From Escherichia phage fp01, in sequence record NC_048731.1: 64,000 nucleotides of DNA; one strand, given 5' to 3'. Positions 1-64,000 of this stretch are shown here, piece by piece. The translations under genes were made by a program, and so were the position numbers. The notes beneath the pieces were generated by a model that made no database searches, was not told where the DNA came from, and saw only the letters and a program-made list of their open reading frames with translations. Positions within the stretch are counted from its first letter, which is position 1. Each line of letters starts with the position of its first letter.

Positions 1-158
1 ATGCAGCACTGGGAAACTGGCTATAAGGATGGTGTTGAATCCTGTGCTACTATGCTAGAAGTTATTGCTAATACCTTAATGGAGAAAGGCAATAAAGAAT
101 TAGCTGAGCTATTAGACAGTATTGGGCAAAATTTCAGAGAACAGGTGAAAAATGCGTA
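1..158 (+). CDS. C-terminal fragment of an ORF truncated by the window edge (hypothetical protein)
   Basis: Open frame 1 runs from window start to TAG at 156-158, overlapping the next start; no recognisable motifs. Confidence 0.3.
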
Positions 159-988
159 GATTAATTATTATTAGCGGTGCGGGTTTGAGTGTTGAAAGTG
201 GTGTACGAGCTTTTCGTACTGATACTGCTAGTGGTAAAGCATTGTGGGATGATTATGATCTAGAAGAAGTATGTAATATTCATGCCTTTCGTGGTAACTT
301 CTATCATAAAACCCATATGTTTTACAACAAGCGTCGTGAAGAGCTAAAAACTGTTGAACCCAATCTTGCGCATTTGCGTATTGGTGAATGGTATAAACAA
401 TATCCAGGTCAGGTAGTAAACTTGACTACCAACGTTGATGACCTTATTGAGCGTGCTGGCGTTCCAAATAGTGACATTCTGCACATTCACGGATATTTAA
501 AAGAGGTTGTTGTAGCTGATAGCTACAATAGTAGCAATAAACGGATTATTGATGTAGGATACAATTCTATTGATCCAGATGATTATAAATGGGTTAAACC
601 TAATGTAATCTTCTTTGGGGAGCATGCTCCAGCGTATGCAGAAATGTACAATGTTTTTGATGGTATTACCAGTCAAGATATGATCATTGTGGTTGGTTGC
701 TCTAACCAAGTAATTAACTTCTACTGGGAATTATTTCCTGTTCTTAATTTGAATGCTGCCAAACTAATGGTAGTTAACTACTATGATAGTGCCCTCGCAG
801 CGGAACCGGGCTATCAAGGTATGACTCGTAGTGAGATGTACCAACTGGAAGAACGTGGTATCCCTTACTGGAGTAAAGGTGCGGTAGATGCTTTTAGTGA
901 CCCTGATTTTATTGCTCGTGTAGAAGCTCATTTAGAGGGTAGACCTTATGTGTCGAGAAGCAAGGGAAACAGATATGTCCATAGTTAA
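152..988 (+). CDS. SIR2-family (sirtuin-like) NAD-dependent protein, zinc-ribbon-less
   Basis: Sirtuin core motifs in order: GAGLSVESGVRAFR, TTNVDDLIERAG, HIHG, VIFFGE, IIVVGCS; no CxxC...CxxC zinc module between HG and FGE. Confidence 0.6.
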   Translation: MRRLIIISGAGLSVESGVRAFRTDTASGKALWDDYDLEEVCNIHAFRGNFYHKTHMFYNKRREELKTVEPNLAHLRIGEWYKQYPGQVVNLTTNVDDLIERAGVPNSDILHIHGYLKEVVVADSYNSSNKRIIDVGYNSIDPDDYKWVKPNVIFFGEHAPAYAEMYNVFDGITSQDMIIVVGCSNQVINFYWELFPVLNLNAAKLMVVNYYDSALAAEPGYQGMTRSEMYQLEERGIPYWSKGAVDAFSDPDFIARVEAHLEGRPYVSRSKGNRYVHS

Positions 989-1157
989 ACCTGTGTATAC
1001 ACATCCTGATGATATATTTGTATGGGCGGACGGTAGTTGGTGCTATCGCTGTGAGCTGTGGGAAATGGATTATAAATCCGATGACTATGGTGTTATATAT
1101 GTTGATACGGTTGAGTATGATACGTTCTTAGAAAGGAACAAAAATGGAAATAAGTAA
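975..1157 (+). CDS. hypothetical small protein
   Basis: Short ORF bridging SIR2 and HAD genes; start moved to internal ATG (MSIVKPVY) to reduce overlap; no motifs. Confidence 0.25.
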   Translation: MSIVKPVYTHPDDIFVWADGSWCYRCELWEMDYKSDDYGVIYVDTVEYDTFLERNKNGNK

Positions 1158-1650
1158 TACTCCAATTATTTTTCTAGACATTGATGGGGTGCTCAATTCG
1201 AGCATCTCCCACCATCATGCACCTGATAATGAAAAGATTTTCTTTGGAAGTGACTGGGTTTTCAAACCCCTTCTCAAGGCTTTTCAGGATTTTATTCGTC
1301 CTTCTCCGATAATGATTGTTGGAGTATCCTCATGGTTCTCTGTCAGGAATGAGATGGAGAACGTTCAGATTATGACCGGATTAGGTCTTATCGATCGTTT
1401 TCTTGGTACAACGGATTTTACTGGGGGTGGATTATCTAGAGGTAATTCTGTTCTTCGTTTCGTTGAAAAGCATAAGCTCAAACATTGGTGTGTGCTTGAT
1501 GATGCTGGTGCTATGATGTATCAGTATCCAACGGTTATAGTCAACGGTAGGACTGGGATAAATCTTCAAGATTTAAAAGCTGTTAGCTATATGCTAGAAT
1601 TTAGCCCAGATCTTGAAATGTGTAAATCCTTACAACAATTTAAGGTGTAA
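1144..1650 (+). CDS. HAD-superfamily phosphatase (nucleotidase-like)
   Basis: HAD motif I FLDIDGVLN near N-terminus, motif II-like IVGVSS, motif IV-like VLDDAG; 168 aa. Confidence 0.5.
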   Translation: MEISNTPIIFLDIDGVLNSSISHHHAPDNEKIFFGSDWVFKPLLKAFQDFIRPSPIMIVGVSSWFSVRNEMENVQIMTGLGLIDRFLGTTDFTGGGLSRGNSVLRFVEKHKLKHWCVLDDAGAMMYQYPTVIVNGRTGINLQDLKAVSYMLEFSPDLEMCKSLQQFKV

Positions 1651-1652
1651 AT

Positions 1653-2081
1653 ATGTTCAATAATGTATTCTCTAAAGAAGCTAACCCAATTTTGGTTAAC
1701 TTTTGGCGTACCCTCCCGGCTAGCCTGTATAATGAGGCTATTAACTCTTTGAAAATATGGTGTGAGAATAACGAAATCTCCTTTGCTTTTAAAGATGATA
1801 TTGATGAGGCCCCTTGTATTGGTTTAATTGTTCAGGTAGAGGAGGGTCTTGAAGAGATTGTCGGCTGGAAAGAGTTAGATGAAATGGGCTTAGTTTTTGC
1901 ATTAAACTATAAGCTGTTTATGCCTGCTAAGCATCGCCTCGTTGTTAACTATAAAACTAGTGAATCTCCTGGTTTTCAGGTTAATGAACGTTATGGTTGG
2001 TCTTACTCACCGGAAGAAGTAAATGAGGGGATTCAGAAACTTCGACGTTTCGGGTATATGATCCCAGGTTTAACTGCTTAA
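1653..2081 (+). CDS. hypothetical protein, paralog A of a tandem pair
   Basis: Shares DDxPCIG...W.EL..MGL..ALN..LF.P...GxxPGL pattern with the adjacent ORF. Confidence 0.5.
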   Translation: MFNNVFSKEANPILVNFWRTLPASLYNEAINSLKIWCENNEISFAFKDDIDEAPCIGLIVQVEEGLEEIVGWKELDEMGLVFALNYKLFMPAKHRLVVNYKTSESPGFQVNERYGWSYSPEEVNEGIQKLRRFGYMIPGLTA

Positions 2082-2090
2082 GGAGGCAAA

Positions 2091-2483
2091 ATGGAACAAG
2101 TATATTGGCGTCAGATTGACCCTAGTTTGGTAAAGCGTGCGGAAAAGCTGCTACAACGTTGGTTGGGAGTAAGACAAGCCTCCTTCACTTTTCCGGAGCA
2201 GCAAACGGATGATCCCTGCATTGGCGTTTTCCTGTCTGGGTATGCCGGGGAATGGGAGATGGACTGGAATGAATTGTCCGCTATGGGTTTAATTGTTGCC
2301 CTAAATTTCTCTTTGTTCCATCCACGTGGTTTTGCCATATGTCGTGTGCCGGATGATGGCTGTTCGCCACATCTTTTACAGGTGGAAGACGATATTTGGG
2401 AGTACACTCCAGGTATTCTCAAAGAAGCTAAAGAACAGTTAAACAGTGTTGGGATCTATGTTCCGGGATTAAATGATGAATAA
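2091..2483 (+). CDS. hypothetical protein, paralog B of a tandem pair
   Basis: RBS GGAGG upstream; same conserved pattern as 1653-2081. Confidence 0.5.
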   Translation: MEQVYWRQIDPSLVKRAEKLLQRWLGVRQASFTFPEQQTDDPCIGVFLSGYAGEWEMDWNELSAMGLIVALNFSLFHPRGFAICRVPDDGCSPHLLQVEDDIWEYTPGILKEAKEQLNSVGIYVPGLNDE

Positions 2484-2667
2484 AGAATATTGGGTATGTT
2501 ATGGTAAAATTAAAAAGTGGAATAAGGGTCAACTTTCAGCTAAGCAAGTAAAATTTATGGCAAGATATTTGACTGATCCCACTTTCGATATTAAAAAGTT
2601 AAGTAGCTCAAACCGCGCTATTATACTTAAATTTGCTAGTACTATTCGTGGTCTTTTTTATGATTAA
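2473..2667 (+). CDS. hypothetical small basic protein
   Basis: 64-aa ORF overlapping the previous stop, followed directly by a hairpin terminator. Confidence 0.3.
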   Translation: MMNKEYWVCYGKIKKWNKGQLSAKQVKFMARYLTDPTFDIKKLSSSNRAIILKFASTIRGLFYD

Positions 2668-2672
2668 TCCGT

Positions 2673-2702
2673 ATAACCGAGTCATTTTGACTCGGTTTTC
2701 TC
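2673..2702 (+). terminator. rho-independent terminator
   Basis: Stem ataaccgagtc / gactcggtt with loop attttga, then TTTTC. Confidence 0.6.
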
Positions 2703-2734
2703 TATGCTCAAAGACACTGATAGCACCTTTGGGA

Positions 2735-2780
2735 AAAATTTACTTGCATGATGCCCAAAATCTTGATATAATATTTATAT
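2735..2780 (+). promoter_or_regulatory. T5-type early promoter (sigma70)
   Basis: AAAAATTT UP-like tract, -35 TTGCAT (2744-2749), 17-nt spacer, -10 TATAAT (2767-2772). Confidence 0.6.
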
Positions 2781-3271
2781 TGAATTGAGAGACATTAGTA
2801 AAAATTGATTTTGCTAATTTTTCTTGTTTACAATCCGCGATACGGAACAGTTAGGCTGCCCCATTAAGGGTTGTTTTAACTGTTACGTGTTAGTTTTTAA
2901 ACAAATAGTTAATAGAATACTTAGCGATCTGCGTCCCATAGGAACCCTGGTAAGGCCTCGAAGCAACCTAGTATGAGGTGGTTGTGAAGTGAGATGGGAG
3001 GAGTGAAAAACTACCGAGACGTGATTCTGTAAGTTATATTGCATCTAGTATGAGCTAGTACATGAAGCATTAGGTGAGCAAATCTGGCTTAGCGGCCATC
3101 CTCAAGGATTTGTGCGGTATAATGAGGCAGCAGCGCAGCGTGAAAGTGGAAGTTGCCACCCCACTTCAGTATTTGCGATTAATTGTTGAGAAATTGACAG
3201 TAACAGTTGTTCTATTCTTTCTGAATAGTCCTAAAGAAAACTTATTTCATTTCCAACACAGGAGTATTGTT

Positions 3272-6061
3272 GTGTTCTCAATCCTACAAGGTCATGCAGG
3301 ATTTCATCGCGATTTAGCCACTGGCATTTGGCGAGAAGTTAAAGCAGAAGACTATCTTTTTGCTAAAAGATTTTCCTCAAAGCATCCTGAAGGTAAACCA
3401 GCTTCAATGCCCTTCAAGTTTGATGTAATTGATGAAATTGATCCTCAAACCCTAGTAGAAATGCTCCCCCTTATGAGACGTTTAACGTCTGACCCTCATA
3501 TCGTTGCGGTACGAGGACGATGTCTTGCACCCAAAAATAATGTGCGACGTAAGAAGGGCAACTTTAATGTATCTAACCCAAGTCATATAATTGCAATGGA
3601 CGTGGATGGTATTGTAGATACAGGTGGTTGTAACAAGTTTGATCTTGTTGGCATGGCTCGACATATTATTAGGATGTTAAATAGTATTAGTGAGGATATG
3701 TTTCCTCTTGATGCAGGGTTTATTGCTCATGCATCGTCTTCGGCTGGGCTAAAACCAGGTATCCGAATGCACTTAATACTAGAATCTAATGTTAAAGTAA
3801 CTCAGGGTCAAATCAAATTCTTATTTACATCTATCAACGAAAGTAGTAGACAAAAGTATGGCTTTGATATTGCCGACTTAGCTTATTACTCTTCCGTACA
3901 GCTCCATTATTTTGCAGATCCGTTGTTTACCGATGGTATAGTAGATCCGTTTAAAGCGGAGGGTGCTTCACGTCTGGTATTTGTTAAGGGTTCTAAAGTA
4001 AATTTACCCAATAATCTGGTTGACTATGAAACAACTAGAGGTGAGTTTAAAGAAGAGTTCTACTCTTTACTCGACCAAATTAAGGGTAAAAAAGCTGCCT
4101 CTGATAAAGTAGAAGAAACTATCAGCGAACTAGAAGAAGCTGAGGATGGAGTGTATCTACGTATTATTCCTAAACTCTATCACAGGGCTTTGGAGGATGG
4201 TGTTGATTTTGCATGGTTAGAAAAAGAAATCCGTCCAGCCTTATCAGAATATATTGCAACTAAAGATAATAGTCGTAATATTCAAGACTACTTTAATAAT
4301 GGTCGTAAACAGGCTCTAAAAGCGTTTGTTAATAATTCTAAACGTGATATACCGGATGTTTTAAAAGGTATTCCACTTAAAAAGCTAGAAACTAACTCTT
4401 TAGAGACTGATAACTTCTTGAAATTAAATACTGTACCACCAGAAGGTTATATGACTTTTGTAAAAGCAAGTTTAGGTACAGGTAAAACTACAGCGGTTGT
4501 GCGTTGGTTAGATTCAGGAGTTATTAAAGGTAATTTCTTAGCAATTACCAATACTCGAGCACTGGTATCTTCAAATGCTAAGAAATTTAGTGCAGGACAA
4601 TATGATAAGTCTGTAGATATGCTTAATTTTAAGCGTGGTGCTATTGACCGTATGTCCACAACTATTCACTCTTTGCATAAGTTCAAGAGTTTTATTGGTC
4701 AAATCGATGCAATCTTTATCGATGAATGTGATGCTGTAATGAATGACCTATTGTTCGCCCCTGTTGTTAAACAACGTCGTGAATGTATTCAGGTTCTTCG
4801 GGATATTCTTGCAACTGCAAAAATCATTATATTATCTGATGGTGATATTAGTGCAGAAACAATTGAAGCATATGGTTCTTTGATTGAGTTTGATAAACCG
4901 GTTGCATTTTATAATCATCACCGTAAAATGCTGTCAAAAGCTCATGCTTACGAGTTCCCTGACGAATCCAGTATTTGGGTTGCACTTCAGACTTCTCTAG
5001 AGATGGGTGAGAAATCTATTCTGGTATCTGACTGTGGGCCGGATGAACTGAATGAGAAGGGCATGGCGTTGCGTCGTAATACGGGTGCATTAGTTAAGGA
5101 AATCCACTCAAACTCTACGTCTGATGTAGATATTAGACGTATTCTGGATTACACAACTAATGAGCTAATTGACCAACAAATTGATTGCTTATTATGTAGT
5201 CCATCCGTAACGAGTGGTGTTGACTTTAACTATTTTGATAACGTATTCGTTATCACTAGAACTAGTAACCAAGCGCCAAACATGCGTTTCCAAGCAATCA
5301 GGCGCGACCGTGGTGCTCAGAACATTTATTATTTTATTGATAAATCTACGAGTGGATTCTCCGCAGGTTCTGAGCAATATAACATTGATGAAGGTTGGCT
5401 GGAGTTAGCACAGCAATTATACGCACGTCGAAGAGAGCTGGAATCTAGGAACTATACTAGTACTTTACGTTATTATTTGCTTGATCAAGGTGCAACTATT
5501 GATATTTTCAGTGAAAGCTGGGGAACTATCGAAGGTGCAGGAAAAGAGTATACGGAAGAGCGAATCAAAGCTATATTGTATTCAACTCCTGATTATTGTG
5601 CTCCACGTCATGCAGATGCGTATGAAGCTAAACTACTTCTTGTTCGCTATTATCATCTTGAATCTATTAAAGATGTAACAGTTGAGCATGTTGAACAATA
5701 TATCAAGGATAAACCGAATGATCGAGCAGCATTCTTCCATAAAATGCACGAGATGTTCTGGGAAGATATTAAGAAGTGTTCAAATGTCACTATCAAACCA
5801 TTCATAGAAGCTCTGAAAGGTAAGAAGAAAGATTTCTTCCTTAAAACAGGTCAGAGTGCTAACCCAAAATATGCCAGAATGTATCTTGGTATGATGGGTA
5901 TTGGTAAGGATATGAACACGGAGAATATTGTAGACTGGTACAGAACTTATTGTAAAATCGAGTGTATGCCAATCCCGTATAAGTTTATGACTGATGAGGA
6001 GAAACATATGCATGATGAAGCAATGGCAGAGCTAGGTGCTAGAAATGACAGTGAAGAATAA
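3272..6061 (+). CDS. large P-loop NTPase, possible replication-initiation or origin-binding helicase-like protein
   Basis: Walker A SLGTGKTT and Walker B IFIDECD; frame open from 3074 but probable start is in-frame GTG at 3272 behind RBS AGGAG; N-terminal extension looks non-coding. Confidence 0.5.
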   Translation: MFSILQGHAGFHRDLATGIWREVKAEDYLFAKRFSSKHPEGKPASMPFKFDVIDEIDPQTLVEMLPLMRRLTSDPHIVAVRGRCLAPKNNVRRKKGNFNVSNPSHIIAMDVDGIVDTGGCNKFDLVGMARHIIRMLNSISEDMFPLDAGFIAHASSSAGLKPGIRMHLILESNVKVTQGQIKFLFTSINESSRQKYGFDIADLAYYSSVQLHYFADPLFTDGIVDPFKAEGASRLVFVKGSKVNLPNNLVDYETTRGEFKEEFYSLLDQIKGKKAASDKVEETISELEEAEDGVYLRIIPKLYHRALEDGVDFAWLEKEIRPALSEYIATKDNSRNIQDYFNNGRKQALKAFVNNSKRDIPDVLKGIPLKKLETNSLETDNFLKLNTVPPEGYMTFVKASLGTGKTTAVVRWLDSGVIKGNFLAITNTRALVSSNAKKFSAGQYDKSVDMLNFKRGAIDRMSTTIHSLHKFKSFIGQIDAIFIDECDAVMNDLLFAPVVKQRRECIQVLRDILATAKIIILSDGDISAETIEAYGSLIEFDKPVAFYNHHRKMLSKAHAYEFPDESSIWVALQTSLEMGEKSILVSDCGPDELNEKGMALRRNTGALVKEIHSNSTSDVDIRRILDYTTNELIDQQIDCLLCSPSVTSGVDFNYFDNVFVITRTSNQAPNMRFQAIRRDRGAQNIYYFIDKSTSGFSAGSEQYNIDEGWLELAQQLYARRRELESRNYTSTLRYYLLDQGATIDIFSESWGTIEGAGKEYTEERIKAILYSTPDYCAPRHADAYEAKLLLVRYYHLESIKDVTVEHVEQYIKDKPNDRAAFFHKMHEMFWEDIKKCSNVTIKPFIEALKGKKKDFFLKTGQSANPKYARMYLGMMGIGKDMNTENIVDWYRTYCKIECMPIPYKFMTDEEKHMHDEAMAELGARNDSEE

Positions 6062-6279
6062 AAAATGGGAAACAAGGAAGTTCCCAGTAAAAGAACGTAA
6101 AGTTCCTGTTTACGACACTTCGGAAAAGCTATGTAGGGTGGTACCACATAGATTAGCTGGCATCCCTAACATATCCGAGTGGTTACTTAAACAACGGAAA
6201 ACAAACGTGTCTCTTCGCATCGGCTTTGAGTTAGATAAAGTCTATGCTGAACTTGCTTCTTTGCTCAAGGAATCGTAAA

Positions 6280-6325
6280 AATTTATTTGCATAGTGCAAA
6301 AAATTTCTGTATAATAGATTCATAA
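6280..6325 (+). promoter_or_regulatory. T5-type early promoter, PN25-like
   Basis: AAAATTTATTTGCATAGTGCAAAAAATTTCTGTATAATAGATTCATAAATTTGAGAGAGGAG: -35 TTGCAT, 17-nt spacer, -10 TATAAT, conserved downstream ATAAATTTGAGAGAGGAG leader, closely resembling the classical T5 PN25 promoter as I recall it. Confidence 0.7.
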
Positions 6326-6346
6326 ATTTGAGAGAGGAGTTTAAAT

Positions 6347-7051
6347 ATGGCTGGTTCTCGTAGAAAGAAACATATCCATGAAATCCCTGATGAAGTCTTT
6401 AAAAAGGTTATAGAGCATCTGGGGAACGGTGGTACTAAGAAAGCAGCATGTGAAATGCTCGGCGTATCATCTAATCCAACTATGGAAAGGATGATTGAAG
6501 AATGGCAAGACCGCCAGATTCAAGTTGCCGAAATGAAGAAAAAGAAACGTGGCACACTTATTGAAGGCATCGAGCTAGCTAACGTTATTGAGCAGTATTT
6601 GTCTGGTGATTCTTTTGAAGAGATTGCCGATCGTAATTATCGCTCTGTAGCAATGGTTAAATCTGTTCTGGAACGATATGGTGCTCTACTTCGTTTGAAC
6701 GATATTGTAGATCCATTGAATCCTCCGATTATTCCTGATGATGCTGTAGCAGAAGAATTTGCAGTTGGTGAGCTTGTTTGGGTTCCTGGATACCAGTGTA
6801 TCGGTGAAATCAAAAAAGCAATGGATAATCCTGTTGGTTGCTACCGTGTATGGCTTCTATCAGAAGGCAAACAACAGAACGTCCATTATATGAATTACGA
6901 GCTGGCCTCTGTTAAACATCTGGAAAAGCTAGGGGTTGACGTAAAGTCTCTGGGATATAAATGGACTCGTGAAGAAATTATTACGTTGATTAACGAAGCT
7001 GTTAAGGCTGCCCTGAAACTTGATAAAGAAAAAGGAAAACGCCGTGAGTAA
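6347..7051 (+). CDS. hypothetical early protein with HTH-like segments, possible regulator
   Basis: Starts 16 nt after the PN25-like leader RBS; HTH-like stretches GTKKAACEMLGVSSNPTMERMI and FEEIADRNYRSVAMVKSVLER. Confidence 0.5.
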   Translation: MAGSRRKKHIHEIPDEVFKKVIEHLGNGGTKKAACEMLGVSSNPTMERMIEEWQDRQIQVAEMKKKKRGTLIEGIELANVIEQYLSGDSFEEIADRNYRSVAMVKSVLERYGALLRLNDIVDPLNPPIIPDDAVAEEFAVGELVWVPGYQCIGEIKKAMDNPVGCYRVWLLSEGKQQNVHYMNYELASVKHLEKLGVDVKSLGYKWTREEIITLINEAVKAALKLDKEKGKRRE

Positions 7052-7295
7052 GCTAACTGATTTGCTTAAAGATGGGGAAGTAAAAACTCTGTACCGTAGA
7101 AGCTGGGATAATGATAATAATGGCTTAGTATTACTAACTCTAGATGCTGATTTGGATGTAGTTACCCAACATACCTGGGTAGCTGGTAACTATCCGTATA
7201 GCGAGGTTGTAGCATTAACAGTATGCGAAGCTATTGCGGACGATTGGGAGGTTTCCAGCATCGATGATATGCTCGCTGTTGGCCTAGTGGAGTAA
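7047..7295 (+). CDS. hypothetical protein
   Basis: ORF overlapping previous stop (GTGA); probable GTG start after purine-rich tract; acidic small protein. Confidence 0.4.
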   Translation, partial: SKLTDLLKDGEVKTLYRRSWDNDNNGLVLLTLDADLDVVTQHTWVAGNYPYSEVVALTVCEAIADDWEVSSIDDMLAVGLVE

Positions 7296-7304
7296 CTACT
7301 GAAA

Positions 7305-7345
7305 AATTTCAGTTGCTTAATCCTATAATTCTTGATATAATATTC
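7305..7345 (+). promoter_or_regulatory. T5-type early promoter
   Basis: -35 TTGCTT (7313-7318), 17-nt spacer, -10 TATAAT (7336-7341), AT-rich upstream. Confidence 0.55.
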
Positions 7346-7398
7346 TCATAGTTTGAAAGAACTATTCTGTTTAATTCTTAATTAAGGAAATATAAAAT

Positions 7399-7809
7399 AT
7401 GACTACTCCAACTCAGTGGACTGATGAACTGTTCGAAAAAATGTCTTCCGAATACGTTGCTCGTATGGAGCAATTCCCAGAGGATGAACGTCCGGGTGTT
7501 AGCATGGAAATTGTTAGCGAAATTGCCCAAGAAAATGGTGTAACTCCGAACGGTTTTCGTATGAAGCTGACTAAAGCAGGTTTGTATATCAAGAAAGCTG
7601 CTGGCTCTGCTTCTAAATCTAGCGCATCTACAGGAGAAAAAGCTTCTGGTGGTTCTCGTACTTCCAAAGCCCAAGCTCATGCCGACCTTCGTTCAGCATT
7701 CTCTGATGCTGGCCTAGCACCAGATTTTCTGGATGATGCAATTATCGACAAACTGACCGGTAAAGCGGCTGCTCATCTGGCAGAAGCAATCCGAGCTATC
7801 ACTAAGTAA
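7399..7809 (+). CDS. hypothetical protein, likely abundantly expressed
   Basis: Good RBS (AAGGAAAT), strong bias to CTG/CGT/GCT codons unlike neighbours; Ala/Ser/Lys-rich central linker. Confidence 0.55.
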   Translation: MTTPTQWTDELFEKMSSEYVARMEQFPEDERPGVSMEIVSEIAQENGVTPNGFRMKLTKAGLYIKKAAGSASKSSASTGEKASGGSRTSKAQAHADLRSAFSDAGLAPDFLDDAIIDKLTGKAAAHLAEAIRAITK

Positions 7810-7823
7810 TAAGGAGATTATAC

Positions 7824-8114
7824 ATGAACAAGCAAGAAATTATCTCCGCATGTGAAGCTCATAACGAGTTCTATCTTCATTACGAGAAATTACGCCAAAA
7901 AGGTACTACGTACCTTCAAGGTACTATGGATTTTTCTGATAAGTACCTTAGTAAACGATTTGCCCAGGAGCGTATTCGTCAACCAAAAGACGACGAGATT
8001 CTAGTATTTAGTCGTACTAATGATAGCTTCCGTTTTATTCCTGTAAATAAGGTGAAACGTATTACTTCATTGTCTAGTGAACTCGATAGAGCTACGCCAG
8101 TAGGCAAAAAATAA
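7824..8114 (+). CDS. hypothetical protein
   Basis: RBS AAGGAGA 7 nt upstream; 96 aa; followed by a terminator. Confidence 0.45.
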   Translation: MNKQEIISACEAHNEFYLHYEKLRQKGTTYLQGTMDFSDKYLSKRFAQERIRQPKDDEILVFSRTNDSFRFIPVNKVKRITSLSSELDRATPVGKK

Positions 8115-8120
8115 TAAAGA

Positions 8121-8150
8121 AAAGGAGAGCTTCGGCTCTCCTTTGTTGTA
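8121..8150 (+). terminator. rho-independent terminator
   Basis: aaaggagagc-ttcg-gctctccttt perfect stem followed by TTGTTGTAT. Confidence 0.6.
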
Positions 8151-8161
8151 TATGGGTTATA

Positions 8162-8827
8162 GTGAAAAAGTTAACAGCAAAGCAAATAAATAAAGAATTA
8201 GAGCCGCGAGGTTTTAGTATAGTAAGTGAGTGGATTAATATAAGGACACCCGCCATATTTAAGTGCTCAAAAGGTCACCAATGGAGGGCATACCTAAACA
8301 ACATAAGAAAAGGTAGTGGTTGTCCACACTGTAGTAATAAAGCTAAGCTTACTATAGAGCAAATAAATCAACAATTAGCCAATAGAGGTATAAAACTTGT
8401 ATCCACGTATATCAATGCCCATAGTCAAGCAGTATTCGAGTGCGAAGAAGGACATAGGTGGACTAGTAGCGTGGATAAGATTAAAAATGCAGGAAGATCT
8501 TGTCCTATCTGTATAGCTACAAGCTATTTGTATATATTTTATAGCCAGCAGCTTGGAACAAAAATAGGAACATCTAAAAGTCCAGAGAGAAGACTTTTAG
8601 AGATCAAAAAAGATTCTAATCTAGAGGACTTGAGTGCATATGGAGTATACTCTTGTGAGGGGTCAGCATATAATCTAGAAAATAAAGCACATAGATTCTT
8701 TAGTGCTACACAGATATTTACAGAATCAATATTTGACGGTTCTACTGAGTTTTTCAATATTCAACCAGAGGAGGCAGAGGAATATCTCCTAAGTCAGGGA
8801 GCAATAAAATGTCAGGAGATAATGTAA
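8162..8827 (+). CDS. putative homing-endonuclease-like protein (duplicated Cys4 zinc ribbons plus GIY-YIG/T5orf172-like segment)
   Basis: Two repeated modules C-x-x-GH-x-W...C-P-x-C; downstream YLYIFYSQ...TKIGTS resembles the GIY-YIG/T5orf172 nuclease core; AT-rich codon usage unlike flanking genes; GTG start. Confidence 0.4.
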   Translation: MKKLTAKQINKELEPRGFSIVSEWINIRTPAIFKCSKGHQWRAYLNNIRKGSGCPHCSNKAKLTIEQINQQLANRGIKLVSTYINAHSQAVFECEEGHRWTSSVDKIKNAGRSCPICIATSYLYIFYSQQLGTKIGTSKSPERRLLEIKKDSNLEDLSAYGVYSCEGSAYNLENKAHRFFSATQIFTESIFDGSTEFFNIQPEEAEEYLLSQGAIKCQEIM

Positions 8828-9120
8828 ATCAGGATTATGTTGGACATGTAGATGATCAGTCCATAGTTATCTGGGAAAGAGAAGATGGCCAACAGGTTAG
8901 GCTAACTGTATCTGAGTTTAGGGGGAATCTATACTTAGGAATTAGGTACTGGCTCCAAGATATAGAAGGTGAATGGTTTCCAACAAAAAGTGGATTCAGT
9001 ATGCCCTACACTCTAGAAACAACATCTCATTTATTTAAGGCATTTACTAAAATATTATCTAATAGTGAGGTTTTATTAGAAGTAGAAAAAGAAGCTAAAC
9101 GCCTGGCGGAAAAAGAATAA
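8809..9120 (+). CDS. hypothetical protein
   Basis: 103-aa ORF overlapping upstream gene end; AT-rich codon usage shared with 8162-8827. Confidence 0.35.
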   Translation: MSGDNVNQDYVGHVDDQSIVIWEREDGQQVRLTVSEFRGNLYLGIRYWLQDIEGEWFPTKSGFSMPYTLETTSHLFKAFTKILSNSEVLLEVEKEAKRLAEKE

Positions 9121-9124
9121 ATGT

Positions 9125-9160
9125 ATTTGCTTTCAACTCAGTTTTGTTATATAATATTTA
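9125..9160 (+). promoter_or_regulatory. T5-type early promoter
   Basis: -35 TTGCTT (9127-9132), 17-nt spacer, -10 TATAAT (9150-9155), then ATAAATTGATGAGAG leader. Confidence 0.6.
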
Positions 9161-9186
9161 TATAAATTGATGAGAGATACAAATAA

Positions 9187-10158
9187 ATGACTAATGTAAA
9201 AGACTTTATTAAACGTTGTCAAGAAGCATATTACCAGGGAATGTCTTTAATCTCTGACGAAGAATATGATCGTCTGATTAAAAGATTTCCGTTAGAAGAA
9301 GAGATCGGGCCTAAGGGTGATATTCCACATCTGTATCGTATGTATTCTTTACAGAAAGTTTATTATAATCGTGGAGATAAACCCCCATTTAACCCGTTAG
9401 GTCAGGTAGAAACTGATAAGTTAGATGGTTGTGCGATTTCTCTGTTATATATTAATGGCGAATTTGTTCAAGCACTAACTCGTGGCAATGGTATTCTAGG
9501 GAATGATGTCACAAGCAACGTAAGATTGCTGAACATCCCCAAAAAGATTTCCCAAAAAGTACCTACTCAAATCACTGGTGAAGTTCTAATTACAAAAGAA
9601 GTAGAAAATAAACGTAACTTTGCCTCTGGTGCTATTAACCTCAAAGATAGCGATGATTTCGTACAACGTATCGGAGAAGGTGGTTTAATCTTCGTTGCAT
9701 ATGGTATCCAGTGTTCTGCTGAATCTGTAGGTATTACAGAAACGTATTTAAAAGATATGCTTTGGCTAGAGAATGAGAACTTCTTAACAGTTGTTAATGT
9801 GCGTTCCTTCTTTAAATGGATTCCGACGGATGGTAAAGTTGTTCGTATTAATGACAACAACAAATTCTTCCGAGAAGGCTGGACTAATAAATTCCCTCGT
9901 GGAGCATTCGCTATTAAAGAGGATGAAGAAGGCGAGATTACAACTCTTACTAAAGTTGAATGGCAGGTAGGGGCTTCTGGTAAAGTAACTCCAGTTGGTT
10001 ATTTCGAACCGGTAATTATTGATGATGCTACAATTGTTAAGGCGACTCTTAATAACGTTGATTATATTAACTCTCTTGATCTAGAGATCGGTTGCCAGAT
10101 TCGAGTGATTCGTGCCGGTGGTGTAATCCCGTGCATAGTAGAGCGAGTATACGATTAA
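9187..10158 (+). CDS. ligA: NAD-dependent DNA ligase, N-terminal subunit (domain Ia, adenylation, OB fold)
   Basis: Domain Ia-like SDEEYDRLIKRF, adenylation lysine motif KLDGCA, TRGNG motif; ends before the Zn-finger region. Confidence 0.8.
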   Translation: MTNVKDFIKRCQEAYYQGMSLISDEEYDRLIKRFPLEEEIGPKGDIPHLYRMYSLQKVYYNRGDKPPFNPLGQVETDKLDGCAISLLYINGEFVQALTRGNGILGNDVTSNVRLLNIPKKISQKVPTQITGEVLITKEVENKRNFASGAINLKDSDDFVQRIGEGGLIFVAYGIQCSAESVGITETYLKDMLWLENENFLTVVNVRSFFKWIPTDGKVVRINDNNKFFREGWTNKFPRGAFAIKEDEEGEITTLTKVEWQVGASGKVTPVGYFEPVIIDDATIVKATLNNVDYINSLDLEIGCQIRVIRAGGVIPCIVERVYD

Positions 10159-10208
10159 TACATAACCCTTTGCTACCCATCCACCATATCGGAATTATAA
10201 AGTGGTTA

Positions 10209-10237
10209 TTGACATTTTCGCCGCTTAGGTATATACT
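10209..10237 (+). promoter_or_regulatory. near-consensus sigma70 promoter inside the ligase spacer
   Basis: TTGACA (10209-10214), 17-nt spacer, TATACT (10232-10237). Confidence 0.5.
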
Positions 10238-10299
10238 ATTATCATTCAGTTGAGGGATAGAAAGTTATGGCGAGGGTAAGCAAAGTTAGTTAAAATTGT

Positions 10300-10335
10300 A
10301 GTTGCTAAATGCTTAAATACTTGCTATAATATTTA
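10300..10335 (+). promoter_or_regulatory. T5-type early promoter
   Basis: -35 TTGCTA (10302-10307), 17-nt spacer, extended -10 TGCTATAAT (10322-10330), then ATAAATTGATAAGGAAG leader. Confidence 0.6.
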
Positions 10336-10357
10336 TATAAATTGATAAGGAAGAAAT

Positions 10358-11140
10358 TTGATGAAAATCGAAATTCCAACACAATGTCCCTCTTGTGGTT
10401 CTAAGCTAGATCTTGTCAACGGACAATTATTCTGTCGGAATAAGTCCAACTGTCCAGCGCAATCAAGTAAGTTAATTGAGAACTTCTGTACAAAAATGAA
10501 GTTAAAGGGCTTTGGCCCAAAAACTATTGAGAAGCTGGAGCTGACGAAGATTTCAGAACTATTTTACCTAACCGAAGAAGATTTGGTTAGAGCCGTGGGT
10601 AGCAAGGTTGCCGCTAAGTTAATTAGCGAATTAAATACTAAAGTTCGCGGAGACATTGACTTTGGTTCAGTTCTCGGTTCTTTAGGAATCCCTCTAATAG
10701 GAGAGGTTGCAGCAAAGAAATTATCCCAAAATTGCACTAGCTTCCACGATGTGAAGGCTGACGGCAAGGCTGGAGAAAATTATAAAGCCTGGCTAAATTC
10801 CCCACAAGGCAGGGATGTTATCGAACTACCGTGGAAATTTTCAACCGGTATTAAGGGCACTAAAGCTAATATCATCATTACAGATGAATTAGTTGCCCAG
10901 CCAAATGGAATCGCGGTATGTATTACCGGATCTTTGCAAGATTTTGCAAATAGAACGGATGCAACAAACTATTTAGAAGGTCTAGGATATACGGTTAAGA
11001 AATCCGTTACCAAAGACGTCAAATACCTGATCTGTGAGGATGAATCAAAACGTTCTTCCTCATCTTATAAGAAAGCCGAAACGAATGGGATAGAAATCCT
11101 GTCGATTAAAGAACTATTGGAGAAAAATAATAATGTCTAA
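10358..11140 (+). CDS. ligB: NAD-dependent DNA ligase, C-terminal subunit (Zn finger, HhH, BRCT)
   Basis: Starts with Cys4 Zn finger CPSCGSKL...CRNKSNCPAQ, then Gly-rich HhH-like segments and BRCT-like C-terminus. Confidence 0.8.
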   Translation: MMKIEIPTQCPSCGSKLDLVNGQLFCRNKSNCPAQSSKLIENFCTKMKLKGFGPKTIEKLELTKISELFYLTEEDLVRAVGSKVAAKLISELNTKVRGDIDFGSVLGSLGIPLIGEVAAKKLSQNCTSFHDVKADGKAGENYKAWLNSPQGRDVIELPWKFSTGIKGTKANIIITDELVAQPNGIAVCITGSLQDFANRTDATNYLEGLGYTVKKSVTKDVKYLICEDESKRSSSSYKKAETNGIEILSIKELLEKNNNV

Positions 11141-11900
11141 ACTGAACTGGAACGTAGAAGGTGTAACCGAGTCTCTGAAAGCAAAAGCCACTGCTCTGGG
11201 TGTTTCTGTAATCTCTCAAGAACAAGTAGCTGCTATCGCTGCTGAACTGGCTGCTGAAACTGGCAAAGATGTTACTGCCCGCTCTGTTGGCTCTAAACTG
11301 CGTAAAGAAGGTTTTGAAGTACAGAAAGCTAACGAAGTACAGAAATCCCCGTGGACTCCTGAGCAGGAAGCTGAACTGGTTGATTTCCTGAACGCTCATG
11401 CTGGTCAGTATACCTATGCTGAAATCGCTGCTGCTGTAGCTGGTGGCCAGTTCGGTGCTAAACAGGTACAGGGTAAGATTCTGAGCCTGGAAATGACCGC
11501 TTCTGTTAAGCCAACCGAAAAAGCTGCTGCTGTTCGTTCCTTCACTCCGGATGAAGAAACTGATTTTGTTAATCAGGTTGTTGCTGGTGCTACTATTGAA
11601 GCTATCGCTGCTCACTTCGGTCGTAATATCAAGCAGATCCGTGGTAAAGCTCTGAGCCTGCTTCGTGAAGGTCGTATCGCGGCTATGCCGGTACAGGAAA
11701 CTTCAAGTGCTAAAACTCGTGAAGATCTGTTAGAAGGTCTGGATCTGGTTAACATGACTGTTGCTGAGATCGCTGAGAAAACTGGTAAATCTGAGCGCGG
11801 TGTTAAATCTATGCTGTCTCGTCGTGGTCTGGTTGCTAAGGACTATGATGGTGCCGCTAAGCGTGCTAAACTGGATGCAAAAGCTGCGGCTGTTGAATAA
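11133..11900 (+). CDS. Ala-rich abundant protein, possibly a D5-like DNA-binding protein
   Basis: RBS GGAG; strongly E. coli-optimised codons; internal duplicated segments; size about 28 kDa. Confidence 0.4.
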   Translation: MSKLNWNVEGVTESLKAKATALGVSVISQEQVAAIAAELAAETGKDVTARSVGSKLRKEGFEVQKANEVQKSPWTPEQEAELVDFLNAHAGQYTYAEIAAAVAGGQFGAKQVQGKILSLEMTASVKPTEKAAAVRSFTPDEETDFVNQVVAGATIEAIAAHFGRNIKQIRGKALSLLREGRIAAMPVQETSSAKTREDLLEGLDLVNMTVAEIAEKTGKSERGVKSMLSRRGLVAKDYDGAAKRAKLDAKAAAVE

Positions 11901-11914
11901 TCTGGTAAATTAAA

Positions 11915-11950
11915 CCTAAGGGGAGGGGGCTATGCTCCTTCCCCTTTTTG
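11915..11950 (+). terminator. rho-independent terminator
   Basis: aagggga...tcccctt stem followed by TTTTTG. Confidence 0.55.
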
Positions 11951-11982
11951 CATTTAGAAGGCACGAAAGCGTGCAAAGGAGA

Positions 11983-13455
11983 ATGACCTTGTTTAACGTG
12001 CAAGCTGTAGTGTTGAAGATGCTTCTAGCTTCCGAACAGAAGCAAATAGCATTGGAAACATTCTCAAAACTGCATAAAGATCATTTTAATGACGCTTTCT
12101 CCTCAATTTACCAAGCCGTCCAGAATTATTATAAAAAATATAACACAATGCCGTCCATTGACGCACTTATGCTTGAAGCTAATAGGAACGCCCGCCTTTC
12201 TCAAGCTCTAGTCGTCTTAGCTAACACTCAAATTCCAGAAGTGAGCATGGAACAGGCACTTGAAGTCCTAGAAGCCGAGTATACGCAGGATTTATTCTTG
12301 AAGCTTCTAGAAACAGACGTGCTTCAAGATTTAACAATGCTGGATCAGGGAGAAATTCTCAACCGAGTTGCCTCCCTTCACTTAAAATTAGAAGAGAAAG
12401 TAACGAATACTGGAAAAGTATTCAACGCAGATAACATGCGTATTTTCCAGAGAGAAGAAGATACCAAACTGAACTTAATCGCTCTTGGTATTTGTAATGA
12501 GTTCGACGCTCAAATTGGTTTAGCTCGCACAGAAACGTTACTGCTTGGTGGTTGGCGTGGTACTGGTAAATCCATTATCTGTTCAAACATACAGGTTCAG
12601 CAATATTTGAATGGAGATATTGCTCCATACTTCTCAATTGAGATGAAAGAACATGAAGTATTTAGACGTAATCTAGCCATGTTAGCTGGTGTATCAGCAC
12701 TAGCAATGCGTAATAATACTCTAGAAGGTGCAGCTCTGTTGAGATTAGCCAGAACTAGAGCTAGAATGTTTAATGGTGGTGAAGAGCTTTTCGATAACTT
12801 CGTTAAACAGTATACAATGGCTAAGATGAGTGATTTCTACGATATGGAGAGTAAGCTAATAGAAGGGTATGAACTACATACTCCTATGATTATTGTTTAT
12901 GATCCTGAACTGTCCATTACAACAGTTGACGTAGAATTAAATAAGTTAGTTGCTAGATATGGTGATAAAGTTACAGTAGCTTTACTTGATTATATTAACC
13001 AAACCCGACTTCCAGACTCTAAAACCATTGATATGTATGACTGGAAAGAACAGATGGTTGTTAGCTCGTCTTTCAAATCTATCTGTCAGAAACATAACGT
13101 GGCTGGCGTAGCTCCTTACCAGATCGATCAAGATGGTAGAACACGTATGTCAAAGGGGATTCTTGATTCCGCAGACATGGCTGCTAATCTTAATGCTGCA
13201 AAAGCTGATAATGGTCAAGGTGCTATTATGTTTGACTTCGTTAAGACTCGTTCTTCTGATAGCGTGAAGTTTATGCCTAAAATGAACTGGGAAACCCTGC
13301 GGATGGATAACACTACCAATCTAGCAATGGAAGATATATCTCAAATGGAAGCTGAGTTCGTTATCCCTATTGAGAAGGATAAGCCGGCTCAACCTAAACG
13401 TGCTAAGAAAGACAAAACTGAAAATTCAACAGGTGAACAGGCCAGCGATATATGA
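11983..13455 (+). CDS. DnaB-like replicative helicase (RecA-fold ATPase)
   Basis: Walker A-like GGWRGTGKS and Walker B-like IIVYDPE; start moved to internal ATG at 11983 (RBS AAAGGAG) because the track start lies inside the upstream terminator. Confidence 0.6.
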   Translation: MTLFNVQAVVLKMLLASEQKQIALETFSKLHKDHFNDAFSSIYQAVQNYYKKYNTMPSIDALMLEANRNARLSQALVVLANTQIPEVSMEQALEVLEAEYTQDLFLKLLETDVLQDLTMLDQGEILNRVASLHLKLEEKVTNTGKVFNADNMRIFQREEDTKLNLIALGICNEFDAQIGLARTETLLLGGWRGTGKSIICSNIQVQQYLNGDIAPYFSIEMKEHEVFRRNLAMLAGVSALAMRNNTLEGAALLRLARTRARMFNGGEELFDNFVKQYTMAKMSDFYDMESKLIEGYELHTPMIIVYDPELSITTVDVELNKLVARYGDKVTVALLDYINQTRLPDSKTIDMYDWKEQMVVSSSFKSICQKHNVAGVAPYQIDQDGRTRMSKGILDSADMAANLNAAKADNGQGAIMFDFVKTRSSDSVKFMPKMNWETLRMDNTTNLAMEDISQMEAEFVIPIEKDKPAQPKRAKKDKTENSTGEQASDI

Positions 13456-14342
13456 GTAGAATAACAGAACTACTTGATCTGAAAGGCATTGAATATAAAG
13501 ACACAGGTGGGGACATCCTCATCTGTTGTCTCAATCCAGATCATGACGATAAACACCCAAGTTTGCGTATTGATCCTGAAACAGGTATTATGCACTGCTT
13601 GAGTTGTGGCTTCGGTAAAGGTATACCGAGCATTTACCATTATTTTAATGAGACTCAGTACCGACAGTCTCCAAGACTATCGCAGGTACGTAAAAAGATT
13701 TCAGAGATTAGGAATGGATCTACGAATCTTGCAATTCCTGAATCTGCTTACCTTTTCGAAGGTGATTTCCGAGGTATAAGTTCTAAGACCTTGAAGAAAT
13801 ATTTTGCTTTCCAACACCAAGCAGACTGGGAAGGCAGAATTGTATTCCCAATCACAGATGCTGTTGGACGCAATATCCTATTTTTGGGTCGTTCTATAAA
13901 CAGTTCTGCCCCTCCTAAATACTTAGTAAAACCAAAACAAGTTTCACCACCGATTTTCCCTGTACGATATAATACTCCAGTTCTTATTCTAGTTGAAGGT
14001 ATCTTTGATATGCTGAACCTAGAGGATAATGGTATAGACTATGCTTCTTGCTGCTTTGGCACACATCAGTTCACCTCAGATAACATTGCAGATAAGTTCA
14101 GTCCTTATATTATTGCTGGTGTTAAAGTTGTTGTTATCTTACTAGATAATGATGCTTCTGGTAATAAGGCTGCACAAGCATTGGCCAAATTAATTCGTAC
14201 AAAAACGCGTTTAACACCTGTAGTTGCTAACTTTCTTCTACCAGAAGGCAAAGATCCAGGTGACTTAAACAAAGATGAAATTGATATGTTAGCAAAACGT
14301 ATTGAAATTTTAGTTGCTGAATCGCTTAAAGATTTGGTATAA
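13452..14342 (+). CDS. DNA primase (CHC2 zinc finger plus TOPRIM-like)
   Basis: Zn-binding CCLNPDHDDKHPSLRID...HCLSCG typical of DnaG-type primase; ATGA overlap with helicase. Confidence 0.7.
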   Translation: MSRITELLDLKGIEYKDTGGDILICCLNPDHDDKHPSLRIDPETGIMHCLSCGFGKGIPSIYHYFNETQYRQSPRLSQVRKKISEIRNGSTNLAIPESAYLFEGDFRGISSKTLKKYFAFQHQADWEGRIVFPITDAVGRNILFLGRSINSSAPPKYLVKPKQVSPPIFPVRYNTPVLILVEGIFDMLNLEDNGIDYASCCFGTHQFTSDNIADKFSPYIIAGVKVVVILLDNDASGNKAAQALAKLIRTKTRLTPVVANFLLPEGKDPGDLNKDEIDMLAKRIEILVAESLKDLV

Positions 14343-14404
14343 TATATTGGTAAGTTAGAGAAGAAACACTGAAGTTATACTTACTTACCAAGAGGAGATT
14401 AAAT

Positions 14405-16972
14405 TTGAAAATCGCAGTAGTTGATAAAGCTCTAAATAACACTCGTTACGATAAACATTTCCAGCTATACGGCGAGGAAGTTGATGTATTCCATATGTGT
14501 AACGAGAAGTTATCTGGTCGTTTGCTTAAAAAGCACATTACTATTGGAACACCAGAAAACCCATTTGATCCGAATGATTATGATTTTGTTATACTAGTAG
14601 GTGCTGAACCTTTCCTGTATTTCGCAGGTAAGAAAGGCATTGGTGACTATACTGGTAAACGTGTAGAGTATAATGGATATGCTAACTGGATTGCGAGTAT
14701 CAGCCCAGCCCAGTTACACTTTAAGCCTGAAATGAAACCAGTTTTCGATGCAACAGTAGAAAATATCCACGATATTATCAATGGTCGTGAGAAGATTGCA
14801 AAAGCTGGTGATTACCGTCCTATTACTGACCCTGATGAGGCGGAAGAATATATCAAGATGGTGTATAATATGGTTATCGGACCTGTCGCATTCGACTCCG
14901 AAACCTCAGCACTATACTGTCGAGATGGTTATCTGCTAGGTGTTTCTATATCTCACCAAGAGTATCAGGGTGTATATATCGATTCTGATTGTCTCACAGA
15001 GGTTGCAGTATATTATCTCCAGAAAATTCTGGATAGTGAAAACCACACTATTGTTTTTCACAACTTGAAGTTTGATATGCACTTTTATAAGTACCATCTG
15101 GGACTTACTTTTGATAAAGCACATAAAGAACGCAGGCTCCATGATACTATGTTGCAGCATTATGTTCTAGATGAGCGTCGTGGTACTCATGGCTTGAAAT
15201 CTCTAGCAATGAAGTATACCGATATGGGTGACTATGACTTTGAACTAGATAAGTTCAAGGAGGATTACTGCAAAGCACATAAAATCAAGAAAGAAGATTT
15301 CACCTATGATTTAATTCCGTTTGATATTATGTGGCCTTACGCTGCGAAAGATACTGATGCCACCCTACGTTTGCACAACTTCTTCTTACCAAAAATTGAG
15401 AAGAATGAAAAACTTTGCAGCCTGTATTATGATGTCCTAATGCCTGGTTGTGTATTTCTCCAGCGTGTTGAGGATCGTGGTGTACCTATTTCTATTGATC
15501 GTTTAAAAGAAGCACAGTACCAGTTAACCCATAATCTGAATAAAGCTCGTGAGAAGCTGTATACTTATCCAGAAGTAGTTCAGCTAGAGAAAGATCAGAA
15601 TGAAGCGTTTAACCCAAACTCTGTTAAACAACTCCGTGTTCTTCTGTTTGACTATGTTGGCTTAACTCCAACAGGTAAATTGACGGATACTGGAGCAGAC
15701 TCTACAGATGCAGAAGCTCTGAACGAATTGTCTACGCAGCATCCAATTGCTAAGACTCTACTAGAGATTCGTAAGCTGACTAAGCTGATCTCTACTTACG
15801 TTGAGAAAATTCTTCTGAGTATTGATGCAGATGGTTGCATTCGTACTGGCTTCCACGAACACATGACTACTTCTGGTCGCCTGAGTTCTTCTGGTAAACT
15901 GAACCTGCAACAGTTACCTCGTGATGAATCTATTATCAAGGGCTGTGTAGTAGCTCCTCCCGGGTATCGTGTAATCGCATGGGACTTAACAACTGCGGAA
16001 GTTTATTATGCTGCTGTTCTATCTGGCGATAGAAATATGCAACAAGTATTTATCAACATGAGAAATGAACCAGATAAATACCCGGACTTCCACTCTAACA
16101 TCGCACACATGGTATTTAAGCTCCAATGCGAACCTCGTGATGTTAAAAAGTTATTCCCAGCTCTGCGTCAAGCAGCTAAAGCAATCACCTTTGGTATTCT
16201 ATATGGTTCTGGCCCAGCTAAAGTAGCTCATTCTGTTAACGAAGCTCTTCTGGAGCAGGCTGCTAAGACAGGCGAACCGTTTGTAGAATGTACGGTTGCA
16301 GATGCTAAAGAGTATATCGAAACTTACTTCGGTCAGTTCCCGCAGCTTAAGCGTTGGATTGATAAGTGCCACGATCAGATCAAGAATCATGGATTTATCT
16401 ATAGTCACTTTGGTCGTAAGCGTCGTCTGCACAATATCCACTCCGAAGACCGTGGTGTTCAGGGTGAGGAAATCCGTTCTGGATTTAACGCAATCATTCA
16501 GTCTGCTTCTTCTGATAGTCTCCTTTTAGGTGCTGTAGATGCAGATAATGAGATCATTTCTCTTGGCCTAGAACAAGAGATGAAGATTGTTATGCTGGTT
16601 CATGACTCCGTAGTTGCTATTGTTCGTGAGGATTTGATCGACCAATACAATGAAATCCTGATTCGTAATATTCAGAAAGACCGTGGTATCAGTATTCCTG
16701 GCTGTCCGATTGGTATTGATTCAGATTCTGAAGCTGGAGGTTCTCGTGACTACTCTTGTGGTAAGATGAAGAAGCAGCATCCATCAATCGCTTGTATTGA
16801 TGATGATGAATATACCCGCTATGTCAAAAGTGTGTTACTTGATGCAGATTTCGAGTATAAGAAACTAGCTGCAATGGATAAAGAGCATCCAGATCACAGC
16901 AAATACAAGGATGATAAGTTTATTGCTGTATGTAAAGATTTGGATAACGTGAGAAGGATTCTCGGTGCTTGA
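14405..16972 (+). CDS. DNA polymerase, family A (Pol I-like) with 3'-5' exonuclease domain
   Basis: Exo motif AFDSETSAL, Pol A motif A-like IAWDLTTAEV, motif B-like RQAAKAITFGILYGSG, motif C VHDS; 855 aa; TTG start behind RBS GAGGAG. Confidence 0.9.
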   Translation: MKIAVVDKALNNTRYDKHFQLYGEEVDVFHMCNEKLSGRLLKKHITIGTPENPFDPNDYDFVILVGAEPFLYFAGKKGIGDYTGKRVEYNGYANWIASISPAQLHFKPEMKPVFDATVENIHDIINGREKIAKAGDYRPITDPDEAEEYIKMVYNMVIGPVAFDSETSALYCRDGYLLGVSISHQEYQGVYIDSDCLTEVAVYYLQKILDSENHTIVFHNLKFDMHFYKYHLGLTFDKAHKERRLHDTMLQHYVLDERRGTHGLKSLAMKYTDMGDYDFELDKFKEDYCKAHKIKKEDFTYDLIPFDIMWPYAAKDTDATLRLHNFFLPKIEKNEKLCSLYYDVLMPGCVFLQRVEDRGVPISIDRLKEAQYQLTHNLNKAREKLYTYPEVVQLEKDQNEAFNPNSVKQLRVLLFDYVGLTPTGKLTDTGADSTDAEALNELSTQHPIAKTLLEIRKLTKLISTYVEKILLSIDADGCIRTGFHEHMTTSGRLSSSGKLNLQQLPRDESIIKGCVVAPPGYRVIAWDLTTAEVYYAAVLSGDRNMQQVFINMRNEPDKYPDFHSNIAHMVFKLQCEPRDVKKLFPALRQAAKAITFGILYGSGPAKVAHSVNEALLEQAAKTGEPFVECTVADAKEYIETYFGQFPQLKRWIDKCHDQIKNHGFIYSHFGRKRRLHNIHSEDRGVQGEEIRSGFNAIIQSASSDSLLLGAVDADNEIISLGLEQEMKIVMLVHDSVVAIVREDLIDQYNEILIRNIQKDRGISIPGCPIGIDSDSEAGGSRDYSCGKMKKQHPSIACIDDDEYTRYVKSVLLDADFEYKKLAAMDKEHPDHSKYKDDKFIAVCKDLDNVRRILGA

Positions 16973-17462
16973 TTTCAAATTGCCCGTATATGCTTTACGG
17001 GCGTTTGTATCAATTGAGCAAGAGGGTGATTATTCCGTAATTACAACAAGGTATAATAAATATGTGCTAGATAACAGGAAGTTGCCTGGCACGTTTTCTC
17101 AACGTAGGCTTATTCTATTTGAGAAACGGAAAGAATTACCCTACAAGCTCTACCCTATTAGAGGTAGAATATCAATGTTGTCTCAATTAGTTGGGTCAAA
17201 GCGTAGCCAATTTATAGATTCTGATGGAAATCTTATTAACTGGAAGAAAACTACATTCTATGATGTTGTCACCTCTAAAGTTTTGCATTCAGCTAGAATT
17301 TATAATGGAAAATACCAATGCTATGTAGCTAAAGTTCCATACCCATTTGTATTATCCTATGTTCCAGCTTATATAAGCTATATTCTGGTAAATAATAGCC
17401 CTGTTATTTACCAAGTCCATCAAGAGGAGCCTGAAATTCCTAGACTTAGAATAAAATTATGA
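16965..17462 (+). CDS. hypothetical protein
   Basis: ORF overlapping polymerase stop, GTG start, AT-rich codons; no motifs. Confidence 0.35.
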   Translation: MLDFKLPVYALRAFVSIEQEGDYSVITTRYNKYVLDNRKLPGTFSQRRLILFEKRKELPYKLYPIRGRISMLSQLVGSKRSQFIDSDGNLINWKKTTFYDVVTSKVLHSARIYNGKYQCYVAKVPYPFVLSYVPAYISYILVNNSPVIYQVHQEEPEIPRLRIKL

Positions 17463-18811
17463 AAGTTGTTATATCTAATAAAGCCTATTTCAAGCCCGAT
17501 GATGAACTTTGGGATTATTGTAGTAAGCAAACCACTTATCACATAGAGACAATGACTAGTAAATACCCTATTATGTATAAGAATAGTGGTGTTGTTGCCA
17601 AAGAGATTAAGTGGATTCCTATCACTCGTCTAGATTTATTAGATGCTAAAGGAGTAAAATACGAATTAGTCGATAAACGCACATTAGCTCCGGCAGATAT
17701 ACCAAAACCTAAGTTCAAGCTGCGTGAAGAAGATCAGCTTCCAATATACGAAGAATGCGATGATACCTGTATTATTAATGGTAAGCCTGGATTTGGTAAA
17801 ACTATCCTAGCCCTTGCACTTGCGTATAAATTTGGCCAAAAAACTCTGGTAATATGTACGAATACATCCATTCGTGAGATGTGGGCAGCAGAAGTTCGTA
17901 AATGGTTTGGGTTTGAACCGGGTATCATAGGTTCTGGGAAATACAATATTGATCCACCAATTGTAGTCAGTAATATTCAAACAGTGAATAAACATGCGAA
18001 TAATCTTTCTAAAGTATTCGGTACTGTTATAGTTGATGAAGTTCACCATTGTGTGGCTACAACTTTCACTAACTTCCTAGAAATATCATGTGCTCGCTAT
18101 AAGATTGGACTATCCGGTACATTAAAAAGAAAAGATGGTCTACAAGTTATGTTCAAAGATTTCTTTGGATATAAGATTTTTAGCCCACCGGTTAATAATA
18201 CTGTTGCACCTACAATCCATAGGTACTCTGTACCTGTTGAGTTATCAGGAAATCAGAATGTGCCATGGGCATTACGTGCTAATGATGTGTACAATCATCC
18301 TGAGTATCGAGAAACTATTATAAACCTAGCACATTTATATGTGAATATGGGGCATAAAGTACTCATTGTAAGCGATAGAACAGAGTTAATCCAAACAGTA
18401 CTAGAAGCTCTTGCACAGCGTGGTGTTACAACTTATGAAATTATAGGGGCAACCCACTTAGATGACCGATTAAAAATCCAGGAAGATATAGCAAAAGGTG
18501 GACCTTGTGTACTTGCAGCAGCTCAGAGTATCTTCTCTGAAGGTATTTCCCTTAATGAGCTATCTTGTTTAATAATGGGAAGTCTTATTAATAATGAATC
18601 TCTCATTGAACAGCTTGCAGGACGTGTTCAACGTATTGTCGATGGTAAACTCGACCCTATTGTTGTAGATCTAATCATGAAAGGTGGTACTGGGCTAAGA
18701 CAGGCTTCTGGACGTATGGCAGTATATCGTAACAACGGGTGGAAAACTATTACCACGACTCCGGAGAAAGCAGTTCAATTAGCTAAAATTGCATTTGGCA
18801 ACAGCTCATAA
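17459..18811 (+). CDS. SF2 (DExH-box) DNA helicase
   Basis: Walker A GKPGFGKT, DExH motif VIVDEVHH, helicase C-terminal motifs; ATGA overlap upstream. Confidence 0.7.
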   Translation: MKVVISNKAYFKPDDELWDYCSKQTTYHIETMTSKYPIMYKNSGVVAKEIKWIPITRLDLLDAKGVKYELVDKRTLAPADIPKPKFKLREEDQLPIYEECDDTCIINGKPGFGKTILALALAYKFGQKTLVICTNTSIREMWAAEVRKWFGFEPGIIGSGKYNIDPPIVVSNIQTVNKHANNLSKVFGTVIVDEVHHCVATTFTNFLEISCARYKIGLSGTLKRKDGLQVMFKDFFGYKIFSPPVNNTVAPTIHRYSVPVELSGNQNVPWALRANDVYNHPEYRETIINLAHLYVNMGHKVLIVSDRTELIQTVLEALAQRGVTTYEIIGATHLDDRLKIQEDIAKGGPCVLAAAQSIFSEGISLNELSCLIMGSLINNESLIEQLAGRVQRIVDGKLDPIVVDLIMKGGTGLRQASGRMAVYRNNGWKTITTTPEKAVQLAKIAFGNSS

Positions 18812-18825
18812 ATGATGTATAATAT
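18795..18825 (+). promoter_or_regulatory. T5-type early promoter (first of tandem pair)
   Basis: -35 TTGGCA, 17-nt spacer, -10 TATAAT (18818-18823), then ATAAATTTGAGAGAG leader. Confidence 0.5.
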
Positions 18826-18892
18826 ATACATAAATTTGAGAGAGAAAGTTTCGGATTGATAAGAAAGTCCGAAGCAGAAAAATAAAAATTTT

Positions 18893-18926
18893 AGTTGCTA
18901 AATTCTCTCGAAATCTAGTATAATAT
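18893..18926 (+). promoter_or_regulatory. T5-type early promoter (second of tandem pair)
   Basis: -35 TTGCTA (18895-18900), 18-nt spacer, -10 TATAAT (18919-18924), then ATAAATTCGAGGAG leader. Confidence 0.55.
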
Positions 18927-19031
18927 ATACATAAATTCGAGGAGAAAACAAAAATTAAATTCTTCGATTATGAAAAGCTATACTTACTAGCTAGAGGAAA
19001 TTCCGACCTAATTATTAAGCTATTCAAAAGA

Positions 19032-19316
19032 ATGCTTACAGAGCCTGATGCTCACCAACTATTGGTCGGTTCCTCATTCATTTTGAATGAATCAACTATT
19101 GTTGATAATCCAAATAAATTGTCTAATAGACAACTGGCAGAATATCTAGGAATTTTAAGTCTACGAAATTATGCCGAATACAAGTTTACAAACGATCCTA
19201 GTTTGGACATGCAATATGTTCCAGTATGGATACCACGTTTAGTAATCGACACTAACCCACTAATCGCAATTAACAAATCGAAATTAATCTTTAAAGAGGA
19301 AATAAAATATGGCTAA
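19032..19316 (+). CDS. hypothetical protein
   Basis: 94-aa ORF between tandem promoters and the next gene; weak RBS. Confidence 0.25.
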   Translation: MLTEPDAHQLLVGSSFILNESTIVDNPNKLSNRQLAEYLGILSLRNYAEYKFTNDPSLDMQYVPVWIPRLVIDTNPLIAINKSKLIFKEEIKYG

Positions 19317-20082
19317 GTCTTGGGGCGAAACTACTGGCGGTTCTAACGATAAAATCGAATTCCTGAAGTTCAACAACGGTATCACTCGTGTTCGTATCGT
19401 TTCTGGTGTTCTTCCACGTTATGTCTATTGGCTGACTAATAAAGAGGGTAACGTAGCTCCTTTTGAATGTCTCCGTTTTAACCGTGACAAAGAGAGCTTT
19501 GTTCGTGGTAAAGCTGATCCAGTTCATGAGATGGGCTTCTTCGAGAAAGAGCTGGATAAAGATGGTAATCGTGTTCCGCTGAAACCGAAGAAAAACTATA
19601 TCGCTTTTGTTATTGACCGTTCTGATAACAAACTGAAAGTAATGGAAGTCAAGGCTACTATTCTGAAAGGCATCCAGTCTATCATGAAGCAGCTGAGCCT
19701 GGCAACTCCGTTTGATATTGATATTTCTATCGAGAAAAAAGGTAAAGGTTTCGATACTGAGTATGATGTACAGCAGATTGCTGCTATGCAGTTCCAGATT
19801 AAGCTGCAAGATCCTAACAGTGCGGAATCTAAGCAATATGCTGCGGATGTCGATCTGATCGGTGAAGCTATGTGTGATGAAGATGGCGACATCATTAAGT
19901 TCGAAAAAGTTCCTTCTCTGGAACAAACCTATCCGGTTCCTACCTATGAAGAGCAGAAAGAAGCAATTCAAGCCTTCATGGAGGGTCGTGAGAATAAAGA
20001 TGATGATGCCAAATCTGGTAATAGCAATGCAGGCTCCCAGAAAGGTATTGACTCAGAAGCTGCAAGCGATCTGGACGACTAA
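19309..20082 (+). CDS. putative ssDNA-binding protein
   Basis: Highly expressed codon usage, RBS AAGAGGA, acidic C-terminal tail (SEAASDLDD) typical of phage SSBs; sits among replication and recombination genes. Confidence 0.4.
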   Translation: MAKSWGETTGGSNDKIEFLKFNNGITRVRIVSGVLPRYVYWLTNKEGNVAPFECLRFNRDKESFVRGKADPVHEMGFFEKELDKDGNRVPLKPKKNYIAFVIDRSDNKLKVMEVKATILKGIQSIMKQLSLATPFDIDISIEKKGKGFDTEYDVQQIAAMQFQIKLQDPNSAESKQYAADVDLIGEAMCDEDGDIIKFEKVPSLEQTYPVPTYEEQKEAIQAFMEGRENKDDDAKSGNSNAGSQKGIDSEAASDLDD

Positions 20083-20087
20083 TAAAT

Positions 20088-20112
20088 AGAGGGGCTTCGG
20101 CCCCTTTCTTTT
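20088..20112 (+). terminator. rho-independent terminator
   Basis: agaggggc-ttcg-gcccctt then TCTTTTT. Confidence 0.6.
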
Positions 20113-20118
20113 TAACCA

Positions 20119-21096
20119 ATGAGAATATTATTTAGTGCTGATCATCATATCAAACTAGGACAAGATAAAGTTCCAAAGGAATGGCAGAAGCGTCGCTTCC
20201 TGATGCTAGGAGAACGGTTAAATGATATATTCCATAATCATAACTGTGATCTTCATATTGCTGGTGGTGATATACTTGATGTTGCCGACCCGTCGTCAGA
20301 AGAAATAGAACTGCTTGAACAGTTCATGTCAAGACTTGACCATCCAGGCAAAATCTTTACTGGAAATCATGAAATGTTAACTAAAACCATTTCATGTCTA
20401 TATCATTATGCAGGAGTTATTAATAAAGTAACGAGCGGGAAGTGGGAAGTAATTACCAAACCATATCGTTCCCCTGAATTTGATATTGTTCCATATGACG
20501 AAATCCATAAATCTAAGTGGAAACCATCTGAATCAAAACTATGTTTCACGCATGTTCGTGGTGAAATCCCTCCACATGTAAAACCAGAAATTGATCTAAC
20601 TAAGTATAACTGTTATGATACTGTAATTGCTGGCGATTTACATTCTTATACTAATAGCCAGACTATCGGATCTACTAGACTTCTCTACCCAGGGTCTCCA
20701 TTAACTACATCGTTCCATAGAGAACGCACAAAAGGTACAAATGGTTGTTTTATCGTTGATACCGACACATTAAAAGTAGAATGGATTGAACTCGGTGATT
20801 TACCACAACTGATTCGTAAAACAATCGGAGCCGGTGAAGAGATGGAACCTAGTGATTATGATCGTGTAGTATATGAAGTTACTGGTGACGTTGTTCAATT
20901 AAAGTCAATCAAAGACTCTGATTTATTAGATAAGAAGATTAACCATCGAGTTACTAAAGACGCTAAGTTAAATCTTGTCGATCTTGATATGTTAGGTGAA
21001 CTTGAACTTTACTTCCGTGAAGTCGAGAAGCTATCTCAAGGCGACATTGATAGAATCTTGGCTAGAGCTGCGAAATATGTCAAAGATTACAATTAA
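20119..21096 (+). CDS. SbcD/Mre11-like metallophosphoesterase nuclease
   Basis: Calcineurin-like motifs: LFSADHH, GGDILD, GNHE, GDLH. Confidence 0.75.
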   Translation: MRILFSADHHIKLGQDKVPKEWQKRRFLMLGERLNDIFHNHNCDLHIAGGDILDVADPSSEEIELLEQFMSRLDHPGKIFTGNHEMLTKTISCLYHYAGVINKVTSGKWEVITKPYRSPEFDIVPYDEIHKSKWKPSESKLCFTHVRGEIPPHVKPEIDLTKYNCYDTVIAGDLHSYTNSQTIGSTRLLYPGSPLTTSFHRERTKGTNGCFIVDTDTLKVEWIELGDLPQLIRKTIGAGEEMEPSDYDRVVYEVTGDVVQLKSIKDSDLLDKKINHRVTKDAKLNLVDLDMLGELELYFREVEKLSQGDIDRILARAAKYVKDYN

Positions 21097-22915
21097 GACA
21101 CTAAAATTTAGTAACGTTATGTCTTACGGTAAGGACATCGTAATTCATTTCGATAAGAATCCAGTTACTCAACTAATTGGTGGCAATGGGCTAGGGAAAT
21201 CCACTATTGCTACTGTTATTGAAGAATTGTTTTATAACAAGAACTCACGGGGTATTAAGAAGGACGCCCTGTTCTCTTGGTCTACTCCGAAAAAAGAGTA
21301 TGATATGCACGCTTACTTCTCGAAAGATGAAGATGAGTATGAATTGCATAAAGTAGTTAAATCAACTGCTAAAGTAACTCTTATTAAGAATGGAGAAGAT
21401 ATTAGTGGCCACACGGCAACTCAAACATACAAGATGATTGAAGAGATTATGGGTGGTGACTTCCAAACATTCACCAAACTAATTTATCAATCAGTGGGTT
21501 CCAATCTAGACTTTCTAAAAGCAACAGATGCAACACGTAAGGCTTTTCTTGTCAACTTGTTCAATCAAGAACAGTATAAAGAAATGTCAGAAACTATTAA
21601 GGCTGACCGTAAAGAAATAGCAAATACCTTAAATAATTTGCAGGGCCAAATGGCTGTAATTACGAAGATCCTTAATGGAAAGAATAATCTGGGAACTTTG
21701 CAGGAACCTGTAGAAGTACCGGAGTTTGATGAAGAGCCATTAGCACAAGAACTTACTGAATCGAAAATTAAGGCGGCATTAGCCAAGTCTCAAGAGGCTA
21801 ATATTACTAAATTGCGTAATTTGGACAAAGCTGTACAAGTTGCCGAACAATCTTTCGAACCTTTCAAAAATTTGCCCGCGCCTACTGACCAAAACGAAGA
21901 GATCTCAAGTGTTACGCGTGACCTAACGATTGTGACCTCACGTGCGGGAGAAGTTAAGAAACGTTATCAGAAGTTCAAGCAAGAGGCTTCAAATACTGAA
22001 TGTCCTACTTGTGGTACTCATCTGGATACAACTGCTGCTCAAAAAGCAATGGATATGGCTAGAATAGAATATGACCCTCTGTTCAAAGAGAAGCAATCTC
22101 TTGAAGCTAAGCTAGAACAGTTGAAGAAAGAACAACTTGAGTACGTTGCGTATACTAGAGCAAAGGATGCTTTGGATAAAGCAGTGGCAGCTAGAGACGA
22201 GTTCAAAAATTCAATGAGTGACGCCTCTTTTGAAGAACTCAATGTGCAAAACCTACAGGTGCAAATCCGACAACTAGAACAGGAAATAGCTGATGGCCGT
22301 TCTAAGGTTGCAATTGCCAAAGAGCATAATGCAAATGTCGAATTAGCCAATGCAAAATATAAAGCGAAACTAGAACAGATTGAGAAAGCTGAGGCAGAAA
22401 TGTCTGAGATTACTTCCAAACTGGATGAAGTATCAGAAGCTGTTTCTGATCTAGATATTCTGATTGCTGCATTGAAAAATCTGGTAGGGTATAAACTAGA
22501 ACATAGCGTGAAAGTATTTGAAGAGCTTATCAATAAATACCTTTCCATTATGACTGGCGGTAAGTTCGCACTTGGATTTGAACTTGATGAAACAAAATTA
22601 CAAGTAGTAATCTTCAATGATGGAAACCGTACTAGTATGGAGAATTGCTCTACTGGTCAGCAAAGTCGAATCAACCTAGCAACTCTGTTAGCTATTCGAA
22701 TGCTACTAACATCTATTAGTAAAGTTAATATTAATCTTCTATTCCTTGATGAAGTAATTAGCTTTATTGATACGAAAGGACTTGACACCCTTGTTGAATT
22801 ATTAAATGAGGAAGAAAGTCTAAATTCTATCATTGTTTCTCATGGGCATACGCATCCATTGGCCCATAAGATTACTGTCAAAAAAGATGCAGAAGGATTT
22901 TCCTACTTAGAATAA
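21077..22915 (+). CDS. SbcC/Rad50-like ATPase with zinc hook
   Basis: Walker A GGNGLGKST, long coiled-coil, CPTCG hook motif, C-terminal LFLDE (Walker B/D-loop); start set to internal ATG at 21077. Confidence 0.75.
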   Translation: MSKITIKTLKFSNVMSYGKDIVIHFDKNPVTQLIGGNGLGKSTIATVIEELFYNKNSRGIKKDALFSWSTPKKEYDMHAYFSKDEDEYELHKVVKSTAKVTLIKNGEDISGHTATQTYKMIEEIMGGDFQTFTKLIYQSVGSNLDFLKATDATRKAFLVNLFNQEQYKEMSETIKADRKEIANTLNNLQGQMAVITKILNGKNNLGTLQEPVEVPEFDEEPLAQELTESKIKAALAKSQEANITKLRNLDKAVQVAEQSFEPFKNLPAPTDQNEEISSVTRDLTIVTSRAGEVKKRYQKFKQEASNTECPTCGTHLDTTAAQKAMDMARIEYDPLFKEKQSLEAKLEQLKKEQLEYVAYTRAKDALDKAVAARDEFKNSMSDASFEELNVQNLQVQIRQLEQEIADGRSKVAIAKEHNANVELANAKYKAKLEQIEKAEAEMSEITSKLDEVSEAVSDLDILIAALKNLVGYKLEHSVKVFEELINKYLSIMTGGKFALGFELDETKLQVVIFNDGNRTSMENCSTGQQSRINLATLLAIRMLLTSISKVNINLLFLDEVISFIDTKGLDTLVELLNEEESLNSIIVSHGHTHPLAHKITVKKDAEGFSYLE

Positions 22916-22918
22916 AAC

Positions 22919-23401
22919 ATGGCTGTAGATAGTAGAGAGAAAGGTAAACGTGGTGAATATCAGGTAAGAGATATTCTACGTGAGCGTACAGGTCTTGAGT
23001 GGGAACGTGTTCCTGGCTCTGGTGCTTTTGGCCAGAGCCACGGACTAAAAGGTGACATCTACCTTCCACCACAAAGCGGACACATTAGTAGATACTGCTT
23101 CGAAGTTAAGTGGTATAAAGATGATAATATATCAAGTAATTTATTTAATGTTGGTGAATCCACTCTAGAGAAGTGGTGGCAGCAGTGCTCACGTGAAGGT
23201 GAGCAAATGAACTCCAAACCTGCATTAATATTCAAAAAAGACAGAGGACAGTGGTTAATAGCTTTGGATAGCTCAGACCCGATGGTTGACAACTTAATGA
23301 GTCGTACCCATATGGTGTTAAATAAGAAAGACATGGAAATCGTAATTGGTTTATTTGAGCCGTGGCTACATCATGCATCTGTTGAGGACTTAATTAAATA
23401 A
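22919..23401 (+). CDS. putative Holliday-junction resolvase-like nuclease (PD-(D/E)xK, Hjc-like)
   Basis: N-terminal REKGKRGE...ERVPGSGAF...KGDIY resembles the Hjc/restriction-endonuclease-fold signature. Confidence 0.4.
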   Translation: MAVDSREKGKRGEYQVRDILRERTGLEWERVPGSGAFGQSHGLKGDIYLPPQSGHISRYCFEVKWYKDDNISSNLFNVGESTLEKWWQQCSREGEQMNSKPALIFKKDRGQWLIALDSSDPMVDNLMSRTHMVLNKKDMEIVIGLFEPWLHHASVEDLIK

Positions 23402-24276
23402 TGAGTAAATCCTGGGGAAAATTTATTGAAGAAGAGGAAGCTGAAATGGCTTCCCGTCGTAACCTAATGATTGTCGATGGAACTAACTTAGGCTTTCGCT
23501 TCAAGCATAACAATAGTAAAAAACCATTTGCCTCAAGTTATGTTTCCACTATTCAGTCTCTTGCAAAATCTTATTCTGCTAGAACTACAATAGTTTTAGG
23601 AGATAAGGGGAAGTCTGCATTCCGCTTAGAGCATTTACCTGAGTATAAGGGTAATCGAGATGAGAAATACTCTCAGCGTACGGAAGAGGAGAAAGCGTTA
23701 GATGAGCAGTTCTTCGAGTATTTGAAAGATGCTTTCGAATTATGTGAAACTACGTTCCCAACTTTCACTATTCGTGGTGTAGAAGCAGACGACATGGCAG
23801 CTTATATTGTTAAGCTCATCGGGCATCTATATGATCATATTTGGCTAATTTCTACCGATGGTGACTGGGATACTTTATTAACTGATAAAGTATCTCGCTT
23901 CTCTTTCACAACACGTCGTGAATATCATCTTCGTGATATGTATGAGCATCATAATGTTGACGATGTAGAGCAGTTTATCTCCCTGAAAGCAATTATGGGT
24001 GATTTAGGGGATAATATCCGAGGTGTTGAAGGTATTGGGGCAAAGCGTGGGTATAATATTATTCGTGAATTTGGTAACGTTCTGGATATTATTGATCAGC
24101 TTCCACTGCCTGGAAAACAGAAATATATACAGAATTTAAATGCTTCGGAAGAATTGCTTTATCGAAACCTAATTCTGGTTGATTTACCTACCTACTGTGT
24201 GGATGCTATTGCTGCTGTAGGTCAAGATGTATTAGATAAATTTACAAAAGATATTTTGGAGATTGCAGAACAATGA
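23401..24276 (+). CDS. flap endonuclease / 5'-3' exonuclease
   Basis: 291 aa; FEN N-terminal acidic cluster MIVDGTNLGFR and HhH-like region GDLGDNIRGVEGIG. Confidence 0.8.
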   Translation: MSKSWGKFIEEEEAEMASRRNLMIVDGTNLGFRFKHNNSKKPFASSYVSTIQSLAKSYSARTTIVLGDKGKSAFRLEHLPEYKGNRDEKYSQRTEEEKALDEQFFEYLKDAFELCETTFPTFTIRGVEADDMAAYIVKLIGHLYDHIWLISTDGDWDTLLTDKVSRFSFTTRREYHLRDMYEHHNVDDVEQFISLKAIMGDLGDNIRGVEGIGAKRGYNIIREFGNVLDIIDQLPLPGKQKYIQNLNASEELLYRNLILVDLPTYCVDAIAAVGQDVLDKFTKDILEIAEQ

Positions 24277-24719
24277 TTAAAATTAAATTAACTCATCCAG
24301 ATTGTATGCCTAAGATTGGTTCCGAAGATGCTGCAGGTATGGATCTGCGAGCATTCTTTGGTACTAACCCTGCTGCAGATTTACGTGCTATTGCACCAGG
24401 CAAATCCCTAATGATTGACACCGGTGTCGCGGTGGAAATTCCGCGAGGTTGGTTCGGTTTGGTAGTTCCTCGTAGCTCTTTAGGTAAGCGTCATTTGATG
24501 ATTGCAAATACCGCGGGAGTGATTGACTCAGACTATCGTGGAACTATTAAGATGAACCTGTTCAACTACGGTTCTGAAATTCAAACTCTGGAAAATTTTG
24601 AAAGACTTTGTCAGCTGGTAGTAGTACCACACTACTCAACTCATAATTTTGAAATTGTTGACGAACTAGGGGAGACTGATCGTGGAGAGGGTGGCTTTGG
24701 AAGTTCGGGAAGTAAATAA
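24273..24719 (+). CDS. dut: dUTP diphosphatase
   Basis: dUTPase motifs AAGMDLRA, PRSS, IANTAGVIDSDYRG, RGEGGFGSSG. Confidence 0.85.
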   Translation: MIKIKLTHPDCMPKIGSEDAAGMDLRAFFGTNPAADLRAIAPGKSLMIDTGVAVEIPRGWFGLVVPRSSLGKRHLMIANTAGVIDSDYRGTIKMNLFNYGSEIQTLENFERLCQLVVVPHYSTHNFEIVDELGETDRGEGGFGSSGSK

Positions 24720-24741
24720 TCTACATATCAAATAAATAATA

Positions 24742-24780
24742 AACCCCAGAGGGATATCCCTCTGGGGTTTTCTTTTATTG
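24742..24780. terminator. bidirectional terminator between convergent early and late blocks
   Basis: aaccccagaggg-atat-ccctctggggtt flanked by A-rich tract on one side and T-rich on the other. Confidence 0.6.
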
Positions 24781-26904
24781 AGGTACTATCTGTACCTTTA
24801 ATTGCTTGAGTTCTTCTTCTAAGTCTTCAATCCTTTTAATAAGATCTTGAACAACATGCATAGTATCAAGAAGCATTGGAGTTGTATCAAGTTCTTTTTG
24901 TTCCTGTTCTGCCCCATTGTTATCATAGAATTTTCTAGTTTTAACATAAAGCGGTTCTATAACTTCTGTTTCCTGAGCGATAACACCTCGTCTTATACGT
25001 TGAAGATTATCGTTATTATATATGAATGTCACAAAGTTTAGATTTTTGATGTTTTCTAAAGCTTTTTCAACAGTTGTATTTTCTATAGAATGTTTAAGGC
25101 GCCTATCTGAAGTTGCATTCTTTTGTAAAGTGTATGTTTCTTCTGATCCTGGTTGCCATTTGTGGAAAAAAATATCGGAATTTAATGGTTGAATACCGAC
25201 ACGAACTCCATAAGCGTTATTAGCATCGCCAGCAATATGCCATACGGATTGTGCAAAAGATGTTCCGTTGTGATGAATCATCCCCCAGTGACACGAAGTC
25301 TTATAACCACCTTGACTAGATTGGGCACCACTAAGAAGACTATTAAAAGCGTAATTTGCTCCAATAGCCTGGTCTTCCGCGCTAAATGTACCTTTAGTAA
25401 AACCTGTTTCACTCCAAGCCATCATAGTCCCATATCTTGCTCTATATCGATCGCTACTCAGCGTACCTGTGTCATCAAAGGCAAGGTCTTTTGTCACCCC
25501 TTTTGTCTTGTTGTATACAGACAGAATCGCATAATAAAGGCCATCCATGTATGCATCGCATCGCAATCCTGCATCCGCTTCAACAACGGTGCCGATTTTG
25601 TATTGGGCCTTTACCTGTCCTGACAATGCCTTTACGCCAGAGCCTGGGCGGACAGCATCAGCATTCATTACACTCCAAGACGTATTCGCGGCAACAAAGC
25701 CACCAGAGGCACGAATCACCCAAACGCCGACAAAGTTGCGCGGAACGATTTCTGCTGCTGAACGACCATAAACAGGACTGCAGCGAGAAGCGTCAAAGTT
25801 GGTTTGTATGTACCTTGAACCAGAGCCAACCGCAGCAGGAGCGTCCCCCGAAGTTATCGACTGAAAAGCACCGTTAGTTGCCACTTGGCTTGCTAAAGAA
25901 GCCAATGTCACCATTGTGTGCGGCGCTGCGTAAGTTATATTTGGAGCGCCTGATTCAGACACAACCCCGTTGGACGATGAATTCCCGCCGTCACCCCTGC
26001 CAAATAAGGCCTGTATGGAACCAGTTTGAACACCGTTCCTGTCAGGCACTCGAAACGTTGTTGTTCCGTTACCCAAAGAATATTTACCACGCTTTGATGC
26101 GTCAGCAAGCCATTCCGCATCTGAAATCGGCGTAAGCATTTGCGCATATGCCCAAAGCTCAGGCCAGTCAGCCCTGTTAAGAAGCTGCCCATCAGAAACC
26201 ACCTCATACGGTTGAATATACGCACGGCTATCTCGAAGATGGAAATCACCGACACCGTAGTTCATCACGCCATTCATTGTGGGTCCTACTGTGCCAGTAT
26301 TAATTTTGTTCTCCACCCAACGCTTAGTTACAGCATCATAATCATTAACGGGGTCTCCCGCAAGGGGGGTAGATCCAATAGGACGAACATTTAACCACGC
26401 AGCTGCGCGATCTGCTAAATCTGATAAATTATTTTCAGTCAATAGGCTTTCGTCTTTTGTTGGCACATTATAACTTTGTCTAAAAGCTTCTTTTGATACT
26501 ACTCCAGTACCCCCTTGTTCTATAGAAAGTGCAGTGGTTAAACCTGTTAAAGATTTAATAGTTGAGTTGGCACCATCCATGTCTATACTAGCAAATCTTG
26601 ACCATGCAGTCCATGAACTGTAAAAAGATCTACTATATATCTCATTACTATTATAAGGTAAGTAAATTTGAGTACAAGAAGTTGCTAAATTGCTTGCATT
26701 ATTTTTTAAAACTAGTAATGTACCTGCAGCCGCAACAGGATAGTTAAGAGAAGTAGGAGAGTTAGCATTTTCAGATTGCCAATACTTTCCATACACACTC
26801 CCATCAAGTGTATTTAAATTTGTTCCTGTAGTAATTAAACCATATACAGGTAAAGCGGCTACATCAGTAGCCTTTAAGTTAATTTTATCAATTCTAAGAG
26901 CCAT
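24775..26904 (-). CDS. tail fibre distal subunit (LtfB-like) with C-terminal intramolecular chaperone domain
   Basis: RBS AAGGAG; C-terminal SDRRLKHSIE...coiled-coil matches the self-cleaving S74-type chaperone domain of phage fibres; GC-rich internal segment. Confidence 0.7.
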   Translation of the reverse strand: MALRIDKINLKATDVAALPVYGLITTGTNLNTLDGSVYGKYWQSENANSPTSLNYPVAAAGTLLVLKNNASNLATSCTQIYLPYNSNEIYSRSFYSSWTAWSRFASIDMDGANSTIKSLTGLTTALSIEQGGTGVVSKEAFRQSYNVPTKDESLLTENNLSDLADRAAAWLNVRPIGSTPLAGDPVNDYDAVTKRWVENKINTGTVGPTMNGVMNYGVGDFHLRDSRAYIQPYEVVSDGQLLNRADWPELWAYAQMLTPISDAEWLADASKRGKYSLGNGTTTFRVPDRNGVQTGSIQALFGRGDGGNSSSNGVVSESGAPNITYAAPHTMVTLASLASQVATNGAFQSITSGDAPAAVGSGSRYIQTNFDASRCSPVYGRSAAEIVPRNFVGVWVIRASGGFVAANTSWSVMNADAVRPGSGVKALSGQVKAQYKIGTVVEADAGLRCDAYMDGLYYAILSVYNKTKGVTKDLAFDDTGTLSSDRYRARYGTMMAWSETGFTKGTFSAEDQAIGANYAFNSLLSGAQSSQGGYKTSCHWGMIHHNGTSFAQSVWHIAGDANNAYGVRVGIQPLNSDIFFHKWQPGSEETYTLQKNATSDRRLKHSIENTTVEKALENIKNLNFVTFIYNNDNLQRIRRGVIAQETEVIEPLYVKTRKFYDNNGAEQEQKELDTTPMLLDTMHVVQDLIKRIEDLEEELKQLKVQIVPQ

Positions 26905-26913
26905 TTTAACTCC

Positions 26914-27219
26914 TTATGCCCACATGCGAACAGGTGTTTCTGGGTTTACTATAAATTTATCTAGTATAGAGAGATCAAAATCATCAATATTCATAATACG
27001 CAGATTAACGTGATATCCTTCTTGCACTACATACTCAATATCTTCTATATTTTGATACTCTGTTAAGGGTTTTGCAGGCTGACTGATAATACCGATAAAA
27101 TCAATACTGACATTTTCACAATATAAACTACCTGTTTCTTCATCTAAACTAAAGCCAAATTTTATCAAATTAATTTTCATTTCATCAGCATTAGTAAATT
27201 TTAGATATAAATCTTTCAT
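26914..27219 (-). CDS. hypothetical protein between the two tail-fibre genes
   Basis: 101-aa acidic ORF with RBS AAGGA. Confidence 0.35.
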   Translation of the reverse strand: MKDLYLKFTNADEMKINLIKFGFSLDEETGSLYCENVSIDFIGIISQPAKPLTEYQNIEDIEYVVQEGYHVNLRIMNIDDFDLSILDKFIVNPETPVRMWA

Positions 27220-27265
27220 TATAGAATCCTTAATTTTATGGGAACATTATATAATATTCCTGTAC

Positions 27266-29169
27266 TTACCGTAAGCCATTAATTTGATCATTATTTAAAG
27301 CCCTATACCATACTCGGAAATTCTTAATATGATATACAAATTTAGAAGGGGTAGGAGATGGTGATGCACCTAACCTAGACGGAATACCTGTCAAACTCAC
27401 GGGAGTACTAGTAGATTTAGCAGTTTTACCATTAAAGAAATTACTAATCTCATTCCCTGTTATTTTTTGAGCATAGGTCATAGGAGGTAGACTTTCTATA
27501 TCTGGAATAGCTAAGGTTGGCCCTGTACTAGATCTATATGTTCTTATAGTGGCATTATCAGCGCTATCACAGCGGCAGATAATGTCATACTTAGAACCTC
27601 TTACTTGCATAACTTCTACATAACTAGTATAAGGTCGTACTTTACAATTAAATTCAAAAGATACTGTGCGCTCAAAGTAGTCCGCCAGGGTTCTATAGCC
27701 GGCATTATCTGGTATACACCACCATTCATCTGCTGTTCTAGTAGTGGTGGTATCAGTGCTATTACGGATGTAAGAAGTTGGAGCTATGCCTTCCTCAACC
27801 TGTATACCCCAAATGTAGAAACCAGAAACACCATCCCCCTGGTAGACAGTAGTATTGGTATTTTTAGCCATCTGGAGTCTAAATATAGTGCTTCGACTTT
27901 CAGTGGCTGCAAAAGAAACCCAAATTCTATATATACCTCCAGTTAATCTCTCATACCCCCCTCTAATATTACTAGCAGAACCACTTGTAGCAACAGTTTC
28001 ATTTTTAATATCAAAAAACATACCAACAGTTGTACCGGAAGCTACACGTAGATATACTAAACGGTTAGCGGTATCATCTTTAACATAAGCAGAATAGCAA
28101 TAAAAAGTATCAGCAGTCAAAGATATCCATTTATCGTTGCAGTAATGCTCGCCGTCATTGGTATTCTCGGTAAACTTAGTCATCAACATTTCGCCAGTCG
28201 GGCACGCCGAAGCATTAGGAGTTGTAATAACTAGACTACCTCCAGTAATTGCTTCTGAATTAGTATATAAATTAGTGCACTGAGACTCCATTAATAAACC
28301 TTGCTTTTCAAATCTAGGTTCATTAATATCTGCAAAACACATTTTACCACTTTTATCTATATAACTGGCGGTAGTTGAGCGAGTAAAATTTGCAGATTTT
28401 GTTGGCAATTCCAGAGTTACATCATTAATTGTTGCTAAATCGTAGGGGGCCATACCAGATAATAATCTCATATCATCAGTTAAAGGTACCCAAACATCCG
28501 GATAAGGGACAGGTTCATACATAATAATACTAGCAGCAGAAGCAGCGGCGGCAGCTTCAGAAGCTTTAGCATTAATTTCAGAAGCTTTAGCGTTAGTCTC
28601 TGAAGCTTTAGCATTAGTCTCAGAAGNNNNNNNNNNNNNNNNNNNNNNNNNNNNNNNNNNNNNNNNNTTTTACTTGCTAATGCATTAGTTTCGCTAGTAG
28701 CAGCATTAGTTTCCGAGGTTTTAGCTTTGGTTTCACTAGATTTTGCATTAGTTTCTGATGCTTTTGCATTAGTCTCGGATGTTTTAGCCTTAGTTTCACT
28801 AGCTTTCGCATTAGTCTCAGATACTTTAGCTGCTGCGGCTGATGCTGCAGATCTATCCGCTGATGCAGCAGATTGAGTAGCAGATGTAGCGGACTGAGTG
28901 GCAGAGGCTTCAGAAGCTCCAGCAGAAATAGCAGCTTCCTGTTCAGAATCCTTAGCATTAAGTTCTGAAGTCTTAGCAGCTATCTCAGAAGCTTTTGCAG
29001 CTGCAGCAGATTTAGCCGTAGCCTCAATAGAGGATACTAATTCACTTGCAGTAATAGAGCTAATAGAATTACCTAGAGTTACAGTATATCTAGGAAATTT
29101 ACTAGCAGTAGCTTTAGTATCATCAATATTTAATATCTGTTGTACAATAATCTTAGTAGTTACTGCCAT
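27266..29169 (-). CDS. L-shaped tail fibre proximal subunit (pb1 N-terminal/LtfA-like), interrupted by an assembly gap
   Basis: The 418-aa and 229-aa track ORFs are the same reading frame on either side of the N-run; SETNAKA-type repeats continue in frame; N-terminus matches the T5 fibre N-terminus as recalled. Confidence 0.6.
28540..28860 (-). repeat. in-frame tandem 21-nt coding repeats (heptapeptide A-K-A/T-S-E-T-N array)
   Basis: Repeated gcattagtctc(a/t)ga(a/t)gctttagc units on both sides of the gap. Confidence 0.8.
28627..28667. other. assembly gap (41 N)
   Basis: Run of n characters inside a tandem coding repeat. Confidence 0.95.
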
Positions 29170-29591
29170 TATTTAGTTACCCCATCACTGATAAATACTT
29201 TACCCTCCATTATGCGAAAGGAGCTAATTGCAGATCCTACAACATCTCTAGTCATGATTATATCATAGTATCCTGCTAATCGCTGACGGGGGTTATACTT
29301 ATCTCTATCTTTAGATGCTTTAGCTCCTAGATTTTCCACGGATTCTACTGGCAAACTTATAGCCACAGCCCCCTGGGCAGCATCAATAATATTAGTAGTA
29401 AAGGATGCTAGGGTTTCTGCGTTCTCTTCTAGACTACTTTTTATAACACCTCTTAGAGAATACCCCGTTAAATTAACAGGGGTATTTGTAGGTGGGTAAG
29501 TACTATCATCAACATCTAAGAACTGCATCATTAAACCATATGGTACTTTCTCATCTATTACTAAGTCTATAACTCTATTTTCAGTACTCAT
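29169..29591 (-). CDS. tail collar protein (p132-like)
   Basis: 140 aa, directly downstream of baseplate genes and upstream of the fibre gene. Confidence 0.45.
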
Positions 29592-29594
29592 TAT

Positions 29595-31667
29595 TTACCT
29601 TATATGGATGTACCCGTTTTGCAGGTCTATCTTCATTCTGTAATAGGCTTCCGGGTTGGAGGATAGTGCTGCTGCACGATCATATATAATATTTACACCG
29701 ATTTGGGATAGGAAAGCATTACCAGCAACTATTTTACTAGCAGTTACAGTACCATTAACTATCATATCACCGTGTAAGACCATAGCAGGGCTAACCCATG
29801 CCGAGCCATTCCATTGTCTAGTAAATGCTGTTTGCGGAGCATTACTATTAAACTCAGTTAATACATCGTATTTAACAGGCGGGGAACCAAAATTACTTTG
29901 GAAGAAGGAGTTAGCACGACTATCGTCCCATCCTCCTAATCCGGCCACTCCAAGAGAATACATGCCCGGACCTCTCTGGCCATCCGCACCAATAGTACCT
30001 TCAGTACCACTCCACTGAACAACATCCGCCCAACTAGTACCTTCCAATAATTTATTTGTAACAGGGTCTAGAGTACCAGTTGTAGCATAAATATTCTGAG
30101 TCATATCAGTACGGTTAGGTGGTGTTTTAGACCATCCAGGAGGCGGATAATCTTGCTCCAATGGTTTTGCTGGCAAACTTTTACCAAGTTTATAAACAAA
30201 TACTGTTTGTTTACCCTGCATCCCAGTACCAATATCTACGTCTCCATTAGGAGTACCAATAACAACTCCACTAGAAATACGAAGAGTATCGCCATCATAG
30301 CGTATCCACTGAGTAGCATTACCTATATCTAACTTTGGCTTAGCAGAAGTGTTATCCATTCCCATCCAGATACCAGATTTTGTATCTCCCCAAGTTTTAC
30401 CTTGAGTATAGATTGCCGGGTTATCTTGGCCAGTTAGATTAGTCATTACAAAGTTAGCAGCATTGATAGTTTTAGTTATAATACTACCATCAACGTTAAC
30501 TATCTTTTTAATAGGGTCGAAAGATATTGGTGCTTTTCCTTCTGCATCTAGGAGGCCTATATTAATAGCACCAGTAGCAGCATCGATTAAAAATGTTTGC
30601 TTCCACGTGGAGCCATCTTTGATCTTACCTTTAATATACGCATAGTTTACTTCTATACCAGTTTCATTAACAAAGCTATTATCAAGATGGGTGTCCTCAT
30701 TTAGTATAAAAGTCTGTACTGCAGAATCTGTAACATCTTGAGCATTTGGCCCCCACGCTATAGAGGAGACCTTAAATTTATGCTCAATTTTCCACGGAAA
30801 CGATATAATAGTTGCCGCTTGTGCAGCACCTACGTTAATTTTTTGGGCCTTAGTCCATCCAGTTCTTGCAAATTCTGTGGAATCTATATAAGAAACGACA
30901 AATTCCCGAACATTGGCTCCAGATCCCCTATTCCACTCCCACTGTACACGAAGGTCATATCTCTCTTTACCATCTGCAATTCTTGCAGCCTTGAAGGTAA
31001 TATTGCTAGGAGCAGTGGGCGGTACAAAGTTATACTCTACAGTAAGAACTTTAGAAAATTCAAAGTATCCAGAGGAGTCTACCGTTACACCATCAGGCAT
31101 AGTAACTTGCCCTGATATGCGTACTTTATAATCACCAATAGGGACACCACCAAATCTAATAGTGGGGGATAACGGACCTACATAATATTTTACCCACGTA
31201 CTATTTGAAGGTTGAGTACTTTTTAACTCAATAGTACAGTAGCTTGCTTCACCAGTTGTTTCTACGACAACTATCGGTGCACCTACCCCAACATCCACAG
31301 GTTCTGATTCAGATCTTGCTGCAACAATTGTTGGCTTCTCTTTTGTCCTAAAGTTAGTCTCATTAGAGAGATTGATACCAATCTTAGCCTCTAACAGTTC
31401 AGAATCAATAATAGAGTCGTAAAAAGCCCCTTGAATCTCATAAGAGGTTGAAGGGGTCAGATTATTAATCATTACGAAGAAAGTATCTATACCAGTATAA
31501 TCACGTCTATCTATACTTTCTCCTGTCTTTAACCAAAAAGATCTGCCAATAACGTCATAGTCAGTATATATAGAATGCTGGACATATGCCATTGTATATC
31601 CAGTCATTATACTATTTAAGACCATTTTGGCTGGTGCATTATTCGAAATCATTAAATGGATGCCCAC
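29595..31667 (-). CDS. baseplate / central fibre protein (pb4-like)
   Basis: 690 aa; position between baseplate hub and collar; Gly-rich beta-structure signature. Confidence 0.55.
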   Translation of the reverse strand: MGIHLMISNNAPAKMVLNSIMTGYTMAYVQHSIYTDYDVIGRSFWLKTGESIDRRDYTGIDTFFVMINNLTPSTSYEIQGAFYDSIIDSELLEAKIGINLSNETNFRTKEKPTIVAARSESEPVDVGVGAPIVVVETTGEASYCTIELKSTQPSNSTWVKYYVGPLSPTIRFGGVPIGDYKVRISGQVTMPDGVTVDSSGYFEFSKVLTVEYNFVPPTAPSNITFKAARIADGKERYDLRVQWEWNRGSGANVREFVVSYIDSTEFARTGWTKAQKINVGAAQAATIISFPWKIEHKFKVSSIAWGPNAQDVTDSAVQTFILNEDTHLDNSFVNETGIEVNYAYIKGKIKDGSTWKQTFLIDAATGAINIGLLDAEGKAPISFDPIKKIVNVDGSIITKTINAANFVMTNLTGQDNPAIYTQGKTWGDTKSGIWMGMDNTSAKPKLDIGNATQWIRYDGDTLRISSGVVIGTPNGDVDIGTGMQGKQTVFVYKLGKSLPAKPLEQDYPPPGWSKTPPNRTDMTQNIYATTGTLDPVTNKLLEGTSWADVVQWSGTEGTIGADGQRGPGMYSLGVAGLGGWDDSRANSFFQSNFGSPPVKYDVLTEFNSNAPQTAFTRQWNGSAWVSPAMVLHGDMIVNGTVTASKIVAGNAFLSQIGVNIIYDRAAALSSNPEAYYRMKIDLQNGYIHIR

Positions 31668-34501
31668 TCCACAGACTGTTCTCCATCATCTCCTTCCGCT
31701 CTAATACGAAAATATAGTTTTCTATTGATTCCTAGAGCATCACTATTATGAAGAGCAAAATCTGCCTTATTATACATTAATAAATAGTCATAAGTATACT
31801 GATTTTCAATACGTACACTTCTTAGCATTCTATTCTGGGAATCATAGATTTCCAGAGTATAGAATATACTTTCTATTATATCTTCTTCTGGTATCCTATC
31901 CCAAGCTAGTTTTACATCTGGGCCTACAAATTCAGTTACATCCCCAGAAGCCGTATTAGTTACCCTAAAATTAGATACTACGCTTAGGTTTTTAGCAGAG
32001 TTAAGTTCTATAGATAATGTTACTGGAGAACTTCTCCTACCATTTATATCCACAGCCCTTATTTCAAATATTGCTAAACCTGCAGGCTCTCCAATTATCT
32101 CTTGGATCATGCGTTCATTGGGATTTGTTTCTAGTTGCTGCACAATATAAGGCTCAGCATGACCGGAATGCACGATAGAGTAATAAACTACGTTATTAGT
32201 TAAACTTGGAAGCCAGGATAACTCACCATTTTTTCCTATGGAACCAACTAAACCACCAGGTGTAGGAGTATATTTAAAATCTCTAGGAGGAAGAACATTG
32301 TTACTAATATCTGGTATATCATTACCACTATTATCTACTTGATCAGAGTTGATAAATACATCTTCCCCATACTCCTGTAGAGTAACATTTATCTTTCCTT
32401 CCCTAGAGTTTTCGACTTCATCTACTAAAAAGTACTTCTTATCCCATCCGTAACGGTCGTATGTAAATGCAATAGCATCATTAGGCTCAATACCAATGAA
32501 TTGATATGGTAAAGAAAATGAGAGGGTTCTAGAATACCTAGATTTCTTAAGTTCTCTGTCTGCAAAACTTCTAGCAGTATAGTAGTTAGTTATATTTGCA
32601 AAAGATAATTGTAATTTTTTGTCTAAATTTTTATCTTGCTCTTTATATCTAGAGTTATAAAAGGTAATAGAGTTAGTTTTCCAGCTAAGAGCTGGGTCTA
32701 CGATAGATGCTTGAACTGAGTTGAATTTATTTCTACCAGTAGTATCTGATAGCTCTAAATCACCATAAGTATCCAGAAAATTAATTTCTAATGGAGTATT
32801 AGAATATTTTTCTACAGTAATCCTATATTGACCCGATAAGTTGTTAATAGCCCCACCGTAGGATTCTAGTAAACCTTGAACATTTTTAAATACTGATTCA
32901 GATGTATCTAGAATAGTATTCATTTGTACTATTTGTCTATTTTCTGCTAATGGATCAGTCCACCCAACATATCTCCAGTATGGCTGCCAGGATACTTGGT
33001 AGGATTCATCTATAATATCTAGGATAGCAGCTTCTTGTACCAATTGTTGGAGAGGGAACTGATCAATAGCAATGTTTGCACCATACCTATCTGAAGTTAA
33101 GTAGTCAAGTGTTTGCCAAATACCATTTAAACTAGTACTATTAGCAGTTACTCTACCATCAGAATGGTAGATTTTTATCTTCTTACCCTGAATCTCAGCA
33201 CTAACTTCTGGAATCTCAGTTCTATTTTCATTAATAGTAAAGCGTACTACCGCGTATGCAGTATCTAATAGTTTATATCTAGCATCCCAGTACTCAGGCC
33301 CATTACCGTTCATACTTTGGAGATAGAACCCACGCTCCTTCGCTATATTTACTAATACTTCAGAAGCCGTTTGATCAGCTTTTCCATGATAAGTCCAAAT
33401 CCTTATATCACCATTACCATCGTTATATTTATATTCCTGGCCATGCACAGAAGGACTACTAGAAGACATTCCTGATGCTATTCTCTGCATGGTGTCTCCT
33501 GCTACTTTTTTAACACCGAAACAGGTTCTAGCAGAGCTATCATTAGAGTCCATACAAATCATAGGGTTATCCCCGAAGGAAAAGTCAAGAAAACCGTCTA
33601 TCTCTCCTTCAGCAAAAGCATATACTACGTAAACTATATTAGGATTGTGTAATTCCGTATCCGCAAAAATAGGTATTCCCGGTATTTTCTGTACACCATA
33701 AACTACTGGTATATACTTAGCAGCAAGGTTAAAATCTATATCTACTTCTTTAGTAACAGTCTCATAATACTTTTTAAGACTATAACTTCTAGATAGTCCA
33801 AATAGCTTTTTCTTAGACTTTAGCTTGTATCTTTCTTCCTGTACCTGATACTTTGCTAGAATAGAGATACTTTTATTGGCGTGAAAGAAACCGTAGTCTT
33901 CTTGGTACTCAAGTCTTTTAGCCCCATTAGATGGAAGTAATTGTCCTGCTACAACTTCAAGCCCTCTATGAGAAGCATCATCAGTAAATCTACCATTAAC
34001 CCTATCAAAATCATAGAATTGGTTAGAACAATTCCAAGTAATTGTGGAGGTTCCAACTCCCGAAGTACTAATATTATCCTTAATACCTCCACCAGTAATT
34101 CTACCTCTAAAGTATAATAAAGGCCCATTTGTGTCTGGGTCTACAGGTAAAATAGAACCATCCTCTGTAATAATTGCTTGATGAATTGATACTAGTCTAT
34201 CTAAAAAGGACACACCATTCTGCACTAATTTCAGTACTTCATCCTGCGCTGTACCTGTAATAGTAAAAGATAGGCTGCCAATAGATAAATCTCTATTTTG
34301 TTTATGTGTGCTAATAGACTTAACTTTACCGGCCTGGTACAGAATACCGTTATATAGTACATCTCTAAAATAGTCAGTTAAGTAAATAAAAGCAGTACTA
34401 GTACCAGTAGAGCCGGGTAATTCTAGAGAAATTAGACTAGCAGTTTTTATTCTGCTATTATTTTTTAAGTAGTTTCTAGCACTATCTAATATTTTTTTCA
34501 T
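31652..34501 (-). CDS. baseplate hub protein (pb3-like)
   Basis: 949 aa immediately downstream of the distal tail protein gene. Confidence 0.6.
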   Translation of the reverse strand: MKKILDSARNYLKNNSRIKTASLISLELPGSTGTSTAFIYLTDYFRDVLYNGILYQAGKVKSISTHKQNRDLSIGSLSFTITGTAQDEVLKLVQNGVSFLDRLVSIHQAIITEDGSILPVDPDTNGPLLYFRGRITGGGIKDNISTSGVGTSTITWNCSNQFYDFDRVNGRFTDDASHRGLEVVAGQLLPSNGAKRLEYQEDYGFFHANKSISILAKYQVQEERYKLKSKKKLFGLSRSYSLKKYYETVTKEVDIDFNLAAKYIPVVYGVQKIPGIPIFADTELHNPNIVYVVYAFAEGEIDGFLDFSFGDNPMICMDSNDSSARTCFGVKKVAGDTMQRIASGMSSSSPSVHGQEYKYNDGNGDIRIWTYHGKADQTASEVLVNIAKERGFYLQSMNGNGPEYWDARYKLLDTAYAVVRFTINENRTEIPEVSAEIQGKKIKIYHSDGRVTANSTSLNGIWQTLDYLTSDRYGANIAIDQFPLQQLVQEAAILDIIDESYQVSWQPYWRYVGWTDPLAENRQIVQMNTILDTSESVFKNVQGLLESYGGAINNLSGQYRITVEKYSNTPLEINFLDTYGDLELSDTTGRNKFNSVQASIVDPALSWKTNSITFYNSRYKEQDKNLDKKLQLSFANITNYYTARSFADRELKKSRYSRTLSFSLPYQFIGIEPNDAIAFTYDRYGWDKKYFLVDEVENSREGKINVTLQEYGEDVFINSDQVDNSGNDIPDISNNVLPPRDFKYTPTPGGLVGSIGKNGELSWLPSLTNNVVYYSIVHSGHAEPYIVQQLETNPNERMIQEIIGEPAGLAIFEIRAVDINGRRSSPVTLSIELNSAKNLSVVSNFRVTNTASGDVTEFVGPDVKLAWDRIPEEDIIESIFYTLEIYDSQNRMLRSVRIENQYTYDYLLMYNKADFALHNSDALGINRKLYFRIRAEGDDGEQSVEWASI

Positions 34502-35112
34502 AGACTTTCCCGTAAATTTAATGAGATGTTGGAATATGTTCCGTTATTATTTAGTGTAGATCCAAAAGCATCACCATTCATGAGTTTTGTTCTAAATAGT
34601 ATTCCATTAAATACTGGCTTCTCCGCTCCAGTAGTAGTTATAAATAAATCAGGGTATAAGTTTATAGACCATGTATTACCTGATTTGTTAAATGATGTTA
34701 TTTTATATACTTTTGGGTGGTTAGACAGCTTAAATAGATCCCCCGGTTTTGGAGTACCTGTAAGAAGTCCTTTTGTATCCATAGTTACATTAGAACCCTT
34801 CTGTCCAGCAGGTATATTTACTAGACTAGTATTACCTCTAACTCTAAAAGCTTCGTATTGGGGTAATATAACATCTATGTAACCACCAGTCCTTTTGTAT
34901 TCTAGAATAAAAGCATCTAGAACACTATATTCATCTGGAAATAATTCTGGATAAGAAATATTTATACCCCAGTATTGAGCAGATACCTTAACTTCGTTAA
35001 CTTTACCATTTGGTAACTCATCACGAATTACTGGGTCATTATCAATCAGGTTAACACTTTCGAATCCTAAGCCTGAAAGTTCTGGATTCGTGTATGGGTC
35101 TGGTAATCTCAT
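34498..35112 (-). CDS. distal tail protein (pb9-like)
   Basis: 204 aa directly after the tape measure gene; preceded on the minus strand by TTGATA-17-TATAAT and RBS. Confidence 0.55.
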   Translation of the reverse strand: MRLPDPYTNPELSGLGFESVNLIDNDPVIRDELPNGKVNEVKVSAQYWGINISYPELFPDEYSVLDAFILEYKRTGGYIDVILPQYEAFRVRGNTSLVNIPAGQKGSNVTMDTKGLLTGTPKPGDLFKLSNHPKVYKITSFNKSGNTWSINLYPDLFITTTGAEKPVFNGILFRTKLMNGDAFGSTLNNNGTYSNISLNLRESL

Positions 35113-35192
35113 AGTTAATTTCTCCTCTTTAATAACAATATTATAATAGTATTAGAAAATTTTATCAAGAAATTTTTATTTTTCCATAAAGA

Positions 35193-35221
35193 AAAGGAGG
35201 ACTCAAAGTCCTCCTCCAGTT
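35193..35221 (-). terminator. intra-operon terminator after tape measure gene
   Basis: Minus strand ggaggactttgagtcctcc then TTTTCTTT. Confidence 0.5.
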
Positions 35222-38200
35222 TTAAGAATTTCCTAATGTTTTCAGACTAGCACCGTTCTCATTCAGAGCTAATTCTACTGCGTCTCTTAGAGCACTACTA
35301 TTACTAGAAGCAAACTCTCTAAAACTTGCAGCATCCATAGCACTAATATTCAGGATGATAGGTCTTCCTGAAGTTGAGTTAGATGAGGTTTTTAGCTCAT
35401 CATTAGGTGTAGCTTTCATAGGAACCATAGGGGTAACTACTTCTGTACCATGCTCACCCATTTGATAACTAACCCCAGGGTACATATTACCGCCTTCAGC
35501 ACGAGGAACGAAAGAGTTAGCACCACCTATACCTTTATCGCCTCTGATATAAGATAGTTCACCTGCATTAGCAGACATGGACACATCTATATTCTTCTGA
35601 CGTTCTCCTAAGGTTAGGTAACTAGTTGTATCCGCTCCAGAATCTGCAATAGAAGACATACCAGATGCAGAAGATGCTTGAGCAAGAGCTAAGGCACCTG
35701 CTAAACCTGCCGCCACCATCAAAGGAATAGAGAACGGGTACGGTACAGCTGTCGCCGCTTGCATTACAGCTACTGCAGTTTGGATGATGATCTGCTTCTT
35801 AGCTGCGTCTTGTTGAATCTTCAGTTTTTCAGCTTCCAACTTCTTCAACTTAGCTTTAGATGCTTCTGATTTACCATCACGTTTCTGCTCTGCTGCAATA
35901 GCCTGATCAATTGCACTAACCTGCTGACTAGTACTATACTGAATCACAGAAGATACAGCTTGCATACCTGCTGCGATCGTGGAAGTAGTATCTAGTGATT
36001 TCATTGAGAACTGAATCATAGCATTAGTTAAATTACCCATGCTTTGAGCCACAGCAGTTGCTTCTGAGTTTAGCTCAGATAACTTAGAGATTGCCTGATC
36101 ATAAGAGGCCATCCTATTTCCCATATCAGCAAAATCTTTGTCTTTTCCAGATAGTCCAGTTGTAGGAGTATACACAGCACCTAAAGAAGACCCAACAGAA
36201 GCTTGCATTTGAGCATTACGTTGTGCTGTTAAAGCCGCTATCTGAGCCCTTGTCTTGGCTATTTCAGCATTCCAACGCATCTGCTCATTAGCGTTACCTT
36301 TAGTAAGTTCCTTCATCTGAGTATAAAAGTCTAACTGCATTTCCATTTTTTGCATTTCCCCTGCCAGAGGGAACATTGAAGTTAGAGTATTTTCAAAGGC
36401 TTCCTGCCTTTTACTGGTCATTTCAGCTTGCTGATCTTGGCGGAATTTCCAGATTTCACGTTCAATTTGGGCTTGAGCACGTCTTGATTGTTCAGCTTCT
36501 TTGTGTTTATCTGCTTGCTTAGAGTACCACTCATACTTTTCTTTTTCAATGGTCAATTCAAGATTTAACTGTGCTAGACGATACTGAGTATCTGTCATAG
36601 TACGGTTATTTAAGAGAGCTATCTCACGATCTACACCCAGGATTTTATCTGTGTAATCCTTGACCTTCTTCTGAGCTTCCATACCCTGATTGGTAAGTTT
36701 AAGTTTCTCCAGCTGAATTTTTTCAATTTCTTTCTCAACAGCTTTATTTCCCTGGTTTGTTTGAAGAACACGGCGTAAAGCAGCTTCTTGCTCTTCTAAC
36801 TGTTGCAGCTCTAAACGTCTACCAGCTTCCTGAGCTTTTTCTTTATCCTTAGTTTGGTTATATACATCAGCTATCTTCTGTTGAACTGCTAACTGGTTCT
36901 TAGTCTCATTACCAGTTAGTTTAACGTACTCAGATAAGGCCTGAGACGCAGTTTTCATTTCAGACAGAGTATTGTAACCTAGGTTAAGATTTTTAACGTA
37001 TTCATCAGCACTCTTACCAGTACCTAGAGATAGAGATTCTATGTTTTTTATAGCATCTGCTAAAGTAGCACTAGTTTTAGCAGCAGTATCTGTATTCTGA
37101 GCAACGTTCTGTATATCATTAGCTAAGTCACTAGCAGTTTTCTTAGTCTGATTGTACGCTTTCTGCTGCTCAGTTAATCCTTTTAATACAGTAGAGTTAA
37201 AATCGTATACAGCATCAGGATCAGTAGTGTCTCTTTGTAGATTAATTTGCTTCTGAAACTCTGGACTAGCCTTTGCAGCAGCAGCCCCAGCAGCTTGATA
37301 CGCTGATTTCCAAGCATTTAGGTTCTCTGTAGAATCCTCTACTTCCTTACCAAGTCTAGTTACTTGTAGACCCATAGCTGCAGTTTCTGCTACAAATTGC
37401 TTATTGGCCTCCGAAGCACCTGCTGCTGCAAGACCAACAGGAATACCTTCACCAACTTGACGTATAGCTAGTTTTGTATAGAAATCTGCTTGTTCCATTC
37501 GTTTATCGAACTCAGATTTTAGCTTATTACGCTTATCAAGAGATTCCTTATACATATCTAGAGCTTTATTATAGCCTTCTTCAGAGGCAGCTAAACTTAA
37601 AGCAACAGCACCAACATTGGTAGGGTCTATCTGTCTATTAGTTTTTTCTTGGGCCCTAGCTGCTTCAGCAGATATAGAAGCCTGAGATGTATAAAATACT
37701 GTGTTGATAGCATCAATTACTGGCCCTAAATATTTAGCAGCAGCTTGTTGTATTTTTCTTAGTGCAGCATCTGCATTAGCAGCAAATTGCTCCCACGGAG
37801 TTGCACGTAGTACTTCATCTAGGTAGCCAAATCGCTTAGTAGATTCAGCAATTACCGCGTTAGCGTATGCTTGTTGTTTCTGGAAGGTAGTAAGACTATT
37901 AACATTATATGTTATACCTGTGTTTGCAGCATTTAACTGTTTAACATAATCAGCGTATGCGTCATTAAGACGGATAGTGACACCAAGTTCATCCAGAAGT
38001 TCGATTTCTTGTTTAGATACGCCCTTAATTACACGGTTAAGTGCATCAGTCATATCAACGCCAAGAACAGCAGCCGCACGACGAGCTACTAAACCAAATT
38101 TATTAAGTTGTTCGGCATCAAATCCATAAGCGGATGCTGAAGACGCCTGTCTCATTGCTTCCTCAAAAGAAATAGCATATCCAGCAGCTTCTTGTAGCGA

Positions 38201-38905
38201 TCTAGCAAGGGTCTGAACAGGAGTACCTGTCTGAGTACCTACTATAACACCAAATTTTTCTAGACGATTTAGCTGATCACCTAGTTTAAGTTGTTCAAAT
38301 GCTGATTGCAAAACGAAGATGTTGGAAGCAAGAGCTGCGTACATAATAGGTAGACTACCACCGATCTTAGCCATTGCCGCAAAATCACGAGTTGCACCAC
38401 GTGCTGAACCAGAAGTATTACCAATAGCTCTAGAAGCTCTACCAGCGGCACCAGCAGTATCATTAAAACCCCTAGCTGTGCCACCTAATGCTCTATTAGT
38501 ATCATATAATCTATCCTGGACTTTTTCTGTTGCAGCTGCAACATCATTACCCATTGTTTTAACAGATCTAGAAACTCCATCGAATCCAATTTCTAGTTTA
38601 TCTGTTACTTCAATGAGCTGGATAGCCAGGTAATCTAGCTTATCACCAATACCGTCAATGGATTTAGTGATACCAGCCATACCCCTACTAGCTTGCATTT
38701 TAGTAAGACTTTTCGCTGCTCTGTCTGCTGCCCTCTCAATGGAATAAAGAGTTTTGGGCATTTTACCTAACTGCTCATTTGTCAGTTCGGAAGCAGCAGC
38801 AGCGTTTTCTAACGCATCAGATACGTTTTCAATAGACTTTGCAGTACGAGTTGCCCCCTTCTGTTTAACGTCTATTAATAATTCTCGTATTAGCTTATCA
38901 GTCAT
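35222..38905 (-). CDS. tail tape measure protein (pb2-like)
   Basis: 1227 aa; long Ala/Gln/Glu-rich coiled-coil, hydrophobic segment, C-terminal region. Confidence 0.85.
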   Translation of the reverse strand: MTDKLIRELLIDVKQKGATRTAKSIENVSDALENAAAASELTNEQLGKMPKTLYSIERAADRAAKSLTKMQASRGMAGITKSIDGIGDKLDYLAIQLIEVTDKLEIGFDGVSRSVKTMGNDVAAATEKVQDRLYDTNRALGGTARGFNDTAGAAGRASRAIGNTSGSARGATRDFAAMAKIGGSLPIMYAALASNIFVLQSAFEQLKLGDQLNRLEKFGVIVGTQTGTPVQTLARSLQEAAGYAISFEEAMRQASSASAYGFDAEQLNKFGLVARRAAAVLGVDMTDALNRVIKGVSKQEIELLDELGVTIRLNDAYADYVKQLNAANTGITYNVNSLTTFQKQQAYANAVIAESTKRFGYLDEVLRATPWEQFAANADAALRKIQQAAAKYLGPVIDAINTVFYTSQASISAEAARAQEKTNRQIDPTNVGAVALSLAASEEGYNKALDMYKESLDKRNKLKSEFDKRMEQADFYTKLAIRQVGEGIPVGLAAAGASEANKQFVAETAAMGLQVTRLGKEVEDSTENLNAWKSAYQAAGAAAAKASPEFQKQINLQRDTTDPDAVYDFNSTVLKGLTEQQKAYNQTKKTASDLANDIQNVAQNTDTAAKTSATLADAIKNIESLSLGTGKSADEYVKNLNLGYNTLSEMKTASQALSEYVKLTGNETKNQLAVQQKIADVYNQTKDKEKAQEAGRRLELQQLEEQEAALRRVLQTNQGNKAVEKEIEKIQLEKLKLTNQGMEAQKKVKDYTDKILGVDREIALLNNRTMTDTQYRLAQLNLELTIEKEKYEWYSKQADKHKEAEQSRRAQAQIEREIWKFRQDQQAEMTSKRQEAFENTLTSMFPLAGEMQKMEMQLDFYTQMKELTKGNANEQMRWNAEIAKTRAQIAALTAQRNAQMQASVGSSLGAVYTPTTGLSGKDKDFADMGNRMASYDQAISKLSELNSEATAVAQSMGNLTNAMIQFSMKSLDTTSTIAAGMQAVSSVIQYSTSQQVSAIDQAIAAEQKRDGKSEASKAKLKKLEAEKLKIQQDAAKKQIIIQTAVAVMQAATAVPYPFSIPLMVAAGLAGALALAQASSASGMSSIADSGADTTSYLTLGERQKNIDVSMSANAGELSYIRGDKGIGGANSFVPRAEGGNMYPGVSYQMGEHGTEVVTPMVPMKATPNDELKTSSNSTSGRPIILNISAMDAASFREFASSNSSALRDAVELALNENGASLKTLGNS

Positions 38906-38925
38906 GTTTTATTTTTCCCAATAAA

Positions 38926-38956
38926 AAAGGCTCTGGGCAAATCACCCAGAGCCAAG
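38926..38956 (-). terminator. terminator within a conserved module upstream of the tape measure gene
   Basis: Minus strand ggctctgggtgatttgcccagagcc then TTTTTTATTGGGAAAAATAAAAC-ATG. Confidence 0.6.
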
Positions 38957-38988
38957 CCTCATCGTGGAACGCCCATTGGAGGAAACTT

Positions 38989-39357
38989 TTATCGTGCACG
39001 AGATTTAGCATGTGGTTTAACGTTAGGAATCCTTCCGTTTTGCGGTTTATGCTTCTCAGCACGTTTACGTGCAGCGTCTACAGCTTTAGCATCAAATATA
39101 TTGATAATGTGTAGAACAAATTCTTTTTCTATAGGATCAGTAATCCCATAAATATCAAATAAAACACCTAATGCAGCCTTATCCTTACCTATAAAAATAG
39201 GAAAGTCACCCGGTATGAAACAATCAATTAGACTGTTATAAATATTCATACTAATAGATACAATAGGTGGAAAATCTTCGAGTTCAACGGGCATAGCCTT
39301 TGGATCAGGTTCTATACCCATTGACTCGCAAAGTATTAAATATTGTTGTTTAGTCAT
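38989..39357 (-). CDS. putative tail assembly chaperone
   Basis: 122-aa ORF immediately upstream of the tape measure gene. Confidence 0.35.
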   Translation of the reverse strand: MTKQQYLILCESMGIEPDPKAMPVELEDFPPIVSISMNIYNSLIDCFIPGDFPIFIGKDKAALGVLFDIYGITDPIEKEFVLHIINIFDAKAVDAARKRAEKHKPQNGRIPNVKPHAKSRAR

Positions 39358-39418
39358 TTTAGATGCTGAGCTTTTAATACATTTGTCTGCAAAATCAGCA
39401 ACAGCATCTAGGAGTTCT

Positions 39419-39823
39419 TTACGCTTTTGGGCTACGAAAAGTGTCTAAGTGGAACACTGTCTGGTTGATCCAAGAATCAAACGCAGCAGAGTTCTGCATG
39501 AGCATTACAGCATTATCGCGGCTAAAAGGAACCTCAGTAGCAGGATCAGCATCTGTTTCAATCAGCATCAGTTTTTCAACGTCACCAACAGTTAAGCCAG
39601 TCCAACCTTTAATAGCTGCGTCAACAAAGGCTTCAATGAACTTATCATCATCCTGCACCTGAATCAAAGTACCGTTAACCCATTCATCGCGTTTAGCAGA
39701 AGAAATAACACGTTTAGAGGTAGCACGAGACATATAGTTAAGTTCTAGTTTAAAGTTCGGCATACCTGGGTAGGAAAGAGTAATAGTACGAGTATCAAGA
39801 GTAATATCTTTTAAATTAATCAT
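39419..39823 (-). CDS. putative tail assembly chaperone
   Basis: 134-aa ORF between tail tube and tape measure genes. Confidence 0.35.
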   Translation of the reverse strand: MINLKDITLDTRTITLSYPGMPNFKLELNYMSRATSKRVISSAKRDEWVNGTLIQVQDDDKFIEAFVDAAIKGWTGLTVGDVEKLMLIETDADPATEVPFSRDNAVMLMQNSAAFDSWINQTVFHLDTFRSPKA

Positions 39824-40719
39824 TTTTTAATTTCTCCAAAGAAATCTATTCTCACTGGGTCTGAAGAAGCAGTAGGTATAATATCCCACTCAACTCTATA
39901 CACATCTGAGAACTCTAGGCGTTTTGTAATACGTGCTGAAGGAAAATCTATAGAAATATTATTATTTCTTATCGTTAAAGGTACATCTGTCTCCGGTTCT
40001 ATATTATAAACCATATCTCCTGCAAAACGTTTTAAGTAGTATAGAGAAATGGTTGCCGAAGCATTCATTTCAGTTACATAGGCTCTTTTATTATTATAAA
40101 TTTTATTTATATCAAAAACACTCTTATCCTCTCTCCAGGAGCACTGCTGTTGGAAAGATAAAGAGGCAGAAATAAGACCGGGTAAGATGCTGCCATTAGT
40201 AGAAGCCATTACTGGGCTGTAAGACATTACTTCACCCTGTATAATAGAAGCTGCTTCTCTATATGTAGATACTTCTGAGAATTTCCCAGACTCAATACCA
40301 ACATTAAGAATTGGTATGTTCTTATCTAAAGAAAAATCTACTGTAGATACATAACAGTTTTCAAAATATACACAGTTATTATCTTTGTTTACTATATAGA
40401 TATTGAACATAATAGGTTCAATATTACTACTATATAGCGGGAGTAAGAAAGTATTACCTTTTCTATCAAAACCTAACCATTCAAAGAAGTTAGCCTCAGT
40501 AAGAGTATTACTGAAATTTACTGCTAAAGAGATAGAAGAGGGGGTTTGAGCATTTATAATAGAGTCTGCATAGTTAGTTCTACGATGAACAGTCCTACGA
40601 AGAGTCTTGAATTCCTCGTAGGAAGTCTGTATATCATAGTTTGATAGGGCATCAAAATGAAATGCCCTACCATCATACTCAACTATAACTTTTGACTCTC
40701 TCATTAGAGAGTAGTACAT
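39820..40719 (-). CDS. hypothetical tail-associated protein
   Basis: 299-aa ORF, AT-rich codons, downstream of tail tube gene. Confidence 0.35.
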   Translation of the reverse strand: MYYSLMRESKVIVEYDGRAFHFDALSNYDIQTSYEEFKTLRRTVHRRTNYADSIINAQTPSSISLAVNFSNTLTEANFFEWLGFDRKGNTFLLPLYSSNIEPIMFNIYIVNKDNNCVYFENCYVSTVDFSLDKNIPILNVGIESGKFSEVSTYREAASIIQGEVMSYSPVMASTNGSILPGLISASLSFQQQCSWREDKSVFDINKIYNNKRAYVTEMNASATISLYYLKRFAGDMVYNIEPETDVPLTIRNNNISIDFPSARITKRLEFSDVYRVEWDIIPTASSDPVRIDFFGEIKK

Positions 40720-40723
40720 TTAA

Positions 40724-42133
40724 TTAGCCACCAGAACTAGTAACTGTAATGCTCTTAGTACCTTCTACACCAGAACCATCTTTAGCAACAGCTTTAACAG
40801 TAACCTCTCCAGTCTTAGTAGTATCCGCAGTTAATAGACCAGATTCTGGATCAATTGTAGCTGCATCACCACTAGAAATAGACCAAGTTACAGCACTATT
40901 AGTAGCGTCAGGCGGAGTTACTTCAACAGACATCTGTAAAGTATTGCTATTCTCCACTGAAGTGACATTACCAGCAGATTTAACTGTGATTGATTCAACT
41001 AGTTTTGGTGGAGTTTTAGCGCCATCTCCTGTAGCAATCAGATTAGCCACAGTGGTTTTAGTATACTTGTTAGAGAAACCAAGATAACCCTCATCACCCG
41101 TATCCAAATCTGTAGGGATAGCTTTAAACTCTACTGAAGTACCAAGTACATCATCAGTCTCAATAGTAGGAATGTTAACATGCGCCTGTTTAGCAACTAA
41201 CACAGCTGCCGGACGTTCATCATCGTATTCACCACCAAGGATAAGTGCAATCTCAAACTTGTTAACTACCTTAAGAGTTTTAATTAGATCTTTATATAGC
41301 TCCATAGATCCTAGAGCTTTATCGTTAAGGTAAGCTGTCAGAGAACCAGTTAGTTCAAATGCGCCAGTAAATGAACCGATCGGAATATTTACACGGGACA
41401 TAATATTCGGGGTTAGATACGTGATGTTATTATTAATGGTGAAAGTACCACCAGTAATAGGGATATCATATGCCTTATCAGAATCCATATCCTTAATTTT
41501 CAGGATAGTCAATTTGTTCTTGATATAAGAACTCTGAATAGTCATATAAGTTTCATCATCAATACCTACCTCATCTGGATCAAATGGTTGCGCATCCAGA
41601 GGAATAAGCTGATTACCATTACCAGACCAAGTTACACGACCAATATCCTCAATATCAACGTTAACTTCTGCCTGGTTGATCTGGCAAGAGTCGATGTAAC
41701 TCCATGCTTTGTCAGTCAGGATGTAGATATGCAGCATTGCCAGTTCGTGGTACGCGTTATCTTTAAAGTTAACCATAAAATTGGTTTCGTTATTATGTGC
41801 TCCTGTATCACCTTCTAGGTTAAGAGCTTTACCACTAGAAAGAGCATGCCATAACATATAGTCAGGGACAATCTGTTTGTTAGTAGTTTTATCTTTATAT
41901 GGCAGGATATAAGTAGAGAAACTCCACTCAGCCGCGTTTAAAGAGTCGTTAAAACGTTTAGAACCACGAGTTGGACGCGGACCAGCTTCATTAACAGTAA
42001 TATCTGTTGAGTTACTGTCCTGACCCCAAGAAATATCATCCTGAACTAGAATCTCTTGCGTGTTGGTCTTATCATGACCAGTCTTAACCGTAGACACGAA
42101 GATTCGAGTATTACGTAATAGTTGTAAAGACAT
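40724..42133 (-). CDS. major tail tube protein (pb6-like) with C-terminal Ig-like domain
   Basis: 469 aa; highly expressed codon usage; C-terminal Big_2-like Ig segment. Confidence 0.7.
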   Translation of the reverse strand: MSLQLLRNTRIFVSTVKTGHDKTNTQEILVQDDISWGQDSNSTDITVNEAGPRPTRGSKRFNDSLNAAEWSFSTYILPYKDKTTNKQIVPDYMLWHALSSGKALNLEGDTGAHNNETNFMVNFKDNAYHELAMLHIYILTDKAWSYIDSCQINQAEVNVDIEDIGRVTWSGNGNQLIPLDAQPFDPDEVGIDDETYMTIQSSYIKNKLTILKIKDMDSDKAYDIPITGGTFTINNNITYLTPNIMSRVNIPIGSFTGAFELTGSLTAYLNDKALGSMELYKDLIKTLKVVNKFEIALILGGEYDDERPAAVLVAKQAHVNIPTIETDDVLGTSVEFKAIPTDLDTGDEGYLGFSNKYTKTTVANLIATGDGAKTPPKLVESITVKSAGNVTSVENSNTLQMSVEVTPPDATNSAVTWSISSGDAATIDPESGLLTADTTKTGEVTVKAVAKDGSGVEGTKSITVTSSGG

Positions 42134-42159
42134 TTAATTATTTTCTCCTAATCTGTAAC

Positions 42160-42645
42160 TTATCTGCGAAGTGACCTACGTGGAGGCTGATACCTCACTG
42201 TTACATTTATTTCTGCTAAACCATATGGGGCCAGTAGACCCTCATCTGTACTAACTGATGTAATGATCATATCAGTTGCCTCACATGGGAAGGTCGATCC
42301 ATTAGGTTTACTAACAGTATATTCTAAATTTCCACCTGTGTCAATAACGGTTTTTATATCCGCTACGAGTTTTTCAAGTTGCTCTTGAATGTCTGTTTTC
42401 TCTTTATCGTACACCAGGATTGGAAGTTCTAAAAACATCCACTGTTGGCCTGAAGGAAGATACTGCCCAGTTTCAGTTCCGATATGAACTGCCACATAAG
42501 GAAACTCTCGTATTTCCTCAAATTTATAAGTTTGACGAGAAACGTTTCCATATAGGTTATTAAAATATTCGTCAGGTTGAGAACCGTCCAACTGTTTAGA
42601 TATACGGTCAACCAGAGCTTGTGCAATACTTGTTCTATGATCCAT
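42160..42645 (-). CDS. tail terminator protein (p142-like)
   Basis: 161 aa directly upstream of tail tube gene. Confidence 0.45.
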   Translation of the reverse strand: MDHRTSIAQALVDRISKQLDGSQPDEYFNNLYGNVSRQTYKFEEIREFPYVAVHIGTETGQYLPSGQQWMFLELPILVYDKEKTDIQEQLEKLVADIKTVIDTGGNLEYTVSKPNGSTFPCEATDMIITSVSTDEGLLAPYGLAEINVTVRYQPPRRSLRR

Positions 42646-42648
42646 TTA

Positions 42649-43416
42649 TTAGGTTCCTTGATTAACCTTGATTTTATATCTAGAGTGAATCAGGTCTCTT
42701 GCAGCTTTTGCTATAGCCTCACCAATAAGTTTTTGGGGGTTTCTAGCACCAGGATAAGGTCGTAGAGATAGTCCCCTATAGGTAGATACTGCAGGGTTGA
42801 ATACAGAATATGGACGAGTCATATAATTATACGTTACGTTTAATTCAGGAGAACCTTTACTAGTTTCAGAATCACGGAGCATAACATCTTTAATTTTTAA
42901 AGAGTTTGCAAACCTGCCAGTTCTAAATTTTAATGGAGCTCCTGTCTTTTTCATATCCTTTATTAAGTACTCTTTAGCAACTATCTCTAGTATAACCTTC
43001 ATATTGCTATTAGACACGAAACGTCCGGAAGCACCTGTTATTGCACCTGAGTATCCATCCTCTACGTCTCTAGGATCCCCAAAGTTTACCTGCACTCTGC
43101 CTGTAGAACGTTTTTTACCTACAGCGGATTTTTTGCCAGCAGTTGCCTGTATAAGATTTTCTAGAGCACCTAAATCCCCAGAAAGATCTAAACTAGAGGA
43201 TACCGCTTTTAGTATAGAGGCTGTTCTAACATCAAGAAGATCTTGTGATACGGGTTTTGAAAACTTAAAAGATACTTGAGCAACAGTACCATCTCTGGTA
43301 GGATCTTTTAACCCTGTTTCAACAGAGTATACAACAGTATTCTTATTATTTTCAGATCGTCCTGCAGTATCTAGCTGCTCTTTAATAATCTGTTTAGCTA
43401 GATCGGAAAGAGACAT
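42649..43416 (-). CDS. hypothetical head-tail joining or tail completion protein
   Basis: 255-aa ORF between connector and terminator genes. Confidence 0.4.
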   Translation of the reverse strand: MSLSDLAKQIIKEQLDTAGRSENNKNTVVYSVETGLKDPTRDGTVAQVSFKFSKPVSQDLLDVRTASILKAVSSSLDLSGDLGALENLIQATAGKKSAVGKKRSTGRVQVNFGDPRDVEDGYSGAITGASGRFVSNSNMKVILEIVAKEYLIKDMKKTGAPLKFRTGRFANSLKIKDVMLRDSETSKGSPELNVTYNYMTRPYSVFNPAVSTYRGLSLRPYPGARNPQKLIGEAIAKAARDLIHSRYKIKVNQGT

Positions 43417-43928
43417 TATACTCTCCTATACACTTCAATAATAGTACGAATATGCTCTGGAATACCAGACTTAGTGCTATTGAAGGTTACTGTTTCACCA
43501 CCAATTGTTTTAGCTTGGCGGTAATCTTGTTTGTGCCAATGATCTACTAGCATACATGCTGCAAGTTTGAGATCTTCAGGTATTGGATTGAATCCACCTT
43601 GTGTATATGCTACATCCATATAACCTTCTGGAGGATTAAATTTGAGAAGGATAATACCGTCAGAGTATAGCTTATACTGCTCTGGGTCAATCTCATTATC
43701 ATTAATCGTCACTTTAGTTACGGAAGTAGCAGATGGTGAACTCAGAAAATATTTCCTACGTGTAGGTTTTGTATTGATTAACTGGTCTACCGCATCAGCA
43801 TCATCCATGCCTAGAAGGCTTGTAATCAGCGCATTGGCAGCAGTAATCATCATTTCTACACCAGACTCTAATTCAGGTCGTTTTAAACTACCGTATAATC
43901 TATAATCTTCGGCTGTGATGATTTGCAT
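43416..43928 (-). CDS. putative head completion / head-tail adaptor protein
   Basis: 170-aa ORF immediately after capsid gene; start preceded by the conserved GGGAAAAATAAA motif. Confidence 0.4.
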   Translation of the reverse strand: MQIITAEDYRLYGSLKRPELESGVEMMITAANALITSLLGMDDADAVDQLINTKPTRRKYFLSSPSATSVTKVTINDNEIDPEQYKLYSDGIILLKFNPPEGYMDVAYTQGGFNPIPEDLKLAACMLVDHWHKQDYRQAKTIGGETVTFNSTKSGIPEHIRTIIEVYRRV

Positions 43929-43940
43929 TTATTTTTCCCA

Positions 43941-43972
43941 ATAAAAAAGGAGAGCCGAAGCTCTCCTTATCG
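43941..43972 (-). terminator. terminator within a conserved module after the capsid gene
   Basis: Minus strand ggagagcttcggctctcc then TTTTTTATTGGGAAAAATAAATG. Confidence 0.6.
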
Positions 43973-43987
43973 GCTGAAAAGCCTGTA

Positions 43988-45364
43988 TTAAGACGCAGCG
44001 TAAGCACCAGATACAACGCCATTACTAAAGTAACGTTGCAGGTTAACACGCTGAGTAACGTAGTACGCATCACGCTGTTTACCAGCTTGGCGCTCACGTT
44101 CAACAGTAACAGCGCGCTGACGCGGCATTACGAAGTTATCTTTATAAACAATAACTGCGAACTCTTTATCTACTGCTTTAGCTGGGAAGTACTCAGAAAC
44201 TACAACCGGCAGACCATAAATACGACCAACCTGACCTTGCAGTTTAACAGCATCGTTACCAACCTGGGCAACATCCTGCCATTCTTCATCTTCTAGCAGG
44301 TCGTAGTAAGCATCCATAGATACGATCAGTACCAGTTTGCTCAGTTTCAGACCATGACGGCCAAGTTTACGACGCAGTTTAGAAATAGTTTTAGCAGTTA
44401 CCAGAACAGTACCATCAGCTTTAGCTTCAGTAGTAACTTTAGCACCATCGTCTTCAGCCAGTTTCAACAGACCTTTCGGTTTACCAGTACCATCACCAGT
44501 CATAAACGCTTCTTCGATAGAAACAGCATGTGCTTCAATCAGACGCTTACGCAGCAGAGGCAGCAGAGAGAAGATTGCATCTTCTTCAGTTTCATCAGTG
44601 ATGAAGGATTTAGCAGCCAGTTTGTAGGTTTTAAAACTAATTTCAGTTAAAGTACCCTTAACTTCTTCACCAACAGTAGCATCAGTACCATATGAACCAG
44701 CATCTACCCAAGTAGCTTTTCCAGCTTCAGGCTCAACCAGCATAGTAAGAATTTTGCTGGACATTGGCAGTTCATCGAACAGTGCACCAACTACTAACTC
44801 TTTCTGCAGGTCACGAAGAATACGGGTAGAGAAAATAGTTTCATAGTTTTCACTGGAAACCTGTACAGAGGAAGAGGTATTAACAGCTTTAACGTGGGCC
44901 TTACCATGTTCAGTTTCAAATACGTCCTTCTCCATCATATAGGACAGAAGAACTAGTTTTTCAACTTCATCTTCAAAAGCTTCCTGAGTACCGTACAGTG
45001 CTTTAGCTACACTATCACCAACGAAGGAACGACCTTCACGAGCTGCTAGCAGAGATTTAATTTCATCCTGAAGACCAACAATAGTTTCCTGCTGTTTTTC
45101 TACAGTCTGTGCAAACAGTTCTGCGCTCTTCTTGGATTTTTCATCCAGGGACTTAACCAGCTCCAGAGCTTGTTCCAGTTTCTGACGATCTTCGCCAACT
45201 GCTTTAGAAACCAGGTCATTCATACGAGCCAGTTCTTTTTCTTCCTGCTCTTTACGCATACGTTCAGCTTCGGCAGCTTTCTGAGCAGCGGTCAGACCTT
45301 CCAGAGATTTAGCCAGATCACCCAGACCAAGTTCTTCTTTCAGCTTATTAATATCAATAGTCAT
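43988..45364 (-). CDS. major capsid protein (HK97 fold) with N-terminal scaffolding delta domain
   Basis: 458 aa; N-terminal coiled-coil about 150 aa then capsid core; optimised codons; RBS GGAG. Confidence 0.85.
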   Translation of the reverse strand: MTIDINKLKEELGLGDLAKSLEGLTAAQKAAEAERMRKEQEEKELARMNDLVSKAVGEDRQKLEQALELVKSLDEKSKKSAELFAQTVEKQQETIVGLQDEIKSLLAAREGRSFVGDSVAKALYGTQEAFEDEVEKLVLLSYMMEKDVFETEHGKAHVKAVNTSSSVQVSSENYETIFSTRILRDLQKELVVGALFDELPMSSKILTMLVEPEAGKATWVDAGSYGTDATVGEEVKGTLTEISFKTYKLAAKSFITDETEEDAIFSLLPLLRKRLIEAHAVSIEEAFMTGDGTGKPKGLLKLAEDDGAKVTTEAKADGTVLVTAKTISKLRRKLGRHGLKLSKLVLIVSMDAYYDLLEDEEWQDVAQVGNDAVKLQGQVGRIYGLPVVVSEYFPAKAVDKEFAVIVYKDNFVMPRQRAVTVERERQAGKQRDAYYVTQRVNLQRYFSNGVVSGAYAAS

Positions 45365-45381
45365 TTTTAAATAATTCTCCG

Positions 45382-46014
45382 TTATTCTTTAACGTAGCCT
45401 AAAGCTATCGCAAGTTTTTCTAGTTCAGAAAGATTACGTTCTTGAGCTGGGACAGCTTTAGAACTTATTGCAGTAAAAGATTTGCGCCATTCAGTATAAT
45501 CATGACCATTCATACTCTTAGCGAGATTGAATGTTGAGTCTTGATTACAAGGTACAGAAACTACCGAAACTTCGTATAGTTCTAAATCTTTAATAATAAA
45601 TATATCAGTAGCTTCATCCCACTCTGCATCTAGGCAGCGGAATCCGATACTAAAAGTTTTCAGTACACCGTTTTTAATTAGTGAAAAGATAGCCGGATCA
45701 GAACTTTCATAGATCTCGCATTCGATTTCGAGACCCATTTCAGTAGGATTAAGATCAATACACTTGCCGATTGGACGACGATGGTCGTGTCCGAAAAGAA
45801 TAATCGGGTTTTTCATGTAGTTAGCAAGTGCATTAGATGTTTTCCATGCCGAAGCAGGAATCACATCACCAGCACGATCTTTACTAATTGTATTAGCAAA
45901 TCCACGGATTTTTACAACACCCTCTTTGGATTCGCTATCAATAGATTTAATATAAGCATCTAAATGAACCGGTGCTGATTTTAACTTATTATAGTCAATC
46001 GCAGCGTTTGTCAT
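45382..46014 (-). CDS. prohead maturation protease
   Basis: 210 aa between portal/decoration and capsid genes; HK97-type protease-like. Confidence 0.7.
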   Translation of the reverse strand: MTNAAIDYNKLKSAPVHLDAYIKSIDSESKEGVVKIRGFANTISKDRAGDVIPASAWKTSNALANYMKNPIILFGHDHRRPIGKCIDLNPTEMGLEIECEIYESSDPAIFSLIKNGVLKTFSIGFRCLDAEWDEATDIFIIKDLELYEVSVVSVPCNQDSTFNLAKSMNGHDYTEWRKSFTAISSKAVPAQERNLSELEKLAIALGYVKE

Positions 46015-46017
46015 TTA

Positions 46018-46500
46018 TTAGCCTCCAACACCGGGATTAACAGTAGCCACACACTCGTTAGAAGTAATAGAAACGGATTTACTATCCGTTACCACAACTT
46101 TATAAGTGCCAGCATCTTCCGCAGCAGCTGTAGCTTTGTTAAAGTTAGGACCAGTAGCACCACTTAGCGGGGAACCATCTTTAGTCCAAGCATAAGTATA
46201 AGGTGCTGTACCTCCAGTAACTGTTACACCAAGATTAATTGCTGCACCAGTTTCAACTGTTAGAGTTTTAGCTAAATTTTTAGTGAAGGCTAGAGCAGGT
46301 ACTGCTGGACCAGCCTTACCATAAGCCTCTACAAATTTCTTCCATACTTTGCGGTTAGTATGCGCAGATGAAAGTCCTAGTTCTCTACGCAGAAAAGCAT
46401 AGCTAGGAACATATTTATGCGCAGCAACCGTAGCAAAGAAGATATGAGATTCTGGTAGTTTTTCACCAAAAATGGTCTTTAGACCACTATAATCAATCAT
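46018..46500 (-). CDS. capsid decoration protein with Ig-like domain (pb10-like)
   Basis: 160 aa; C-terminal Ig-like beta segment. Confidence 0.5.
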   Translation of the reverse strand: MIDYSGLKTIFGEKLPESHIFFATVAAHKYVPSYAFLRRELGLSSAHTNRKVWKKFVEAYGKAGPAVPALAFTKNLAKTLTVETGAAINLGVTVTGGTAPYTYAWTKDGSPLSGATGPNFNKATAAAEDAGTYKVVVTDSKSVSITSNECVATVNPGVGG

Positions 46501-47714
46501 TCTTTATCTCCCTCGGTGGAACCTTGAGGTCTACCACCTTCTTGACCGGATACGCCTGTTGCAGAACCAGCGACGTTAGCAGGAATACGAATCTTATTCA
46601 TCTGCTCATCATCTAAAGGCTCAAGGTTCAGCTCTAAACGAGCTTCGTTACCAGTTATAATACCATTATTAACCAATGAGGTTAAATGTTTAGCCTCAGA
46701 TTCTTTATCTGGTGTTAATGCAGCTACTTCCTTAGTATTAGGAGTAATCTTATAACCAAAAAAGAAAGTAAGAGAACTAGTCAGCTTGTTCAGCATAGGG
46801 ATGATAGTCATATAATAGAACAGTTCGATATTTGGTCGAATGTTCGCATTATTACCACCATCAAGTAGCACTTGCGGAACACCAAAGGCTAGACAGATAG
46901 ATTTATTAAATCCTTCAATGTCTTCCTTAAAGTCTAGATCTTTAAAAGAGGATATTTGGGAGTACGGTTTAGCTTTCATACCACCATCTAGAATCAGGAC
47001 AGAGGACTGACCAGTACTAGGATTATAATCTAGTTGCAATTCTTCTTGTTTACGCTCACGCAATTTCTTGTTCAGGATTTCATCCGTCTCAAGAATAAGA
47101 CCAATCACGGTTCCGTTATCGAGGAATTTCTCTTTAAAGTTAAGCATCTTAGAACGCTTCTCAAGAGAATCAATAACAGTAGCAACACGAGATTGTCCAG
47201 AAATTTGAGAATTTGTGCCGCACACGTAACTGTTATCCTTTATAAAGATAATCTCATCTACGCGATAGTCTATCTGATTATTAAATATAAATTTTTTGAT
47301 AAACTTATTGGCATCTGCCTCTACTTGCATTAGTGCAGCAGGGACATGGTAAAGTGCTGTGCCATCCCAATAGATGTATGCACAACCTTCAAAGAGTAGG
47401 TCAGTGACTACAAGTCTACGGAATGTGCTTATATCCATGAATGGATTAGGTCGTACATTTAAGAGAGTGTCTAGAGTCTTTGTCTTGATGCCATTGGCAT
47501 ATGTGACAATATTATATTTATCTCCGACAGTATAAGAACACTCCGCCGCACTATCTATAACCATATTAGCAGTTCTATTGAGAATCTCAATTTTACTGTA
47601 GGCTTGTCCAGTGGTAAAAGGCTTACGGTTAGTGCGATGACTAACTGGTTCCATGTCTCTTATAATACGTTGACCCGGATTTAGCTTTTCAGTAATCCAG
47701 CTTTTAAAACCCAT
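46497..47714 (-). CDS. portal protein
   Basis: 405 aa immediately downstream of terminase region and upstream of protease. Confidence 0.75.
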   Translation of the reverse strand: MGFKSWITEKLNPGQRIIRDMEPVSHRTNRKPFTTGQAYSKIEILNRTANMVIDSAAECSYTVGDKYNIVTYANGIKTKTLDTLLNVRPNPFMDISTFRRLVVTDLLFEGCAYIYWDGTALYHVPAALMQVEADANKFIKKFIFNNQIDYRVDEIIFIKDNSYVCGTNSQISGQSRVATVIDSLEKRSKMLNFKEKFLDNGTVIGLILETDEILNKKLRERKQEELQLDYNPSTGQSSVLILDGGMKAKPYSQISSFKDLDFKEDIEGFNKSICLAFGVPQVLLDGGNNANIRPNIELFYYMTIIPMLNKLTSSLTFFFGYKITPNTKEVAALTPDKESEAKHLTSLVNNGIITGNEARLELNLEPLDDEQMNKIRIPANVAGSATGVSGQEGGRPQGSTEGDKE

Positions 47715-48151
47715 TATAAGAACCTTGCGAATCCTGATTTTGTTTCAGTCTTGACTTGTGTCTTTTCTTGAGGATTCTGTAATTTGTCTTTCTGCTTTTG
47801 AACCCACACTTTTTGCTTATTAGCAGAAAATAAGGGAGGTTCTTTTGTGTAAACCTTATGTAATAATTGGTGATGGTGTACACAAAGGGTAACAGTGTCT
47901 TCTACTAGCTCATGCCTGTATCGATCATAGAATGCCGTCCTATTTGAAAGGACTGTTTCTTCGTCAGTGAAATCCAGTTGGAGTTCTTTAGCAAATTTTT
48001 TAACTAGTAGAGACACCGTATGGTAATGATGAAGCTCTAATTCTTCAGCACAACCGCAGATAGCACATTGAGAGTCTTTTTTATATTGACTTTTTATTCC
48101 GTCTCTCATAAGGGATATAGCATCGCGTTTATATTTTACATTGCTTGCCAT
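47714..48151 (-). CDS. HNH endonuclease
   Basis: CAICGC...HHYH...CVHHH..LH zinc-finger HNH motif; start set at internal ATG with RBS GAGGAG. Confidence 0.65.
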   Translation of the reverse strand: MASNVKYKRDAISLMRDGIKSQYKKDSQCAICGCAEELELHHYHTVSLLVKKFAKELQLDFTDEETVLSNRTAFYDRYRHELVEDTVTLCVHHHQLLHKVYTKEPPLFSANKQKVWVQKQKDKLQNPQEKTQVKTETKSGFARFL

Positions 48152-48265
48152 AGTGTTCTCCTCAACTGTATGAATATAGTATACATAATCGTATCGAATT
48201 TGTAAAGGGGATTTTAAAATGCAGGAATGGGATACCAACTGAGTAGTATCCCATCCTATACTTAT

Positions 48266-49582
48266 TTATTTACCACGGGAAATAGAGTAAATTCCATAGC
48301 GCAGAGCATCACAAAGGTGAGAGTTAGCATCATGACGTGGTTTTTCACGTGATAATTTCTCTTCGCCTTCTTGGAAATCCCACTTGTAGTTCTGCAATGC
48401 ATGGATTAATGAAGAGCATGAAGCGTCTACAATAATCTTACCCTGTTGGAATAGTGCTTGTAAACATGCTAATCCATCTAGGACAGATTTTTTAGCTGGA
48501 GCTGATGCAATTTCATGTTCGTAAGCTAAGTCCTGGCGGAACTGAGCTGCCGCGGAATCAACGAAGATACGATCTACGTTATAACGATCTATACAGTGCT
48601 GAATATACGCAGCATGCTGAGCTGTAGTTTTCTCTGCCTGCTGGTACTCTTCTAATACATAGTAAGTATCTGTATCATAATGATACTTGATAGTAAGAAC
48701 TGCTGTAGGATCACGATAACCAACGTCAATGCCAAGCAATGTTTCGAATGCTTCATCATCTTTAAAGAAGTGACGCATACCTTTAAGGTCTTTAACATGA
48801 TCGATAGCATTAAAGGTATCAAAGATCTGACCTTCGAATACAGAGAAGTCAGCCTCATATTCCTGACGGAAGTAGTTTTTACTAACAGTACGACGTGCTT
48901 CTTCGATGTCATTCAGGTCAGCACGTGGATTATCACGATATGTACCATGAATAGACACCCAGTTAGGTAATGTATCATCAAATCCATAGGCATAAAACTC
49001 TTTAAACCAGTTACCACCACGAGGAGTAGAGATAAATAGAGCCTTAGAATTAGGTTTATCTAGAGTAGGGCGCAGCTGAACCCTAAAGGCATCACCACCC
49101 ACATCGGAAATTGCCGCCTCGTCAAAGATGATAAAATCATATGAACGTCCAACTGCGGAGTCCGCCTGAGCCGCAGAAGCTAGTTTAAATAGAGAACCAT
49201 TAGCTAACTCAATCTCTTTATCTTTAGCATTCTCACGTTCAGTTTGCAACCCATACTTCTTAATAAGACCACGAATCTGAGACCATCCGATATTGGCCAG
49301 TGAGTAGTTAGGGGCAACTACTAGCACCTTCACATTAGGTTCCAGCAATTTTAGGAACCCAAGTGTATATGCTATAAAGGATTTGCCTACACGACGTGAC
49401 ACACACGCCGTTACAAAACGATGTCTAGGGTCCTCTAAAGCATTAATAATTGCTATTTGAGGACCATTAGGTGTAATACCTTCTTGCGCTAGTATTCCTG
49501 AAACCGGTAGACGAAAGAAACGTTTGTCTATTCCGAAATCAATAACATCTACTGTATTAACGTAGGGTCTTGATACTTCCAT
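48266..49582 (-). CDS. terminase large subunit
   Basis: Walker A VSRRVGKS, Walker B DFIIFDEAA, C-terminal nuclease-like region; 438 aa. Confidence 0.85.
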   Translation of the reverse strand: MEVSRPYVNTVDVIDFGIDKRFFRLPVSGILAQEGITPNGPQIAIINALEDPRHRFVTACVSRRVGKSFIAYTLGFLKLLEPNVKVLVVAPNYSLANIGWSQIRGLIKKYGLQTERENAKDKEIELANGSLFKLASAAQADSAVGRSYDFIIFDEAAISDVGGDAFRVQLRPTLDKPNSKALFISTPRGGNWFKEFYAYGFDDTLPNWVSIHGTYRDNPRADLNDIEEARRTVSKNYFRQEYEADFSVFEGQIFDTFNAIDHVKDLKGMRHFFKDDEAFETLLGIDVGYRDPTAVLTIKYHYDTDTYYVLEEYQQAEKTTAQHAAYIQHCIDRYNVDRIFVDSAAAQFRQDLAYEHEIASAPAKKSVLDGLACLQALFQQGKIIVDASCSSLIHALQNYKWDFQEGEEKLSREKPRHDANSHLCDALRYGIYSISRGK

Positions 49583-50064
49583 TACTTCTTACCTCCAGTA
49601 GCTAGGGAAGTAATTAAGTCCATGTAGTTTTGATCCCCAGCTCCAGCAATAATATTATTCTGGATGTTGGTCTGATTGGCTGGAGTACGGGCTGCTGCCT
49701 TCACTTTCTCCAGTTCTACCATCATTTTCATTTCTTCCATCTTCATCTTGTGTGCCTTCCAGAGAATATCCATAATATCCTGGTCAGAACCCATGCCGGT
49801 TTCTTCTAGCTCCTCTAGTTTACGCTTGATAACTTCATCCAGAACACCAAATAAACGATCTCTGTTACGGAAACCACTCTCCATAAAAATATCATTTAAG
49901 TAGTTCTTAACTTCACTACGATTCATAATATCTCGAAAAGCAATTTCGGACATCCCAAGACTACGTGCGGCAGAAGGCACATCGCTGCCGCACTGTAAAT
50001 AAGCTTCAATCACATCCATCCCTTCAGGGGACATAAGATCTGGTACTAATACATCATTTGCCAT
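49582..50064 (-). CDS. putative terminase small subunit
   Basis: 160 aa, N-terminal HTH-like [17 protein letters not shown], coiled-coil C-terminus; immediately upstream of large subunit. Confidence 0.45.
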
Positions 50065-50074
50065 ATTTCCTCCT

Positions 50075-51832
50075 TTAGGTAAGGCGTTGAACTGTTACTC
50101 TTAATCTAGGTAGGAAAACCGCACTACCTAAACTTACGTGCATAACTACCCCTAACTCTACATTTCCATTTCCTAGATTTTTAACTGTATATGTGAAACT
50201 ATTTCTACTTAGTGCATTATTAGGTGTGTATCTAAATGCAGATGTAGTATGAAATGGTACTAAGTAACCTACAGGTAATGTTAAAATCTGGTGGAATATT
50301 GCATCTCCATTACTATAGCTATAAGCCCTTCTTCCCTGCACCTGAAATACACCGTTATTCCATGTATTAGCCGGAACACCAGCACAATTAAGATTACCAG
50401 ATATAACTTCAGTAGTAAGAATAACGGTAGCATTACCTCCTGGAATTCCTAGTCCAATAGTAGATAGAGCCACGTATCTGTCTCCAGTTCCGGGGTAGTA
50501 AGGGGTAATATCATCCCCCATGTAAGAACTACCAACATTTCCACTAAAAAGTCTCAGAGGAACTGAAGAAGGCCCCCAAACAACACCATGTTCATTACCA
50601 ATAGTATTATTACTTGAGTTTACGTACCATTGCTTACCCGCTCCGAATTTGTAAATACTAATTTGAGACTTAGCCCCTCCATAGTCTACGGGAGACCATA
50701 AACTTCCATTACTAGAGCCTACAAGTTCGCACCTTGCAGTGGTATCTCCAAAGGCTCCAGTGTACGCTGCGTTATTTCCGACGTATTCCATATCTGGCCT
50801 ATAGCCTAAGTTACCAAAAGCATTCTGGTTAATAAACTTATATCCAGTATTCGGTAAACTAACCCCTTTTATAGTAAAATTAGAGGGGGAGATAAGAATA
50901 TCTGAACCAGTAAAAGGATTACCAGAGATACCCATATTACCATTAGAATACCTCAGATTAAGTACATACCAAATAACCTTAGTAGGAGTTATGTTATACC
51001 AATCCTGTAATATTGTAGCATTACCAGATTGATTAGCTAAATTAGTTGTAGAACCCCTACAAACAAATCTGTTACCTCCATCGTGGTACATAGTATTTAC
51101 GCTACCAGGAAGACCTTGTCTTACCCCGCCATACCCACGTATGTTAGAGCTACAAACATAGAACCAATCGTGTCCTCTGTGTGCTGATCCTAAAGGAGAC
51201 ATCCATCCCGGATCCCAGTAATATGGATTATTACCATCTATAGGTACTGTACTACTATTAGTAGGAAAACCCAGCTGTGCAAAAGCTTCTGCAACAGTAA
51301 TACCTACTGGAGCTCCTGCACCTGGCCTAACTATACCATGATAAGTACTATGTAGGGTGGTCCCACCAGTACCATTTCTAGAGATAGATTCTTCATGCCC
51401 TATAGATGGGTTATAGTTATATGTGCCAGATGCCAGGCTATTACCAAATGCAAATCCACTAGTTTGGGAAACGCTAGCAAAAGATCTAAAAGGATCTGCT
51501 TGAGTGGCAACTATAGTTTGACCTACTTTACTCTGAGTACCATTAAGAAAAGCCCTATGAGTACCATTAATCTCAATAGCAGTTAGTATAACTCTACCTG
51601 GGTCATTGGATTTAATATTTATTATGTCAGAGGGCATCTGACATACAAAAAACCCATTTCCAGCATTTCCTAACCCGGCCTCATAAGTACCATCAACTAG
51701 GACAAATGGCATATCACTATGAAAAATACTATTGGCATTTGGACTATAGTGACGATTAATGTCACCCCCAGATTCAGTATTTAAAGATAGTACGGTCTTA
51801 CCATCGCTATATTTTCCAGCGAAAAAACCCAT
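50075..51832 (-). CDS. putative receptor-binding tail protein (pb5-like)
   Basis: 585-aa Gly/Asn/Ser/Tyr-rich beta-type protein next to a divergent lipoprotein gene, the arrangement of T5 oad/llp. Confidence 0.5.
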
Positions 51833-51857
51833 ATAATCTCCTATTATAAAAATGTAT

Positions 51858-51890
51858 TTGCTTTCATCCCTCTATTTTGCTATAATAGAT
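51858..51890 (+). promoter_or_regulatory. T5-type early promoter for the lipoprotein gene
   Basis: -35 TTGCTT (51858-51863), 17-nt spacer, -10 TATAAT (51881-51886), then AGATTCATAAATTAGAAATGGAGAG leader. Confidence 0.6.
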
Positions 51891-51917
51891 TCATAAATTA
51901 GAAATGGAGAGATAAAT

Positions 51918-52184
51918 ATGAAAAAGTTTGTGATTGCACTAGTTGCCGCAGTTATGTTATCTGGTTGTGCACCTGCTCCCAAACCATTTTGTACTGGATT
52001 TGTAAAATCTTTTGGTGGTGCGGGAGAAGAACATTACGGTCTCAAGATTCAAAAAGTTCGTATTAAGGGAGATCGCTTCCCAGTAGTACAGCTCCGTACT
52101 AAGTTTGGGTGGTGGGATCTCAGTCAGTTTGACCTTAAATATGGTGATTGTAAATTTAAACTAGAGCAATCTAACTACCTGTAA
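51918..52184 (+). CDS. llp: superinfection-exclusion lipoprotein (Llp-like)
   Basis: Signal peptide with lipobox LSGC; small size; divergent from the receptor-binding gene; own early promoter. Confidence 0.6.
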   Translation: MKKFVIALVAAVMLSGCAPAPKPFCTGFVKSFGGAGEEHYGLKIQKVRIKGDRFPVVQLRTKFGWWDLSQFDLKYGDCKFKLEQSNYL

Positions 52185-52359
52185 TTAGTATAAAGCAAAA
52201 AGACATCCAAGTAAACTAAATTTTTTATTTTTTGGATGGTATATTGGCAGAAACCACTATGCAAGAAAAGTAGAAGTCCTTCTAGGAAGTCACGAGTATG
52301 GTTGGTTATGCACAAACTATAAAATATTCCAAATACAACATTTACGGGGCACGAAAGTT

Positions 52360-52488
52360 ATGTCAAATAAAAGAAAGAGCAGACGCGGAGAAGTGTATGA
52401 TAGCTGGATAAATAGTTTTGGGTTCGGAACTATCTTATTCTTTATTTTCGTAGGTTTTTGGTTAGCAGCTATGGCGGGGTGGATTTAA
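52360..52488 (+). CDS. small membrane peptide (42 aa)
   Basis: C-terminal hydrophobic helix ILFFIFVGFWLAAMAGWI; stop overlaps next start (TAATG). Confidence 0.35.
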   Translation: MSNKRKSRRGEVYDSWINSFGFGTILFFIFVGFWLAAMAGWI

Positions 52489-52592
52489 TGGGAGTAGTAA
52501 TTATTGTTTTACTAATTATTGTAATTCTAGGGCAATGTGTCTTGGATAACCACTTAGCTCGTATTGAACGTAAGCTGCGGGAATATAAATAA
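52488..52592 (+). CDS. small membrane peptide (34 aa)
   Basis: N-terminal hydrophobic helix GVVIIVLLIIVILG; TAATG overlaps on both sides. Confidence 0.35.
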   Translation: MGVVIIVLLIIVILGQCVLDNHLARIERKLREYK

Positions 52593-52837
52593 TGTTTAGT
52601 ATTATAATTGCTTTTATTATCGGGATACTCGCGGGAGTTTTCGGGACGACTGCGGCAATCAACAAGCATCGTAAATATATTGCGGGAGTGACGCGGGAGA
52701 TTGCGGAAAGGGAGCGGAAGTTTGACGAGAAACGTGCGGAGTTTGAGCGAGAGTGGTCGGATGGATCTCGGGCGTCGCGGAAGAGATTCCGTGAGTTCAG
52801 GCCAGAACACAGGTTTGATGACCCTTCTATGCGCTAA
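52592..52837 (+). CDS. small membrane protein with charged Arg/Glu-rich tail (81 aa)
   Basis: N-terminal TM helix FSIIIAFIIGILAGVFG then highly charged tail. Confidence 0.4.
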   Translation: MFSIIIAFIIGILAGVFGTTAAINKHRKYIAGVTREIAERERKFDEKRAEFEREWSDGSRASRKRFREFRPEHRFDDPSMR

Positions 52838-52947
52838 TTTGACTTTTGCCAAATTTCATAAGATTACACATGGAGGTGTGCCCAGTGGGTTGGGGGAGAA
52901 TACTTAGTCTGCTAACCGCCACCCCCGTTACTATTACCTTGCTAACT

Positions 52948-52986
52948 GTTTCATCCTGTAACCATTTTAATTACAGGATGAAACTA
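52948..52986. promoter_or_regulatory. perfect hairpin downstream of dmp-like gene
   Basis: gtttcatcctgtaa-ccatttta-ttacaggatgaaac, 14-bp perfect stem; no clear U-tract. Confidence 0.4.
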
Positions 52987-53001
52987 TGTCAACTTTAATT
53001 A

Positions 53002-53736
53002 TTACGCAACTTTTAATTTCTCAATATATTGTTGCGGGCTGCAACTATATTCTGCGCGTTCTTCCTCGGTCATACTTTCCCAACATAATTTCAAACGATC
53101 GGCTAGGAACTGATAATCATTATCATCCTCGAGGGATTCATCAATAAAGGTTCCGCCTATCAATGCCACGCCGATTGATAGAATATCATTAACGGCTTGC
53201 GCATCTAGCGTTTTAAATCCATATGACGCAGCCGCTGATAATACACCTTTATGATCATCAATCATTGTAAAATCAGCGTTCGGATATAGCTGTTTAAATA
53301 ATTCAAAGTAATAACTTTTGTATACTGCGTCCTTGCTGTGGTATATCTCGCTAACCTTATCAGCCTCAAAATATTTATGCAGTGTATCGCGGGAAAATAC
53401 ACGGATATTACTATCACCACGCCCGCGCAATCCTTGTTTGCGCAAATAATAATAATCCGACTTGCTCATCAGCCGAGCGGTGCAAATAATGTTTAAAGTA
53501 TTTGAGTCATTCATACATTGGCGCATATATTCCACCAAAGGTAATAAGGTGTCTTGCATTATTAAATCATGTTTACACGCTTCATTTTTATACTTATTTA
53601 AATTTAAATTCCCGTCGCTATCAAAGCAAGGCGCTACACGATGGAAAGAATTAATGATAGTGCCGTCCAGATCCCAAATCATGACGCGGGAAATATGCGG
53701 GAAATTACGGGAAATATTCATAATAGCTTTATTCAT
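53002..53736 (-). CDS. dmp: HAD-family phosphatase, 5'-deoxynucleotidase (Dmp)-like
   Basis: HAD motif I IWDLDGTIINS, motif II-like ICTARL, motif IV-like MIDDHKG; 244 aa; location in pre-early region next to A1-like gene. Confidence 0.5.
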   Translation of the reverse strand: MNKAIMNISRNFPHISRVMIWDLDGTIINSFHRVAPCFDSDGNLNLNKYKNEACKHDLIMQDTLLPLVEYMRQCMNDSNTLNIICTARLMSKSDYYYLRKQGLRGRGDSNIRVFSRDTLHKYFEADKVSEIYHSKDAVYKSYYFELFKQLYPNADFTMIDDHKGVLSAAASYGFKTLDAQAVNDILSIGVALIGGTFIDESLEDDNDYQFLADRLKLCWESMTEEERAEYSCSPQQYIEKLKVA

Positions 53737-53815
53737 TTGTTACGTTCTCCATTAAAGGGATGTAGTTTATCCAGCACTGCCCGCTATTTATAAGCGGGCA
53801 ATAATAAATCAACTA

Positions 53816-54223
53816 TCAAAGACCATAAGCCAAAGCATCGGCGATAAAACTAATATCTTCGCCGGATATATGGGAACGAATACCCGCGCAGATATACACC
53901 TTTGCGCTTGATAGCTGATCATCAAAGCAAGCCGGACAAGGCGCGACAACTGCAAACGCAAGGCCAGCTTTCACGGCGTCAATGATAATCGTTTCTTGTT
54001 TCACCGTATCAACATAAACGCCTGCGGCCTTGATGTAACTACTTGCGCGGCCTTGCGTATAGGCGAAAGTCGTGATCTGTAGCGCCTCATTAAATTCGAT
54101 TAAATCATCAACAACGTGACCGGCCTCAACGTGATACCGCTCACCATTAGAATAAACCAGAACGATTGAGGATTGAGCGCGATCGAATGGAATATTTTGC
54201 TTTTTCATATTTATAAACTCCAA
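53816..54223 (-). CDS. hypothetical pre-early protein (A2-position)
   Basis: 135-aa ORF between A1-like and dmp-like genes; contains HVE...PCPAC. Confidence 0.4.
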   Translation of the reverse strand: MEFINMKKQNIPFDRAQSSIVLVYSNGERYHVEAGHVVDDLIEFNEALQITTFAYTQGRASSYIKAAGVYVDTVKQETIIIDAVKAGLAFAVVAPCPACFDDQLSSAKVYICAGIRSHISGEDISFIADALAYGL

Positions 54224-54274
54224 TTAATTTAATAAGGGGCATAAGCTGGAAGTATTTCCAGCTTATAAATTTAA

Positions 54275-55954
54275 TTATGCGAAAAATTTGCCGTTTTTAA
54301 AGTCAATCAAAGTGCGTTGCCCGTTGGCGTATGTAATTAAATGCGTTTGCGTCCAGCTTGACGCGCCAACGTTGTAACCCATATCCAGACTACCAGCTAC
54401 GCCAGCGGTATAAACGCCGCCATAAATGCTAGCGGTGTGAGTGTGTCCGGTGTTTAACTTGCCCAATTTCTTAAACTGCTTAGGATTGCCACGGCTGCCG
54501 TTTATGCCGTTATGACCGTGTACACCACACTCAATGCCTGCAATTTTGAATGATTGATCAGTCGTTAGGAAAATCGCGTTAAACTCGCAACCTGCGACGC
54601 TACGCAGCGCATAATCTAGCACGTTGAAAGTATCGTCATGATTACCGATTGCCGCGTAAATTGCAGCATTAAGGCGGTGATATAGTTCCGCATTGGCTGG
54701 GTCGTCTTTAATGTTAGCATTACGATCATCAAGCCAACGAGATAGCGCCAAATCGTGATTCGATTCAACAATGATCGTTTGACTAAAATCACGCTCCATC
54801 GATTCCAGCACGCGCCCGGTATCGATAAGATCATCAATAACCTTATCCCGTCCGGCTGCATACTGTTTCGCTAGAAATACACCGGAAGCGCGGTTATGAT
54901 GATTGCGCGATGTAAAATCATGCACGTCATGGATAAACTGATATTTAGGCTTGAGAATATCAAGCAAACTATTGTCGCCAGCCCATGACGCTGCGGCGCA
55001 CTCCTCATCTAATTTTTCGGCGTGAATGTCACCATACTGTAAGCCTAAAACATGCCCCGATGTTTCATAGCATCCGGCGGGAGTAGCGCAAACATTCAGA
55101 TCATAAAACACCCCGCTTTCATCCATTGTTTCAAGCTGGCGAACAAAAAATTCACCGTCCTCATCGAACTCGACAATCAGCGCACCAAAGTTATGAAGTG
55201 CTTCCGCTTTCTGTCCTGCTTTCTGCTGAATGTAGTTTTTGAGTGTTGCCGTTCCGGTTGAATACATGCGGCGCACCACTTCACCTTTTAAAGCTGGGAC
55301 GCTTTCGGCGGTGATTTTAGCGTGACCAATTGCCAGACCCTCGATATTTAAAGCCGTTGCAGTTTCTGCAAATCCAGAAAGCGGATAATCTGCGGTTGGC
55401 AAAACATTAATTTCAGCCATGAAAGCAAAACGGCGGTTATTTAAAAACACGTTTTTGCTGCAAATATACTTATCAAAAGCGGAATCATATTTGATTCCGT
55501 CAGCACCTTCCCCATTTTGGAATCCGTTTTTATTATAAATATACTTAGAAACAAGCAAATCAGCGCCGATAAATTTGGCATATTGTTCAAGCGAGGACAA
55601 AAAGTTTTTATGCGGGAAAGTATTATTCTGAATCGATGTAATAATAAAGCGTTTGCCTTGTTTTACTTCCCACTGTTCCACGGTACTAGAAACAATTCCA
55701 GCCGCTTCGGGGCGCTCATCGTTTTTAATGGCTTTTACCGCTTTCGCCGCTTTCGGTTTAGCTGGTTTATTTGCTTCCAGCCAGTCGCAGATAGCGGTTG
55801 AATGTTTTGCAGTATCGTAAACCGCTTTTGATATATCGTCGCAGACCTCCAATTTAGTAGCGCGCAGACGTTTACCATAGAAATTAAAGTCAGCGGCTAG
55901 TTTCAGGATAGCGGTTTGTTTTTCTGCGGAAAAAATCATAGTAATAAACTCCAT
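54275..55954 (-). CDS. A1: A1-like pre-early protein with metallophosphoesterase-type nuclease motifs
   Basis: 559 aa; calcineurin-like motifs GDIHAE and GHTH; GC-rich composition; position matches T5 A1. Confidence 0.55.
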   Translation of the reverse strand: MEFITMIFSAEKQTAILKLAADFNFYGKRLRATKLEVCDDISKAVYDTAKHSTAICDWLEANKPAKPKAAKAVKAIKNDERPEAAGIVSSTVEQWEVKQGKRFIITSIQNNTFPHKNFLSSLEQYAKFIGADLLVSKYIYNKNGFQNGEGADGIKYDSAFDKYICSKNVFLNNRRFAFMAEINVLPTADYPLSGFAETATALNIEGLAIGHAKITAESVPALKGEVVRRMYSTGTATLKNYIQQKAGQKAEALHNFGALIVEFDEDGEFFVRQLETMDESGVFYDLNVCATPAGCYETSGHVLGLQYGDIHAEKLDEECAAASWAGDNSLLDILKPKYQFIHDVHDFTSRNHHNRASGVFLAKQYAAGRDKVIDDLIDTGRVLESMERDFSQTIIVESNHDLALSRWLDDRNANIKDDPANAELYHRLNAAIYAAIGNHDDTFNVLDYALRSVAGCEFNAIFLTTDQSFKIAGIECGVHGHNGINGSRGNPKQFKKLGKLNTGHTHTASIYGGVYTAGVAGSLDMGYNVGASSWTQTHLITYANGQRTLIDFKNGKFFA

Positions 55955-56033
55955 TAAAGGGATAAAAAACGTTTGTTATTGGCAATATTGCCAGATATAA
56001 CGCCTTGAATAATAGGCGTTATAATTTGCAACA

Positions 56034-56231
56034 TTAATTTAAAGGCATAAGGCTAGAACTAACACCACAAACAACGGCGGCAATAAAACAAATCAGACCT
56101 AAACGCTTCGCTAACTTAGATTTGCGTTTAAAATAATACGAATCTAAGTCATTTTGAAAATATGCGAACAATAACGAGGCCGCCATAATAAATAGTCCTA
56201 GAATCAGCGATTCAGTAGGGTAAAAGATCAT
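56034..56231 (-). CDS. small membrane protein
   Basis: Two hydrophobic helices; start set to internal ATG with RBS TGGAG. Confidence 0.35.
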   Translation of the reverse strand: MIFYPTESLILGLFIMAASLLFAYFQNDLDSYYFKRKSKLAKRLGLICFIAAVVCGVSSSLMPLN

Positions 56232-56288
56232 TTTAATAACTCCAGTTAAAGGGAAATTATAGTGGGGAATAATCCCCACTAGTTAAAT

Positions 56289-56696
56289 TTATTCACCTGC
56301 GGCCTGTTTTACTTCATCGGCAACGCCTAACAACTGCGCCACGGCGTCCAGCGTTTCCAGTTTCGCGCTTTCAAGGCTTGCCAGATCATCGGCGTCTTTG
56401 ATAATGCCGGAATCAATAGCGTGTTTTGCAATTACTCGCACATAATGAGCCTTGCGGATTGAACTGCCGCCGCCAACTTTGCGCGGCTTATCGCTTTTTT
56501 GATAGGCTTTCGCGCTGGTCAATTTTGAGCGAACGGATACGGGAGAAGTCGCGCCCACTGCCTTTGCAATCTCTTTCAGGCCGTCGCTATTTGCAAATTC
56601 TAAACCGTTTTCGTTGATTAACTGCTGATACAGGGTAACAGCTTTTTGGGTGTTGTCTTCATTCCAAGTGAATTTTGCGGTTTTTGCGTTAGTCAT
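56289..56696 (-). CDS. hypothetical pre-early protein
   Basis: 135-aa ORF, E. coli-like codons, RBS GGAG. Confidence 0.45.
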   Translation of the reverse strand: MTNAKTAKFTWNEDNTQKAVTLYQQLINENGLEFANSDGLKEIAKAVGATSPVSVRSKLTSAKAYQKSDKPRKVGGGSSIRKAHYVRVIAKHAIDSGIIKDADDLASLESAKLETLDAVAQLLGVADEVKQAAGE

Positions 56697-56794
56697 GGTA
56701 AAAACTCCAATTAATTTAATTTAAGGGATTAGATTAACTAATGTTAATCGTTATAACCCTCCTTATTCTAGGAGGGTATAAAGTTAACACTAAT

Positions 56795-57046
56795 TTATAA
56801 TACAGCTTCCCATTTTTCGTTGCGTTGAACAACCTTTACAACATCGCCTGATTTAACGCGAACGTTATAAACGGTTTTGCCGTTGTTACTGCGTTCTGTT
56901 TCAGCGTATACCGCGTCGATTGTATCGAACGGCATAAGCGCCGCGCCTTTAATACGTTCGGCCTTTCCGGTTAATTCATCCGTTTTAGTAACGAAAGGAA
57001 TAAAAACGGATTGACCAATTTTAGGCGTGGTAATAACGTTTTGCAT
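56795..57046 (-). CDS. hypothetical pre-early protein
   Basis: 83-aa ORF with RBS GGAG. Confidence 0.4.
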   Translation of the reverse strand: MQNVITTPKIGQSVFIPFVTKTDELTGKAERIKGAALMPFDTIDAVYAETERSNNGKTVYNVRVKSGDVVKVVQRNEKWEAVL

Positions 57047-57246
57047 AATATAGACTCCAGTTTATTCAGTGGATTGTTCCGCATTACCTGCTAGAAAATA
57101 ACAGGTAATAAGAAAAAATCCGCTCGCCATTATAAAATCAAATTAAAGAACTCCACGCGGGCCGCTATATCCCAGTTAGGGGGCGAGACACATTATGGTA
57201 AGTGCCGACCGTCAAATTGTATCAAGTTATCGCTCTTTTCGAACTG

Positions 57247-57271
57247 GGTATATCTTAAAAGCCCATCGGCT
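57247..57271. repeat. left arm of a 25-bp inverted repeat flanking a two-gene cassette
   Basis: GGGTATATCTTAAAAGCCCATCGGC; reverse complement with one mismatch at 57670-57694. Confidence 0.8.
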
Positions 57272-57277
57272 AGGTTG

Positions 57278-57478
57278 TCAAACTATTTTTTGCAGTTTTT
57301 TATGATTTTCCTTCAGGTCAATCATAATATTACGCCAGATCATTTCTAAACCTTGCTGGCGCCCTTTCTTGTACTGCGTGAAGCGGTATTTTACCGATCT
57401 TTGCGCTACTGTCAATAATTTTTTAGTTTCGCTATCCAGTGCCTTGCTAGGTTTACCAGTGATCAATAGAGTTTGCAT
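57278..57478 (-). CDS. hypothetical small basic protein
   Basis: 66 aa, Lys/Arg-rich; start overlaps upstream stop (TAATG). Confidence 0.35.
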   Translation of the reverse strand: MQTLLITGKPSKALDSETKKLLTVAQRSVKYRFTQYKKGRQQGLEMIWRNIMIDLKENHKKLQKIV

Positions 57479-57636
57479 TATTTGAGATCCTCCAAAGCGT
57501 ATAAACCTTTGCCATCATTGCAGATTATTACTGCTTCTGAATAGGTGGCATGATATTCGTTTGCCGCTTTTACCCATTGCTCGATCTTTTCGATCGTGTC
57601 GTGGGTAGCTGGATGATCGTTATATATTGTTTGCAT
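57478..57636 (-). CDS. hypothetical small acidic protein
   Basis: 52-aa ORF found by hand (below the track length cut-off); RBS AAGGA 9 nt upstream; translationally coupled to the next gene. Confidence 0.3.
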   Translation of the reverse strand: MQTIYNDHPATHDTIEKIEQWVKAANEYHATYSEAVIICNDGKGLYALEDLK

Positions 57637-57669
57637 ATCGTCGATTCCTTATAATGAATAAGTTTACCG

Positions 57670-57694
57670 CCGATAGGCTTTTAAGATATACCCA
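57670..57694. repeat. right arm of the 25-bp inverted repeat
   Basis: GCCGATAGGCTTTTAAGATATACCC; embedded in a local palindrome agtttaccgccg...cggcggtaaact. Confidence 0.8.
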
Positions 57695-58148
57695 ATTTTT
57701 AAAGAGCGCGGCGGTAAACTCCCCGCCGTGTAGTTCGTCATTGCCGCCCTACGAGATAAATAATAACAAACAACGAAAAAGGCGCAACCTTATATTTGTA
57801 AAGAAATGTAAAGACAAAATCCACCGGACACCGTGCGGCGATCTGGGCGCGACGGCCTAAAATTAAAAGAAACGGGCGCGCGAATACCACAAAACACAGC
57901 AGATAAGCAAGTAATTTTTTCATTTATATTTGCTTTGCCCTACTTGACAAAATCTAAAAAGCTCGTGGCGACGATAAACGACGTGGCCCCTTATGATTGG
58001 ATGGCTAAAAACTTTACTGCGTTCTGGGGCGTTTCAGGCCGCTTATTTTCGACTTAACAAATCATTAACAAACGCAAAATTGAAAAATAGTTGGAAAAGG
58101 TCTTGACTTTTAAAAATCAAGACCAAATGACTTAATTTATTAAATTAA

Positions 58149-58667
58149 TTAATTGACAATTCCAAATTCAGCTTTTTTAGTTTCAAGCCATAATAATAAC
58201 TCTTGTAAATCATAACCTGACTTACTAACACGCTTGTTAGTAATAGGATTCTTAATTTGAGCAGTCAAATAGTCACGCCCGTAACTATCACGGGGGCGAA
58301 CTTTATTAACGTAAATGTTTTTAGGGATACCATTAGCACGCTTACAGTTTTCATACTCACTAGGAGTACGATTATAATTATTCTGCGAACTATCAACCGC
58401 GCGAAGATTCCAGATGTTATTATTACGAGTGTTACGATCGATATGATCAATCATTAGCTCGCTATCTATACCGCCATTCATTATACAAAAGATAATTCTA
58501 TGTACTTTTAACTGTCCCATGCCTAATAGTTCAACTTGCCAATAATTACCATTTAAACCACCTGCGACGGCGTGATCTTCCCGCCAACGTAAAAATGATA
58601 ACGCTGTTTCATCATAATAAAAGTAACTATTAAAAAGATCATAATCTATATCTTTATATTTACCCAT
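58149..58667 (-). CDS. HNH homing endonuclease
   Basis: HNH signature MIDHIDRNTRNNNIWNLRAV (H-x-D...N...N); AT-rich codons unlike the GC-richer neighbours. Confidence 0.65.
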   Translation of the reverse strand: MGKYKDIDYDLFNSYFYYDETALSFLRWREDHAVAGGLNGNYWQVELLGMGQLKVHRIIFCIMNGGIDSELMIDHIDRNTRNNNIWNLRAVDSSQNNYNRTPSEYENCKRANGIPKNIYVNKVRPRDSYGRDYLTAQIKNPITNKRVSKSGYDLQELLLWLETKKAEFGIVN

Positions 58668-58931
58668 TGTTATAGTTTCCTTATGTTATTAATTTAATCT
58701 CTATTATATTATATCAAAACAATTAGCAGACTAGCTAATGAGTTTTTCAGGTTTAATTAGCAGACTCATAATCACTCTAAAAACCTATTAGCCAACTAAC
58801 TATATTTTATTATATAATAACTGTATAAATTAGTTAGTGAGAACCACTATCATTTAAGTTACCCACAGCCTTATACATTTTGTAAAATAATTTGACACAA
58901 TAGGCGGCGATATGAGGGCTTTTACACAGAC

Positions 58932-58940
58932 TTATCCACA
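58932..58940 (+). promoter_or_regulatory. consensus DnaA box
   Basis: TTATCCACA exact match to the DnaA box consensus. Confidence 0.5.
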
Positions 58941-58950
58941 GGTTATTCCA

Positions 58951-58966
58951 CTGTATAAATATACAG
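58951..58966. promoter_or_regulatory. LexA (SOS) box-like palindrome
   Basis: CTGTATAAATATACAG fits CTGT-(AT-rich 8)-ACAG. Confidence 0.4.
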
Positions 58967-59232
58967 GGTAAAAAGGTAGTGTTAACAACTGCAATCAATT
59001 TTAAGCGGCCTAAAACGCTTTCTAACGAGCTAAACGCTGCGGGGTAGTATTAAAGTAAAGCCTTCACCCGTCGGCCTGGTGGCTTCGCCGTGTCTTGCTC
59101 TTTACTACACCGCTGCGCGGTTAGCATAAAACTAGGTGTTAGGCAAGGAAAATAAAAAAGTAAAATAATCTTTGCCTATGCTAGAAAATTACCCTTATCA
59201 TTCACTCACCGATTAACGAGGGAGGCCAACAA

Positions 59233-60219
59233 ATGCGGCTATATAAACCAGATAACGCAACCGTCTTAAAAGGTGCGCTGCGTAACCTGCTGGACGGTAG
59301 CAGAACAACCAGCATTAAACATTTTGTTTTCAATATTGAAACTATTCATCAAAACTTTTTTGATGATTATGATGCTTACAATATGAATAGTTTTCTACCG
59401 TTATATAAGCAAGGGGCAACGCTTGTTTTATATAATCAGGATTATCAATTACTTACTAGTAGGGGGCCGGATACTGATTTCATAGTCGTAAAAGGCAACA
59501 CAGTAAAAGCCTATGATACTGGGGCGGGCTTAGAAGTTTTTTCAATAGAAAACTATGAAGCCAATGATAATGATCTTTATGACGTAGAAAATTTTCTTGA
59601 TTCATTTTGGCGTTATTTATCAGTTGGCTGGAATCGGTCGGATTCTGATGGGTATCGTTTTGCGGCTATAATGGCCTTTGATGATAACGGTAATTTTTTG
59701 CTACCGTCGGAGTTATATAATCGGGTATATGAAGGCGATATTGTTGACGCCGGATTTTCTTTCGAAAGGGAAGAAAGTATTGACAGTATAGAAAAACATG
59801 CTGTAAATTCTAACACTAAAAGCGTTCACACTCAAACTACTGAAAACAAAGGAAAAAATGCCATGACCAAGATCGCTAACATCGTTGCCGCCAATAAGTC
59901 TGCCGTTGTAAACGCTGCAAAACTGGAAGCGGGTAAAATTGCACTGACTCAAATTACGAAAGTAGCGGCTAAAAAAGCACCGTTCATGATCAAAGGCTAT
60001 ATTGATACGCCGATTGGTCGTGTAGTGATCGCTAACCTGCTGAGTGTAGCGGTTGACCAGTACGCCCCGAGTAACCAGAAAGCGAAAGCGGTAGCAGGGG
60101 CGGCTATGGAAGCGGCGATGTTGGAAATGGTGCAAAGTTTTAACATCGCTGAGATGATTGATGAAATGGTAAAAGGTATCGATATTTCTACTTTCACCAC
60201 TAACACCGAAAGCGAGTAA
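59233..60219 (+). CDS. hypothetical pre-early protein (328 aa), two-part composition
   Basis: RBS GAGGGAGG; C-terminal third Ala-rich with E. coli-like codons. Confidence 0.45.
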   Translation: MRLYKPDNATVLKGALRNLLDGSRTTSIKHFVFNIETIHQNFFDDYDAYNMNSFLPLYKQGATLVLYNQDYQLLTSRGPDTDFIVVKGNTVKAYDTGAGLEVFSIENYEANDNDLYDVENFLDSFWRYLSVGWNRSDSDGYRFAAIMAFDDNGNFLLPSELYNRVYEGDIVDAGFSFEREESIDSIEKHAVNSNTKSVHTQTTENKGKNAMTKIANIVAANKSAVVNAAKLEAGKIALTQITKVAAKKAPFMIKGYIDTPIGRVVIANLLSVAVDQYAPSNQKAKAVAGAAMEAAMLEMVQSFNIAEMIDEMVKGIDISTFTTNTESE

Positions 60220-60283
60220 TAATAACTAGCGGGGTAACAATCCCCGCTTTACTATTCCCTTGTTAATTAATAGGAGGCTAATT

Positions 60284-60601
60284 ATGCAGCTTAACAAAAA
60301 AATGCTAGAACAATTGCGGGGTAGAATCCAGCGCGATGACTACCCTCACATTAATTATTCTTCGGAAGTAGTAGACACTGCCGATTCATGGAAAAAAGCA
60401 GGTTACCCCTATGTATGGCAACATGCAGAAAGCGCAAACGGATTCCATGCCTTTCGTGATTTAGGTCATGGAAAACTTTGCGTTTTTAAAGGTGAGTTAT
60501 TAATAGGAGTATCAGAATCGGAAGTAATCACGGATGAGGTTGTATTCTTAGACAATGACCAATATGAAACAGGCAATCAGTTTTATTTTCCCGCTAATTA
60601 A
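60284..60601 (+). CDS. hypothetical protein
   Basis: Start at ATG 60284 behind TTAATTAATAGGAGGCTAATT; the track start at 60260 lacks an RBS. Confidence 0.4.
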   Translation: MQLNKKMLEQLRGRIQRDDYPHINYSSEVVDTADSWKKAGYPYVWQHAESANGFHAFRDLGHGKLCVFKGELLIGVSESEVITDEVVFLDNDQYETGNQFYFPAN

Positions 60602-60615
60602 TAGGAGGCTAATTA

Positions 60616-61110
60616 ATGGCTGAAGAAAAATATGGCTTCTCACTGGGAGAAGTGAGCACGGCAAAACATGATATGATCATTTTAGTCGATTGTCATACTG
60701 GCTATTGCGGGGAAGGGAATACCGAGGAATATTTTGTTCCTGCTGGTACGGATCTAGACGCTTTCGCTCAGGAAATGGCTATTGATAATGCTTCTCGTTT
60801 TGGTAGCGATGGCTATGAAGACGAGGAAACTGGCGAATGGTATGAAAATGAAAACGTATATGCGAGCCTTTATCATTATCAATTAAGTAAATCCGGCACA
60901 TATGTAAACGGCGGCGATCCTATTAATTCCGTCATGAAATTAATTATTAAACACGGTGGCGTCGAGATAATTGATAACAAAGCGGTAATATATGCAAACC
61001 GATTAAAACAGCTTGTTTATATCCCTGATAGTACCCGATGGGATGAATACGCCGTTTTGCATGACGAATTGAAACGATGTTTCAATGTTGAAGCCTTACA
61101 AGTAGTCTAA
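60616..61110 (+). CDS. hypothetical acidic protein
   Basis: Preceded by the same TTAATTAATAGGAGGCTAATTA element; 164 aa. Confidence 0.45.
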   Translation: MAEEKYGFSLGEVSTAKHDMIILVDCHTGYCGEGNTEEYFVPAGTDLDAFAQEMAIDNASRFGSDGYEDEETGEWYENENVYASLYHYQLSKSGTYVNGGDPINSVMKLIIKHGGVEIIDNKAVIYANRLKQLVYIPDSTRWDEYAVLHDELKRCFNVEALQVV

Positions 61111-61123
61111 TGTAAAGTTTTGT

Positions 61124-61152
61124 AAAGGTCGCCTTTTATGGTGGCCTTTTTT
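61124..61152 (+). terminator. putative terminator followed by an extended -10 element
   Basis: aaaggtcgcc-ttttat-ggtggccttt (G-U wobble stem) then TTTTTTGCTATAATG. Confidence 0.4.
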
Positions 61153-61216
61153 GCTATAATGCCTTTACACCGTTTGAGGACGGTTGAAAATTTTCCCAAA
61201 AATTTGGAGGCTTAAA

Positions 61217-61447
61217 ATGGTTGCTTATTCTTCTTCTGACGCTCTTTTCACTGGGAAAGGCTGGGTATCTAATCGCTGGATTATTCAAGAAATGGTGCAA
61301 GAATACGGCATTGCTAAAACTTACACTACCATTCAGGCGCTTTATGATAATGATCAAATCGATCAGCAAACGGCGGGCTTTTTGCTGGATACCCTGAAAG
61401 CGGAACACTGTACCAAAAAACAAGCGGCAAAAATTGTTTTAATGTAA
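61217..61447 (+). CDS. hypothetical protein
   Basis: ATG at 61217 with RBS TGGAGG; 76 aa. Confidence 0.35.
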   Translation: MVAYSSSDALFTGKGWVSNRWIIQEMVQEYGIAKTYTTIQALYDNDQIDQQTAGFLLDTLKAEHCTKKQAAKIVLM

Positions 61448-61496
61448 TTAATAACGGGGCGTTACTTTCGCCCCACTAACTAGGGGAGTAGTACAA

Positions 61497-61679
61497 ATGG
61501 TTATTTTTCGAGCTGTTCTAGCAGGTATCTTGGGCGCTATTTTGACCCTTTTCGCCACCGCGTATGGTATTCAGGATTCCTATTGCGGTTTGGTAAATAC
61601 AAAACCAATGGTTACTATTGGCGCTGGCATTGCTGTATTTTCTTATCTGCTAGGCTGCATGACTAGTAAAGGAGAATAA
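61497..61679 (+). CDS. small membrane protein
   Basis: 60 aa with two hydrophobic helices; RBS GGGGAG. Confidence 0.35.
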   Translation: MVIFRAVLAGILGAILTLFATAYGIQDSYCGLVNTKPMVTIGAGIAVFSYLLGCMTSKGE

Positions 61680-61681
61680 AA

Positions 61682-61894
61682 ATGATCCGCAACGTTTCTC
61701 TTGCACGTTCGAAAGGCTTTAAGCTGGTGGATGCTAACACGTTCGAGCGTCTTGATTGTAAAATCGAATATGTAGCACGTAACAAAAATGCCTTTCGTGT
61801 TACCGAGAAAAAATTTGACAAGCGCGGCAACGTGATCGCTGAAACGGTTAAACACTTTGCCACCTTTTACGCTGCGTTTCGTGGGGTGTTATAA
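61682..61894 (+). CDS. hypothetical small basic protein
   Basis: 70 aa; starts 3 nt after previous stop. Confidence 0.35.
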   Translation: MIRNVSLARSKGFKLVDANTFERLDCKIEYVARNKNAFRVTEKKFDKRGNVIAETVKHFATFYAAFRGVL

Positions 61895-61895
61895 A

Positions 61896-62240
61896 ATGGT
61901 TATTTATGAAGGCAATCGTTTTGTTGCTAATTGCCGCCCGGCATTGTTAGCAAACTATTTAAATCAGCTTTCGCCAGCTTATAAGGGCGTTATTAATATT
62001 TATGAGGGCAAGGCACATTATAAAATTAATGCGGTCGTTGCCCGTGAACTAGCATTTCAATTTTTGACCTTTGCATCTTGTGACGTTCAAGTTATGGGTG
62101 AAGCATTAATTGCGGAAAATGAAGAGGATTTTATTAATATTTTCCGCAAGGTATGCACCGAGCGCCTGATAATGAAAGGCGCGTATATTCAATCCACTGC
62201 GGATAGTATTGAAACAGCGTTTCGAAAGGTGGCACAATGA
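61896..62240 (+). CDS. hypothetical protein
   Basis: ATG at 61896 directly after upstream stop; 114 aa. Confidence 0.35.
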   Translation: MVIYEGNRFVANCRPALLANYLNQLSPAYKGVINIYEGKAHYKINAVVARELAFQFLTFASCDVQVMGEALIAENEEDFINIFRKVCTERLIMKGAYIQSTADSIETAFRKVAQ

Positions 62241-62395
62241 AAAAGTTTTTAATAGCTGGCATGTTTCCTTTGTTGCCTTATGTAATTTGCTGGGCTTTAT
62301 ATGCTCATGGTGCTAGTGTTCCCGGTGTGGCTGCATTTGGTGTATCAGCGGGCTTTCTAGCCGGACTACTAGCAAGCGTATATTTACGCAAGTAA
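62237..62395 (+). CDS. small membrane peptide (52 aa)
   Basis: Hydrophobic throughout; ATGA overlap with upstream gene; found by hand. Confidence 0.3.
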   Translation: MKKFLIAGMFPLLPYVICWALYAHGASVPGVAAFGVSAGFLAGLLASVYLRK

Positions 62396-62414
62396 TTAAC
62401 AACGGAGCGTTATT

Positions 62415-62609
62415 ATGAGCAATAAAATTATTGTAACCAAAACCAGCACAACGGTTGATGTTTTTTACGTGCCCGATACGCCGGAAAACCGACAAGCGGT
62501 CGAGCGTGGGGAATATGATAAAGTGATTTATGATCACGATGGTTATTATCAGTATTTGGTGGATTCATATGGGGAGGAGGAAAAGATCACGCACCGACTA
62601 CCGGACTAA
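62415..62609 (+). CDS. hypothetical small acidic protein
   Basis: 64 aa; RBS ACGGAG. Confidence 0.35.
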   Translation: MSNKIIVTKTSTTVDVFYVPDTPENRQAVERGEYDKVIYDHDGYYQYLVDSYGEEEKITHRLPD

Positions 62610-62650
62610 TAATCACGGGGCGCAACTATCAGGAAGTGCCCCCAATTCTC

Positions 62651-62671
62651 AAATGAGAATGATTCTCATTT
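62651..62671. repeat. perfect 21-bp palindrome
   Basis: AAATGAGAATGATTCTCATTT; related copies at about 63160 and 63220. Confidence 0.7.
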
Positions 62672-62893
62672 GACCGCGCCCGCGATGGTTAGCCTGCTAA
62701 TGGTTAGGGTGTTACGTGTCGCCTTGTGTGATCGTTAGCGAGCTAACTAATTTTCAAGCCTCCTCCAATTTTGCCCTTGTTTTAGTATCCCCACCAAAAT
62801 TAAACGCGTTAGAATGCGTTTGAGGGCGTTTTAGCGGTATATTAGAATTATTCACTGCGTAGGAATACTGTATATTTATCCAGTAGGATAAGC

Positions 62894-62978
62894 TGTGGAT
62901 AAGTCTGTTGATAACGCTTCAAAACGGCTAGGATTTTGTCAAGTCAAATCGTGCTGTTGATAAGTCTGGGGATAACTT
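62894..62978. promoter_or_regulatory. cluster of DnaA-box-like sites
   Basis: TGTGGATAA (62894-62902, exact reverse-complement consensus), TGTTGATAA at 62906 and 62955, GGGGATAAC at 62967. Confidence 0.55.
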
Positions 62979-63007
62979 AAATAATAGTGTTTCTCACTTC
63001 CGTTCTT

Positions 63008-63250
63008 AAATGCGAATCATTATCATTTGCATTCCACTTCCTGAATAAGAATCATTCCACTATCTAAACGATAATCATTCCACTTCCTGAATAATAATCA
63101 TTCCACTATCTAAATAAGAATCATTCCACTATCTAAACGATAATCATTCCACTTTTTAAATGAGATTGATTCTCATTCCACTTTCTAAATGCGAATTATT
63201 ATCATTCGCATTCCGCTTTTTAAATGAGAATGATTCTTATTATCATTCGT
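63008..63250. repeat. about 9 tandem copies of a roughly 23-bp direct repeat (iteron-like)
   Basis: Repeating (A)ATCATTCCACT(A/T)TCTAAA(C/T)(G/A) units. Confidence 0.8.
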
Positions 63251-63255
63251 ATTTA

Positions 63256-63282
63256 GCGCAGAGCAATTGCTCTGCGCTTTTG
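63256..63282 (+). terminator. perfect 22-bp palindrome with T-tract
   Basis: GCGCAGAGCAATTGCTCTGCGC then TTTTG. Confidence 0.55.
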
Positions 63283-63520
63283 TGCAAAACCGACATTGCT
63301 CCACGGGTGTTACGTGCGGGCGTATGTGCAAATCCGACAGGATTTTTGGTAGTGTGCAAATCCGACCCGAAAAATTTTTATAGTGTGCGAATCCGACAAT
63401 GAATTTTTCCAAAAACTCCAGCAATCCGATGCTGCGCATCAATCCTGTGGAATTAACTAGAATATGTGCAAATCCGACATGAGTTTATTTGTGCGAATCC
63501 GACAAGATTTTTGTGACTTC
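63282..63520. repeat. six direct 13-bp repeats GTGCRAAWCCGAC
   Basis: Copies near 63282, 63328, 63353, 63384, 63466, 63490, each followed by an A/T-rich tract. Confidence 0.8.
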
Positions 63521-63529
63521 GATTGGAGG

Positions 63530-63700
63530 GTGTGTGATTGTGTGGGTTTGGGGAGAAGTTGAGAGAGCGAGGGAAAATTAGGGGAGAAGCTAGAGAGGCG
63601 CATGTTTGGTGCGGGGGCACCCGATTTGCGGGGATTTTGGGGAAGAGTTGAGAAGATTTGGGTTAATTTGAGATTAGTGGAGATAAAGTAAAATTTTATT
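63530..63700. repeat. purine-rich G-tract region with three GGGGARRAGYTRGAGA copies
   Basis: ggggagaagttgagaga, ggggagaagctagagag, ggggaagagttgagaag; strong G/A strand skew. Confidence 0.6.
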
Positions 63701-63834
63701 AGCTAAATGGGGCAAAATAGCTTGACAAGTGAAAATTCTTGTGGCTCTAAAAACTCAGGCAATCATGGGCCTTCGGCCCGAAATAATGCTGCCATTTTCA
63801 AGAGATTATGTGTCCATGAAAACTTAGGCAATTG

Positions 63835-63985
63835 TGCAAATCCGACCATAAATTTCTAGAAACACAATGTGCAAATCCGACAGTAAAATCCAGAAATGTG
63901 TTTTCAAAAAATGTTGTCTAGAAATAACCGCCCTCCCCATAACCGCCCTGTATTAAACCGCCTAGTATATGTTCCTAGAAACTTA
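63835..63985. repeat. two further GTGCAAATCCGAC copies followed by four AACCGCC motifs
   Basis: GTGCAAATCCGAC at about 63837 and 63870; AACCGCC at about 63927, 63943, 63957, 63981. Confidence 0.7.
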
Positions 63986-64000
63986 GGAGAACCGCCCACT

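Follow-up and report, generated by a model that had tools for sequence, protein, structure and literature searches.

A probable T5-type terminal repeat carrying pre-early genes, represented by one copy in the genome sequence of Escherichia phage fp01

T5-type phages transfer their DNA in two steps; the pause falls at about 8% of the genome, at the position of a strand-specific nick. To our knowledge, no phages other than T5-like ones combine two-step transfer with an injection stop signal. Bacillus phage SPO1 resembles them in having a long direct terminal repeat that houses its earliest-expressed host-takeover genes, and we know of no sequence relationship between the SPO1 terminal redundancy and the T5-type repeat. 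In T5 (AY543070), the left and right terminal repeats occupy positions 1-10219 and 111532-121750 and represent the first-step-transfer DNA. The repeat of BF23 (OR083247) is 9,743 bp, and its termini were placed with PhageTerm (PMC10644984). For the T5-type repeat, Davison stated as a criterion that dmp, A1, and A2 stand in this order at the left end, transcribed toward the left terminus, and described (bioRxiv 10.1101/866236) the architecture of the injection-stop-signal (iss) region, in which an IRD'-spacer-IRC' element with paired DnaA-type boxes is inverted relative to an upstream IRC-spacer-IRD element.

The DNA analyzed here is a stretch of 64,000 nt (the window) from Escherichia phage fp01 (NC_048731.1), which is T5-like (Tequintavirus-like), the nearest records having about 91% DNA identity. 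Matches to its right-end region occur in 534 phage records, almost all from T5-like phages of Salmonella, Escherichia, and Klebsiella. An original prediction, made from the sequence, proposed that the window crosses into a terminal-repeat-like pre-early segment; the comparisons below support this and point to a repeat of T5 type, with the pre-early gene set in T5 order. We put the probability at about 0.9 that positions 52,879-63,747 (10,869 bp) are the fp01 copy of the T5-type long direct terminal repeat (Demerecviridae, Tequintavirus-like), containing the first-step-transfer (pre-early) DNA and left as a single copy when the two were merged in a circularly permuted assembly. None of this is new biology: T5, BF23, and dozens of relatives have already been described with these genes, boundaries, and repeat architecture. 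For annotators, the use lies in recognizing that the source sequence appears to show a linear genome of about 120 kb in collapsed, permuted form; the coordinates 52,879-63,747 allow the true linear genome to be rebuilt with the pre-early genes counted twice, and the injection-stop region is now marked.

Pre-early genes

Of the 18 ORFs within the repeat, 16 have counterparts by homology in T5 or BF23, arranged in the same order. The leftward block follows the T5 order dmp-002-A1-005-A2-007-hdi-009 plus an HNH gene, and the rightward block then runs from 011 to 017. At the left end, dmp, A1, and A2 stand in this order and are transcribed toward the left terminus, as in Davison's description. The original prediction had noticed dmp-like and A1-like genes to the right of a lipoprotein gene, and the protein comparison confirmed them, with 94-96% identity to T5 for dmp, A1, and A2. 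Pfam gave no match for these three proteins at E up to 0.001, so that they were identified through PHROGs and by comparing them directly with T5.

All genes of the leftward block are on the minus strand. The first, dmp (53002-53736), encodes a predicted deoxynucleoside-5'-monophosphatase with 94% protein identity to T5 dmp, and the alignment shows the HAD-type phosphatase motif DLDGT. It is followed by a T5.002 homologue (53816-54223; 81% protein identity; phrog_4576) and by A1 (54275-55954), the homologue of an essential pre-early protein and a predicted metallophosphatase/nuclease with 94% protein identity to T5 A1 over 556 aa. The A1 motifs GDIH, SNHD, GHNG, and GHTH are intact in the T5 alignment, and the true start is likely the Met at 55939. 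Next come a homologue of T5.005, a small membrane protein (56034-56279; 98% identity over 65 aa; phrog_4820), and A2 (56289-56696; 96% protein identity), whose product is predicted to be the DNA-binding protein needed with A1 for second-step transfer. The block continues with homologues of T5.007 (DUF7177; 56795-57046) and T5.008 (hdi, host division inhibitor; 57278-57478; 89% protein identity), a small pre-early ORF (phrog_21018; 57478-57636), and an HNH homing endonuclease at the position of T5 hegG (58149-58667; Pfam HNH_3). The last is just 57% identical to T5 hegG at the protein level, a difference from T5, as is the absence of T5.003.

A promoter and terminator scan of the window yielded counts mildly above those in shuffled sequences (47 vs 35.7 ± 5.8 and 16 vs 11.7 ± 3.9, respectively). 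Because the counts barely exceed the shuffles, we used the promoter scan only at sites coinciding with an annotated T5 promoter. One such site is a near-consensus promoter inside the hdi homologue (57415-57388, TTGACA-16-TAAAAT), in the interval calculated to correspond to T5 P-H22, which is annotated inside T5.008.

The rightward block, on the plus strand, begins with the T5.011 homologue (59233-60219; 77% protein identity; Pfam DUF7566). Two accessory ORFs absent from T5 follow (60260-61110): one of 113 aa (60260-60601), common to phage DaisyDussoix, and one of 164 aa (60616-61110), 94.5% identical to its BF23 counterpart. The block ends with homologues of T5.012, 013, 014, 015, and 017 (61184-62609; 89-99% protein identity, with PHROG matches), among which a 52-aa ORF stands in place of T5.016, a gene fp01 lacks. 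Most other T5 pre-early ORFs are also present in T5 order.

Injection-stop region

To the right of the coding block lies the untranslated Repeat Region 3 (62610-63747), the iss region, to which the T5 iss feature (9140-10149) maps. It contains an IRD'-spacer-IRC' element of 131 bp (62868-62998) that is inverted relative to the IRC-spacer-IRD element of Repeat Region 2 (58836-58966, likewise 131 bp), the architecture and paired DnaA-type boxes being those described by Davison (bioRxiv 10.1101/866236). Both elements align to their T5 counterparts without internal gaps, and the DnaA-type boxes keep the T5 spacing, the members of each pair being 3 bp apart: the upstream element carries TTTTACACA gac TTATCCACA at 58920-58940, and the inverted element carries pairs at 62894-62914 and 62955-62975. 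The DnaA-box consensus TTWTNCACA shows no window-wide enrichment (10 found vs 7.8 expected), and only the paired arrangement within the IR elements is meaningful among its matches. A scan of 51-64 kb against Rfam at E up to 0.1 found nothing, and a tRNA scan found no tRNA.

Tandem 23/29/35-nt repeats (63030-63248) precede the homologue of the T5 major nick site, which maps from T5 9748/9749 to 63277/63278 (CTGCGC/TTTTG). The sequence is conserved here, CTGCGC being followed by TTTTGTGCAAA, and by comparison with T5 it may be nicked in fp01 as well. Beyond it, six TGTGCRAATCCGAC 14-mers lie inside the repeat (63281-63503), and two further ones lie in the right flank, outside the repeat (63833 and 63868). 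This 14-mer has nine matches at no more than one mismatch, eight of them in the array, vs 0.01 expected. A G-rich, C-poor tract (63505-63700), the most strand-skewed of the window (G 39%, C 6%), adjoins the array and lies within the repeat's final 240 nt. The IRC/IRD inverted pair with its paired boxes, the 14-mer array, and the nick-site sequence are all conserved with T5.

By orthology with T5 and BF23, the left copy of the repeat would enter the cell first, and DNA transfer would pause at the repeat-rich injection-stop region, at about 62.6-63.7 kb. Host RNA polymerase would then transcribe the two divergent pre-early blocks, leftward over 53.0-58.7 kb and rightward over 59.2-62.6 kb. The predicted activities suggest that A1 would degrade host DNA, that Dmp would dephosphorylate the dNMPs released, that hdi would block cell division, and that A1 together with A2 would let the remaining genome enter. 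It is doubtful that the eight-14-mer array and the skewed tract are, instead of a part of iss, a site where terminase or A2 defines the genome end, or alternatively that the termini differ from those of T5.

Boundaries and flanks

In an alignment of seven phages, T5 position 1 and BF23 position 1 share one column, which corresponds to window position 52879. The surrounding junction motif (52830-52900), ...GATTACACATGGAGGTG / TGCCCAGTGGG..., is conserved in all seven and places the equivalent of the cut between 52878 and 52879. This is 123 bp from the dmp stop codon, in agreement with the criterion of about 120 bp beyond the stop. Within 3 nt of position 52879 lie the starts of at least 10 GenBank records, not all of them independent, as T5 homology may have guided the choice of many record ends. 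On the right, the genome ends of T5 (position 121750) and BF23 (position 114544) both align to 63747, where the left repeats of SPC35 and MM-1 also end, as does the SP01 record. A by-eye comparison for a motif common to both termini found nothing convincing.

Homology thus agrees with the original guess that the boundary lies within 52.2-53.0 kb, and the extent then assigned to the pre-early segment, 52200-64000, was too wide: 52,200-52,878 is still unique DNA, and the repeat stops at 63,747. The annotated repeat of chee24 maps to 52986-63540 and that of Kenya-K20 begins at the equivalent of 52912; neither was taken as the best estimate, given that six other phages agree among themselves.

We regard it as improbable that the segment, orthologous to the T5 pre-early region, has its physical termini elsewhere in fp01, so that the repeat would be shorter, longer, or shifted (start about 52,912-52,986, end about 63,540). 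The left annotations of chee24 and Kenya-K20 do differ from T5 by 33-107 nt, and the right end of chee24 by 207 nt; repeat length also varies among relatives, from 9.6 to 10.4 kb. The length variation, however, arises from internal indels and not from moved ends, and both boundary positions are common to T5, BF23 (PhageTerm), SPC35, MM-1, SP01, and NBEco002, the annotated repeats of SPC35 and MM-1 matching both window boundaries within 1 nt. Moreover, the junction sequence is kept in the fp01 window and even in chee24, upstream of its own annotated repeat start. The repeat is 10,869 bp in fp01 vs 10,219 bp in T5, with both boundary sequences conserved between them, and vs 9,743 bp in BF23, with both termini at equal window positions.

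The DNA on either side bears on how the T5-type repeat came to be represented in fp01. Left of 52,879, the window holds late tail genes, pb5, llp, and ORFs like T5.159, T5.160, and T5.162, which correspond to the DNA lying ahead of the right repeat in T5 and BF23. The receptor-blocking lipoprotein gene llp (51918-52184, plus strand; Pfam lipobox and Cor-type PHROG matches) lies in unique DNA, and its product has 98.9% protein identity to the BF23 receptor-blocking protein. The small membrane-protein ORFs (52360-52837, plus strand), assigned by DNA alignment to T5 110.8-111.5 kb, are the last unique genes before the repeat; T5.161 is absent, and the 81-aa ORF at 52592-52837 shares 88% identity with T5.162 and 93% with the BF23 homologue. 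T5 and fp01 share the flanks on the llp side and the post-repeat side, and they differ in the receptor-binding and lipoprotein module to the left of the repeat, which is not T5-like in fp01.

Right of the repeat, 63748-64000 corresponds to the unique DNA located after the left terminal repeat in T5 (10220-10436) and BF23 (9744-9991), a continuation of Repeat Region 3 recovered in single alignments crossing the repeat end; it includes a GC hairpin (63767-63779). In the T5-type layout, the early genes also come after the left copy. The alignment to the T5 left-repeat region continues past 63747 to 63964, whereas that to the T5 right end stops at 63747. Because both unique flanks adjoin it, the repeat is present as a single copy (collapsed or permuted) in the source, and a whole-window repeat search found no second copy in the 64,000 nt. 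The suspicion that the assembly had collapsed or permuted the terminal redundancy is borne out by this one copy, flanked by the DNA preceding the right repeat and the DNA following the left repeat. A collapsed single copy is ordinary for T5-like genome assemblies. By orthology, the repeat would be present twice in fp01 virion DNA, once at each genome end, and would be seen once after a circularly permuted assembly merged the copies; a junction in a replicative concatemer would also be expected to look like this.

Escherichia phage Lindwurm (OK143207; 110,040 bp, 'circular') is the nearest relative, at 91.3% over 89% of 14 kb, and shares the single-copy arrangement of pb5, llp, repeat, and early region, but lacks the HNH gene and the 113-aa ORF. 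BF23, with about 87% DNA identity to fp01, likewise lacks that ORF and carries no HNH endonuclease in the interval from Repeat Region 1 to Repeat Region 2.

GC composition and strand orientation

A composition shift had also been proposed as a sign of the segment. The rise in GC is real (40.4% in 52201-64000 vs 38.8% in 1-52200), but it is small and has no distinguishable change point when likelihood ratios are compared with those of shuffled 500-bp blocks. The window's best single change point falls at 43.9 kb; shuffles reach its likelihood ratio 15% of the time, and they reach the ratio at 52.2 kb 38% of the time. Composition was therefore rejected as a boundary marker, the top change point being at 43.9 kb and not significant, and the shift is too weak to serve as evidence for the repeat.

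The proposed change in gene orientation does exist, but it is located inside the repeat, at about 58.7-59.2 kb, and not at its edge. The first 5.8 kb of the repeat are on the minus strand, the same as the late genes to the left, and the divergent point separates nine genes on the minus strand from nine on the plus strand. The lipoprotein gene and the three small ORFs (51.9-52.8 kb), on the plus strand, are outside the repeat.

A horizontally acquired island or an assembly chimera, instead of a terminal repeat, is a hardly credible source of the GC rise and the strand change. In its favor, the segment is 1.7 points richer in GC than the rest of the window, and some accessory ORFs (the HNH endonuclease, 60260-60601, and 60616-61110) vary between relatives. 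Against it, the shift in GC gives no significant change point, the T5 and BF23 repeats are of similar GC (40.0% and 40.9%), 83 records covering at least 80% of the region are colinear with the entire block and its two flanks, and merging two repeat copies would produce exactly the joins seen at either end.

Boundaries of the probable terminal repeat

The original prediction held that the DNA right of a lipoprotein gene crosses into a terminal-repeat-like pre-early segment comparable to that of T5, with the boundary probably within 52.2-53.0 kb. In T5, the repeats as annotated in AY543070 occupy 1-10219 (left) and 111532-121750 (right). From 52592 the window follows the right-end region of T5 in one unbroken alignment that passes into its right repeat, and the T5 left end aligns with the window from T5 position 15; multiple alignments place T5 position 1 at window 52879, inside the predicted interval. 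The 9,743-bp repeat of BF23, which was set with PhageTerm (PMC10644984), starts in this same alignment column, in SPC35 and MM-1 the right repeat begins one base later, and at least 10 further records start no more than 3 nt away. The junction, ...GATTACACATG-N3-GTG / TG..CA.TG..., is kept in all seven aligned phages. At the other side, the T5 right-end alignment ends at window 63747 (T5 121750) and the T5 left-repeat alignment extends to 63964 (T5 10436); BF23 position 114544 likewise corresponds to 63747, and its left-side alignment extends to 63996. In SPC35 and MM-1 the left repeat stops at the equivalent of 63745-63747, which is also where the SP01 and NBEco002 records end. There were two outliers, Kenya-K20, whose repeat start corresponds to 52912, and chee24, whose annotated repeat corresponds to 52986-63540. 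Because the termini of T5, BF23, SPC35, MM-1, SP01, and NBEco002 converge, and the junction motif survives in chee24 upstream of where its repeat is annotated to start, we assign the predicted repeat to 52,879-63,747 (10,869 bp).

Two further features lie close to these ends. A near-consensus promoter-like site on the minus strand (52964-52992; TTGACA-17-TAAAAT, 11/12) occupies the stretch separating the dmp stop codon from the left terminus, is directed outward to the genome end, and overlaps an inverted repeat (~52952-52986) with the look of a terminator for dmp; its -35 position reads TTGACA in the window but TTGAAA in T5. A GC hairpin, GGGCC-TTC-GGCCC, lies 20 nt past the repeat end (63767-63779), and T5 has the identical sequence.

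The composition and orientation cues that had pointed to the boundary hold only in part. The expected rise in GC is present (40.4% in 52201-64000 vs 38.8% leftward) but is unusable as a boundary signal: the best single change point in a likelihood-ratio scan is at 43.9 kb, and it is not distinguishable, as 500-bp block shuffles match the 43.9-kb score in 15% and the 52.2-kb score in 38% of trials. Given that the T5 and BF23 repeats have 40.0% and 40.9% GC, against a BF23 genome mean of ~39.2% (PMC10644984), the slight excess may be a family trait. As for the change of orientation, the plus-strand genes that reach to 52837, for the lipoprotein and the small ORFs, sit in unique DNA; the repeat itself opens with 5.8 kb of genes on the minus strand, the late-gene strand, and a divergent switch to the plus strand follows at 58.7-59.2 kb.

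A single copy in a permuted layout

It had also been suspected that the assembly collapsed or permuted the terminal redundancy, and the window bears this out. In T5 and BF23, the DNA seen here left of 52,879 precedes the right repeat, and that seen right of 63,747 follows the left repeat; a repeat search of the window found no second repeat copy. Since both unique flanks adjoin one copy and the window holds no second, its sequence indicates that the source must carry the two repeats merged into one and be circularly permuted. Lindwurm, whose deposited record is circular (110,040 bp), shows the same single-copy layout, and Davison notes that such repeats are often mishandled by assemblers. The original prediction holds in substance, and the finding is an ordinary one; duplication of the segment at the virion ends of fp01, with its termini exactly at these positions, would be expected from orthology with T5-like phages. 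The practical value lies in giving precise coordinates for the repeat and in showing the source to be a collapsed, permuted assembly.

A megablast search with 50,000-64,000 matched 534 phage records, nearly all T5-like and from Escherichia, Salmonella, and Klebsiella. The top match was Escherichia phage Lindwurm (91.3% identity, 89% of the query), and in 83 records at least 80% of the query was covered in one colinear place.

Gene content and anatomy of the repeat

The dmp-like and A1-like genes noted right of the lipoprotein gene are both confirmed, on the minus strand: dmp (53002-53736) and A1 (54275-55954) each share 94% protein identity with T5, A1 across 556 aa and with the metallophosphatase-type motifs GDIH, SNHD, GHNG, and GHTH all intact. 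A2 (56289-56696, minus strand) is 96% identical to its T5 counterpart. Homologues of T5.002, 005, 007, 008 (hdi), hegG, 011, 012, 013, 014, 015, and 017 follow the T5 order. The window differs from T5 in having neither T5.003 nor T5.016 and in carrying two additional accessory ORFs, one at 60260-60601 (96% DNA identity with phage DaisyDussoix) and one at 60616-61110 (94.5% identity to a BF23 protein). The 70-aa T5.014 homologue (61682-61894) matches a PHROG labelled 'endonuclease nicking abasic sites generated by host Ung', whereas the literature credits this activity to 'gene 015'; the conflict is probably a gene-numbering mismatch among T5 annotations.

The repeat is ~72% coding, with nine genes on each strand. 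Its untranslated stretches (57637-58148, 58668-59232, and 62610-63747) correspond to the three repeat regions described in T5 (Davison, bioRxiv 10.1101/866236), and an HNH endonuclease gene lies between regions 1 and 2, as it does in T5, Shivani, and FFH1. A 40-nt inverted repeat (57231-57270 / 57669-57708, 88% complementary) flanks the pair made up of hdi and a small ORF, in the leftward pre-early promoter region, and is probably the IRA/IRA' pair of T5 Repeat Region 1 (Davison). The 131-bp IRC-spacer-IRD element (58836-58966) recurs in the opposite orientation as IRD'-spacer-IRC' (62868-62998), and both align to the two T5 elements without internal gaps. DnaA-type boxes are paired, 3 bp apart, in both elements: TTTTACACA-gac-TTATCCACA at 58920-58940 and, on the opposite strand, TGTGGATAA-gtc-TGTTGATAA at 62894-62914 and TGTTGATAA-gtc-TGGGGATAA at 62955-62975.

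Downstream of these elements, tandem repeats of 23, 29, and 35 nt span 63030-63248, and the sequence at which T5 has its major nick (T5 9748/9749) corresponds to window 63277/63278. The annotated T5 injection-stop-signal (iss) feature (9140-10149) corresponds to window ~62.6-63.68 kb. The sequence TGTGCRAATCCGAC has nine matches at no more than one mismatch (0.01 expected by chance), eight of them on one strand at 63281-63881, of which six precede the right boundary at 63747 and two lie beyond it; this array probably corresponds to a family of direct repeats that Davison describes for T5 Repeat Region 3. A G-rich, C-poor tract at 63505-63700, across which T5 aligns, shows a stronger GC skew than any other part of the window. 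The last ~240 nt of the repeat (G 39%, C 6%, skew +0.73) are the window's most G-over-C skewed stretch, and the tandem-repeat zone at 63000-63200, 300 nt upstream, is the window's most negative (-0.54).

Orthology and the cited literature together suggest how this DNA would work. The left repeat copy would enter the cell first, transfer would halt at iss with ~8% of the genome inside, and the pre-early genes would be expressed from strong host-type promoters. A near-consensus promoter site (57415-57388) lies inside hdi, in the interval calculated as equivalent to T5 P-H22. Degradation of host DNA requires A1 and needs no other pre-early gene; no pre-early genes besides A1 and A2 are essential, and these two are required for second-step transfer; dmp raises virulence, and division is inhibited by hdi (bioRxiv 10.64898/2026.04.02.716235). 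That DnaA-type boxes act in the transfer pause is Davison's hypothesis.

The remaining window

Elsewhere the window is arranged like the right half of a T5 genome. Large plus-strand genes, which by position match the early genes of T5, extend up to ~24 kb, and late genes occupy the minus strand from ~25 to 52 kb, the last being those for the large terminase subunit (name taken from the chee24 annotation) and the receptor-binding protein. A tRNA scan found no tRNA genes in the window.

In the receptor module (50075-52184), the lipoprotein gene (51918-52184, plus strand; Pfam lipobox match, Cor-type PHROG) encodes a protein with 98.9% identity to the receptor-blocking protein of BF23. The receptor-binding gene (585 aa) has ~90% DNA identity to chee24 but only ~78% to BF23, and is unalignable to T5 pb5 along most of its length. 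On sequence comparison, the module is a mosaic of a BF23-like lipoprotein beside a receptor-binding gene closer to chee24. This mosaicism, and the poor match to pb5, suggest a receptor specificity other than FhuA, possibly BtuB-type.

A family of ~60-nt direct repeats of the form AAAAATTTAnTTGC...N17...TATAATA..., which are near-identical strong sigma-70-type promoters, lies upstream of plus-strand genes at 2733, 6276, 7303, 9116, 10291, 14305, 18784, 18886, and 51847, the last copy (51847-51907) being immediately upstream of the lipoprotein gene. Finally, a 41-base run of N (28627-28667) sits inside a 21-nt periodic array (28511-29010; 13 copies detected) within the minus-strand late-gene ORFs 27266-28522 and 28480-29169, whose reading frame it splits; it is probably a masked stretch or an assembly gap in a repetitive tail-fibre-type gene.

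Follow-up and report, generated by a model that had tools for sequence, protein, structure and literature searches.

The window analysed here, 64,000 nucleotides of Escherichia phage fp01 (NC_048731.1), is DNA of a T5-like phage (Tequintavirus) whose nearest relatives are SPC35 and BF23. The 817 nt around the gene cluster described below matched 383 phage records, best among them SPC35 (94%) and BF23, and these records are without exception T5-like phages of Escherichia, Salmonella and Shigella. The cluster consists of three short plus-strand open reading frames: ORF1 (52360-52488, 42 aa), ORF2 (52488-52592, 34 aa from its ATG; the program-made ORF list gives a 44-aa version starting at TTG) and ORF3 (52592-52837, 81 aa). 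Both junctions, ORF1/ORF2 and ORF2/ORF3, have the stop-start overlap TAATG, and the coordinates, lengths and overlaps are exactly those of the original prediction.

The order of genes across this part of the window is the gene for a 585-aa receptor-binding protein on the minus strand (50075-51832), llp (51918-52184) and ORF1-3 on the plus strand, and then dmp (53002-53736) with A2 and A1 beyond it, all on the minus strand. The cluster had been placed between a lipoprotein gene and dmp, and that is where it lies. It had also been described as antisense to its neighbors, which is right for the receptor-binding protein gene and for dmp and wrong for llp, which is read from the same strand as the ORFs. 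The llp gene encodes a receptor-blocking lipoprotein of the BF23 type, is 97-100% identical to the llp of BF23 and SPC35, contains the lipobox LSGC and matches Pfam LPAM_1 and PHROG 1119 (Cor superinfection exclusion).

The left boundary of the right terminal repeat is placed at position ~52879, 42 nt past the ORF3 stop, by transfer from the repeat_region annotation of SPC35, BF23 and T5, with which the window is collinear here. Directly before this putative boundary, at 52838-52879, lies AAATTTCATAAGATTACACATGGAGGTGTG, which is near-identical in T5 where the flanking bases diverge more, and which could be part of the end-cutting site. The window continues for more than 11 kb beyond the putative boundary (52879-64000), as compared with repeats of 9.6-10.1 kb in SPC35 and T5. 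In the source record the repeat is probably collapsed into one copy, with the early region after it.

Hydropathy analysis shows a single hydrophobic stretch of 19 residues or more in each of the three ORFs (mean Kyte-Doolittle hydropathy 2.1-3.1), in line with the single transmembrane helix previously predicted for each and with the notes 'contains single transmembrane domain' in the T5 record NC_005859. The placement of the helix differs between the proteins. ORF1 has a basic N-terminus (KRKSRR) followed by a C-terminal membrane helix that reaches the last residue. In ORF2 the membrane helix is N-terminal, and the protein carries the invariant motif GQC(I/V)LDNHLARIE. ORF3 begins with a membrane helix and continues as a long helix rich in Arg, Glu and Lys. 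The strong charge predicted for the ORF3 tail is borne out, 31 of its 58 residues being charged (18 K+R and 13 D+E), and an AlphaFold2 model shows ORF3 as a single helix from residue 2 to 69 (mean pLDDT 72.7). By the positive-inside rule, the charged parts of all three proteins would be cytoplasmic.

The architecture of ORF3, an N-terminal anchor followed by a charged cytoplasmic helix, is shared with LapA domain, ZapG/YhcB, FtsL-like and PspB-like proteins. Searches of the ORFs against Pfam, NCBIfam and PADLOC returned sub-threshold matches or none. Those of ORF3 to LapA_dom (PF06305, E=1.3e-4) and FtsL_COG5462 (E=0.03) are probably driven by the hydrophobic helix and do not establish membership of either family, the scores being 22.2 bits against a cut-off of 28 and 13.9 against 50. 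A Foldseek search of the PDB with the single-helix ORF3 model gave no match.

The ORFs had been thought to fall below or near the length usually annotated. This is not the case: counterparts have been annotated in T5 records since 1994 and in BF23 records since 2006, and the three ORFs are thus not new. ORF1, ORF2 and ORF3 are the orthologues of T5 orf1, orf2 and orf4, equivalent to T5.159, T5.160 and T5.162. Three T5 records carry these genes under different names. NC_005859 lists T5.159 (42 aa), T5.160 (35 aa), T5.161 (64 aa) and T5.162 (81 aa); the same genes are ORF148-151 in AY587007, the counterparts of ORF1, ORF2 and ORF3 being ORF148, ORF149 and ORF151; and they are orf1-orf4 in X75922, the 1994 llp record. 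In the BF23 records DQ097178 and OR083247 the counterparts are Orf1, Orf2 and Orf4. Profile matches cover the proteins almost end to end, ORF1 matching PHROG 8596 (E=3e-32, positions 1-42 of 42), ORF2 PHROG 6369 (E=3e-17, positions 1-34 of 35) and ORF3 PHROG 6447 (E=2e-47, positions 1-81 of 81).

In T5, too, the cluster has llp on one side and the right terminal repeat on the other and is read from the llp strand, with gene lengths of 42, 34-35 and 81 residues and stop-start overlaps. ORF1 is 97.6%, ORF2 72% (over 29 aligned residues) and ORF3 87.7% identical to its T5 counterpart. The two clusters differ in that T5 also has the 64-aa T5.161/orf3, which the window lacks, and in that the C-terminus of ORF2 reads ...RKLREYK in the window and ...TLLTEKRK in T5. 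The llp genes differ too, the BF23-type llp of the window being unrelated to that of T5. In Escherichia phage HildyBeyeler (Bas33) ORF1, ORF2 and ORF3 are again chained by overlaps, here of 1 to 8 nt, but the cluster has five genes (bas33_0187-0191), adding a T5.161 homologue and a 51-aa paralogue of ORF2 (alignment z=6.8), and a homing-endonuclease gene follows ORF3. The sites of variable membership are at 52565-52592 in the window, 3030-3253 in locus L004 and 1901-2354 in locus L034. The chain of translationally coupled micro-genes thus has between 3 and 5 members. Apart from the 51-aa Bas33 paralogue, paralogy among ORF2, T5.161, ORF3 and the proteins found at the same position in a Klebsiella phage (see below) was not significant.

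ORF1-3 are real protein-coding genes under purifying selection. Conservation of the frames and their overlaps in relatives had been named beforehand as a check on the original prediction, and we examined it in 31 loci (30 fetched loci and the window). All three frames are present with ATG starts in 31 of 31. ORF1 is intact throughout, with GGAG or GGGG 10 nt 5' of its ATG, and ends in TAATG in every locus; the later junctions are TAATG or TGATG. The start of ORF2 overlaps the stop of ORF1 in 29 of the 31, the other two (L015 and L017) having extra sequence between the genes. Substitutions cluster at the third codon positions of the annotated frames, and pairwise dN/dS in frame is 0.115 for ORF1, 0.138 for ORF2 (codons 1-27) and 0.229 for ORF3 (residues 1-67), as against 0.64-2.9 in the two other sense frames. 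The low values (0.12-0.23) are thus confined to the annotated frames, with one antisense frame at 0.35, which we attribute to the coincidence of its third codon positions with those of the sense frame. Together, the retention of frames, ATGs and overlaps across 31 loci and purifying selection in frame only place the cluster far beyond chance. Two further reading frames were rejected as genes. For the antisense 127-aa ORF (52469-52852) dN/dS is 0.96, and 5 of 28 relatives have the frame interrupted. A fourth, upstream ORF (52298-52411, 37 aa), annotated as an N-terminal extension of ORF1 in some relatives, has ACG in place of its ATG in 4 of 12 and its frame broken by 1-nt indels.

Conservation within ORF3 extends over residues 1-67. 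The final 5-14 residues vary, with at least five unrelated endings past residue 67 (52793-52837) among relatives (L016-L029, L034, L039). Some database members have a tail shortened by an in-frame deletion, of exactly 7 residues in three cases and of 17 in another. Two of the 31 loci have a damaged ORF3, L023 through an in-frame stop and L030 through a helix deletion, which suggests that the gene is dispensable in culture. Phage Shivani has an alternative ORF3 ending with an HNH homing-endonuclease gene just 3' of it; Bas33 also has such a gene and keeps the ending seen in the window. The switches of ending may reflect recombination tied to endonuclease insertion.

The cluster is confined to one lineage, the T5-like phages of the E. 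coli/Salmonella type, nearly all of which carry it. The tblastn counts are 446 phage records for ORF1, 444 for ORF3 and 415 for ORF2. For comparison, dmp is present in 907 Demerecviridae records, ~440 of them at 80% identity or above, a number close to the count for ORF1 and ORF3 (~445). Set against the 907 dmp records, these counts imply that Vibrio, Proteus and most Klebsiella relatives have no detectable homologues. An ORF3 profile built from 21 sequences and searched against 1.84 billion representative proteins retrieved five clusters, all from its own family. At the same genome position the Klebsiella phage DevonBitter (Sugarlandvirus; L035, 4361-5050) encodes a 74-aa and a 153-aa protein, both of which begin with a helix and continue as a charged or coiled one. 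Neither is significantly similar to the T5 cluster, and the two may be functional analogues of it.

ORF1-3 form a probable transcription unit with llp. An early promoter is annotated upstream of llp in T5 (AY587007 and X75922), and we found no terminator-like site between llp and ORF1. The spacer between these genes (52185-52359) is 94% identical among phages with a BF23-type llp and unrelated to the T5 spacer up to ~40 nt before ORF1. It contains a candidate internal promoter with the extended -10 element TGgTATATT (52237-52245, plus strand). A promoter is predicted at the matching place in the BF23 record, and 11 of 12 aligned relatives have TATATT or TATACT as the -10 hexamer; a consensus promoter scan did not list the element. 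A possible stem-loop in the spacer (CATCCAA/TTGGATG) was rejected, the changes seen in relatives being uncompensated. Downstream, between the convergent ORF3 and dmp genes and ~70 nt inside the terminal repeat, a perfect inverted repeat forms a conserved hairpin with a 14-bp stem (52948-52984), three positions of which covary across relatives. The hairpin is recorded as a putative terminator in AY587007. A T-run is absent from it on both strands, so it is not a canonical intrinsic terminator, and it is probably the end of the transcription unit. An Rfam search of 51800-53100 gave no match.

RNA-seq of Bas33 at 20 min post-infection contains reads that map to the cluster, and these are gone when second-step DNA transfer is blocked. 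The counts, obtained without strand information, vary erratically from gene to gene. The values are 219/127 TPM for llp, 462/408 for the T5.161 homologue and 22/13 for the ORF3 homologue. The ORF1 and ORF2 homologues (genes of 108-129 nt) are at ~1 TPM, as compared with 137-462 TPM for their neighbors, probably because reads are unassignable among such tiny overlapping genes.

The nucleotide sequence of ORF3 has an additional feature. Eight GCGG motifs, mostly GCGGRAG, are arrayed between 52631 and 52780 on the plus strand. Nowhere else in the 64-kb window is GCGG so dense: 160 nt hold 8 motifs here, where the mean is 0.37 and the next-richest stretch has 5. GCGGRAG occurs 17 times in the window where 5.8 are expected, and 5 of the 17 are in the array. 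Among 38 distinct relatives, 30-37 retain any given copy of the motif, and both T5 and Shivani have conserved the array. Four-fold synonymous diversity is 0.05 inside the motifs and 0.25 in the rest of ORF3 (28 sequences, p=0.004); with 38 sequences the values are 0.06 and 0.24 (p=0.018). Codon usage is atypical, GCG providing 6 of the 8 Ala codons and CGG 4 of the 13 Arg codons of ORF3, as compared with 10% and 1.9% in 32 long genes of the window, and GC content is 50% versus 39%. The spacing of the motifs is explained by a tandem repeat of 21 nt, which codes for a heptad repeat; the frozen synonymous sites lie beyond that explanation. The array could be a protein-binding array near the cut site of the terminal repeat, a set of Shine-Dalgarno-like pause sites or a rare-codon brake. 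In Shivani a homing-endonuclease gene intervenes between array and repeat boundary, making the distance ~600 nt, which argues against a packaging site acting at a fixed distance and weakens that role for the array. A literature search for the T5 terminase site found nothing.

The cluster is not tied to a particular llp. T5 has an unrelated Llp, yet its ORF1 is 97.6% identical to that of the window, and Shivani lacks llp and has kept the cluster. Persistence beside an unrelated llp or none indicates that the cluster is independent of the receptor module, and this weakens the idea that the ORFs help Llp. When llp was cloned alone, up to the start codon of ORF1, plating was ~1e2-fold lower in one study, as against more than 1e6-fold in earlier work.

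These observations agree with the structural part of the original prediction, namely that three real, coupled, single-helix membrane ORFs lie where the unique region meets the terminal repeat; both conservation and hydropathy support it. The joint explanation that we think best, with confidence a little better than even, is that they encode three coupled single-pass inner-membrane proteins with an accessory role, a function in lysis being less likely. The cluster comes after llp, an early gene of the same orientation, and its end is at the hairpin just inside the right terminal repeat. In this scheme its three products would be made together after second-step DNA transfer, each as a single-pass protein of the inner membrane, with the charged parts facing the cytoplasm: in ORF1 the basic N-terminus, in ORF2 the short tail and in ORF3 the Arg/Glu/Lys-rich helix of 58 residues. 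They would reside in the inner membrane, perhaps as a complex; their strict co-occurrence and coupling suggest that they may act as one. Most likely they would then serve a receptor-independent accessory function, blocking the entry of superinfecting DNA or modulating a complex of the host inner membrane. A role in superinfection exclusion or at the host membrane is plausible because the cluster shares its strand and a probable transcription unit with llp.

Superinfection exclusion in other phages is mediated by small inner-membrane proteins expressed early, such as T4 Imm and Sp and HK97 gp15. The ORFs resemble these in being small, early-expressed, predicted inner-membrane proteins linked here to an exclusion gene, llp, but we found no sequence similarity between them and ORF1-3. 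T4 Sp moreover acts in the periplasm, whereas the ORF tails are predicted to be cytoplasmic. None of the literature searched mentions T5.159-162. The BF23 genome paper, a preprint on T5 two-step injection and the HIDEN-SEQ preprint are silent on these genes, and an accessory-gene screen (PMC12373910) mentions Llp alone, once.

Among the alternatives, the ORFs might be toxins that serve host takeover by depolarising the inner membrane or inhibiting a machine located there. The apparent expression of the cluster after second-step transfer would suit such a role, the richness of ORF3 in rare codons could be a brake on a toxic product, and PHROG 6447 belongs to the category 'moron, auxiliary metabolic gene and host takeover'. 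That category is an annotation label, however, and the known takeover functions of T5 are pre-early genes within the terminal repeat, while the ORFs lie just outside it. We regard this possibility as unlikely. A further proposal, also unlikely, is that ORF3 is dual-coded, carrying an array that works at the DNA or RNA level, and that the three proteins form a receptor-independent superinfection block complementing Llp.

The original prediction had also offered a holin-like or pinholin-like set, and this part of it is disfavored. As a lysis-control group, the proteins would time or trigger membrane permeabilisation in the manner of holins, pinholins or antiholins. The likeness lies in their being small single-helix proteins and in the highly charged C-terminal tail of ORF3, a feature common to many holins; in addition, the lysis genes of T5 are likewise situated outside the late region. 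Those genes, however, form a complete cassette ~90 kb away (T5.040-T5.045), comprising the endolysin T5.040, the 218-aa holin T5.041 and the Rz-like spanins T5.044/045, and the lysis genes of relatives are described in the same way. The presence of a complete cassette elsewhere makes a holin role for the ORFs unlikely. T5.041, of class III type, also has a single transmembrane domain, but at 218 aa it is much the larger protein, adjoins the endolysin and has no sequence relation to the ORFs. Moreover, no holin family in PHROGs, Pfam or NCBIfam was matched at E up to 1, no endolysin adjoins the cluster (its neighbors are llp and the terminal repeat) and there is no dual-start motif. Pinholins have two helices, as opposed to the one predicted for each ORF. 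Taken as a whole, a lysis-control function appears improbable.

It is highly improbable that the frames are incidental and owe their conservation to a cis-acting DNA element (a packaging or terminase site) or to the antisense 127-aa ORF: the region does end 42 nt from the repeat boundary, ORF3 does hold the dense conserved GCGG array with its frozen synonymous sites and atypical codons, and the antisense ORF does exist, but substitutions fall at third positions with low dN/dS only in the annotated frames, the antisense ORF has neither low dN/dS nor continuity, start codons, Shine-Dalgarno-like sequences and overlaps are conserved, the ORF3-tail indels are in-frame blocks of mostly 7 residues, and Shivani keeps the array far from the boundary. 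A cis element could nevertheless exist alongside the coding function. Two other identities were rejected. A two-component spanin (Rz/Rz1), in which an inner-membrane subunit with a periplasmic coiled coil pairs with a lipoprotein of the outer membrane, does not fit tails predicted to be cytoplasmic; T5 already has T5.044/045, llp is a receptor blocker and the cluster persists without it. Nor are the ORFs Cor/Llp-type lipoproteins, as ORF1-3 have no lipobox and LPAM_1 and PHROG 1119 are matched by llp only.

The cluster is real, selected, lineage-specific and previously annotated, an ordinary discovery of modest interest as an experimental target. The GCGG array in ORF3 is its sole element without a description in the records or literature searched. 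T5 is a classical model phage, and these genes have stood in its records for 30 years without an assigned function. Their purifying selection, their independence from the receptor module and the unlikelihood of a role in lysis make ORF1-3 defined targets for knock-out.

What the first reader, a model, noticed from the sequence alone, without database searches (positions are those of the whole stretch)
57247..57694. Two-gene cassette bracketed by a 25-bp inverted repeat
GGGTATATCTTAAAAGCCCATCGGC at 57247-57271 recurs as a reverse complement with one mismatch at 57670-57694. The pair exactly flanks two translationally coupled minus-strand ORFs: a 52-aa acidic protein and a 66-aa basic protein sharing a TAATG junction. 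The right arm is itself inside a local palindrome. This geometry fits a miniature mobile cassette with terminal inverted repeats, a recombination substrate, an operator pair, or an mRNA whose 5' and 3' ends pair. An acidic-plus-basic small-protein pair is also reminiscent of toxin-antitoxin or inhibitor-target pairs.
Basis: seen in the sequence. Interest (0 to 1): 0.55.

Follow-up and report, generated by a model that had tools for sequence, protein, structure and literature searches.

The report
Stem-closed pre-early gene module of T5-like phages
The inverted repeat is real and is the already-named "IRA/IRA′" repeat of phage T5; comparison with about 60 related phages suggests it is not a mobile element but most likely an RNA helix that closes the messenger of one or two tiny early genes, with its downstream arm doubling as the promoter of the next genes.

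Summary
**Observation:** confirmed. The repeat extends to 40 nt at 88% complementarity (57231-57270 / 57669-57708) and is far beyond chance.

**Identity:** the window is a T5-like phage. The repeat is the homologue of T5 "inverted repeat A/A′", annotated in 2005, with no function stated in the sources I could read.

**What comparison of about 60 loci shows:**
- Every locus has a repeat at this position. There are no empty sites, no inverted alleles and no target-site duplication, so it is not a mobile cassette.
- The 52-aa ORF is an indel inside the repeat. It occurs in 46 phage records, against 510 for the 66-aa DUF7416 gene, so the two are not an obligate toxin-antitoxin pair.
- Arm sequences are largely or wholly replaced in the most divergent of the ten arm pairs compared, yet 25-37 pairs are kept in all. 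Two Pectobacterium phages carry two or three such modules in tandem around unrelated small genes.
- The 3′ arm always carries the spacer and -10 of a σ70 promoter (T5P1 in T5). Its -35 overlaps the DUF7416 stop codon in six of the eight lineages inspected.

**Best reading (about 0.6):** a long-range RNA helix closes the cassette mRNA and may guide processing or end protection.

**Caveats:** the RNA level is inferred, and the strand-specific G·U signal is clear only within T5-type phages. Protein functions remain unknown.

The parts
57669..57708 (-). 5' arm of the helix on the transcript strand; homologue of T5 'inverted repeat A''. Its outer 17 nt are the conserved motif CGCTCTTTAAAAATTGG (57692-57708).
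   Evidence: It pairs with 57231-57270 in the minimum-free-energy fold of the transcript.
57231..57270 (-). 3' arm of the helix; homologue of T5 'inverted repeat A'. It starts 7 nt after the stop codon of the 66-aa gene and contains the spacer, the -10 hexamer and the start region of a sigma-70 promoter.
57252..57281 (-). Promoter-like site TTGACA-18-TAAGAT, equivalent to T5 'putative pre-early promoter T5P1'. The -35 overlaps the TGA stop codon of the 66-aa gene and the -10 lies inside the 3' arm. It would drive DUF7177, A2 and A1.
   Evidence: 10 of 12 matches; the T5 equivalent is TTGACA-17-TAAGAT; AY587007 annotates T5P1 overlapping IR A; the same layout is seen in the ten arm pairs compared, whose arms carry different -10 hexamers.
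57478..57636 (-). 52-aa acidic protein gene (phrog_21018, pI 4.8). It is present or absent as a roughly 155-bp indel inside the repeat and is 100% identical to a protein of Escherichia phage fp01.
57278..57478 (-). 66-aa basic protein gene, homologue of T5.008 (Pfam DUF7416, phrog_4718, pI 10.3). The predicted structure is a two-helix hairpin.
57388..57415 (-). Promoter TTGACA-16-TAAAAT inside the 66-aa coding sequence, equivalent to T5 promoter P-H22 / T5P2. Its transcripts would carry only the 3' arm.
57709..57728 (-). GC-rich hairpin CGGCGG-8 nt-CCGCCG immediately upstream of the motif and 5' arm. Its 3' half can pair instead with 57661-57672, a 12-bp local stem that would enclose the 5' arm.
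   Evidence: The hairpin is conserved in T5, the Epseptimavirus phages, L054 and Slocum.
57760..57787 (-). Candidate weak promoter for the cassette mRNA, TTGCGC-16-TATTAT. The hexamers are conserved and the spacer diverges in T5, L030 and Sugarland.
   Evidence: This is an inference; the start site has not been mapped.
57068..57124 (-). Second conserved double-stranded RNA element: an irregular hairpin of about 23 bp in the leader of the DUF7177 gene, about 20 nt before its ribosome-binding site.
   Evidence: z = -3.8 in the window, and z = -3.1 to -6.2 in 7 of 8 lineages, with different sequences.
56795..57046 (-). DUF7177 gene (homologue of T5.007), the first gene downstream of the module.

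Best explanation
The repeat is the T5 IRA/IRA' element. It most likely acts in RNA. On the leftward pre-early transcript (the window's minus strand), the 5' arm sits in the leader, 32 nt before the first start codon. It pairs with the 3' arm, 7 nt after the last stop codon. This forms a helix of 25-37 pairs (24-40 nt of arm; 37 pairs here) that closes the whole small-gene cassette into a loop.

The same DNA that encodes the 3' arm is also the spacer, -10 and start region of the sigma-70 promoter T5P1, which drives the next genes (DUF7177, A2, A1). The arm is therefore under two constraints at once: to be a promoter and to pair with the leader.

Shown here:
- The complementarity is under strong selection across Demerecviridae, independent of arm sequence and of which proteins are enclosed.
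- The geometry relative to start codon, stop codon and promoter is conserved.

Inferred, not shown:
- The pairing happens in mRNA.
- A perfect duplex of 22 bp or more serves as an RNase III target, and/or pairs the two ends of the cassette mRNA so that they are protected from decay.
- The single-stranded AU-rich motif GCUCUUUAA(A/C)AAUUUGG lies at the helix base and could be a cleavage or linker site between modules.

Transcripts that start at the internal promoters (P-H22, T5P1) lack the 5' arm and would escape this structure.

My confidence is about 0.9 that pairing is the selected property, about 0.65 that it acts in RNA, and about 0.35 that RNase III processing is the mechanism.
For: Identity: AY587007 annotates 'inverted repeat A' (4682-4706), 'inverted repeat A'' (4950-4974) and promoter T5P1 (4663-4737, complement) overlapping IR A. 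T5 and Spc35 carry the repeat around T5.008 alone.

Universality: every one of about 60 loci with enough flank has a repeat at this position.

Covariation within T5-type phages (21 distinct arm pairs):
- The core helix has 28 pairs, with 98.8% of cells paired.
- 4 pairs change on both sides.
- 0 of 500 shuffles reach the observed covariation score, and slid registers pair only 25-45% of cells.
- G.U on the transcript strand fills 51 cells, against 6 for A.C.
- All 17 variants tested are more stable as sense RNA than as antisense RNA.

Covariation across the ten arm pairs compared, anchored on the -10 hexamer:
- 25-37 pairs are kept, with duplex energy of -39 to -62 kcal/mol.
- Most positions show 3-5 pair types.
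- The only fully invariant positions lie within the -10 hexamer, including A-11 and T-7.
- Arm sequences are unrelated in L054 (25 of 25 positions complementary) and DU_PP_V (29 nt, 86%), which belongs to a different subfamily.

Folding: the minimum-free-energy fold of the full transcript closes the cassette in all four lineages tested.

Not tied to one protein:
- L054 has the repeat but no DUF7416 gene.
- My1 has two tandem modules and DU_PP_V has three, around a 65-aa protein, a 39-aa hydrophobic peptide, and an acidic ORF plus DUF7416.

Co-transcription: both ORFs are under coding constraint. The 5' arm lies 32 nt before the ATG, with no promoter-like site between them, and no terminator-like site lies between the stop codon and the 3' arm.

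Context: a second conserved hairpin lies in the DUF7177 leader in 7 of 8 lineages. A spacer of 140-410 nt (398 nt here) makes cruciform extrusion in duplex DNA implausible; this last point rests on established knowledge.
Against: No transcript ends, RNA structure probing or RNase data exist for this region in any paper I could find, and Rfam has no matching family.

The strand-specific signal is weak outside T5-type phages. Of the independent lineages, 4 favour sense RNA, 2 favour antisense RNA (L030 and the second My1 module) and 3 are near ties. By site, the tally is about 15 G.U against 7 A.C, which is not significant on its own.

T5-type variants are related to one another, so cell counts overstate the number of independent events.

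The promoter that makes the 5' arm part of an mRNA is not mapped. The candidate at 57760-57787 scores only 8 of 12. The GC hairpin followed by CGCUCUUU upstream of the arm could terminate read-through from further upstream.

The universal overlap of the 3' arm with a promoter could instead point to a DNA-level role that I have not thought of.
Confidence: 0.6

Rival explanations
1. DNA-level operator pair. The two arms are inverted binding sites for one phage or host protein, which loops out the cassette and shuts off promoters T5P1 (inside the 3' arm) and P-H22 (between the arms). This could be part of the A1-dependent shut-off of pre-early transcription.
For: The 3' arm coincides with a promoter core in every lineage, and a second promoter lies inside the loop. 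A basic small protein is encoded between the arms. The strand asymmetry that would favour RNA is not significant across lineages.
Against: The arm sequence is largely or wholly replaced in the most divergent lineages, yet the two copies stay near-identical over their full 25-38 nt (25 of 25 in L054, 27 of 28 in Slocum). Operator pairs normally share only a conserved core. Modules without DUF7416 also have repeats. The DUF7416 model is a plain two-helix hairpin with no helix-turn-helix or ribbon-helix-helix fold and no PDB match below E = 1. Polymorphisms within T5-type phages are almost all of the G.U type on one strand.
Confidence: 0.12
2. Recombination module boundary. The repeat and the flanking direct motif copies exist because they mediate exchange, loss or inversion of small pre-early gene cassettes between co-infecting phages. 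This would resemble the PeSL promoter/stem-loop cassettes of T4-like phages, and complementarity would be maintained by gene conversion rather than by a structural role.
For: Between lineages, similarity stops at motif 1 and resumes at motif 2, so the unit from 5' arm to 3' arm is swapped as a block. Cassette content varies: one gene, two genes, or unrelated genes. PeSLs are described as composite terminator/promoter repeats flanking variable early ORFs (PMC4122927; PMC2839356).
Against: PeSL-type exchange needs direct repeats, and the inverted arms are not needed for it. In the window and in T5 the second direct motif copy is absent. No inverted-orientation allele and no cassette-free site occurs in about 60 loci. 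DUF7416 is found in 510 records, against 529 for the neighbouring DUF7177 gene. Arms of 25 nt are near or below the usual length for efficient homologous recombination; this last point rests on established knowledge.
Confidence: 0.1
3. Miniature mobile element: terminal inverted repeats mobilised by a transposase acting in trans, carrying two passenger genes.
For: There are 25-40-nt terminal inverted repeats that precisely flank the genes.
Against: There is no target-site duplication, only one copy in 64 kb, and the same insertion point in all relatives across two subfamilies with no empty site. The arm sequence differs between lineages, which a shared transposase would not tolerate. No transposase gene was seen among the ORFs called in 56000-59000; the HNH gene hegG lies upstream and is a homing-type endonuclease.
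Confidence: 0.02
4. The acidic and basic proteins form a toxin-antitoxin or inhibitor-target pair, and the repeat is incidental to that function.
For: A small acidic ORF sits just before a basic one, overlapping or within a few nucleotides of it, in the window, some Epseptimavirus phages, Sugarland, Slocum, L054 and DU_PP_V.
Against: DUF7416 occurs alone in about 90% of relatives (46 against 510 records). No toxin-antitoxin, defence or functional family matches either protein. The acidic partners fall in different PHROG families or none. The AlphaFold2 model of the 52-aa protein has low confidence, pLDDT 60. A looser partnership between the two proteins is not excluded.
Confidence: 0.05

Closest known systems
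T5 'inverted repeat A / A'' in Repeat Region 1 of the left terminal repeat (annotated in GenBank AY587007; discussed in Davison, bioRxiv 10.1101/866236)
   Same: The position is the same (between the T5.007 homologue and hegG), the 25-nt core has the same length and nearly the same sequence, and the overlap with putative promoter T5P1 is the same. The window's repeat is the orthologue.
   Different: In T5 the repeat brackets one gene, with 243 nt between the arms. In the window it brackets two, with 398 nt. The Davison preprint and the AY587007 annotation treat the region as untranslated and assign no function. Here the enclosed ORFs show coding constraint, and the repeat is shown to covary across the family.
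RNase III processing helices: the long-range stalks that bracket 16S and 23S rRNA in E. coli rRNA precursors, and the intercistronic RNase III sites of phage T7 early mRNA (from my own knowledge of these systems)
   Same: A duplex of 22 bp or more is formed by sequences flanking a functional RNA unit. It lies in a polycistronic early phage transcript made by host RNA polymerase. Several double-stranded RNA elements occur along the same transcript.
   Different: T7 sites are local hairpins between genes, whereas here the arms are 140-410 nt apart and enclose whole cistrons, as in rRNA stalks. Here the 3' arm is also a promoter. No cleavage has been demonstrated.
PeSL (promoter-early stem-loop) cassettes of T4-like phages (PMC2839356, PMC4122927)
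   Same: Short conserved regulatory repeats that include an early promoter flank small, variable early ORFs of unknown function, and gene content is swapped between repeats.
   Different: PeSLs are direct repeats with a local stem-loop. Here the defining feature is a long-range inverted repeat unique to each module. The direct motif copy is missing from the window itself.
Invertible promoter switches such as hin/gin and fimS (from my own knowledge)
   Same: Inverted repeats of 25-40 nt flank a segment of a few hundred bp that contains a strong promoter (P-H22).
   Different: No recombinase gene is evident nearby, and no inverted allele occurs in any of about 60 loci. The phage is lytic, and its pre-early phase lasts only minutes.

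Membership tests
T5 IRA/IRA' repeat of the first-step-transfer region | An inverted repeat with a core of about 25 nt, located in the terminal repeat between the T5.007 homologue and the hegG / Repeat Region 1 remainder | tested here: met
   The alignment of the window with T5 and Spc35 is collinear across the locus. T5 arms lie at 4669-4707 / 4951-4989 in NC_005859 and are annotated as IR A / A' in AY587007.
T5 IRA/IRA' repeat of the first-step-transfer region | The promoter-distal arm (IR A) overlaps pre-early promoter T5P1 | tested here: met
   TTGACA-18-TAAGAT lies at 57281-57252. T5 has TTGACA-17-TAAGAT at 4718-4690, and T5P1 is annotated at 4663-4737.
Transposable element with terminal inverted repeats (MITE or IS-like) | A target-site duplication flanks the repeats | tested here: not met
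   The flanks are ...caagttat on one side and cggcggta... on the other, with no direct repeat.
Transposable element with terminal inverted repeats (MITE or IS-like) | Presence/absence polymorphism with clean empty sites, or several copies per genome | tested here: not met
   No empty site was found in about 60 loci. There is a single copy in the window.
Invertible DNA switch (inverton) | Both orientations of the segment are found among genomes or reads | tested here: not met
   In all loci the DUF7416 gene is collinear with DUF7177. The best megablast hits are single-strand matches.
Invertible DNA switch (inverton) | A site-specific recombinase is encoded nearby | tested here: inconclusive
   No recombinase was found among the four proteins scanned with Pfam and PHROGs, which lie between 56795 and 58667, and none is annotated in the T5 left terminal repeat. 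I did not examine the whole genome.
Type II toxin-antitoxin pair | The two genes co-occur obligatorily | tested here: not met
   The 52-aa ORF is in 46 phage records and DUF7416 in 510.
Type II toxin-antitoxin pair | Homology to a known toxin or antitoxin family | tested here: not met
   Pfam, PHROGs and PADLOC give only families of unknown function, or nothing. Foldseek against the PDB gives no match below E = 1.
Type II toxin-antitoxin pair | One product is toxic and the other neutralises it | not testable with these tools
   This needs expression experiments.
RNase III-processed long-range helix | A near-perfect RNA duplex of about 22 bp or more can form | tested here: met
   25-37 pairs are kept, with duplex energy of -39 to -62 kcal/mol, in all ten arm pairs compared. 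The helix is present in full-length minimum-free-energy folds.
RNase III-processed long-range helix | Base-pair covariation supports the helix | tested here: met
   0 of 500 shuffles reach the covariation score; 4 pairs change on both sides; 3-5 pair types at most positions across lineages.
RNase III-processed long-range helix | Both arms lie on one transcript, and the signal is specific to the transcribed strand | tested here: inconclusive
   Co-transcription is inferred from gene layout. The G.U excess is clear within T5-type phages (51 against 6 cells) but mixed across lineages.
RNase III-processed long-range helix | Cleavage by RNase III in vivo or in vitro | not testable with these tools
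   I found no published data.
PeSL-like recombination cassette | Direct repeats of a composite promoter/stem-loop flank the variable ORFs | tested here: not met
   The window holds only one copy of the motif CGCTCTTTAAAAATTGG. Direct copies do flank the unit in L054, Sugarland, Slocum, chee130_1, My1 and DU_PP_V.
Operator pair with DNA looping | A conserved recognition core is shared by the sites across relatives that keep the same regulator | tested here: not met
   Apart from positions within the -10 hexamer, no arm position is invariant across lineages.

The most novel reading that the evidence does not exclude
Demerecviridae may build their pre-early region from self-contained 'stem-closed' expression modules. 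Each module would run: leader motif, 5' arm, ribosome-binding site, one or two tiny genes, then a 3' arm that is at the same time the core promoter of the next module. Pairing of the arms would circularise or excise each mini-mRNA through RNase III or RNase E. Whole modules would be swapped between phages at the conserved 17-nt motif. If so, a single stretch of DNA is read as a promoter in DNA and as a helix strand in RNA, and this dual coding is what has kept IRA/IRA' conserved. That would give a function to a repeat region of T5 first-step-transfer DNA for which none is stated in the sources I could read.
Probability: 0.35. Interest if true: 0.65.

Novelty: new variant of a known kind. Interest (0 to 1): 0.48.

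Why it matters
The repeat regions of T5 first-step-transfer DNA have been catalogued since 2005 and are said to "serve some important functions", but those functions are undefined, and Repeat Region 1 has been treated as untranslated.

This analysis gives a concrete, testable function for IRA/IRA′:
- The region encodes real small proteins.
- Selection acts on pairing rather than on sequence.
- The downstream arm is dual-coded as a promoter.

If confirmed, this would be a compact design for controlling mRNA ends and processing during the few minutes of host takeover. It would also be a useful natural example of a promoter and an RNA helix overlapping in the same DNA. The proteins themselves (DUF7416 and the acidic partner) remain uncharacterised pre-early products and are candidates for host-takeover factors.

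Tried and rejected
- **Rfam scan of 55500-60500 at a permissive threshold:** nothing relevant.
- **RNA duplexfold on long flanks to find arms de novo:** the structures over-extended into meaningless global duplexes. I replaced this with targeted extraction.
- **First folding script:** failed once on a file name and once on the time limit.
- **Literature:** the Davison 2015 review and the 1985 Gentz and Bujard promoter paper are not held. Sequence-string searches for the promoter found nothing. One search was wasted on the ambiguous term 'IRA'. I found no RNase III or transcript-end data for T5. I could not establish whether T5P1 is the classical P-D/E20. NC_005859 places P-D/E20 at 4338-4664, where no minus-strand promoter-like site was found.
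- **Structure route for the proteins:** DUF7416 gives a generic helical hairpin with no significant PDB match. The 52-aa model has low confidence.
- **Divergent promoter on the opposite strand at the 5' arm:** rejected. From reading the sequence, no -35-like hexamer lies at the right spacing.
- **Helix plus downstream motif as an intrinsic terminator:** rejected for the window, because no U-tract follows the helix.
- **The 61-aa ORF at 57738-57923 as a transcribed gene upstream of the arm:** it shows no coding signature.
- **DUF7177 homologue outside Demerecviridae (Klebsiella phage 05F01):** it has no comparable repeat.
Full report
**1. The observation**

The 25-nt sequence and its reverse complement, with one mismatch, are present at 57246-57270 and 57669-57693. 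The repeat extends outward to 40 nt at 88% complementarity (57231-57270 / 57669-57708), with 398 nt between the arms.

In 200 dinucleotide shuffles of the surrounding 2 kb, the best inverted-repeat score was 10.8 ± 1.0 (maximum 14), against 25 observed. Apart from one small local hairpin, it is the only inverted repeat of at least 18 nt with arms within 1200 nt in the whole window.

The two minus-strand ORFs are as described: 52 aa at 57478-57636 and 66 aa at 57278-57478, with a TAATG junction, pI 4.8 and pI 10.3. The perfect 12-bp local repeat around the right arm also exists.

**2. Where this is**

The window is a T5-like phage. The 52-aa protein is 100% identical to a protein of Escherichia phage fp01. 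The locus lies in the terminal repeat, which is the first-step-transfer (pre-early) DNA.

The genes are homologues of T5.007 (DUF7177, 56795-57046), T5.008 (DUF7416, the 66-aa ORF) and hegG (58149-58667).

The Hangzhou T5 record AY587007 annotates the following:
- "inverted repeat A" at 4682-4706;
- "inverted repeat A′" at 4950-4974;
- "putative pre-early promoter T5P1" at 4663-4737 (complement), overlapping IR A;
- T5P2 at 4795-4880, which corresponds to P-H22 of NC_005859;
- no CDS between the arms.

[quoted passage not shown] The repeat itself is therefore a known, named feature.

**3. The mobile-cassette test**

I compared the window with about 60 related loci: T5 (two records), Spc35, 39 IMG/VR loci, 13 usable metagenome loci and five divergent phages. 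In every locus with enough flank, an inverted repeat sits at the same position.
- There is no empty site.
- There is no allele with the inner segment inverted.
- There is no target-site duplication.

What does vary is the 52-aa ORF. It is a roughly 155-bp indel inside the repeat relative to T5 and Spc35. It is present in 46 phage records, against 510 for DUF7416 and 529 for DUF7177. Where it was examined, it lies directly upstream of DUF7416.

Both ORFs show the third-codon-position excess of real genes: 10/5/24 and 162/85/425, against 154/127/544 for DUF7177. This contradicts the "untranslated" label.

**4. Pairing, not sequence, is conserved**

Within T5-type phages there are 21 distinct arm pairs:
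- The 28-pair core helix has 98.8% of cells paired.
- Four pairs change on both sides.
- No shuffle out of 500 reaches the observed covariation score, and slid registers pair only 25-45% of cells.
- One-sided changes are almost all G·U on the transcript strand (51 cells, against 6 for A·C).
- All 17 variants tested are more stable as sense RNA than as antisense RNA.

Divergent lineages have their own arms:

| Lineage | Arm length and complementarity |
|---|---|
| Epseptimavirus | 24 nt, 96% |
| Sugarland | about 28 nt |
| Metagenomic L054 | 25 of 25, unrelated sequence |
| Serratia phage Slocum | 28 nt, 96% |
| Pectobacterium DU_PP_V (another subfamily) | 29 nt, 86%, unrelated sequence |
| Pectobacterium My1 | two tandem modules |

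DU_PP_V in fact has three tandem modules. They enclose a 65-aa protein, a 39-aa hydrophobic peptide, and an acidic ORF plus DUF7416. L054 has the repeat but no DUF7416 gene.

I then anchored each 3′ arm on its -10 hexamer. Across the ten arm pairs compared:
- 25-37 pairs are kept, with duplex energy of -39 to -62 kcal/mol.
- Most positions show 3-5 different pair types.
- The only fully invariant positions lie within the -10 hexamer, including A-11 and T-7.

Full-length minimum-free-energy folds close the cassette in all four lineages tested.

**5. Conserved geometry**

On the transcript strand the order is:
1. a GC hairpin (in several lineages);
2. the motif GCTCTTTAAAAAT;
3. the 5′ arm;
4. 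about 20-32 nt containing the ribosome-binding site;
5. the ORF or ORFs;
6. a stop codon, which lies inside the -35 hexamer TTGACA or TTGATA in six of the eight lineages inspected;
7. the 3′ arm, carrying the -10 hexamer (TAAGAT, TAAAAT, TATTAT, CATAAT, TATGAT or TACTAT).

In all lineages except T5-type, a second, direct copy of the motif follows. In T5-type phages the helix instead extends to pair motif 1. Similarity between lineages collapses between the two motif copies and resumes at them.

**6. Mechanism**

*Shown:* selection maintains complementarity between a leader segment and the core of promoter T5P1, independent of arm sequence and of the enclosed proteins.

*Inferred:* the pairing occurs in RNA. 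The reasons are:
- The spacer of 140-410 nt (398 nt here) makes a DNA cruciform implausible.
- Near-perfect identity over the full arm length, with complete sequence turnover between lineages, is unlike an operator pair.
- Any mRNA that expresses the cassette must include the 5′ arm, because the arm lies 32 nt before the ATG with no promoter-like site between them.
- That mRNA would run through the 3′ arm, because no terminator-like site follows the stop codon.
- Polymorphisms within T5-type phages are strand-specific.
- A second conserved hairpin lies in the DUF7177 leader in 7 of 8 lineages, with z from -3.1 to -6.2.

*Most likely consequence, not tested:* the helix is an RNase III substrate, and/or it pairs the two ends of the cassette mRNA and so protects them. 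The AU-rich single-stranded motif would act as a linker or cleavage site between modules. Transcripts from the internal promoters P-H22 and T5P1 lack the 5′ arm and would escape.

*Caveats:*
- Across independent lineages the sense-versus-antisense stability test is mixed: 4 favour sense, 2 favour antisense and 3 are near ties.
- The promoter feeding the 5′ arm is only a weak candidate at 57760-57787.
- No experimental transcript data were found.

**7. Proteins**

DUF7416 is predicted to be a two-helix hairpin (pLDDT 74), with no PDB match below E = 1. The 52-aa model has low confidence. No defence or toxin-antitoxin family matches either protein.

A small acidic ORF directly preceding the basic one recurs in several lineages, so a functional partnership is possible. 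An obligate toxin-antitoxin relationship is excluded by the 46-versus-510 distribution.

**8. Comparison with known systems, and verdict**

The feature is the orthologue of T5 IRA/IRA′, so the repeat as such is already known.
- It works most like the long-range RNase III stalks of rRNA precursors, and like the RNase III-punctuated early mRNA of T7.
- Its modular, swappable layout recalls the PeSL cassettes of T4-like phages.
- It differs from all of these in that the helix encloses whole cistrons and its 3′ strand is also a promoter.

I rate it a new variant of a known kind, of moderate interest (0.48). The lead interpretation (mobile element, toxin-antitoxin pair) is not supported, but one listed alternative (an mRNA whose ends pair) is the best-supported reading.

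Noticed in passing
window 57068-57124 (-); also L002 4490-4562, L054 468-533, L058 1301-1379, L059 1150-1208, L061 1185-1260, L055 2409-2492: A conserved irregular hairpin of about 20-23 bp lies in the leader of the DUF7177 (T5.007) gene, a few to about 25 nt before its ribosome-binding site. It is found in 7 of 8 lineages with different sequences (z = -3.1 to -6.2), but not in My1. It could be a second processing or stabilising element on the same transcript.
   Followed up: partly
window 57388-57415 (-): The strong promoter TTGACA-16-TAAAAT, equivalent to T5 P-H22 / T5P2, lies inside the DUF7416 coding sequence, between the two arms. Its transcripts would carry the 3' arm without its partner.
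   Followed up: partly
window 57738-57923 (-); T5 NC_005859 4915-5022: The 61-aa ORF here, annotated as a CDS in Spc35, shows no coding signature: substitutions by codon position are 150/103/162, indels are frequent, and the frame is kept in only 12 of 24 relatives. T5.009 in NC_005859 reads through the leader and the 5' arm, and no equivalent ORF of 30 aa or more is called across that stretch in the window. Both are probably annotation artefacts.
   Followed up: partly
window 58836-58966 and 62868-62998: Large inverted repeats (75 nt at 76% and 39 nt at 87%) lie about 4 kb apart and bracket the rightward pre-early genes. By position they correspond to T5 IRC/IRD and IRD'/IRC', the region of the injection stop signal with its DnaA boxes.
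   Followed up: no
window 58149-58667 (-): An HNH homing endonuclease gene (hegG homologue) is present upstream of the module. Davison notes that most T5-like phages lack this insertion, which splits Repeat Regions 1 and 2.
   Followed up: no
L059 (Pectobacterium phage DU_PP_V) 501-619 and 719-886; L062 (My1) 314-621 and about 628-1009: These phages carry tandem stem-closed modules. DU_PP_V has an unannotated 39-aa hydrophobic peptide ORF and an unannotated 55-aa acidic ORF inside such modules. The DU_PP_V record also carries an 'attachment site attL' feature at L059 709-722, between the 5' arm of the third module and its first start codon, which looks out of place in a lytic T5-like phage.
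   Followed up: partly
window 57692-57708 (-); L054 30-46 and 441-458; L055 about 1889-1905 and 2388-2404: The 17-nt motif GCTCTTTAA(A/C)AAT(T/C)TGG is invariant at the 5' side of the module in all lineages. It is repeated directly after the 3' arm, at about +10 to +30 of the T5P1-type promoter, in all but T5-type phages. Its role is unknown; it could be an RNase E site, a leader element or a recombination joint.
   Followed up: partly
window 57760-57787 (-): A candidate weak promoter, TTGCGC-16-TATTAT, is followed by the conserved sequence TTATCTCGTAGGGCGGCAA. The hexamers are conserved and the spacer diverges in T5, L030 and Sugarland. It could be the unmapped start of the cassette mRNA.
   Followed up: partly
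phage collection hits: Short records of 2.6-4.6 kb named 'Listeria phage LM 4-14-1', 'Salmonella phage S.Inf 5-2' and 'Salmonella phage S.Ent 1-35-3' carry this T5-like locus. The hit lists also count records named Campylobacter. The Listeria and Campylobacter names suggest contaminated or mislabelled deposits.
   Followed up: no

Follow-up and report, generated by a model that had tools for sequence, protein, structure and literature searches.

The last 11 kb of the 64,000-nt window analyzed here (Escherichia phage fp01, NC_048731.1) are the terminal-repeat or first-step-transfer (FST) region of a T5-like phage, and by megablast this region matches T5-like phages at 88–92% identity, T5 positions 5770–6621 included. 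Within it, oppositely oriented pre-early units lie on either side of a 565-bp spacer (58668–59232) that runs from the ORF of a minus-strand HNH gene to that of the first gene of the rightward pre-early block (Table 1); a first-pass annotation of the sequence had given both this extent and the divergent setting, and both were borne out. The HNH gene, which forms the left edge of the spacer, is an insertion carried by some T5-like phages only. In the published description of the region, it separates Repeat Regions 1 and 2 (Davison 2020, bioRxiv 10.1101/866236).

Table 1 Features of the divergent spacer, its flanking genes and the inverted twin module (positions in the 64,000-nt window)
Feature	Position	Strand	Basis
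HNH homing-endonuclease gene, T5 hegG homologue	58149–58667	-	ORF; Pfam HNH_3, E = 4.8e-12; T5 annotation
Predicted HNH leftward promoter, extended -10-like TGATATAAT	58708–58716	-	Sequence; within homologue of T5 "T5P3"
Short direct repeats, ATTAGCAGACT twice and variant ATTAGCCAACT	58722–58797	+	Sequence; alignment of 30 loci
IRC arm (T5 "Repeat Region 2", "inverted repeat C")	58836–58874	+	Inverted repeat, 87% complementary to 62960–62998; T5 annotation
51-bp spacer between IRC and IRD, with invariant TTGACA (58892–58897)	58875–58925	+	Alignment, 30 unique loci
IRD arm: DnaA box TTATCCACA, then TTATTCCAC, then palindrome	58926–58966	+	Inverted repeat; T5 "inverted repeat D" (6112–6152)
Left SOS-box-like 20-mer CACTGTATAAATATACAGGG, core 58951–58966	58949–58968	.	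20.2 bits, HI-like 6.5; second-best in window
Weak leftward promoter-like match, TTAACA-16-TATATT	58958–58985	-	10/12 matches; -10 inside palindrome
Arm B' of a second long-range inverted repeat, TAAGCGGCCTAAAACGC	59002–59018	+	Partner 58029–58045 beyond HNH gene, 94%; T5 "inverted repeat B/B'"
GC-rich segment, long hairpin on paper	59029–59125	+	Single-sequence fold
Predicted rightward pre-early promoter: A-rich upstream block, TTGCCT-18-TATCAT	59148–59201	+	Conserved in alignment; T5P4 annotated at homologous place
First gene of rightward pre-early block; homologue of T5 37-kD protein / gene 011; DUF7566	59233–60219	+	ORF; T5 annotation; Pfam
Right SOS-box-like 20-mer TACTGTATATTTATCCAGTA, homologue of T5 "palindrome D"	62866–62885	.	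25.6 bits, HI-like 1.9; best in window
IRD'-spacer-IRC', inverted twin in non-coding injection-stop region	62868–62998	-	T5 annotation (IR D'/C' and "injection stop signal")

Two neighboring elements near the middle of the spacer had been singled out as possible host-factor sites: an exact DnaA box (TTATCCACA, plus strand, 58932–58940) and a palindrome (CTGTATAAATATACAG, 58951–58966) that fits CTGT-N8-ACAG exactly. Both are present as described, and the gap between them is 10 nt (58941–58950) rather than the 11 bp reported. Judged by alignment, they are the right end of the IRC-spacer-IRD element annotated in T5 (58836–58966), and they are not private to the divergent promoter region but belong to a 131-bp repeat conserved among T5-like phages. 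The element is homologous, column by column, to T5 6022–6152 in an alignment with T5 and 28 other loci. It agrees with this Repeat Region 2 (AY587007; annotation of Wang et al. 2005) in its 131-bp length, in lying between the HNH insert and the 37-kD gene, in having an inverted partner within the non-coding stop region and in its paired DnaA boxes, and it differs from the T5 pair in that the right palindrome in the window carries an A to C change at position 15. That inverted partner lies 3.9 kb away, where the reverse complement of 62868–62998 is identical to 58836–58966 at 95 of 131 positions. In the annotation of T5, IR C, IR D and IR B' lie at the spacer, and the injection-stop region contains IR D', IR C' and palindrome D; the right copy in the window likewise falls within injection-stop DNA that carries no genes, where the first-step-transfer segment has its inner edge. 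Davison 2020 described IRC-spacer-IRD and IRD'-spacer-IRC' with eight DnaA boxes, noted that the IRC-IRD spacer is constant, argued that both elements are part of the stop function, and distinguished "Type 4" phages without IRC and IRD; the DnaA boxes of the repeat are therefore already published. From the arrangement of motifs, we describe the module as two DnaA-box pairs (IRC and IRD) and a 51-bp spacer, with a candidate near-consensus LexA operator capping the IRD side, and the two inverted copies, their predicted SOS boxes facing inward, as bracketing the variable right-hand block of pre-early genes.

In the IRD pair, TTTTACACA (58920–58928), which starts within the 51-bp spacer and fits TT(A/T)TNCACA, precedes the consensus box by 3 bp, and a further TTATTCCAC follows that box after 2 bp. 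The IRC pair is degenerate, much as in T5: TTACCCACA (58859–58867) has one mismatch and is followed by TTATACATT (58871–58879). On the minus strand of the right copy, the DnaA-type boxes comprise a second exact match (62894–62902) and three with one mismatch each (62906–62914, 62955–62963 and 62967–62975). Clustered DnaA boxes of the oriC, datA and DARS type, as well as DnaA-box transcription blocks, are known systems to which such an array can be compared. Like the clusters in oriC, datA and DARS, the phage array consists of 9-mers matching TTATNCACA, in same-orientation pairs with 2–3 bp spacing, so that boxes recur about one helical turn apart from start to start; unlike those clusters, it is abutted by an SOS box.

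The palindrome was scored with a LexA matrix built from 18 published E. coli SOS boxes (PMC3009722, Table 4), against which those boxes themselves score 13.3–25.0 bits. The two module sites are the top two matches in the 64 kb, the left one falling mid-range (20.2 bits) and the right one, at 25.6 bits, above all 18 published boxes. The core of the right site reads CTGT-N8-CCAG and retains CTG-N10-CAG. An earlier matrix gave the same ranking as the published-table matrix. With that earlier matrix, about 0.015 matches of at least 19 bits were expected per 64 kb, and 4 Mb of first-order Markov sequence contained none. The third-best match in the window (15555–15574, 16.6 bits), within an 855-aa ORF, was taken as chance. 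By its score, then, the palindrome is an excellent candidate for a near-consensus operator of host LexA (SOS). It matches gammaproteobacterial SOS boxes of the form TACTG(TA)5CAGTA (umuD, sbmC, recN, recA, sulA) over the full length with equal or higher scores, and it resembles phage 186 tum-type and prophage dinI or umuD-like operators: many unrelated viral contigs carry the exact T5-type 20-mer 16–21 nt upstream of DinI-like, Peptidase_S24 (UmuD-like) and Tum-like genes. In published descriptions, Davison 2020 included, the palindrome figures only as "PalD" or as part of IRD, with neither LexA nor SOS named, and we found no LexA or SOS link for pre-early palindromes of T5-like phages in the searchable literature; Heusterspreute 1987, Wang 2005 and Davison 2015 may differ.

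Could both resemblances be accidents of AT-rich non-coding DNA? Taken one at a time, neither motif is significant in 64 kb. Exact DnaA boxes number 2 against 0.78 expected, and 19 of 100 shuffled sequences reach 2; CTGT-N8-ACAG occurs 3 times against 0.84 expected, a count reached in 4 of 100 shuffles; and matches with at most one mismatch to the DnaA box are as frequent window-wide as chance predicts (19 versus 18.98). Nevertheless, 6 of these 19 fall within the two 131-bp arms, which make up 0.4% of the window. The two motifs, each weak evidence singly, are thus jointly far beyond chance when their duplication in the twin, the matrix scores (fewer than 0.02 such matches expected per window) and their conservation in the family are considered. 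The DnaA boxes are conserved in 30 unique loci and five genera, and the exact 9-mer, repeated in the twin, is a genuine and conserved site. LexA matches of at least 15 bits in 38 of the 39 related FST loci are confined to exactly the two module positions, apart from one extra match in locus L038. The left site is conserved in the 30 unique loci with its CAG changed to CAA in four of them, which breaks the half-site, while the right site is nearly invariant and scores higher than the left. The conservation data effectively refute coincidence.

Conservation over greater distances also bears on what the palindrome binds. DnaA boxes abut CTGTAT-N4-ATACAG in Klebsiella (Sugarlandvirus), Proteus (Novosibvirus) and three Vibrio phages, relatives in which the A1 protein is 32–74% identical, and in flanks of ±160 bp the DnaA-box and SOS-box 9-mers are the only ones common to all six genomes. 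Per-position information across the phage sites follows the LexA profile (r = 0.81), with CTG and CAG fixed and the center and outer flanks variable. One reading, which we judge unlikely, holds that the palindrome is instead the target of a phage protein, namely A2, or A1 and A2 acting as a complex to cut or release the DNA, with the LexA likeness being incidental or mimicry. PalD is indeed among the candidate cleavage palindromes in Davison's "restriction-site" model, and A2, a predicted DNA-binding protein, is modeled by AlphaFold as all-helical (pLDDT 84), with helix-turn-helix regulators as its weak top fold matches. However, the LexA match spans the whole 20-mer, the right site outscores every box in the matrix, and the bases critical for LexA are kept across genera while A2 falls to 35–43% identity, whereas a site read by a phage protein could change along with that protein. 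The adjoining host DnaA boxes likewise argue for a host-factor logic. As a LexA-like DNA binder A2 also found no support, since it has no Pfam or PDB sequence relative, no LexA-like winged-helix fold and no fold match with E < 1.

The same comparisons weigh on a further alternative, in our view very unlikely, under which the repeats matter only as DNA, through recombination, inversion or gene conversion between copies or through cruciform formation, and the likenesses to protein sites are functionless. Consistent with it, the bracketed gene block is inverted in Sugarlandvirus-like phages with its end points at the modules (module geometry being unchanged), the AA/TT center of the palindrome flips among close relatives, and the region is rich in other repeats and palindromes. 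Recombination, however, needs homology rather than motifs, and it is the DnaA-box and SOS-box words alone that survive across genera; even within this phage, the arms are just 73% identical and the motifs are kept.

The first-pass annotation had proposed that host-factor sites at the point of divergence couple pre-early transcription to the replication or SOS status of the host. Its factual part stood, in that the DnaA box is genuine and the palindrome scores as an SOS box, while control of the two divergent promoters is not evident. The predicted rightward promoter (-35 at 59172–59177, -10 at 59196–59201, followed by an RBS, GGGAGG, at 59220–59225 and the ATG at 59233) lies ~205 bp downstream of the palindrome, and the predicted HNH promoter lies ~235 bp to its left; a promoter upstream of T5 gene 011 is counted among the experimentally characterized ones in a 2026 preprint. 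There is little support for a simple SOS operator serving the divergent promoters, because both lie at least ~200 bp from the palindrome and no gene adjoins the twin module. The module stands at varying distances from its flanking genes, and the block is inverted in one genus. A T5 mutant whose deletion is described as running from hegG to gene 017 (bioRxiv 10.64898/2026.04.02.716235), and which should lack the spacer homologous to 58668–59232, is viable and forms small plaques.

A broader form of the operator idea is possible, if rather unlikely. It takes the module as a weak sigma-70 promoter, repressed by LexA and modulated by DnaA, through which pre-early transcription follows SOS and replication status, the transcripts being sense, antisense or non-coding RNA. 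Two geometries can be drawn: an inward-firing one (TTATCC-16-TATAAA, 58932 to 58959), with the -35 in the DnaA box and the -10 in the palindrome, and an outward-firing one (TTAACA-16-TATATT, 58985 to 58958), whose promoter-like match overlaps the left palindrome. The consensus matches that overlap the left site are weak, and none at the right site is convincing. LexA boxes are almost by definition operators, and the same 20-mer stands operator-like before SOS genes of other phages. In T5-like phages, Proteus phage RP7 and unrelated phages, 22–24 nt separate the DnaA box from the palindrome's TATA, and RP7 and Vibrio phage JSF10 have a second LexA-like box 2–12 nt upstream of TTGACA on the A2 side. 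Moreover, DnaA boxes abut an SOS box in divergent intergenic regions of unrelated phage contigs. Against a promoter function, the -35 elements are poor (TTATCC matches at 3/6), and TTAACA, which 21 of the 30 unique loci retain and 6 show as one-base variants, is replaced in T5, L007 and L012. The SOS box is TATA-rich by nature, which makes -10-like matches automatic. Neither side of the best-conserved copy carries a gene, the conserved predicted promoters are found at other places, and neither the spacing to the genes nor the orientation of the gene block is constant. The TTGACA within the 51-bp spacer (58892–58897), invariant in both module copies, was rejected as a -35 element since no -10 lies 16–18 nt from it. 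Known SOS boxes overlap a promoter and repress the gene downstream, whereas the phage sites have no convincing overlapping promoter and the better copy sits in gene-free DNA of a strictly virulent phage.

A landing pad for DnaA plus LexA at the FST boundary fits these observations better than a simple operator, to the extent that motif content and position can tell. We tentatively propose, with a probability of roughly 0.45, that this conserved cis-acting module of T5-like phages (Demerecviridae) is a landing pad for host factors tied to the FST and the injection stop. Host LexA and DnaA, already in the cell as the first 8% of the genome enters, would occupy both copies within seconds, and the module would serve as a nucleoprotein boundary or anchor linked to FST or injection-stop function rather than as an operator of the divergent promoters. 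The left copy, to which attention was first drawn, would be an accessory partner, weaker, sometimes degenerate or missing and probably dispensable, given its lower scores, the half-site broken in 4 of 30 loci, the type 4 phages without IRC and IRD and the viable hegG-017 deletion as described. No origin function is expected of the module, because T5 origins lie near mid-genome (according to literature cited by Davison 2020) and the replication genes are still outside the cell.

A non-transcriptional role for a LexA box is the less conventional reading; nearly every known LexA box is a transcriptional operator. Nor is it obvious that a protein on DNA that has already entered would block further entry. 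In its most speculative extension, LexA occupancy could couple the state of the complex to host takeover, which is conceivable because LexA self-cleavage is stimulated by RecA and host DNA is broken down by A1 while transfer is paused. T5 forms plaques on recA laboratory strains, and LexA cleavage therefore cannot be required for second-step transfer. The specific version in which host LexA, with DnaA, is a physical part of the T5 injection-stop complex, bound at both SOS boxes, and its removal helps license second-step transfer or switch pre-early expression, we regard as distinctly doubtful; removal would come about by RecA-stimulated cleavage after A1-driven breakdown of host DNA, or by displacement by A1/A2. 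More broadly, under this reading a tandem pair of DnaA boxes directly beside an SOS box, an arrangement also present at divergent junctions of unrelated phages, would be a cis-module that phages can reuse; its recurrence there may point to a wider mechanism by which phages sense the state of the host. Colicin operons, CTX-phi, GIL01 and coliphage 186 likewise use high-affinity LexA sites (here predicted), with a host repressor reporting host state. Those are temperate or plasmid systems in which LexA serves an induction decision, whereas the Demerecviridae are virulent.

How T5 DNA halts after 8% entry and then restarts is a question dating from the 1960s, and the current sole molecular proposal for the stop, itself a hypothesis, is that DnaA boxes bind membrane DnaA. 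The palindrome capping those boxes, as a top-quality candidate LexA operator, adds a second and easily manipulated host factor, and the candidate SOS palindrome is kept from Escherichia to Vibrio phages. As judged from the searchable literature, this would be the first strictly virulent phage family to keep SOS boxes in its first-entering DNA. The LexA link is a testable lead, with direct tests made feasible by lexA(Def), lexA(Ind-) and recA hosts, purified LexA and recent T5 genome engineering.

The remainder of the spacer contains several smaller elements. A structured RNA was considered for the GC-rich segment, with the fold of 58990–59235, which holds the long hairpin, at z = -1.98, and was rejected: 17 homologues provided 0 compensatory pairs (covariation term -0.1) and a consensus fold unlike the single-sequence hairpin. 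Searches of the spacer gave no Rfam match at E <= 1, no tRNA by ARAGORN and no intrinsic terminator. The duplicated motif that had been noted, ATTAGCAGACT, occurs exactly twice (58722–58732 and 58756–58766, 34 bp apart), and a third, variant copy, ATTAGCCAACT, lies at 58787–58797. Copy 1, which is part of a palindrome (ATTAGC-AGACT-AGCTAAT), is restricted to HNH-carrying phages, and copies 2 and 3 are kept in nearly all of the 30 aligned loci. Finally, arm B' includes the motif CTAAAACGC, an inverted copy of which adjoins the right module at 62826–62834.

With T5-like phages (Tequintavirus and relatives; T5 AY587007 5770-6621 included), the flagged spacer and the sequence on either side share 88–92% identity, so that 52.9-64 kb of the window represents the terminal-repeat or first-step-transfer (FST) region, the features of which are collected in the table. 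Upstream of dmp lie other phage genes, and downstream the sequence runs past ~10.1 kb from the left edge of the repeat (window 52880-64000); for these reasons the record probably represents not the physical left end but either the right terminal repeat or an assembly that is permuted or collapsed. Positions 28627-28667 are 41 consecutive N, either masked or unsequenced.

Features of the FST region and the flagged spacer (window coordinates)
Feature	Position	Strand	Remarks
dmp	53002-53736	minus	FST region
A1	54275-55954	minus	FST region
A2	56289-56696	minus	FST region
HNH endonuclease gene	58149-58667	minus	FST region
Extended -10-like TGATATAAT, HNH gene	58716 to 58708	minus	~235 bp left of palindrome
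IRD DnaA-box pair, TTTTACACA + TTATCCACA	58920-58928 + 58932-58940		left copy
Left SOS-box-like site CACTGTATAAATATACAGGG	58949-58968		20.2 bits, level with lexA and dinI boxes
Arm B' of another annotated inverted repeat	59002-59018		partner 58029-58045, beyond HNH insert
Predicted rightward promoter TTGCCT-18-TATCAT	59172-59201	plus	conserved, behind A-rich block; homologous to T5P4 of T5 annotation
37-kD / DUF7566 gene	starts 59233	plus	first of rightward block; FST region
Injection-stop region	from ~62.6 kb		non-coding, rich in repeats; after rightward block
Right SOS-box-like site TACTGTATATTTATCCAGTA	62866-62885		25.6 bits, above all 18 E. coli boxes

A repeat search of the window returned long-range inverted repeats pairing 58892-58966 with 62868-62942 and 58836-58874 with 62960-62998; compared as a single unit with the reverse complement of 62868-62998, 58836-58966 is identical at 95 of 131 positions. 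In the T5 annotation, inverted repeats C and D occupy 6022-6060 and 6112-6152 (AY587007), and ‘palindrome D’ (PalD, 9330-9349), within the injection stop signal, is overlapped by the partner repeats D' and C' (9332-9462). Davison (bioRxiv 10.1101/866236) described the units as IRC-spacer-IRD (Repeat Region 2) and IRD'-spacer-IRC' (Repeat Region 3) with eight DnaA or DnaA-like boxes paired 3 bp apart, dated the first DnaA-box observation to 1987, proposed retention of the DNA at the stop by membrane-bound DnaA, and recorded phages without IRC and IRD. Given that annotation and this description, the flagged DnaA box is an already known feature of a known element. The IRC DnaA-box pair of the left copy is degenerate, the right copy carries four DnaA-type boxes on the minus strand, and 6 of the 19 DnaA-box matches in the window (at most one mismatch) fall inside the two arms. 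Across the aligned T5-like and Sugarlandvirus-like loci, a perfect TTGACA directed towards the SOS box occurs without variation in the spacers of the two copies (58892-58897; 62937-62942, minus); no -10 hexamer was found 16–18 nt from it in either copy.

The motifs named in the first-pass annotation are all present, namely the exact DnaA box TTATCCACA, the palindrome CTGTATAAATATACAG of CTGT-N8-ACAG pattern (58951-58966) and the duplicated ATTAGCAGACT (58722-58732 and 58756-58766), although the DnaA box and palindrome are separated by 10 nt rather than the 11 noted. ATTAGCAGACT is a short, conserved direct repeat; nearly every locus has copies 2 and 3, and HNH-carrying phages alone have copy 1. 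Singly, neither the exact DnaA box (2 in the window vs 0.78 expected) nor CTGT-N8-ACAG (3 vs 0.84) is far above chance, and the case for the two rests on their context. Matrix scoring for LexA, among the checks proposed, was performed with the 18 SOS boxes of E. coli (Table 4 of PMC3009722) and ranked the right and left sites as the best two LexA matches in 64 kb (25.6 and 20.2 bits), the next reaching 16.6 bits. A preliminary matrix, likewise of SOS boxes, gave a chance expectation of ~0.015 matches scoring 19 bits or more per 64 kb, and with it no such match turned up in 4 Mb of Markov sequence. The third-best 20-mer, AGCTGTATACTTATCCAGAA (15555-15574), overlaps a DnaA-like TTATCCAGA; it lies within an 855-aa ORF and was taken as chance.

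An independent check of the LexA reading came from IMG/VR, where the T5-type 20-mer TACTGTATAAATATACAGTA, the exact T5 PalD, occurs in more than 120 stretches (L043-L161). By a rough criterion (no exact DnaA box within ~60 nt), 102 of 121 such sites were classed outside T5-like contigs; there the 20-mer lies 16–21 nt upstream of genes for DinI-like, Peptidase_S24 (UmuD-type) or Tum-like products, the last with a DinI domain at the C-terminus. Such products are classical SOS-controlled functions. The reading of the palindrome as a LexA box is a strongly supported sequence prediction. The words LexA, SOS, repressor and operator do not occur in Davison's text (bioRxiv 10.1101/866236), where PalD is simply a palindrome and possible cleavage site, and the full-text literature searched held nothing relevant linking LexA or an SOS box to T5, T5-like phages, Tequintavirus or pre-early genes; of the two components, the DnaA boxes had been reported before, and no mention of a LexA box was found in the searchable literature.

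Conservation was assessed in 39 FST loci collected via the A2 protein, 38 of which have matches of at least 15 bits solely at the same two positions, one additional match in the related locus L038 aside. The stop-region copy is nearly always a perfect palindrome or its mirror, the sole change being a flip of the central AA/TT. The left copy scores lower and has CC or CA as its first two bases, and in 4 of 30 unique sequences one of its half-sites is broken (CAG to CAA). Nothing else in the palindrome is asymmetric, and the AA/TT is found in either orientation among close relatives as well as in the two copies (TATAAATATA vs TATATTTATA; window and L003-L041), a pattern that would fit gene conversion, or an inversion, across the palindrome.

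Among distant Demerecviridae collected via A1 (identity 74% in Klebsiella PWKp9S, 43% in Proteus RP7 and 32–35% in Vibrio D308, JSF10 and Gary), DnaA boxes abut a CTGTAT-N4-ATACAG palindrome on the stop side in all five genomes, and further LexA-like boxes lie nearer A2 except in Gary, whose locus ends at the record start. Within 160 bp either side of the sites, the six genomes have no 9-mers in common other than DnaA-box and SOS-box words. In the phage sites CTG and CAG never change, the centre (AAAT, ATTT, ATCC, ATAA) and outer two bases vary, and per-position information follows the LexA profile (r = 0.81). The specificity of LexA and DnaA is shared by Enterobacterales and Vibrionales, whereas A2 falls to 35–43% identity across this span, which speaks for host factors as the predicted binders rather than for a phage protein that co-evolves with its site. 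For A2, the candidate phage binder of the palindrome, no Pfam or PDB relative was found; its AlphaFold model (17 homologues, pLDDT 84) is all-helical, a fold search gave no match with E < 1, and the weak top matches are helix-turn-helix proteins, unlike the winged helix of LexA. These data neither support nor exclude A2 binding.

In the Proteus and Vibrio relatives, an extra LexA-like box without adjoining DnaA box lies on the A2 side (L163:9910, L165:10550, L164:10948), in RP7 and JSF10 2–12 nt upstream of TTGACA. In these genera it may serve the A2-A1 operon as an operator; near P_H22 or P_D/E20 of Tequintavirus there is no equivalent.

We infer every functional step of our preferred account: the flagged module would be a landing pad for DnaA and LexA, the accessory left copy of an inverted pair bracketing the right pre-early block, and would be functionally tied to the injection-stop copy. 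The earlier proposal that the spacer controls the divergent promoters is supported only in part; several lines of evidence jointly argue against the flagged site as their essential operator. The predicted promoters are distant, with ~205 bp between the palindrome and the rightward promoter-like element downstream of it (a 2026 preprint includes a promoter upstream of gene 011 among the experimentally characterised ones), and the sole promoter-like match overlapping the palindrome is a weak leftward TTAACA-16-TATATT whose -35 is replaced in T5. The better conserved right copy is flanked by non-coding repeats on one side and an operon 3′ end on the other. In Sugarlandvirus-like phages (L039-L041 and L162, PWKp9S), the counterparts of ORF 60616-61110 and of the 37-kD gene share the strand of A2 and A1, and in all Tequintavirus-level loci and Proteus RP7 they are on the opposite strand; the block between the modules (window 59233-62240) is thus inverted in the former, yet the SOS boxes still face inward. 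Phages without IRC and IRD exist, and T5 carrying a deletion between hegG and gene 017, which would presumably remove the spacer, is viable and forms small plaques, according to the 2026 preprint. The end points of the Sugarlandvirus-like inversion coincide with the inverted-repeat modules.

An operator-type role is kept alive by recurrence of the pattern elsewhere. In IMG/VR, TTATCCACA-N(4-16)-CTGTAT-N4-ATACAG occurs in 59 stretches vs ~1 estimated by chance, mostly T5-like, with some distant A1-encoding contigs (L167, L172, L175/L178, L203). Others have no A1 or A2 in the fetched stretch (L176, L177, L179, L184, L194; L180, L187, L189, L198, L201; L181, L185, L199; L192), and several are clearly unrelated phages, in which a tandem DnaA-box pair precedes the SOS box and, in some (L176, L177), a second pair follows it, as in TTATCCACAGGTTATCCACA-A-CTGTATAGACATACAG and then the second pair. 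Five of these loci were examined (L176, L180, L181, L192, L198), and each has the site in an intergenic region between divergent genes, with terminase or portal genes next to it in L176, L181 and L192. This recurrence suggests that DnaA boxes plus SOS box may form a reusable module.

Elsewhere in the spacer, GC-rich 59029-59125 folds as a hairpin on paper (z = -1.98 for the containing 58990-59235); a structured RNA was rejected, with no compensatory change among 17 homologues and no Rfam match. Two hypervariable patches (59035-59045; 59104-59112) interrupt this otherwise conserved segment among close relatives, with uncorrelated variants (GCTGCGGGG / GCTATAGGG / GCGACAAGG; ACTACA / ATTGCA / ACTATG). 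CTAAAACGC / GCGTTTTAG lie 30–41 bp beyond the SOS box of both copies in inverted orientation (59010-59018; 62826-62834); their sub-words CTAAAAC and AAAACGC occur near LexA-like boxes in five of the six genera-level genomes compared, a set that includes L163-L166, sometimes forming hairpins, e.g. CCCTAAAACGCT...AGCGTTTTAGGG. Five tandem 23-bp units (CATTCCACT...) and seven scattered copies of TGTGCAAATCCGAC are present in the injection-stop region (63030-63190; 63325-63887), probably the direct repeats listed there by the T5 annotation.
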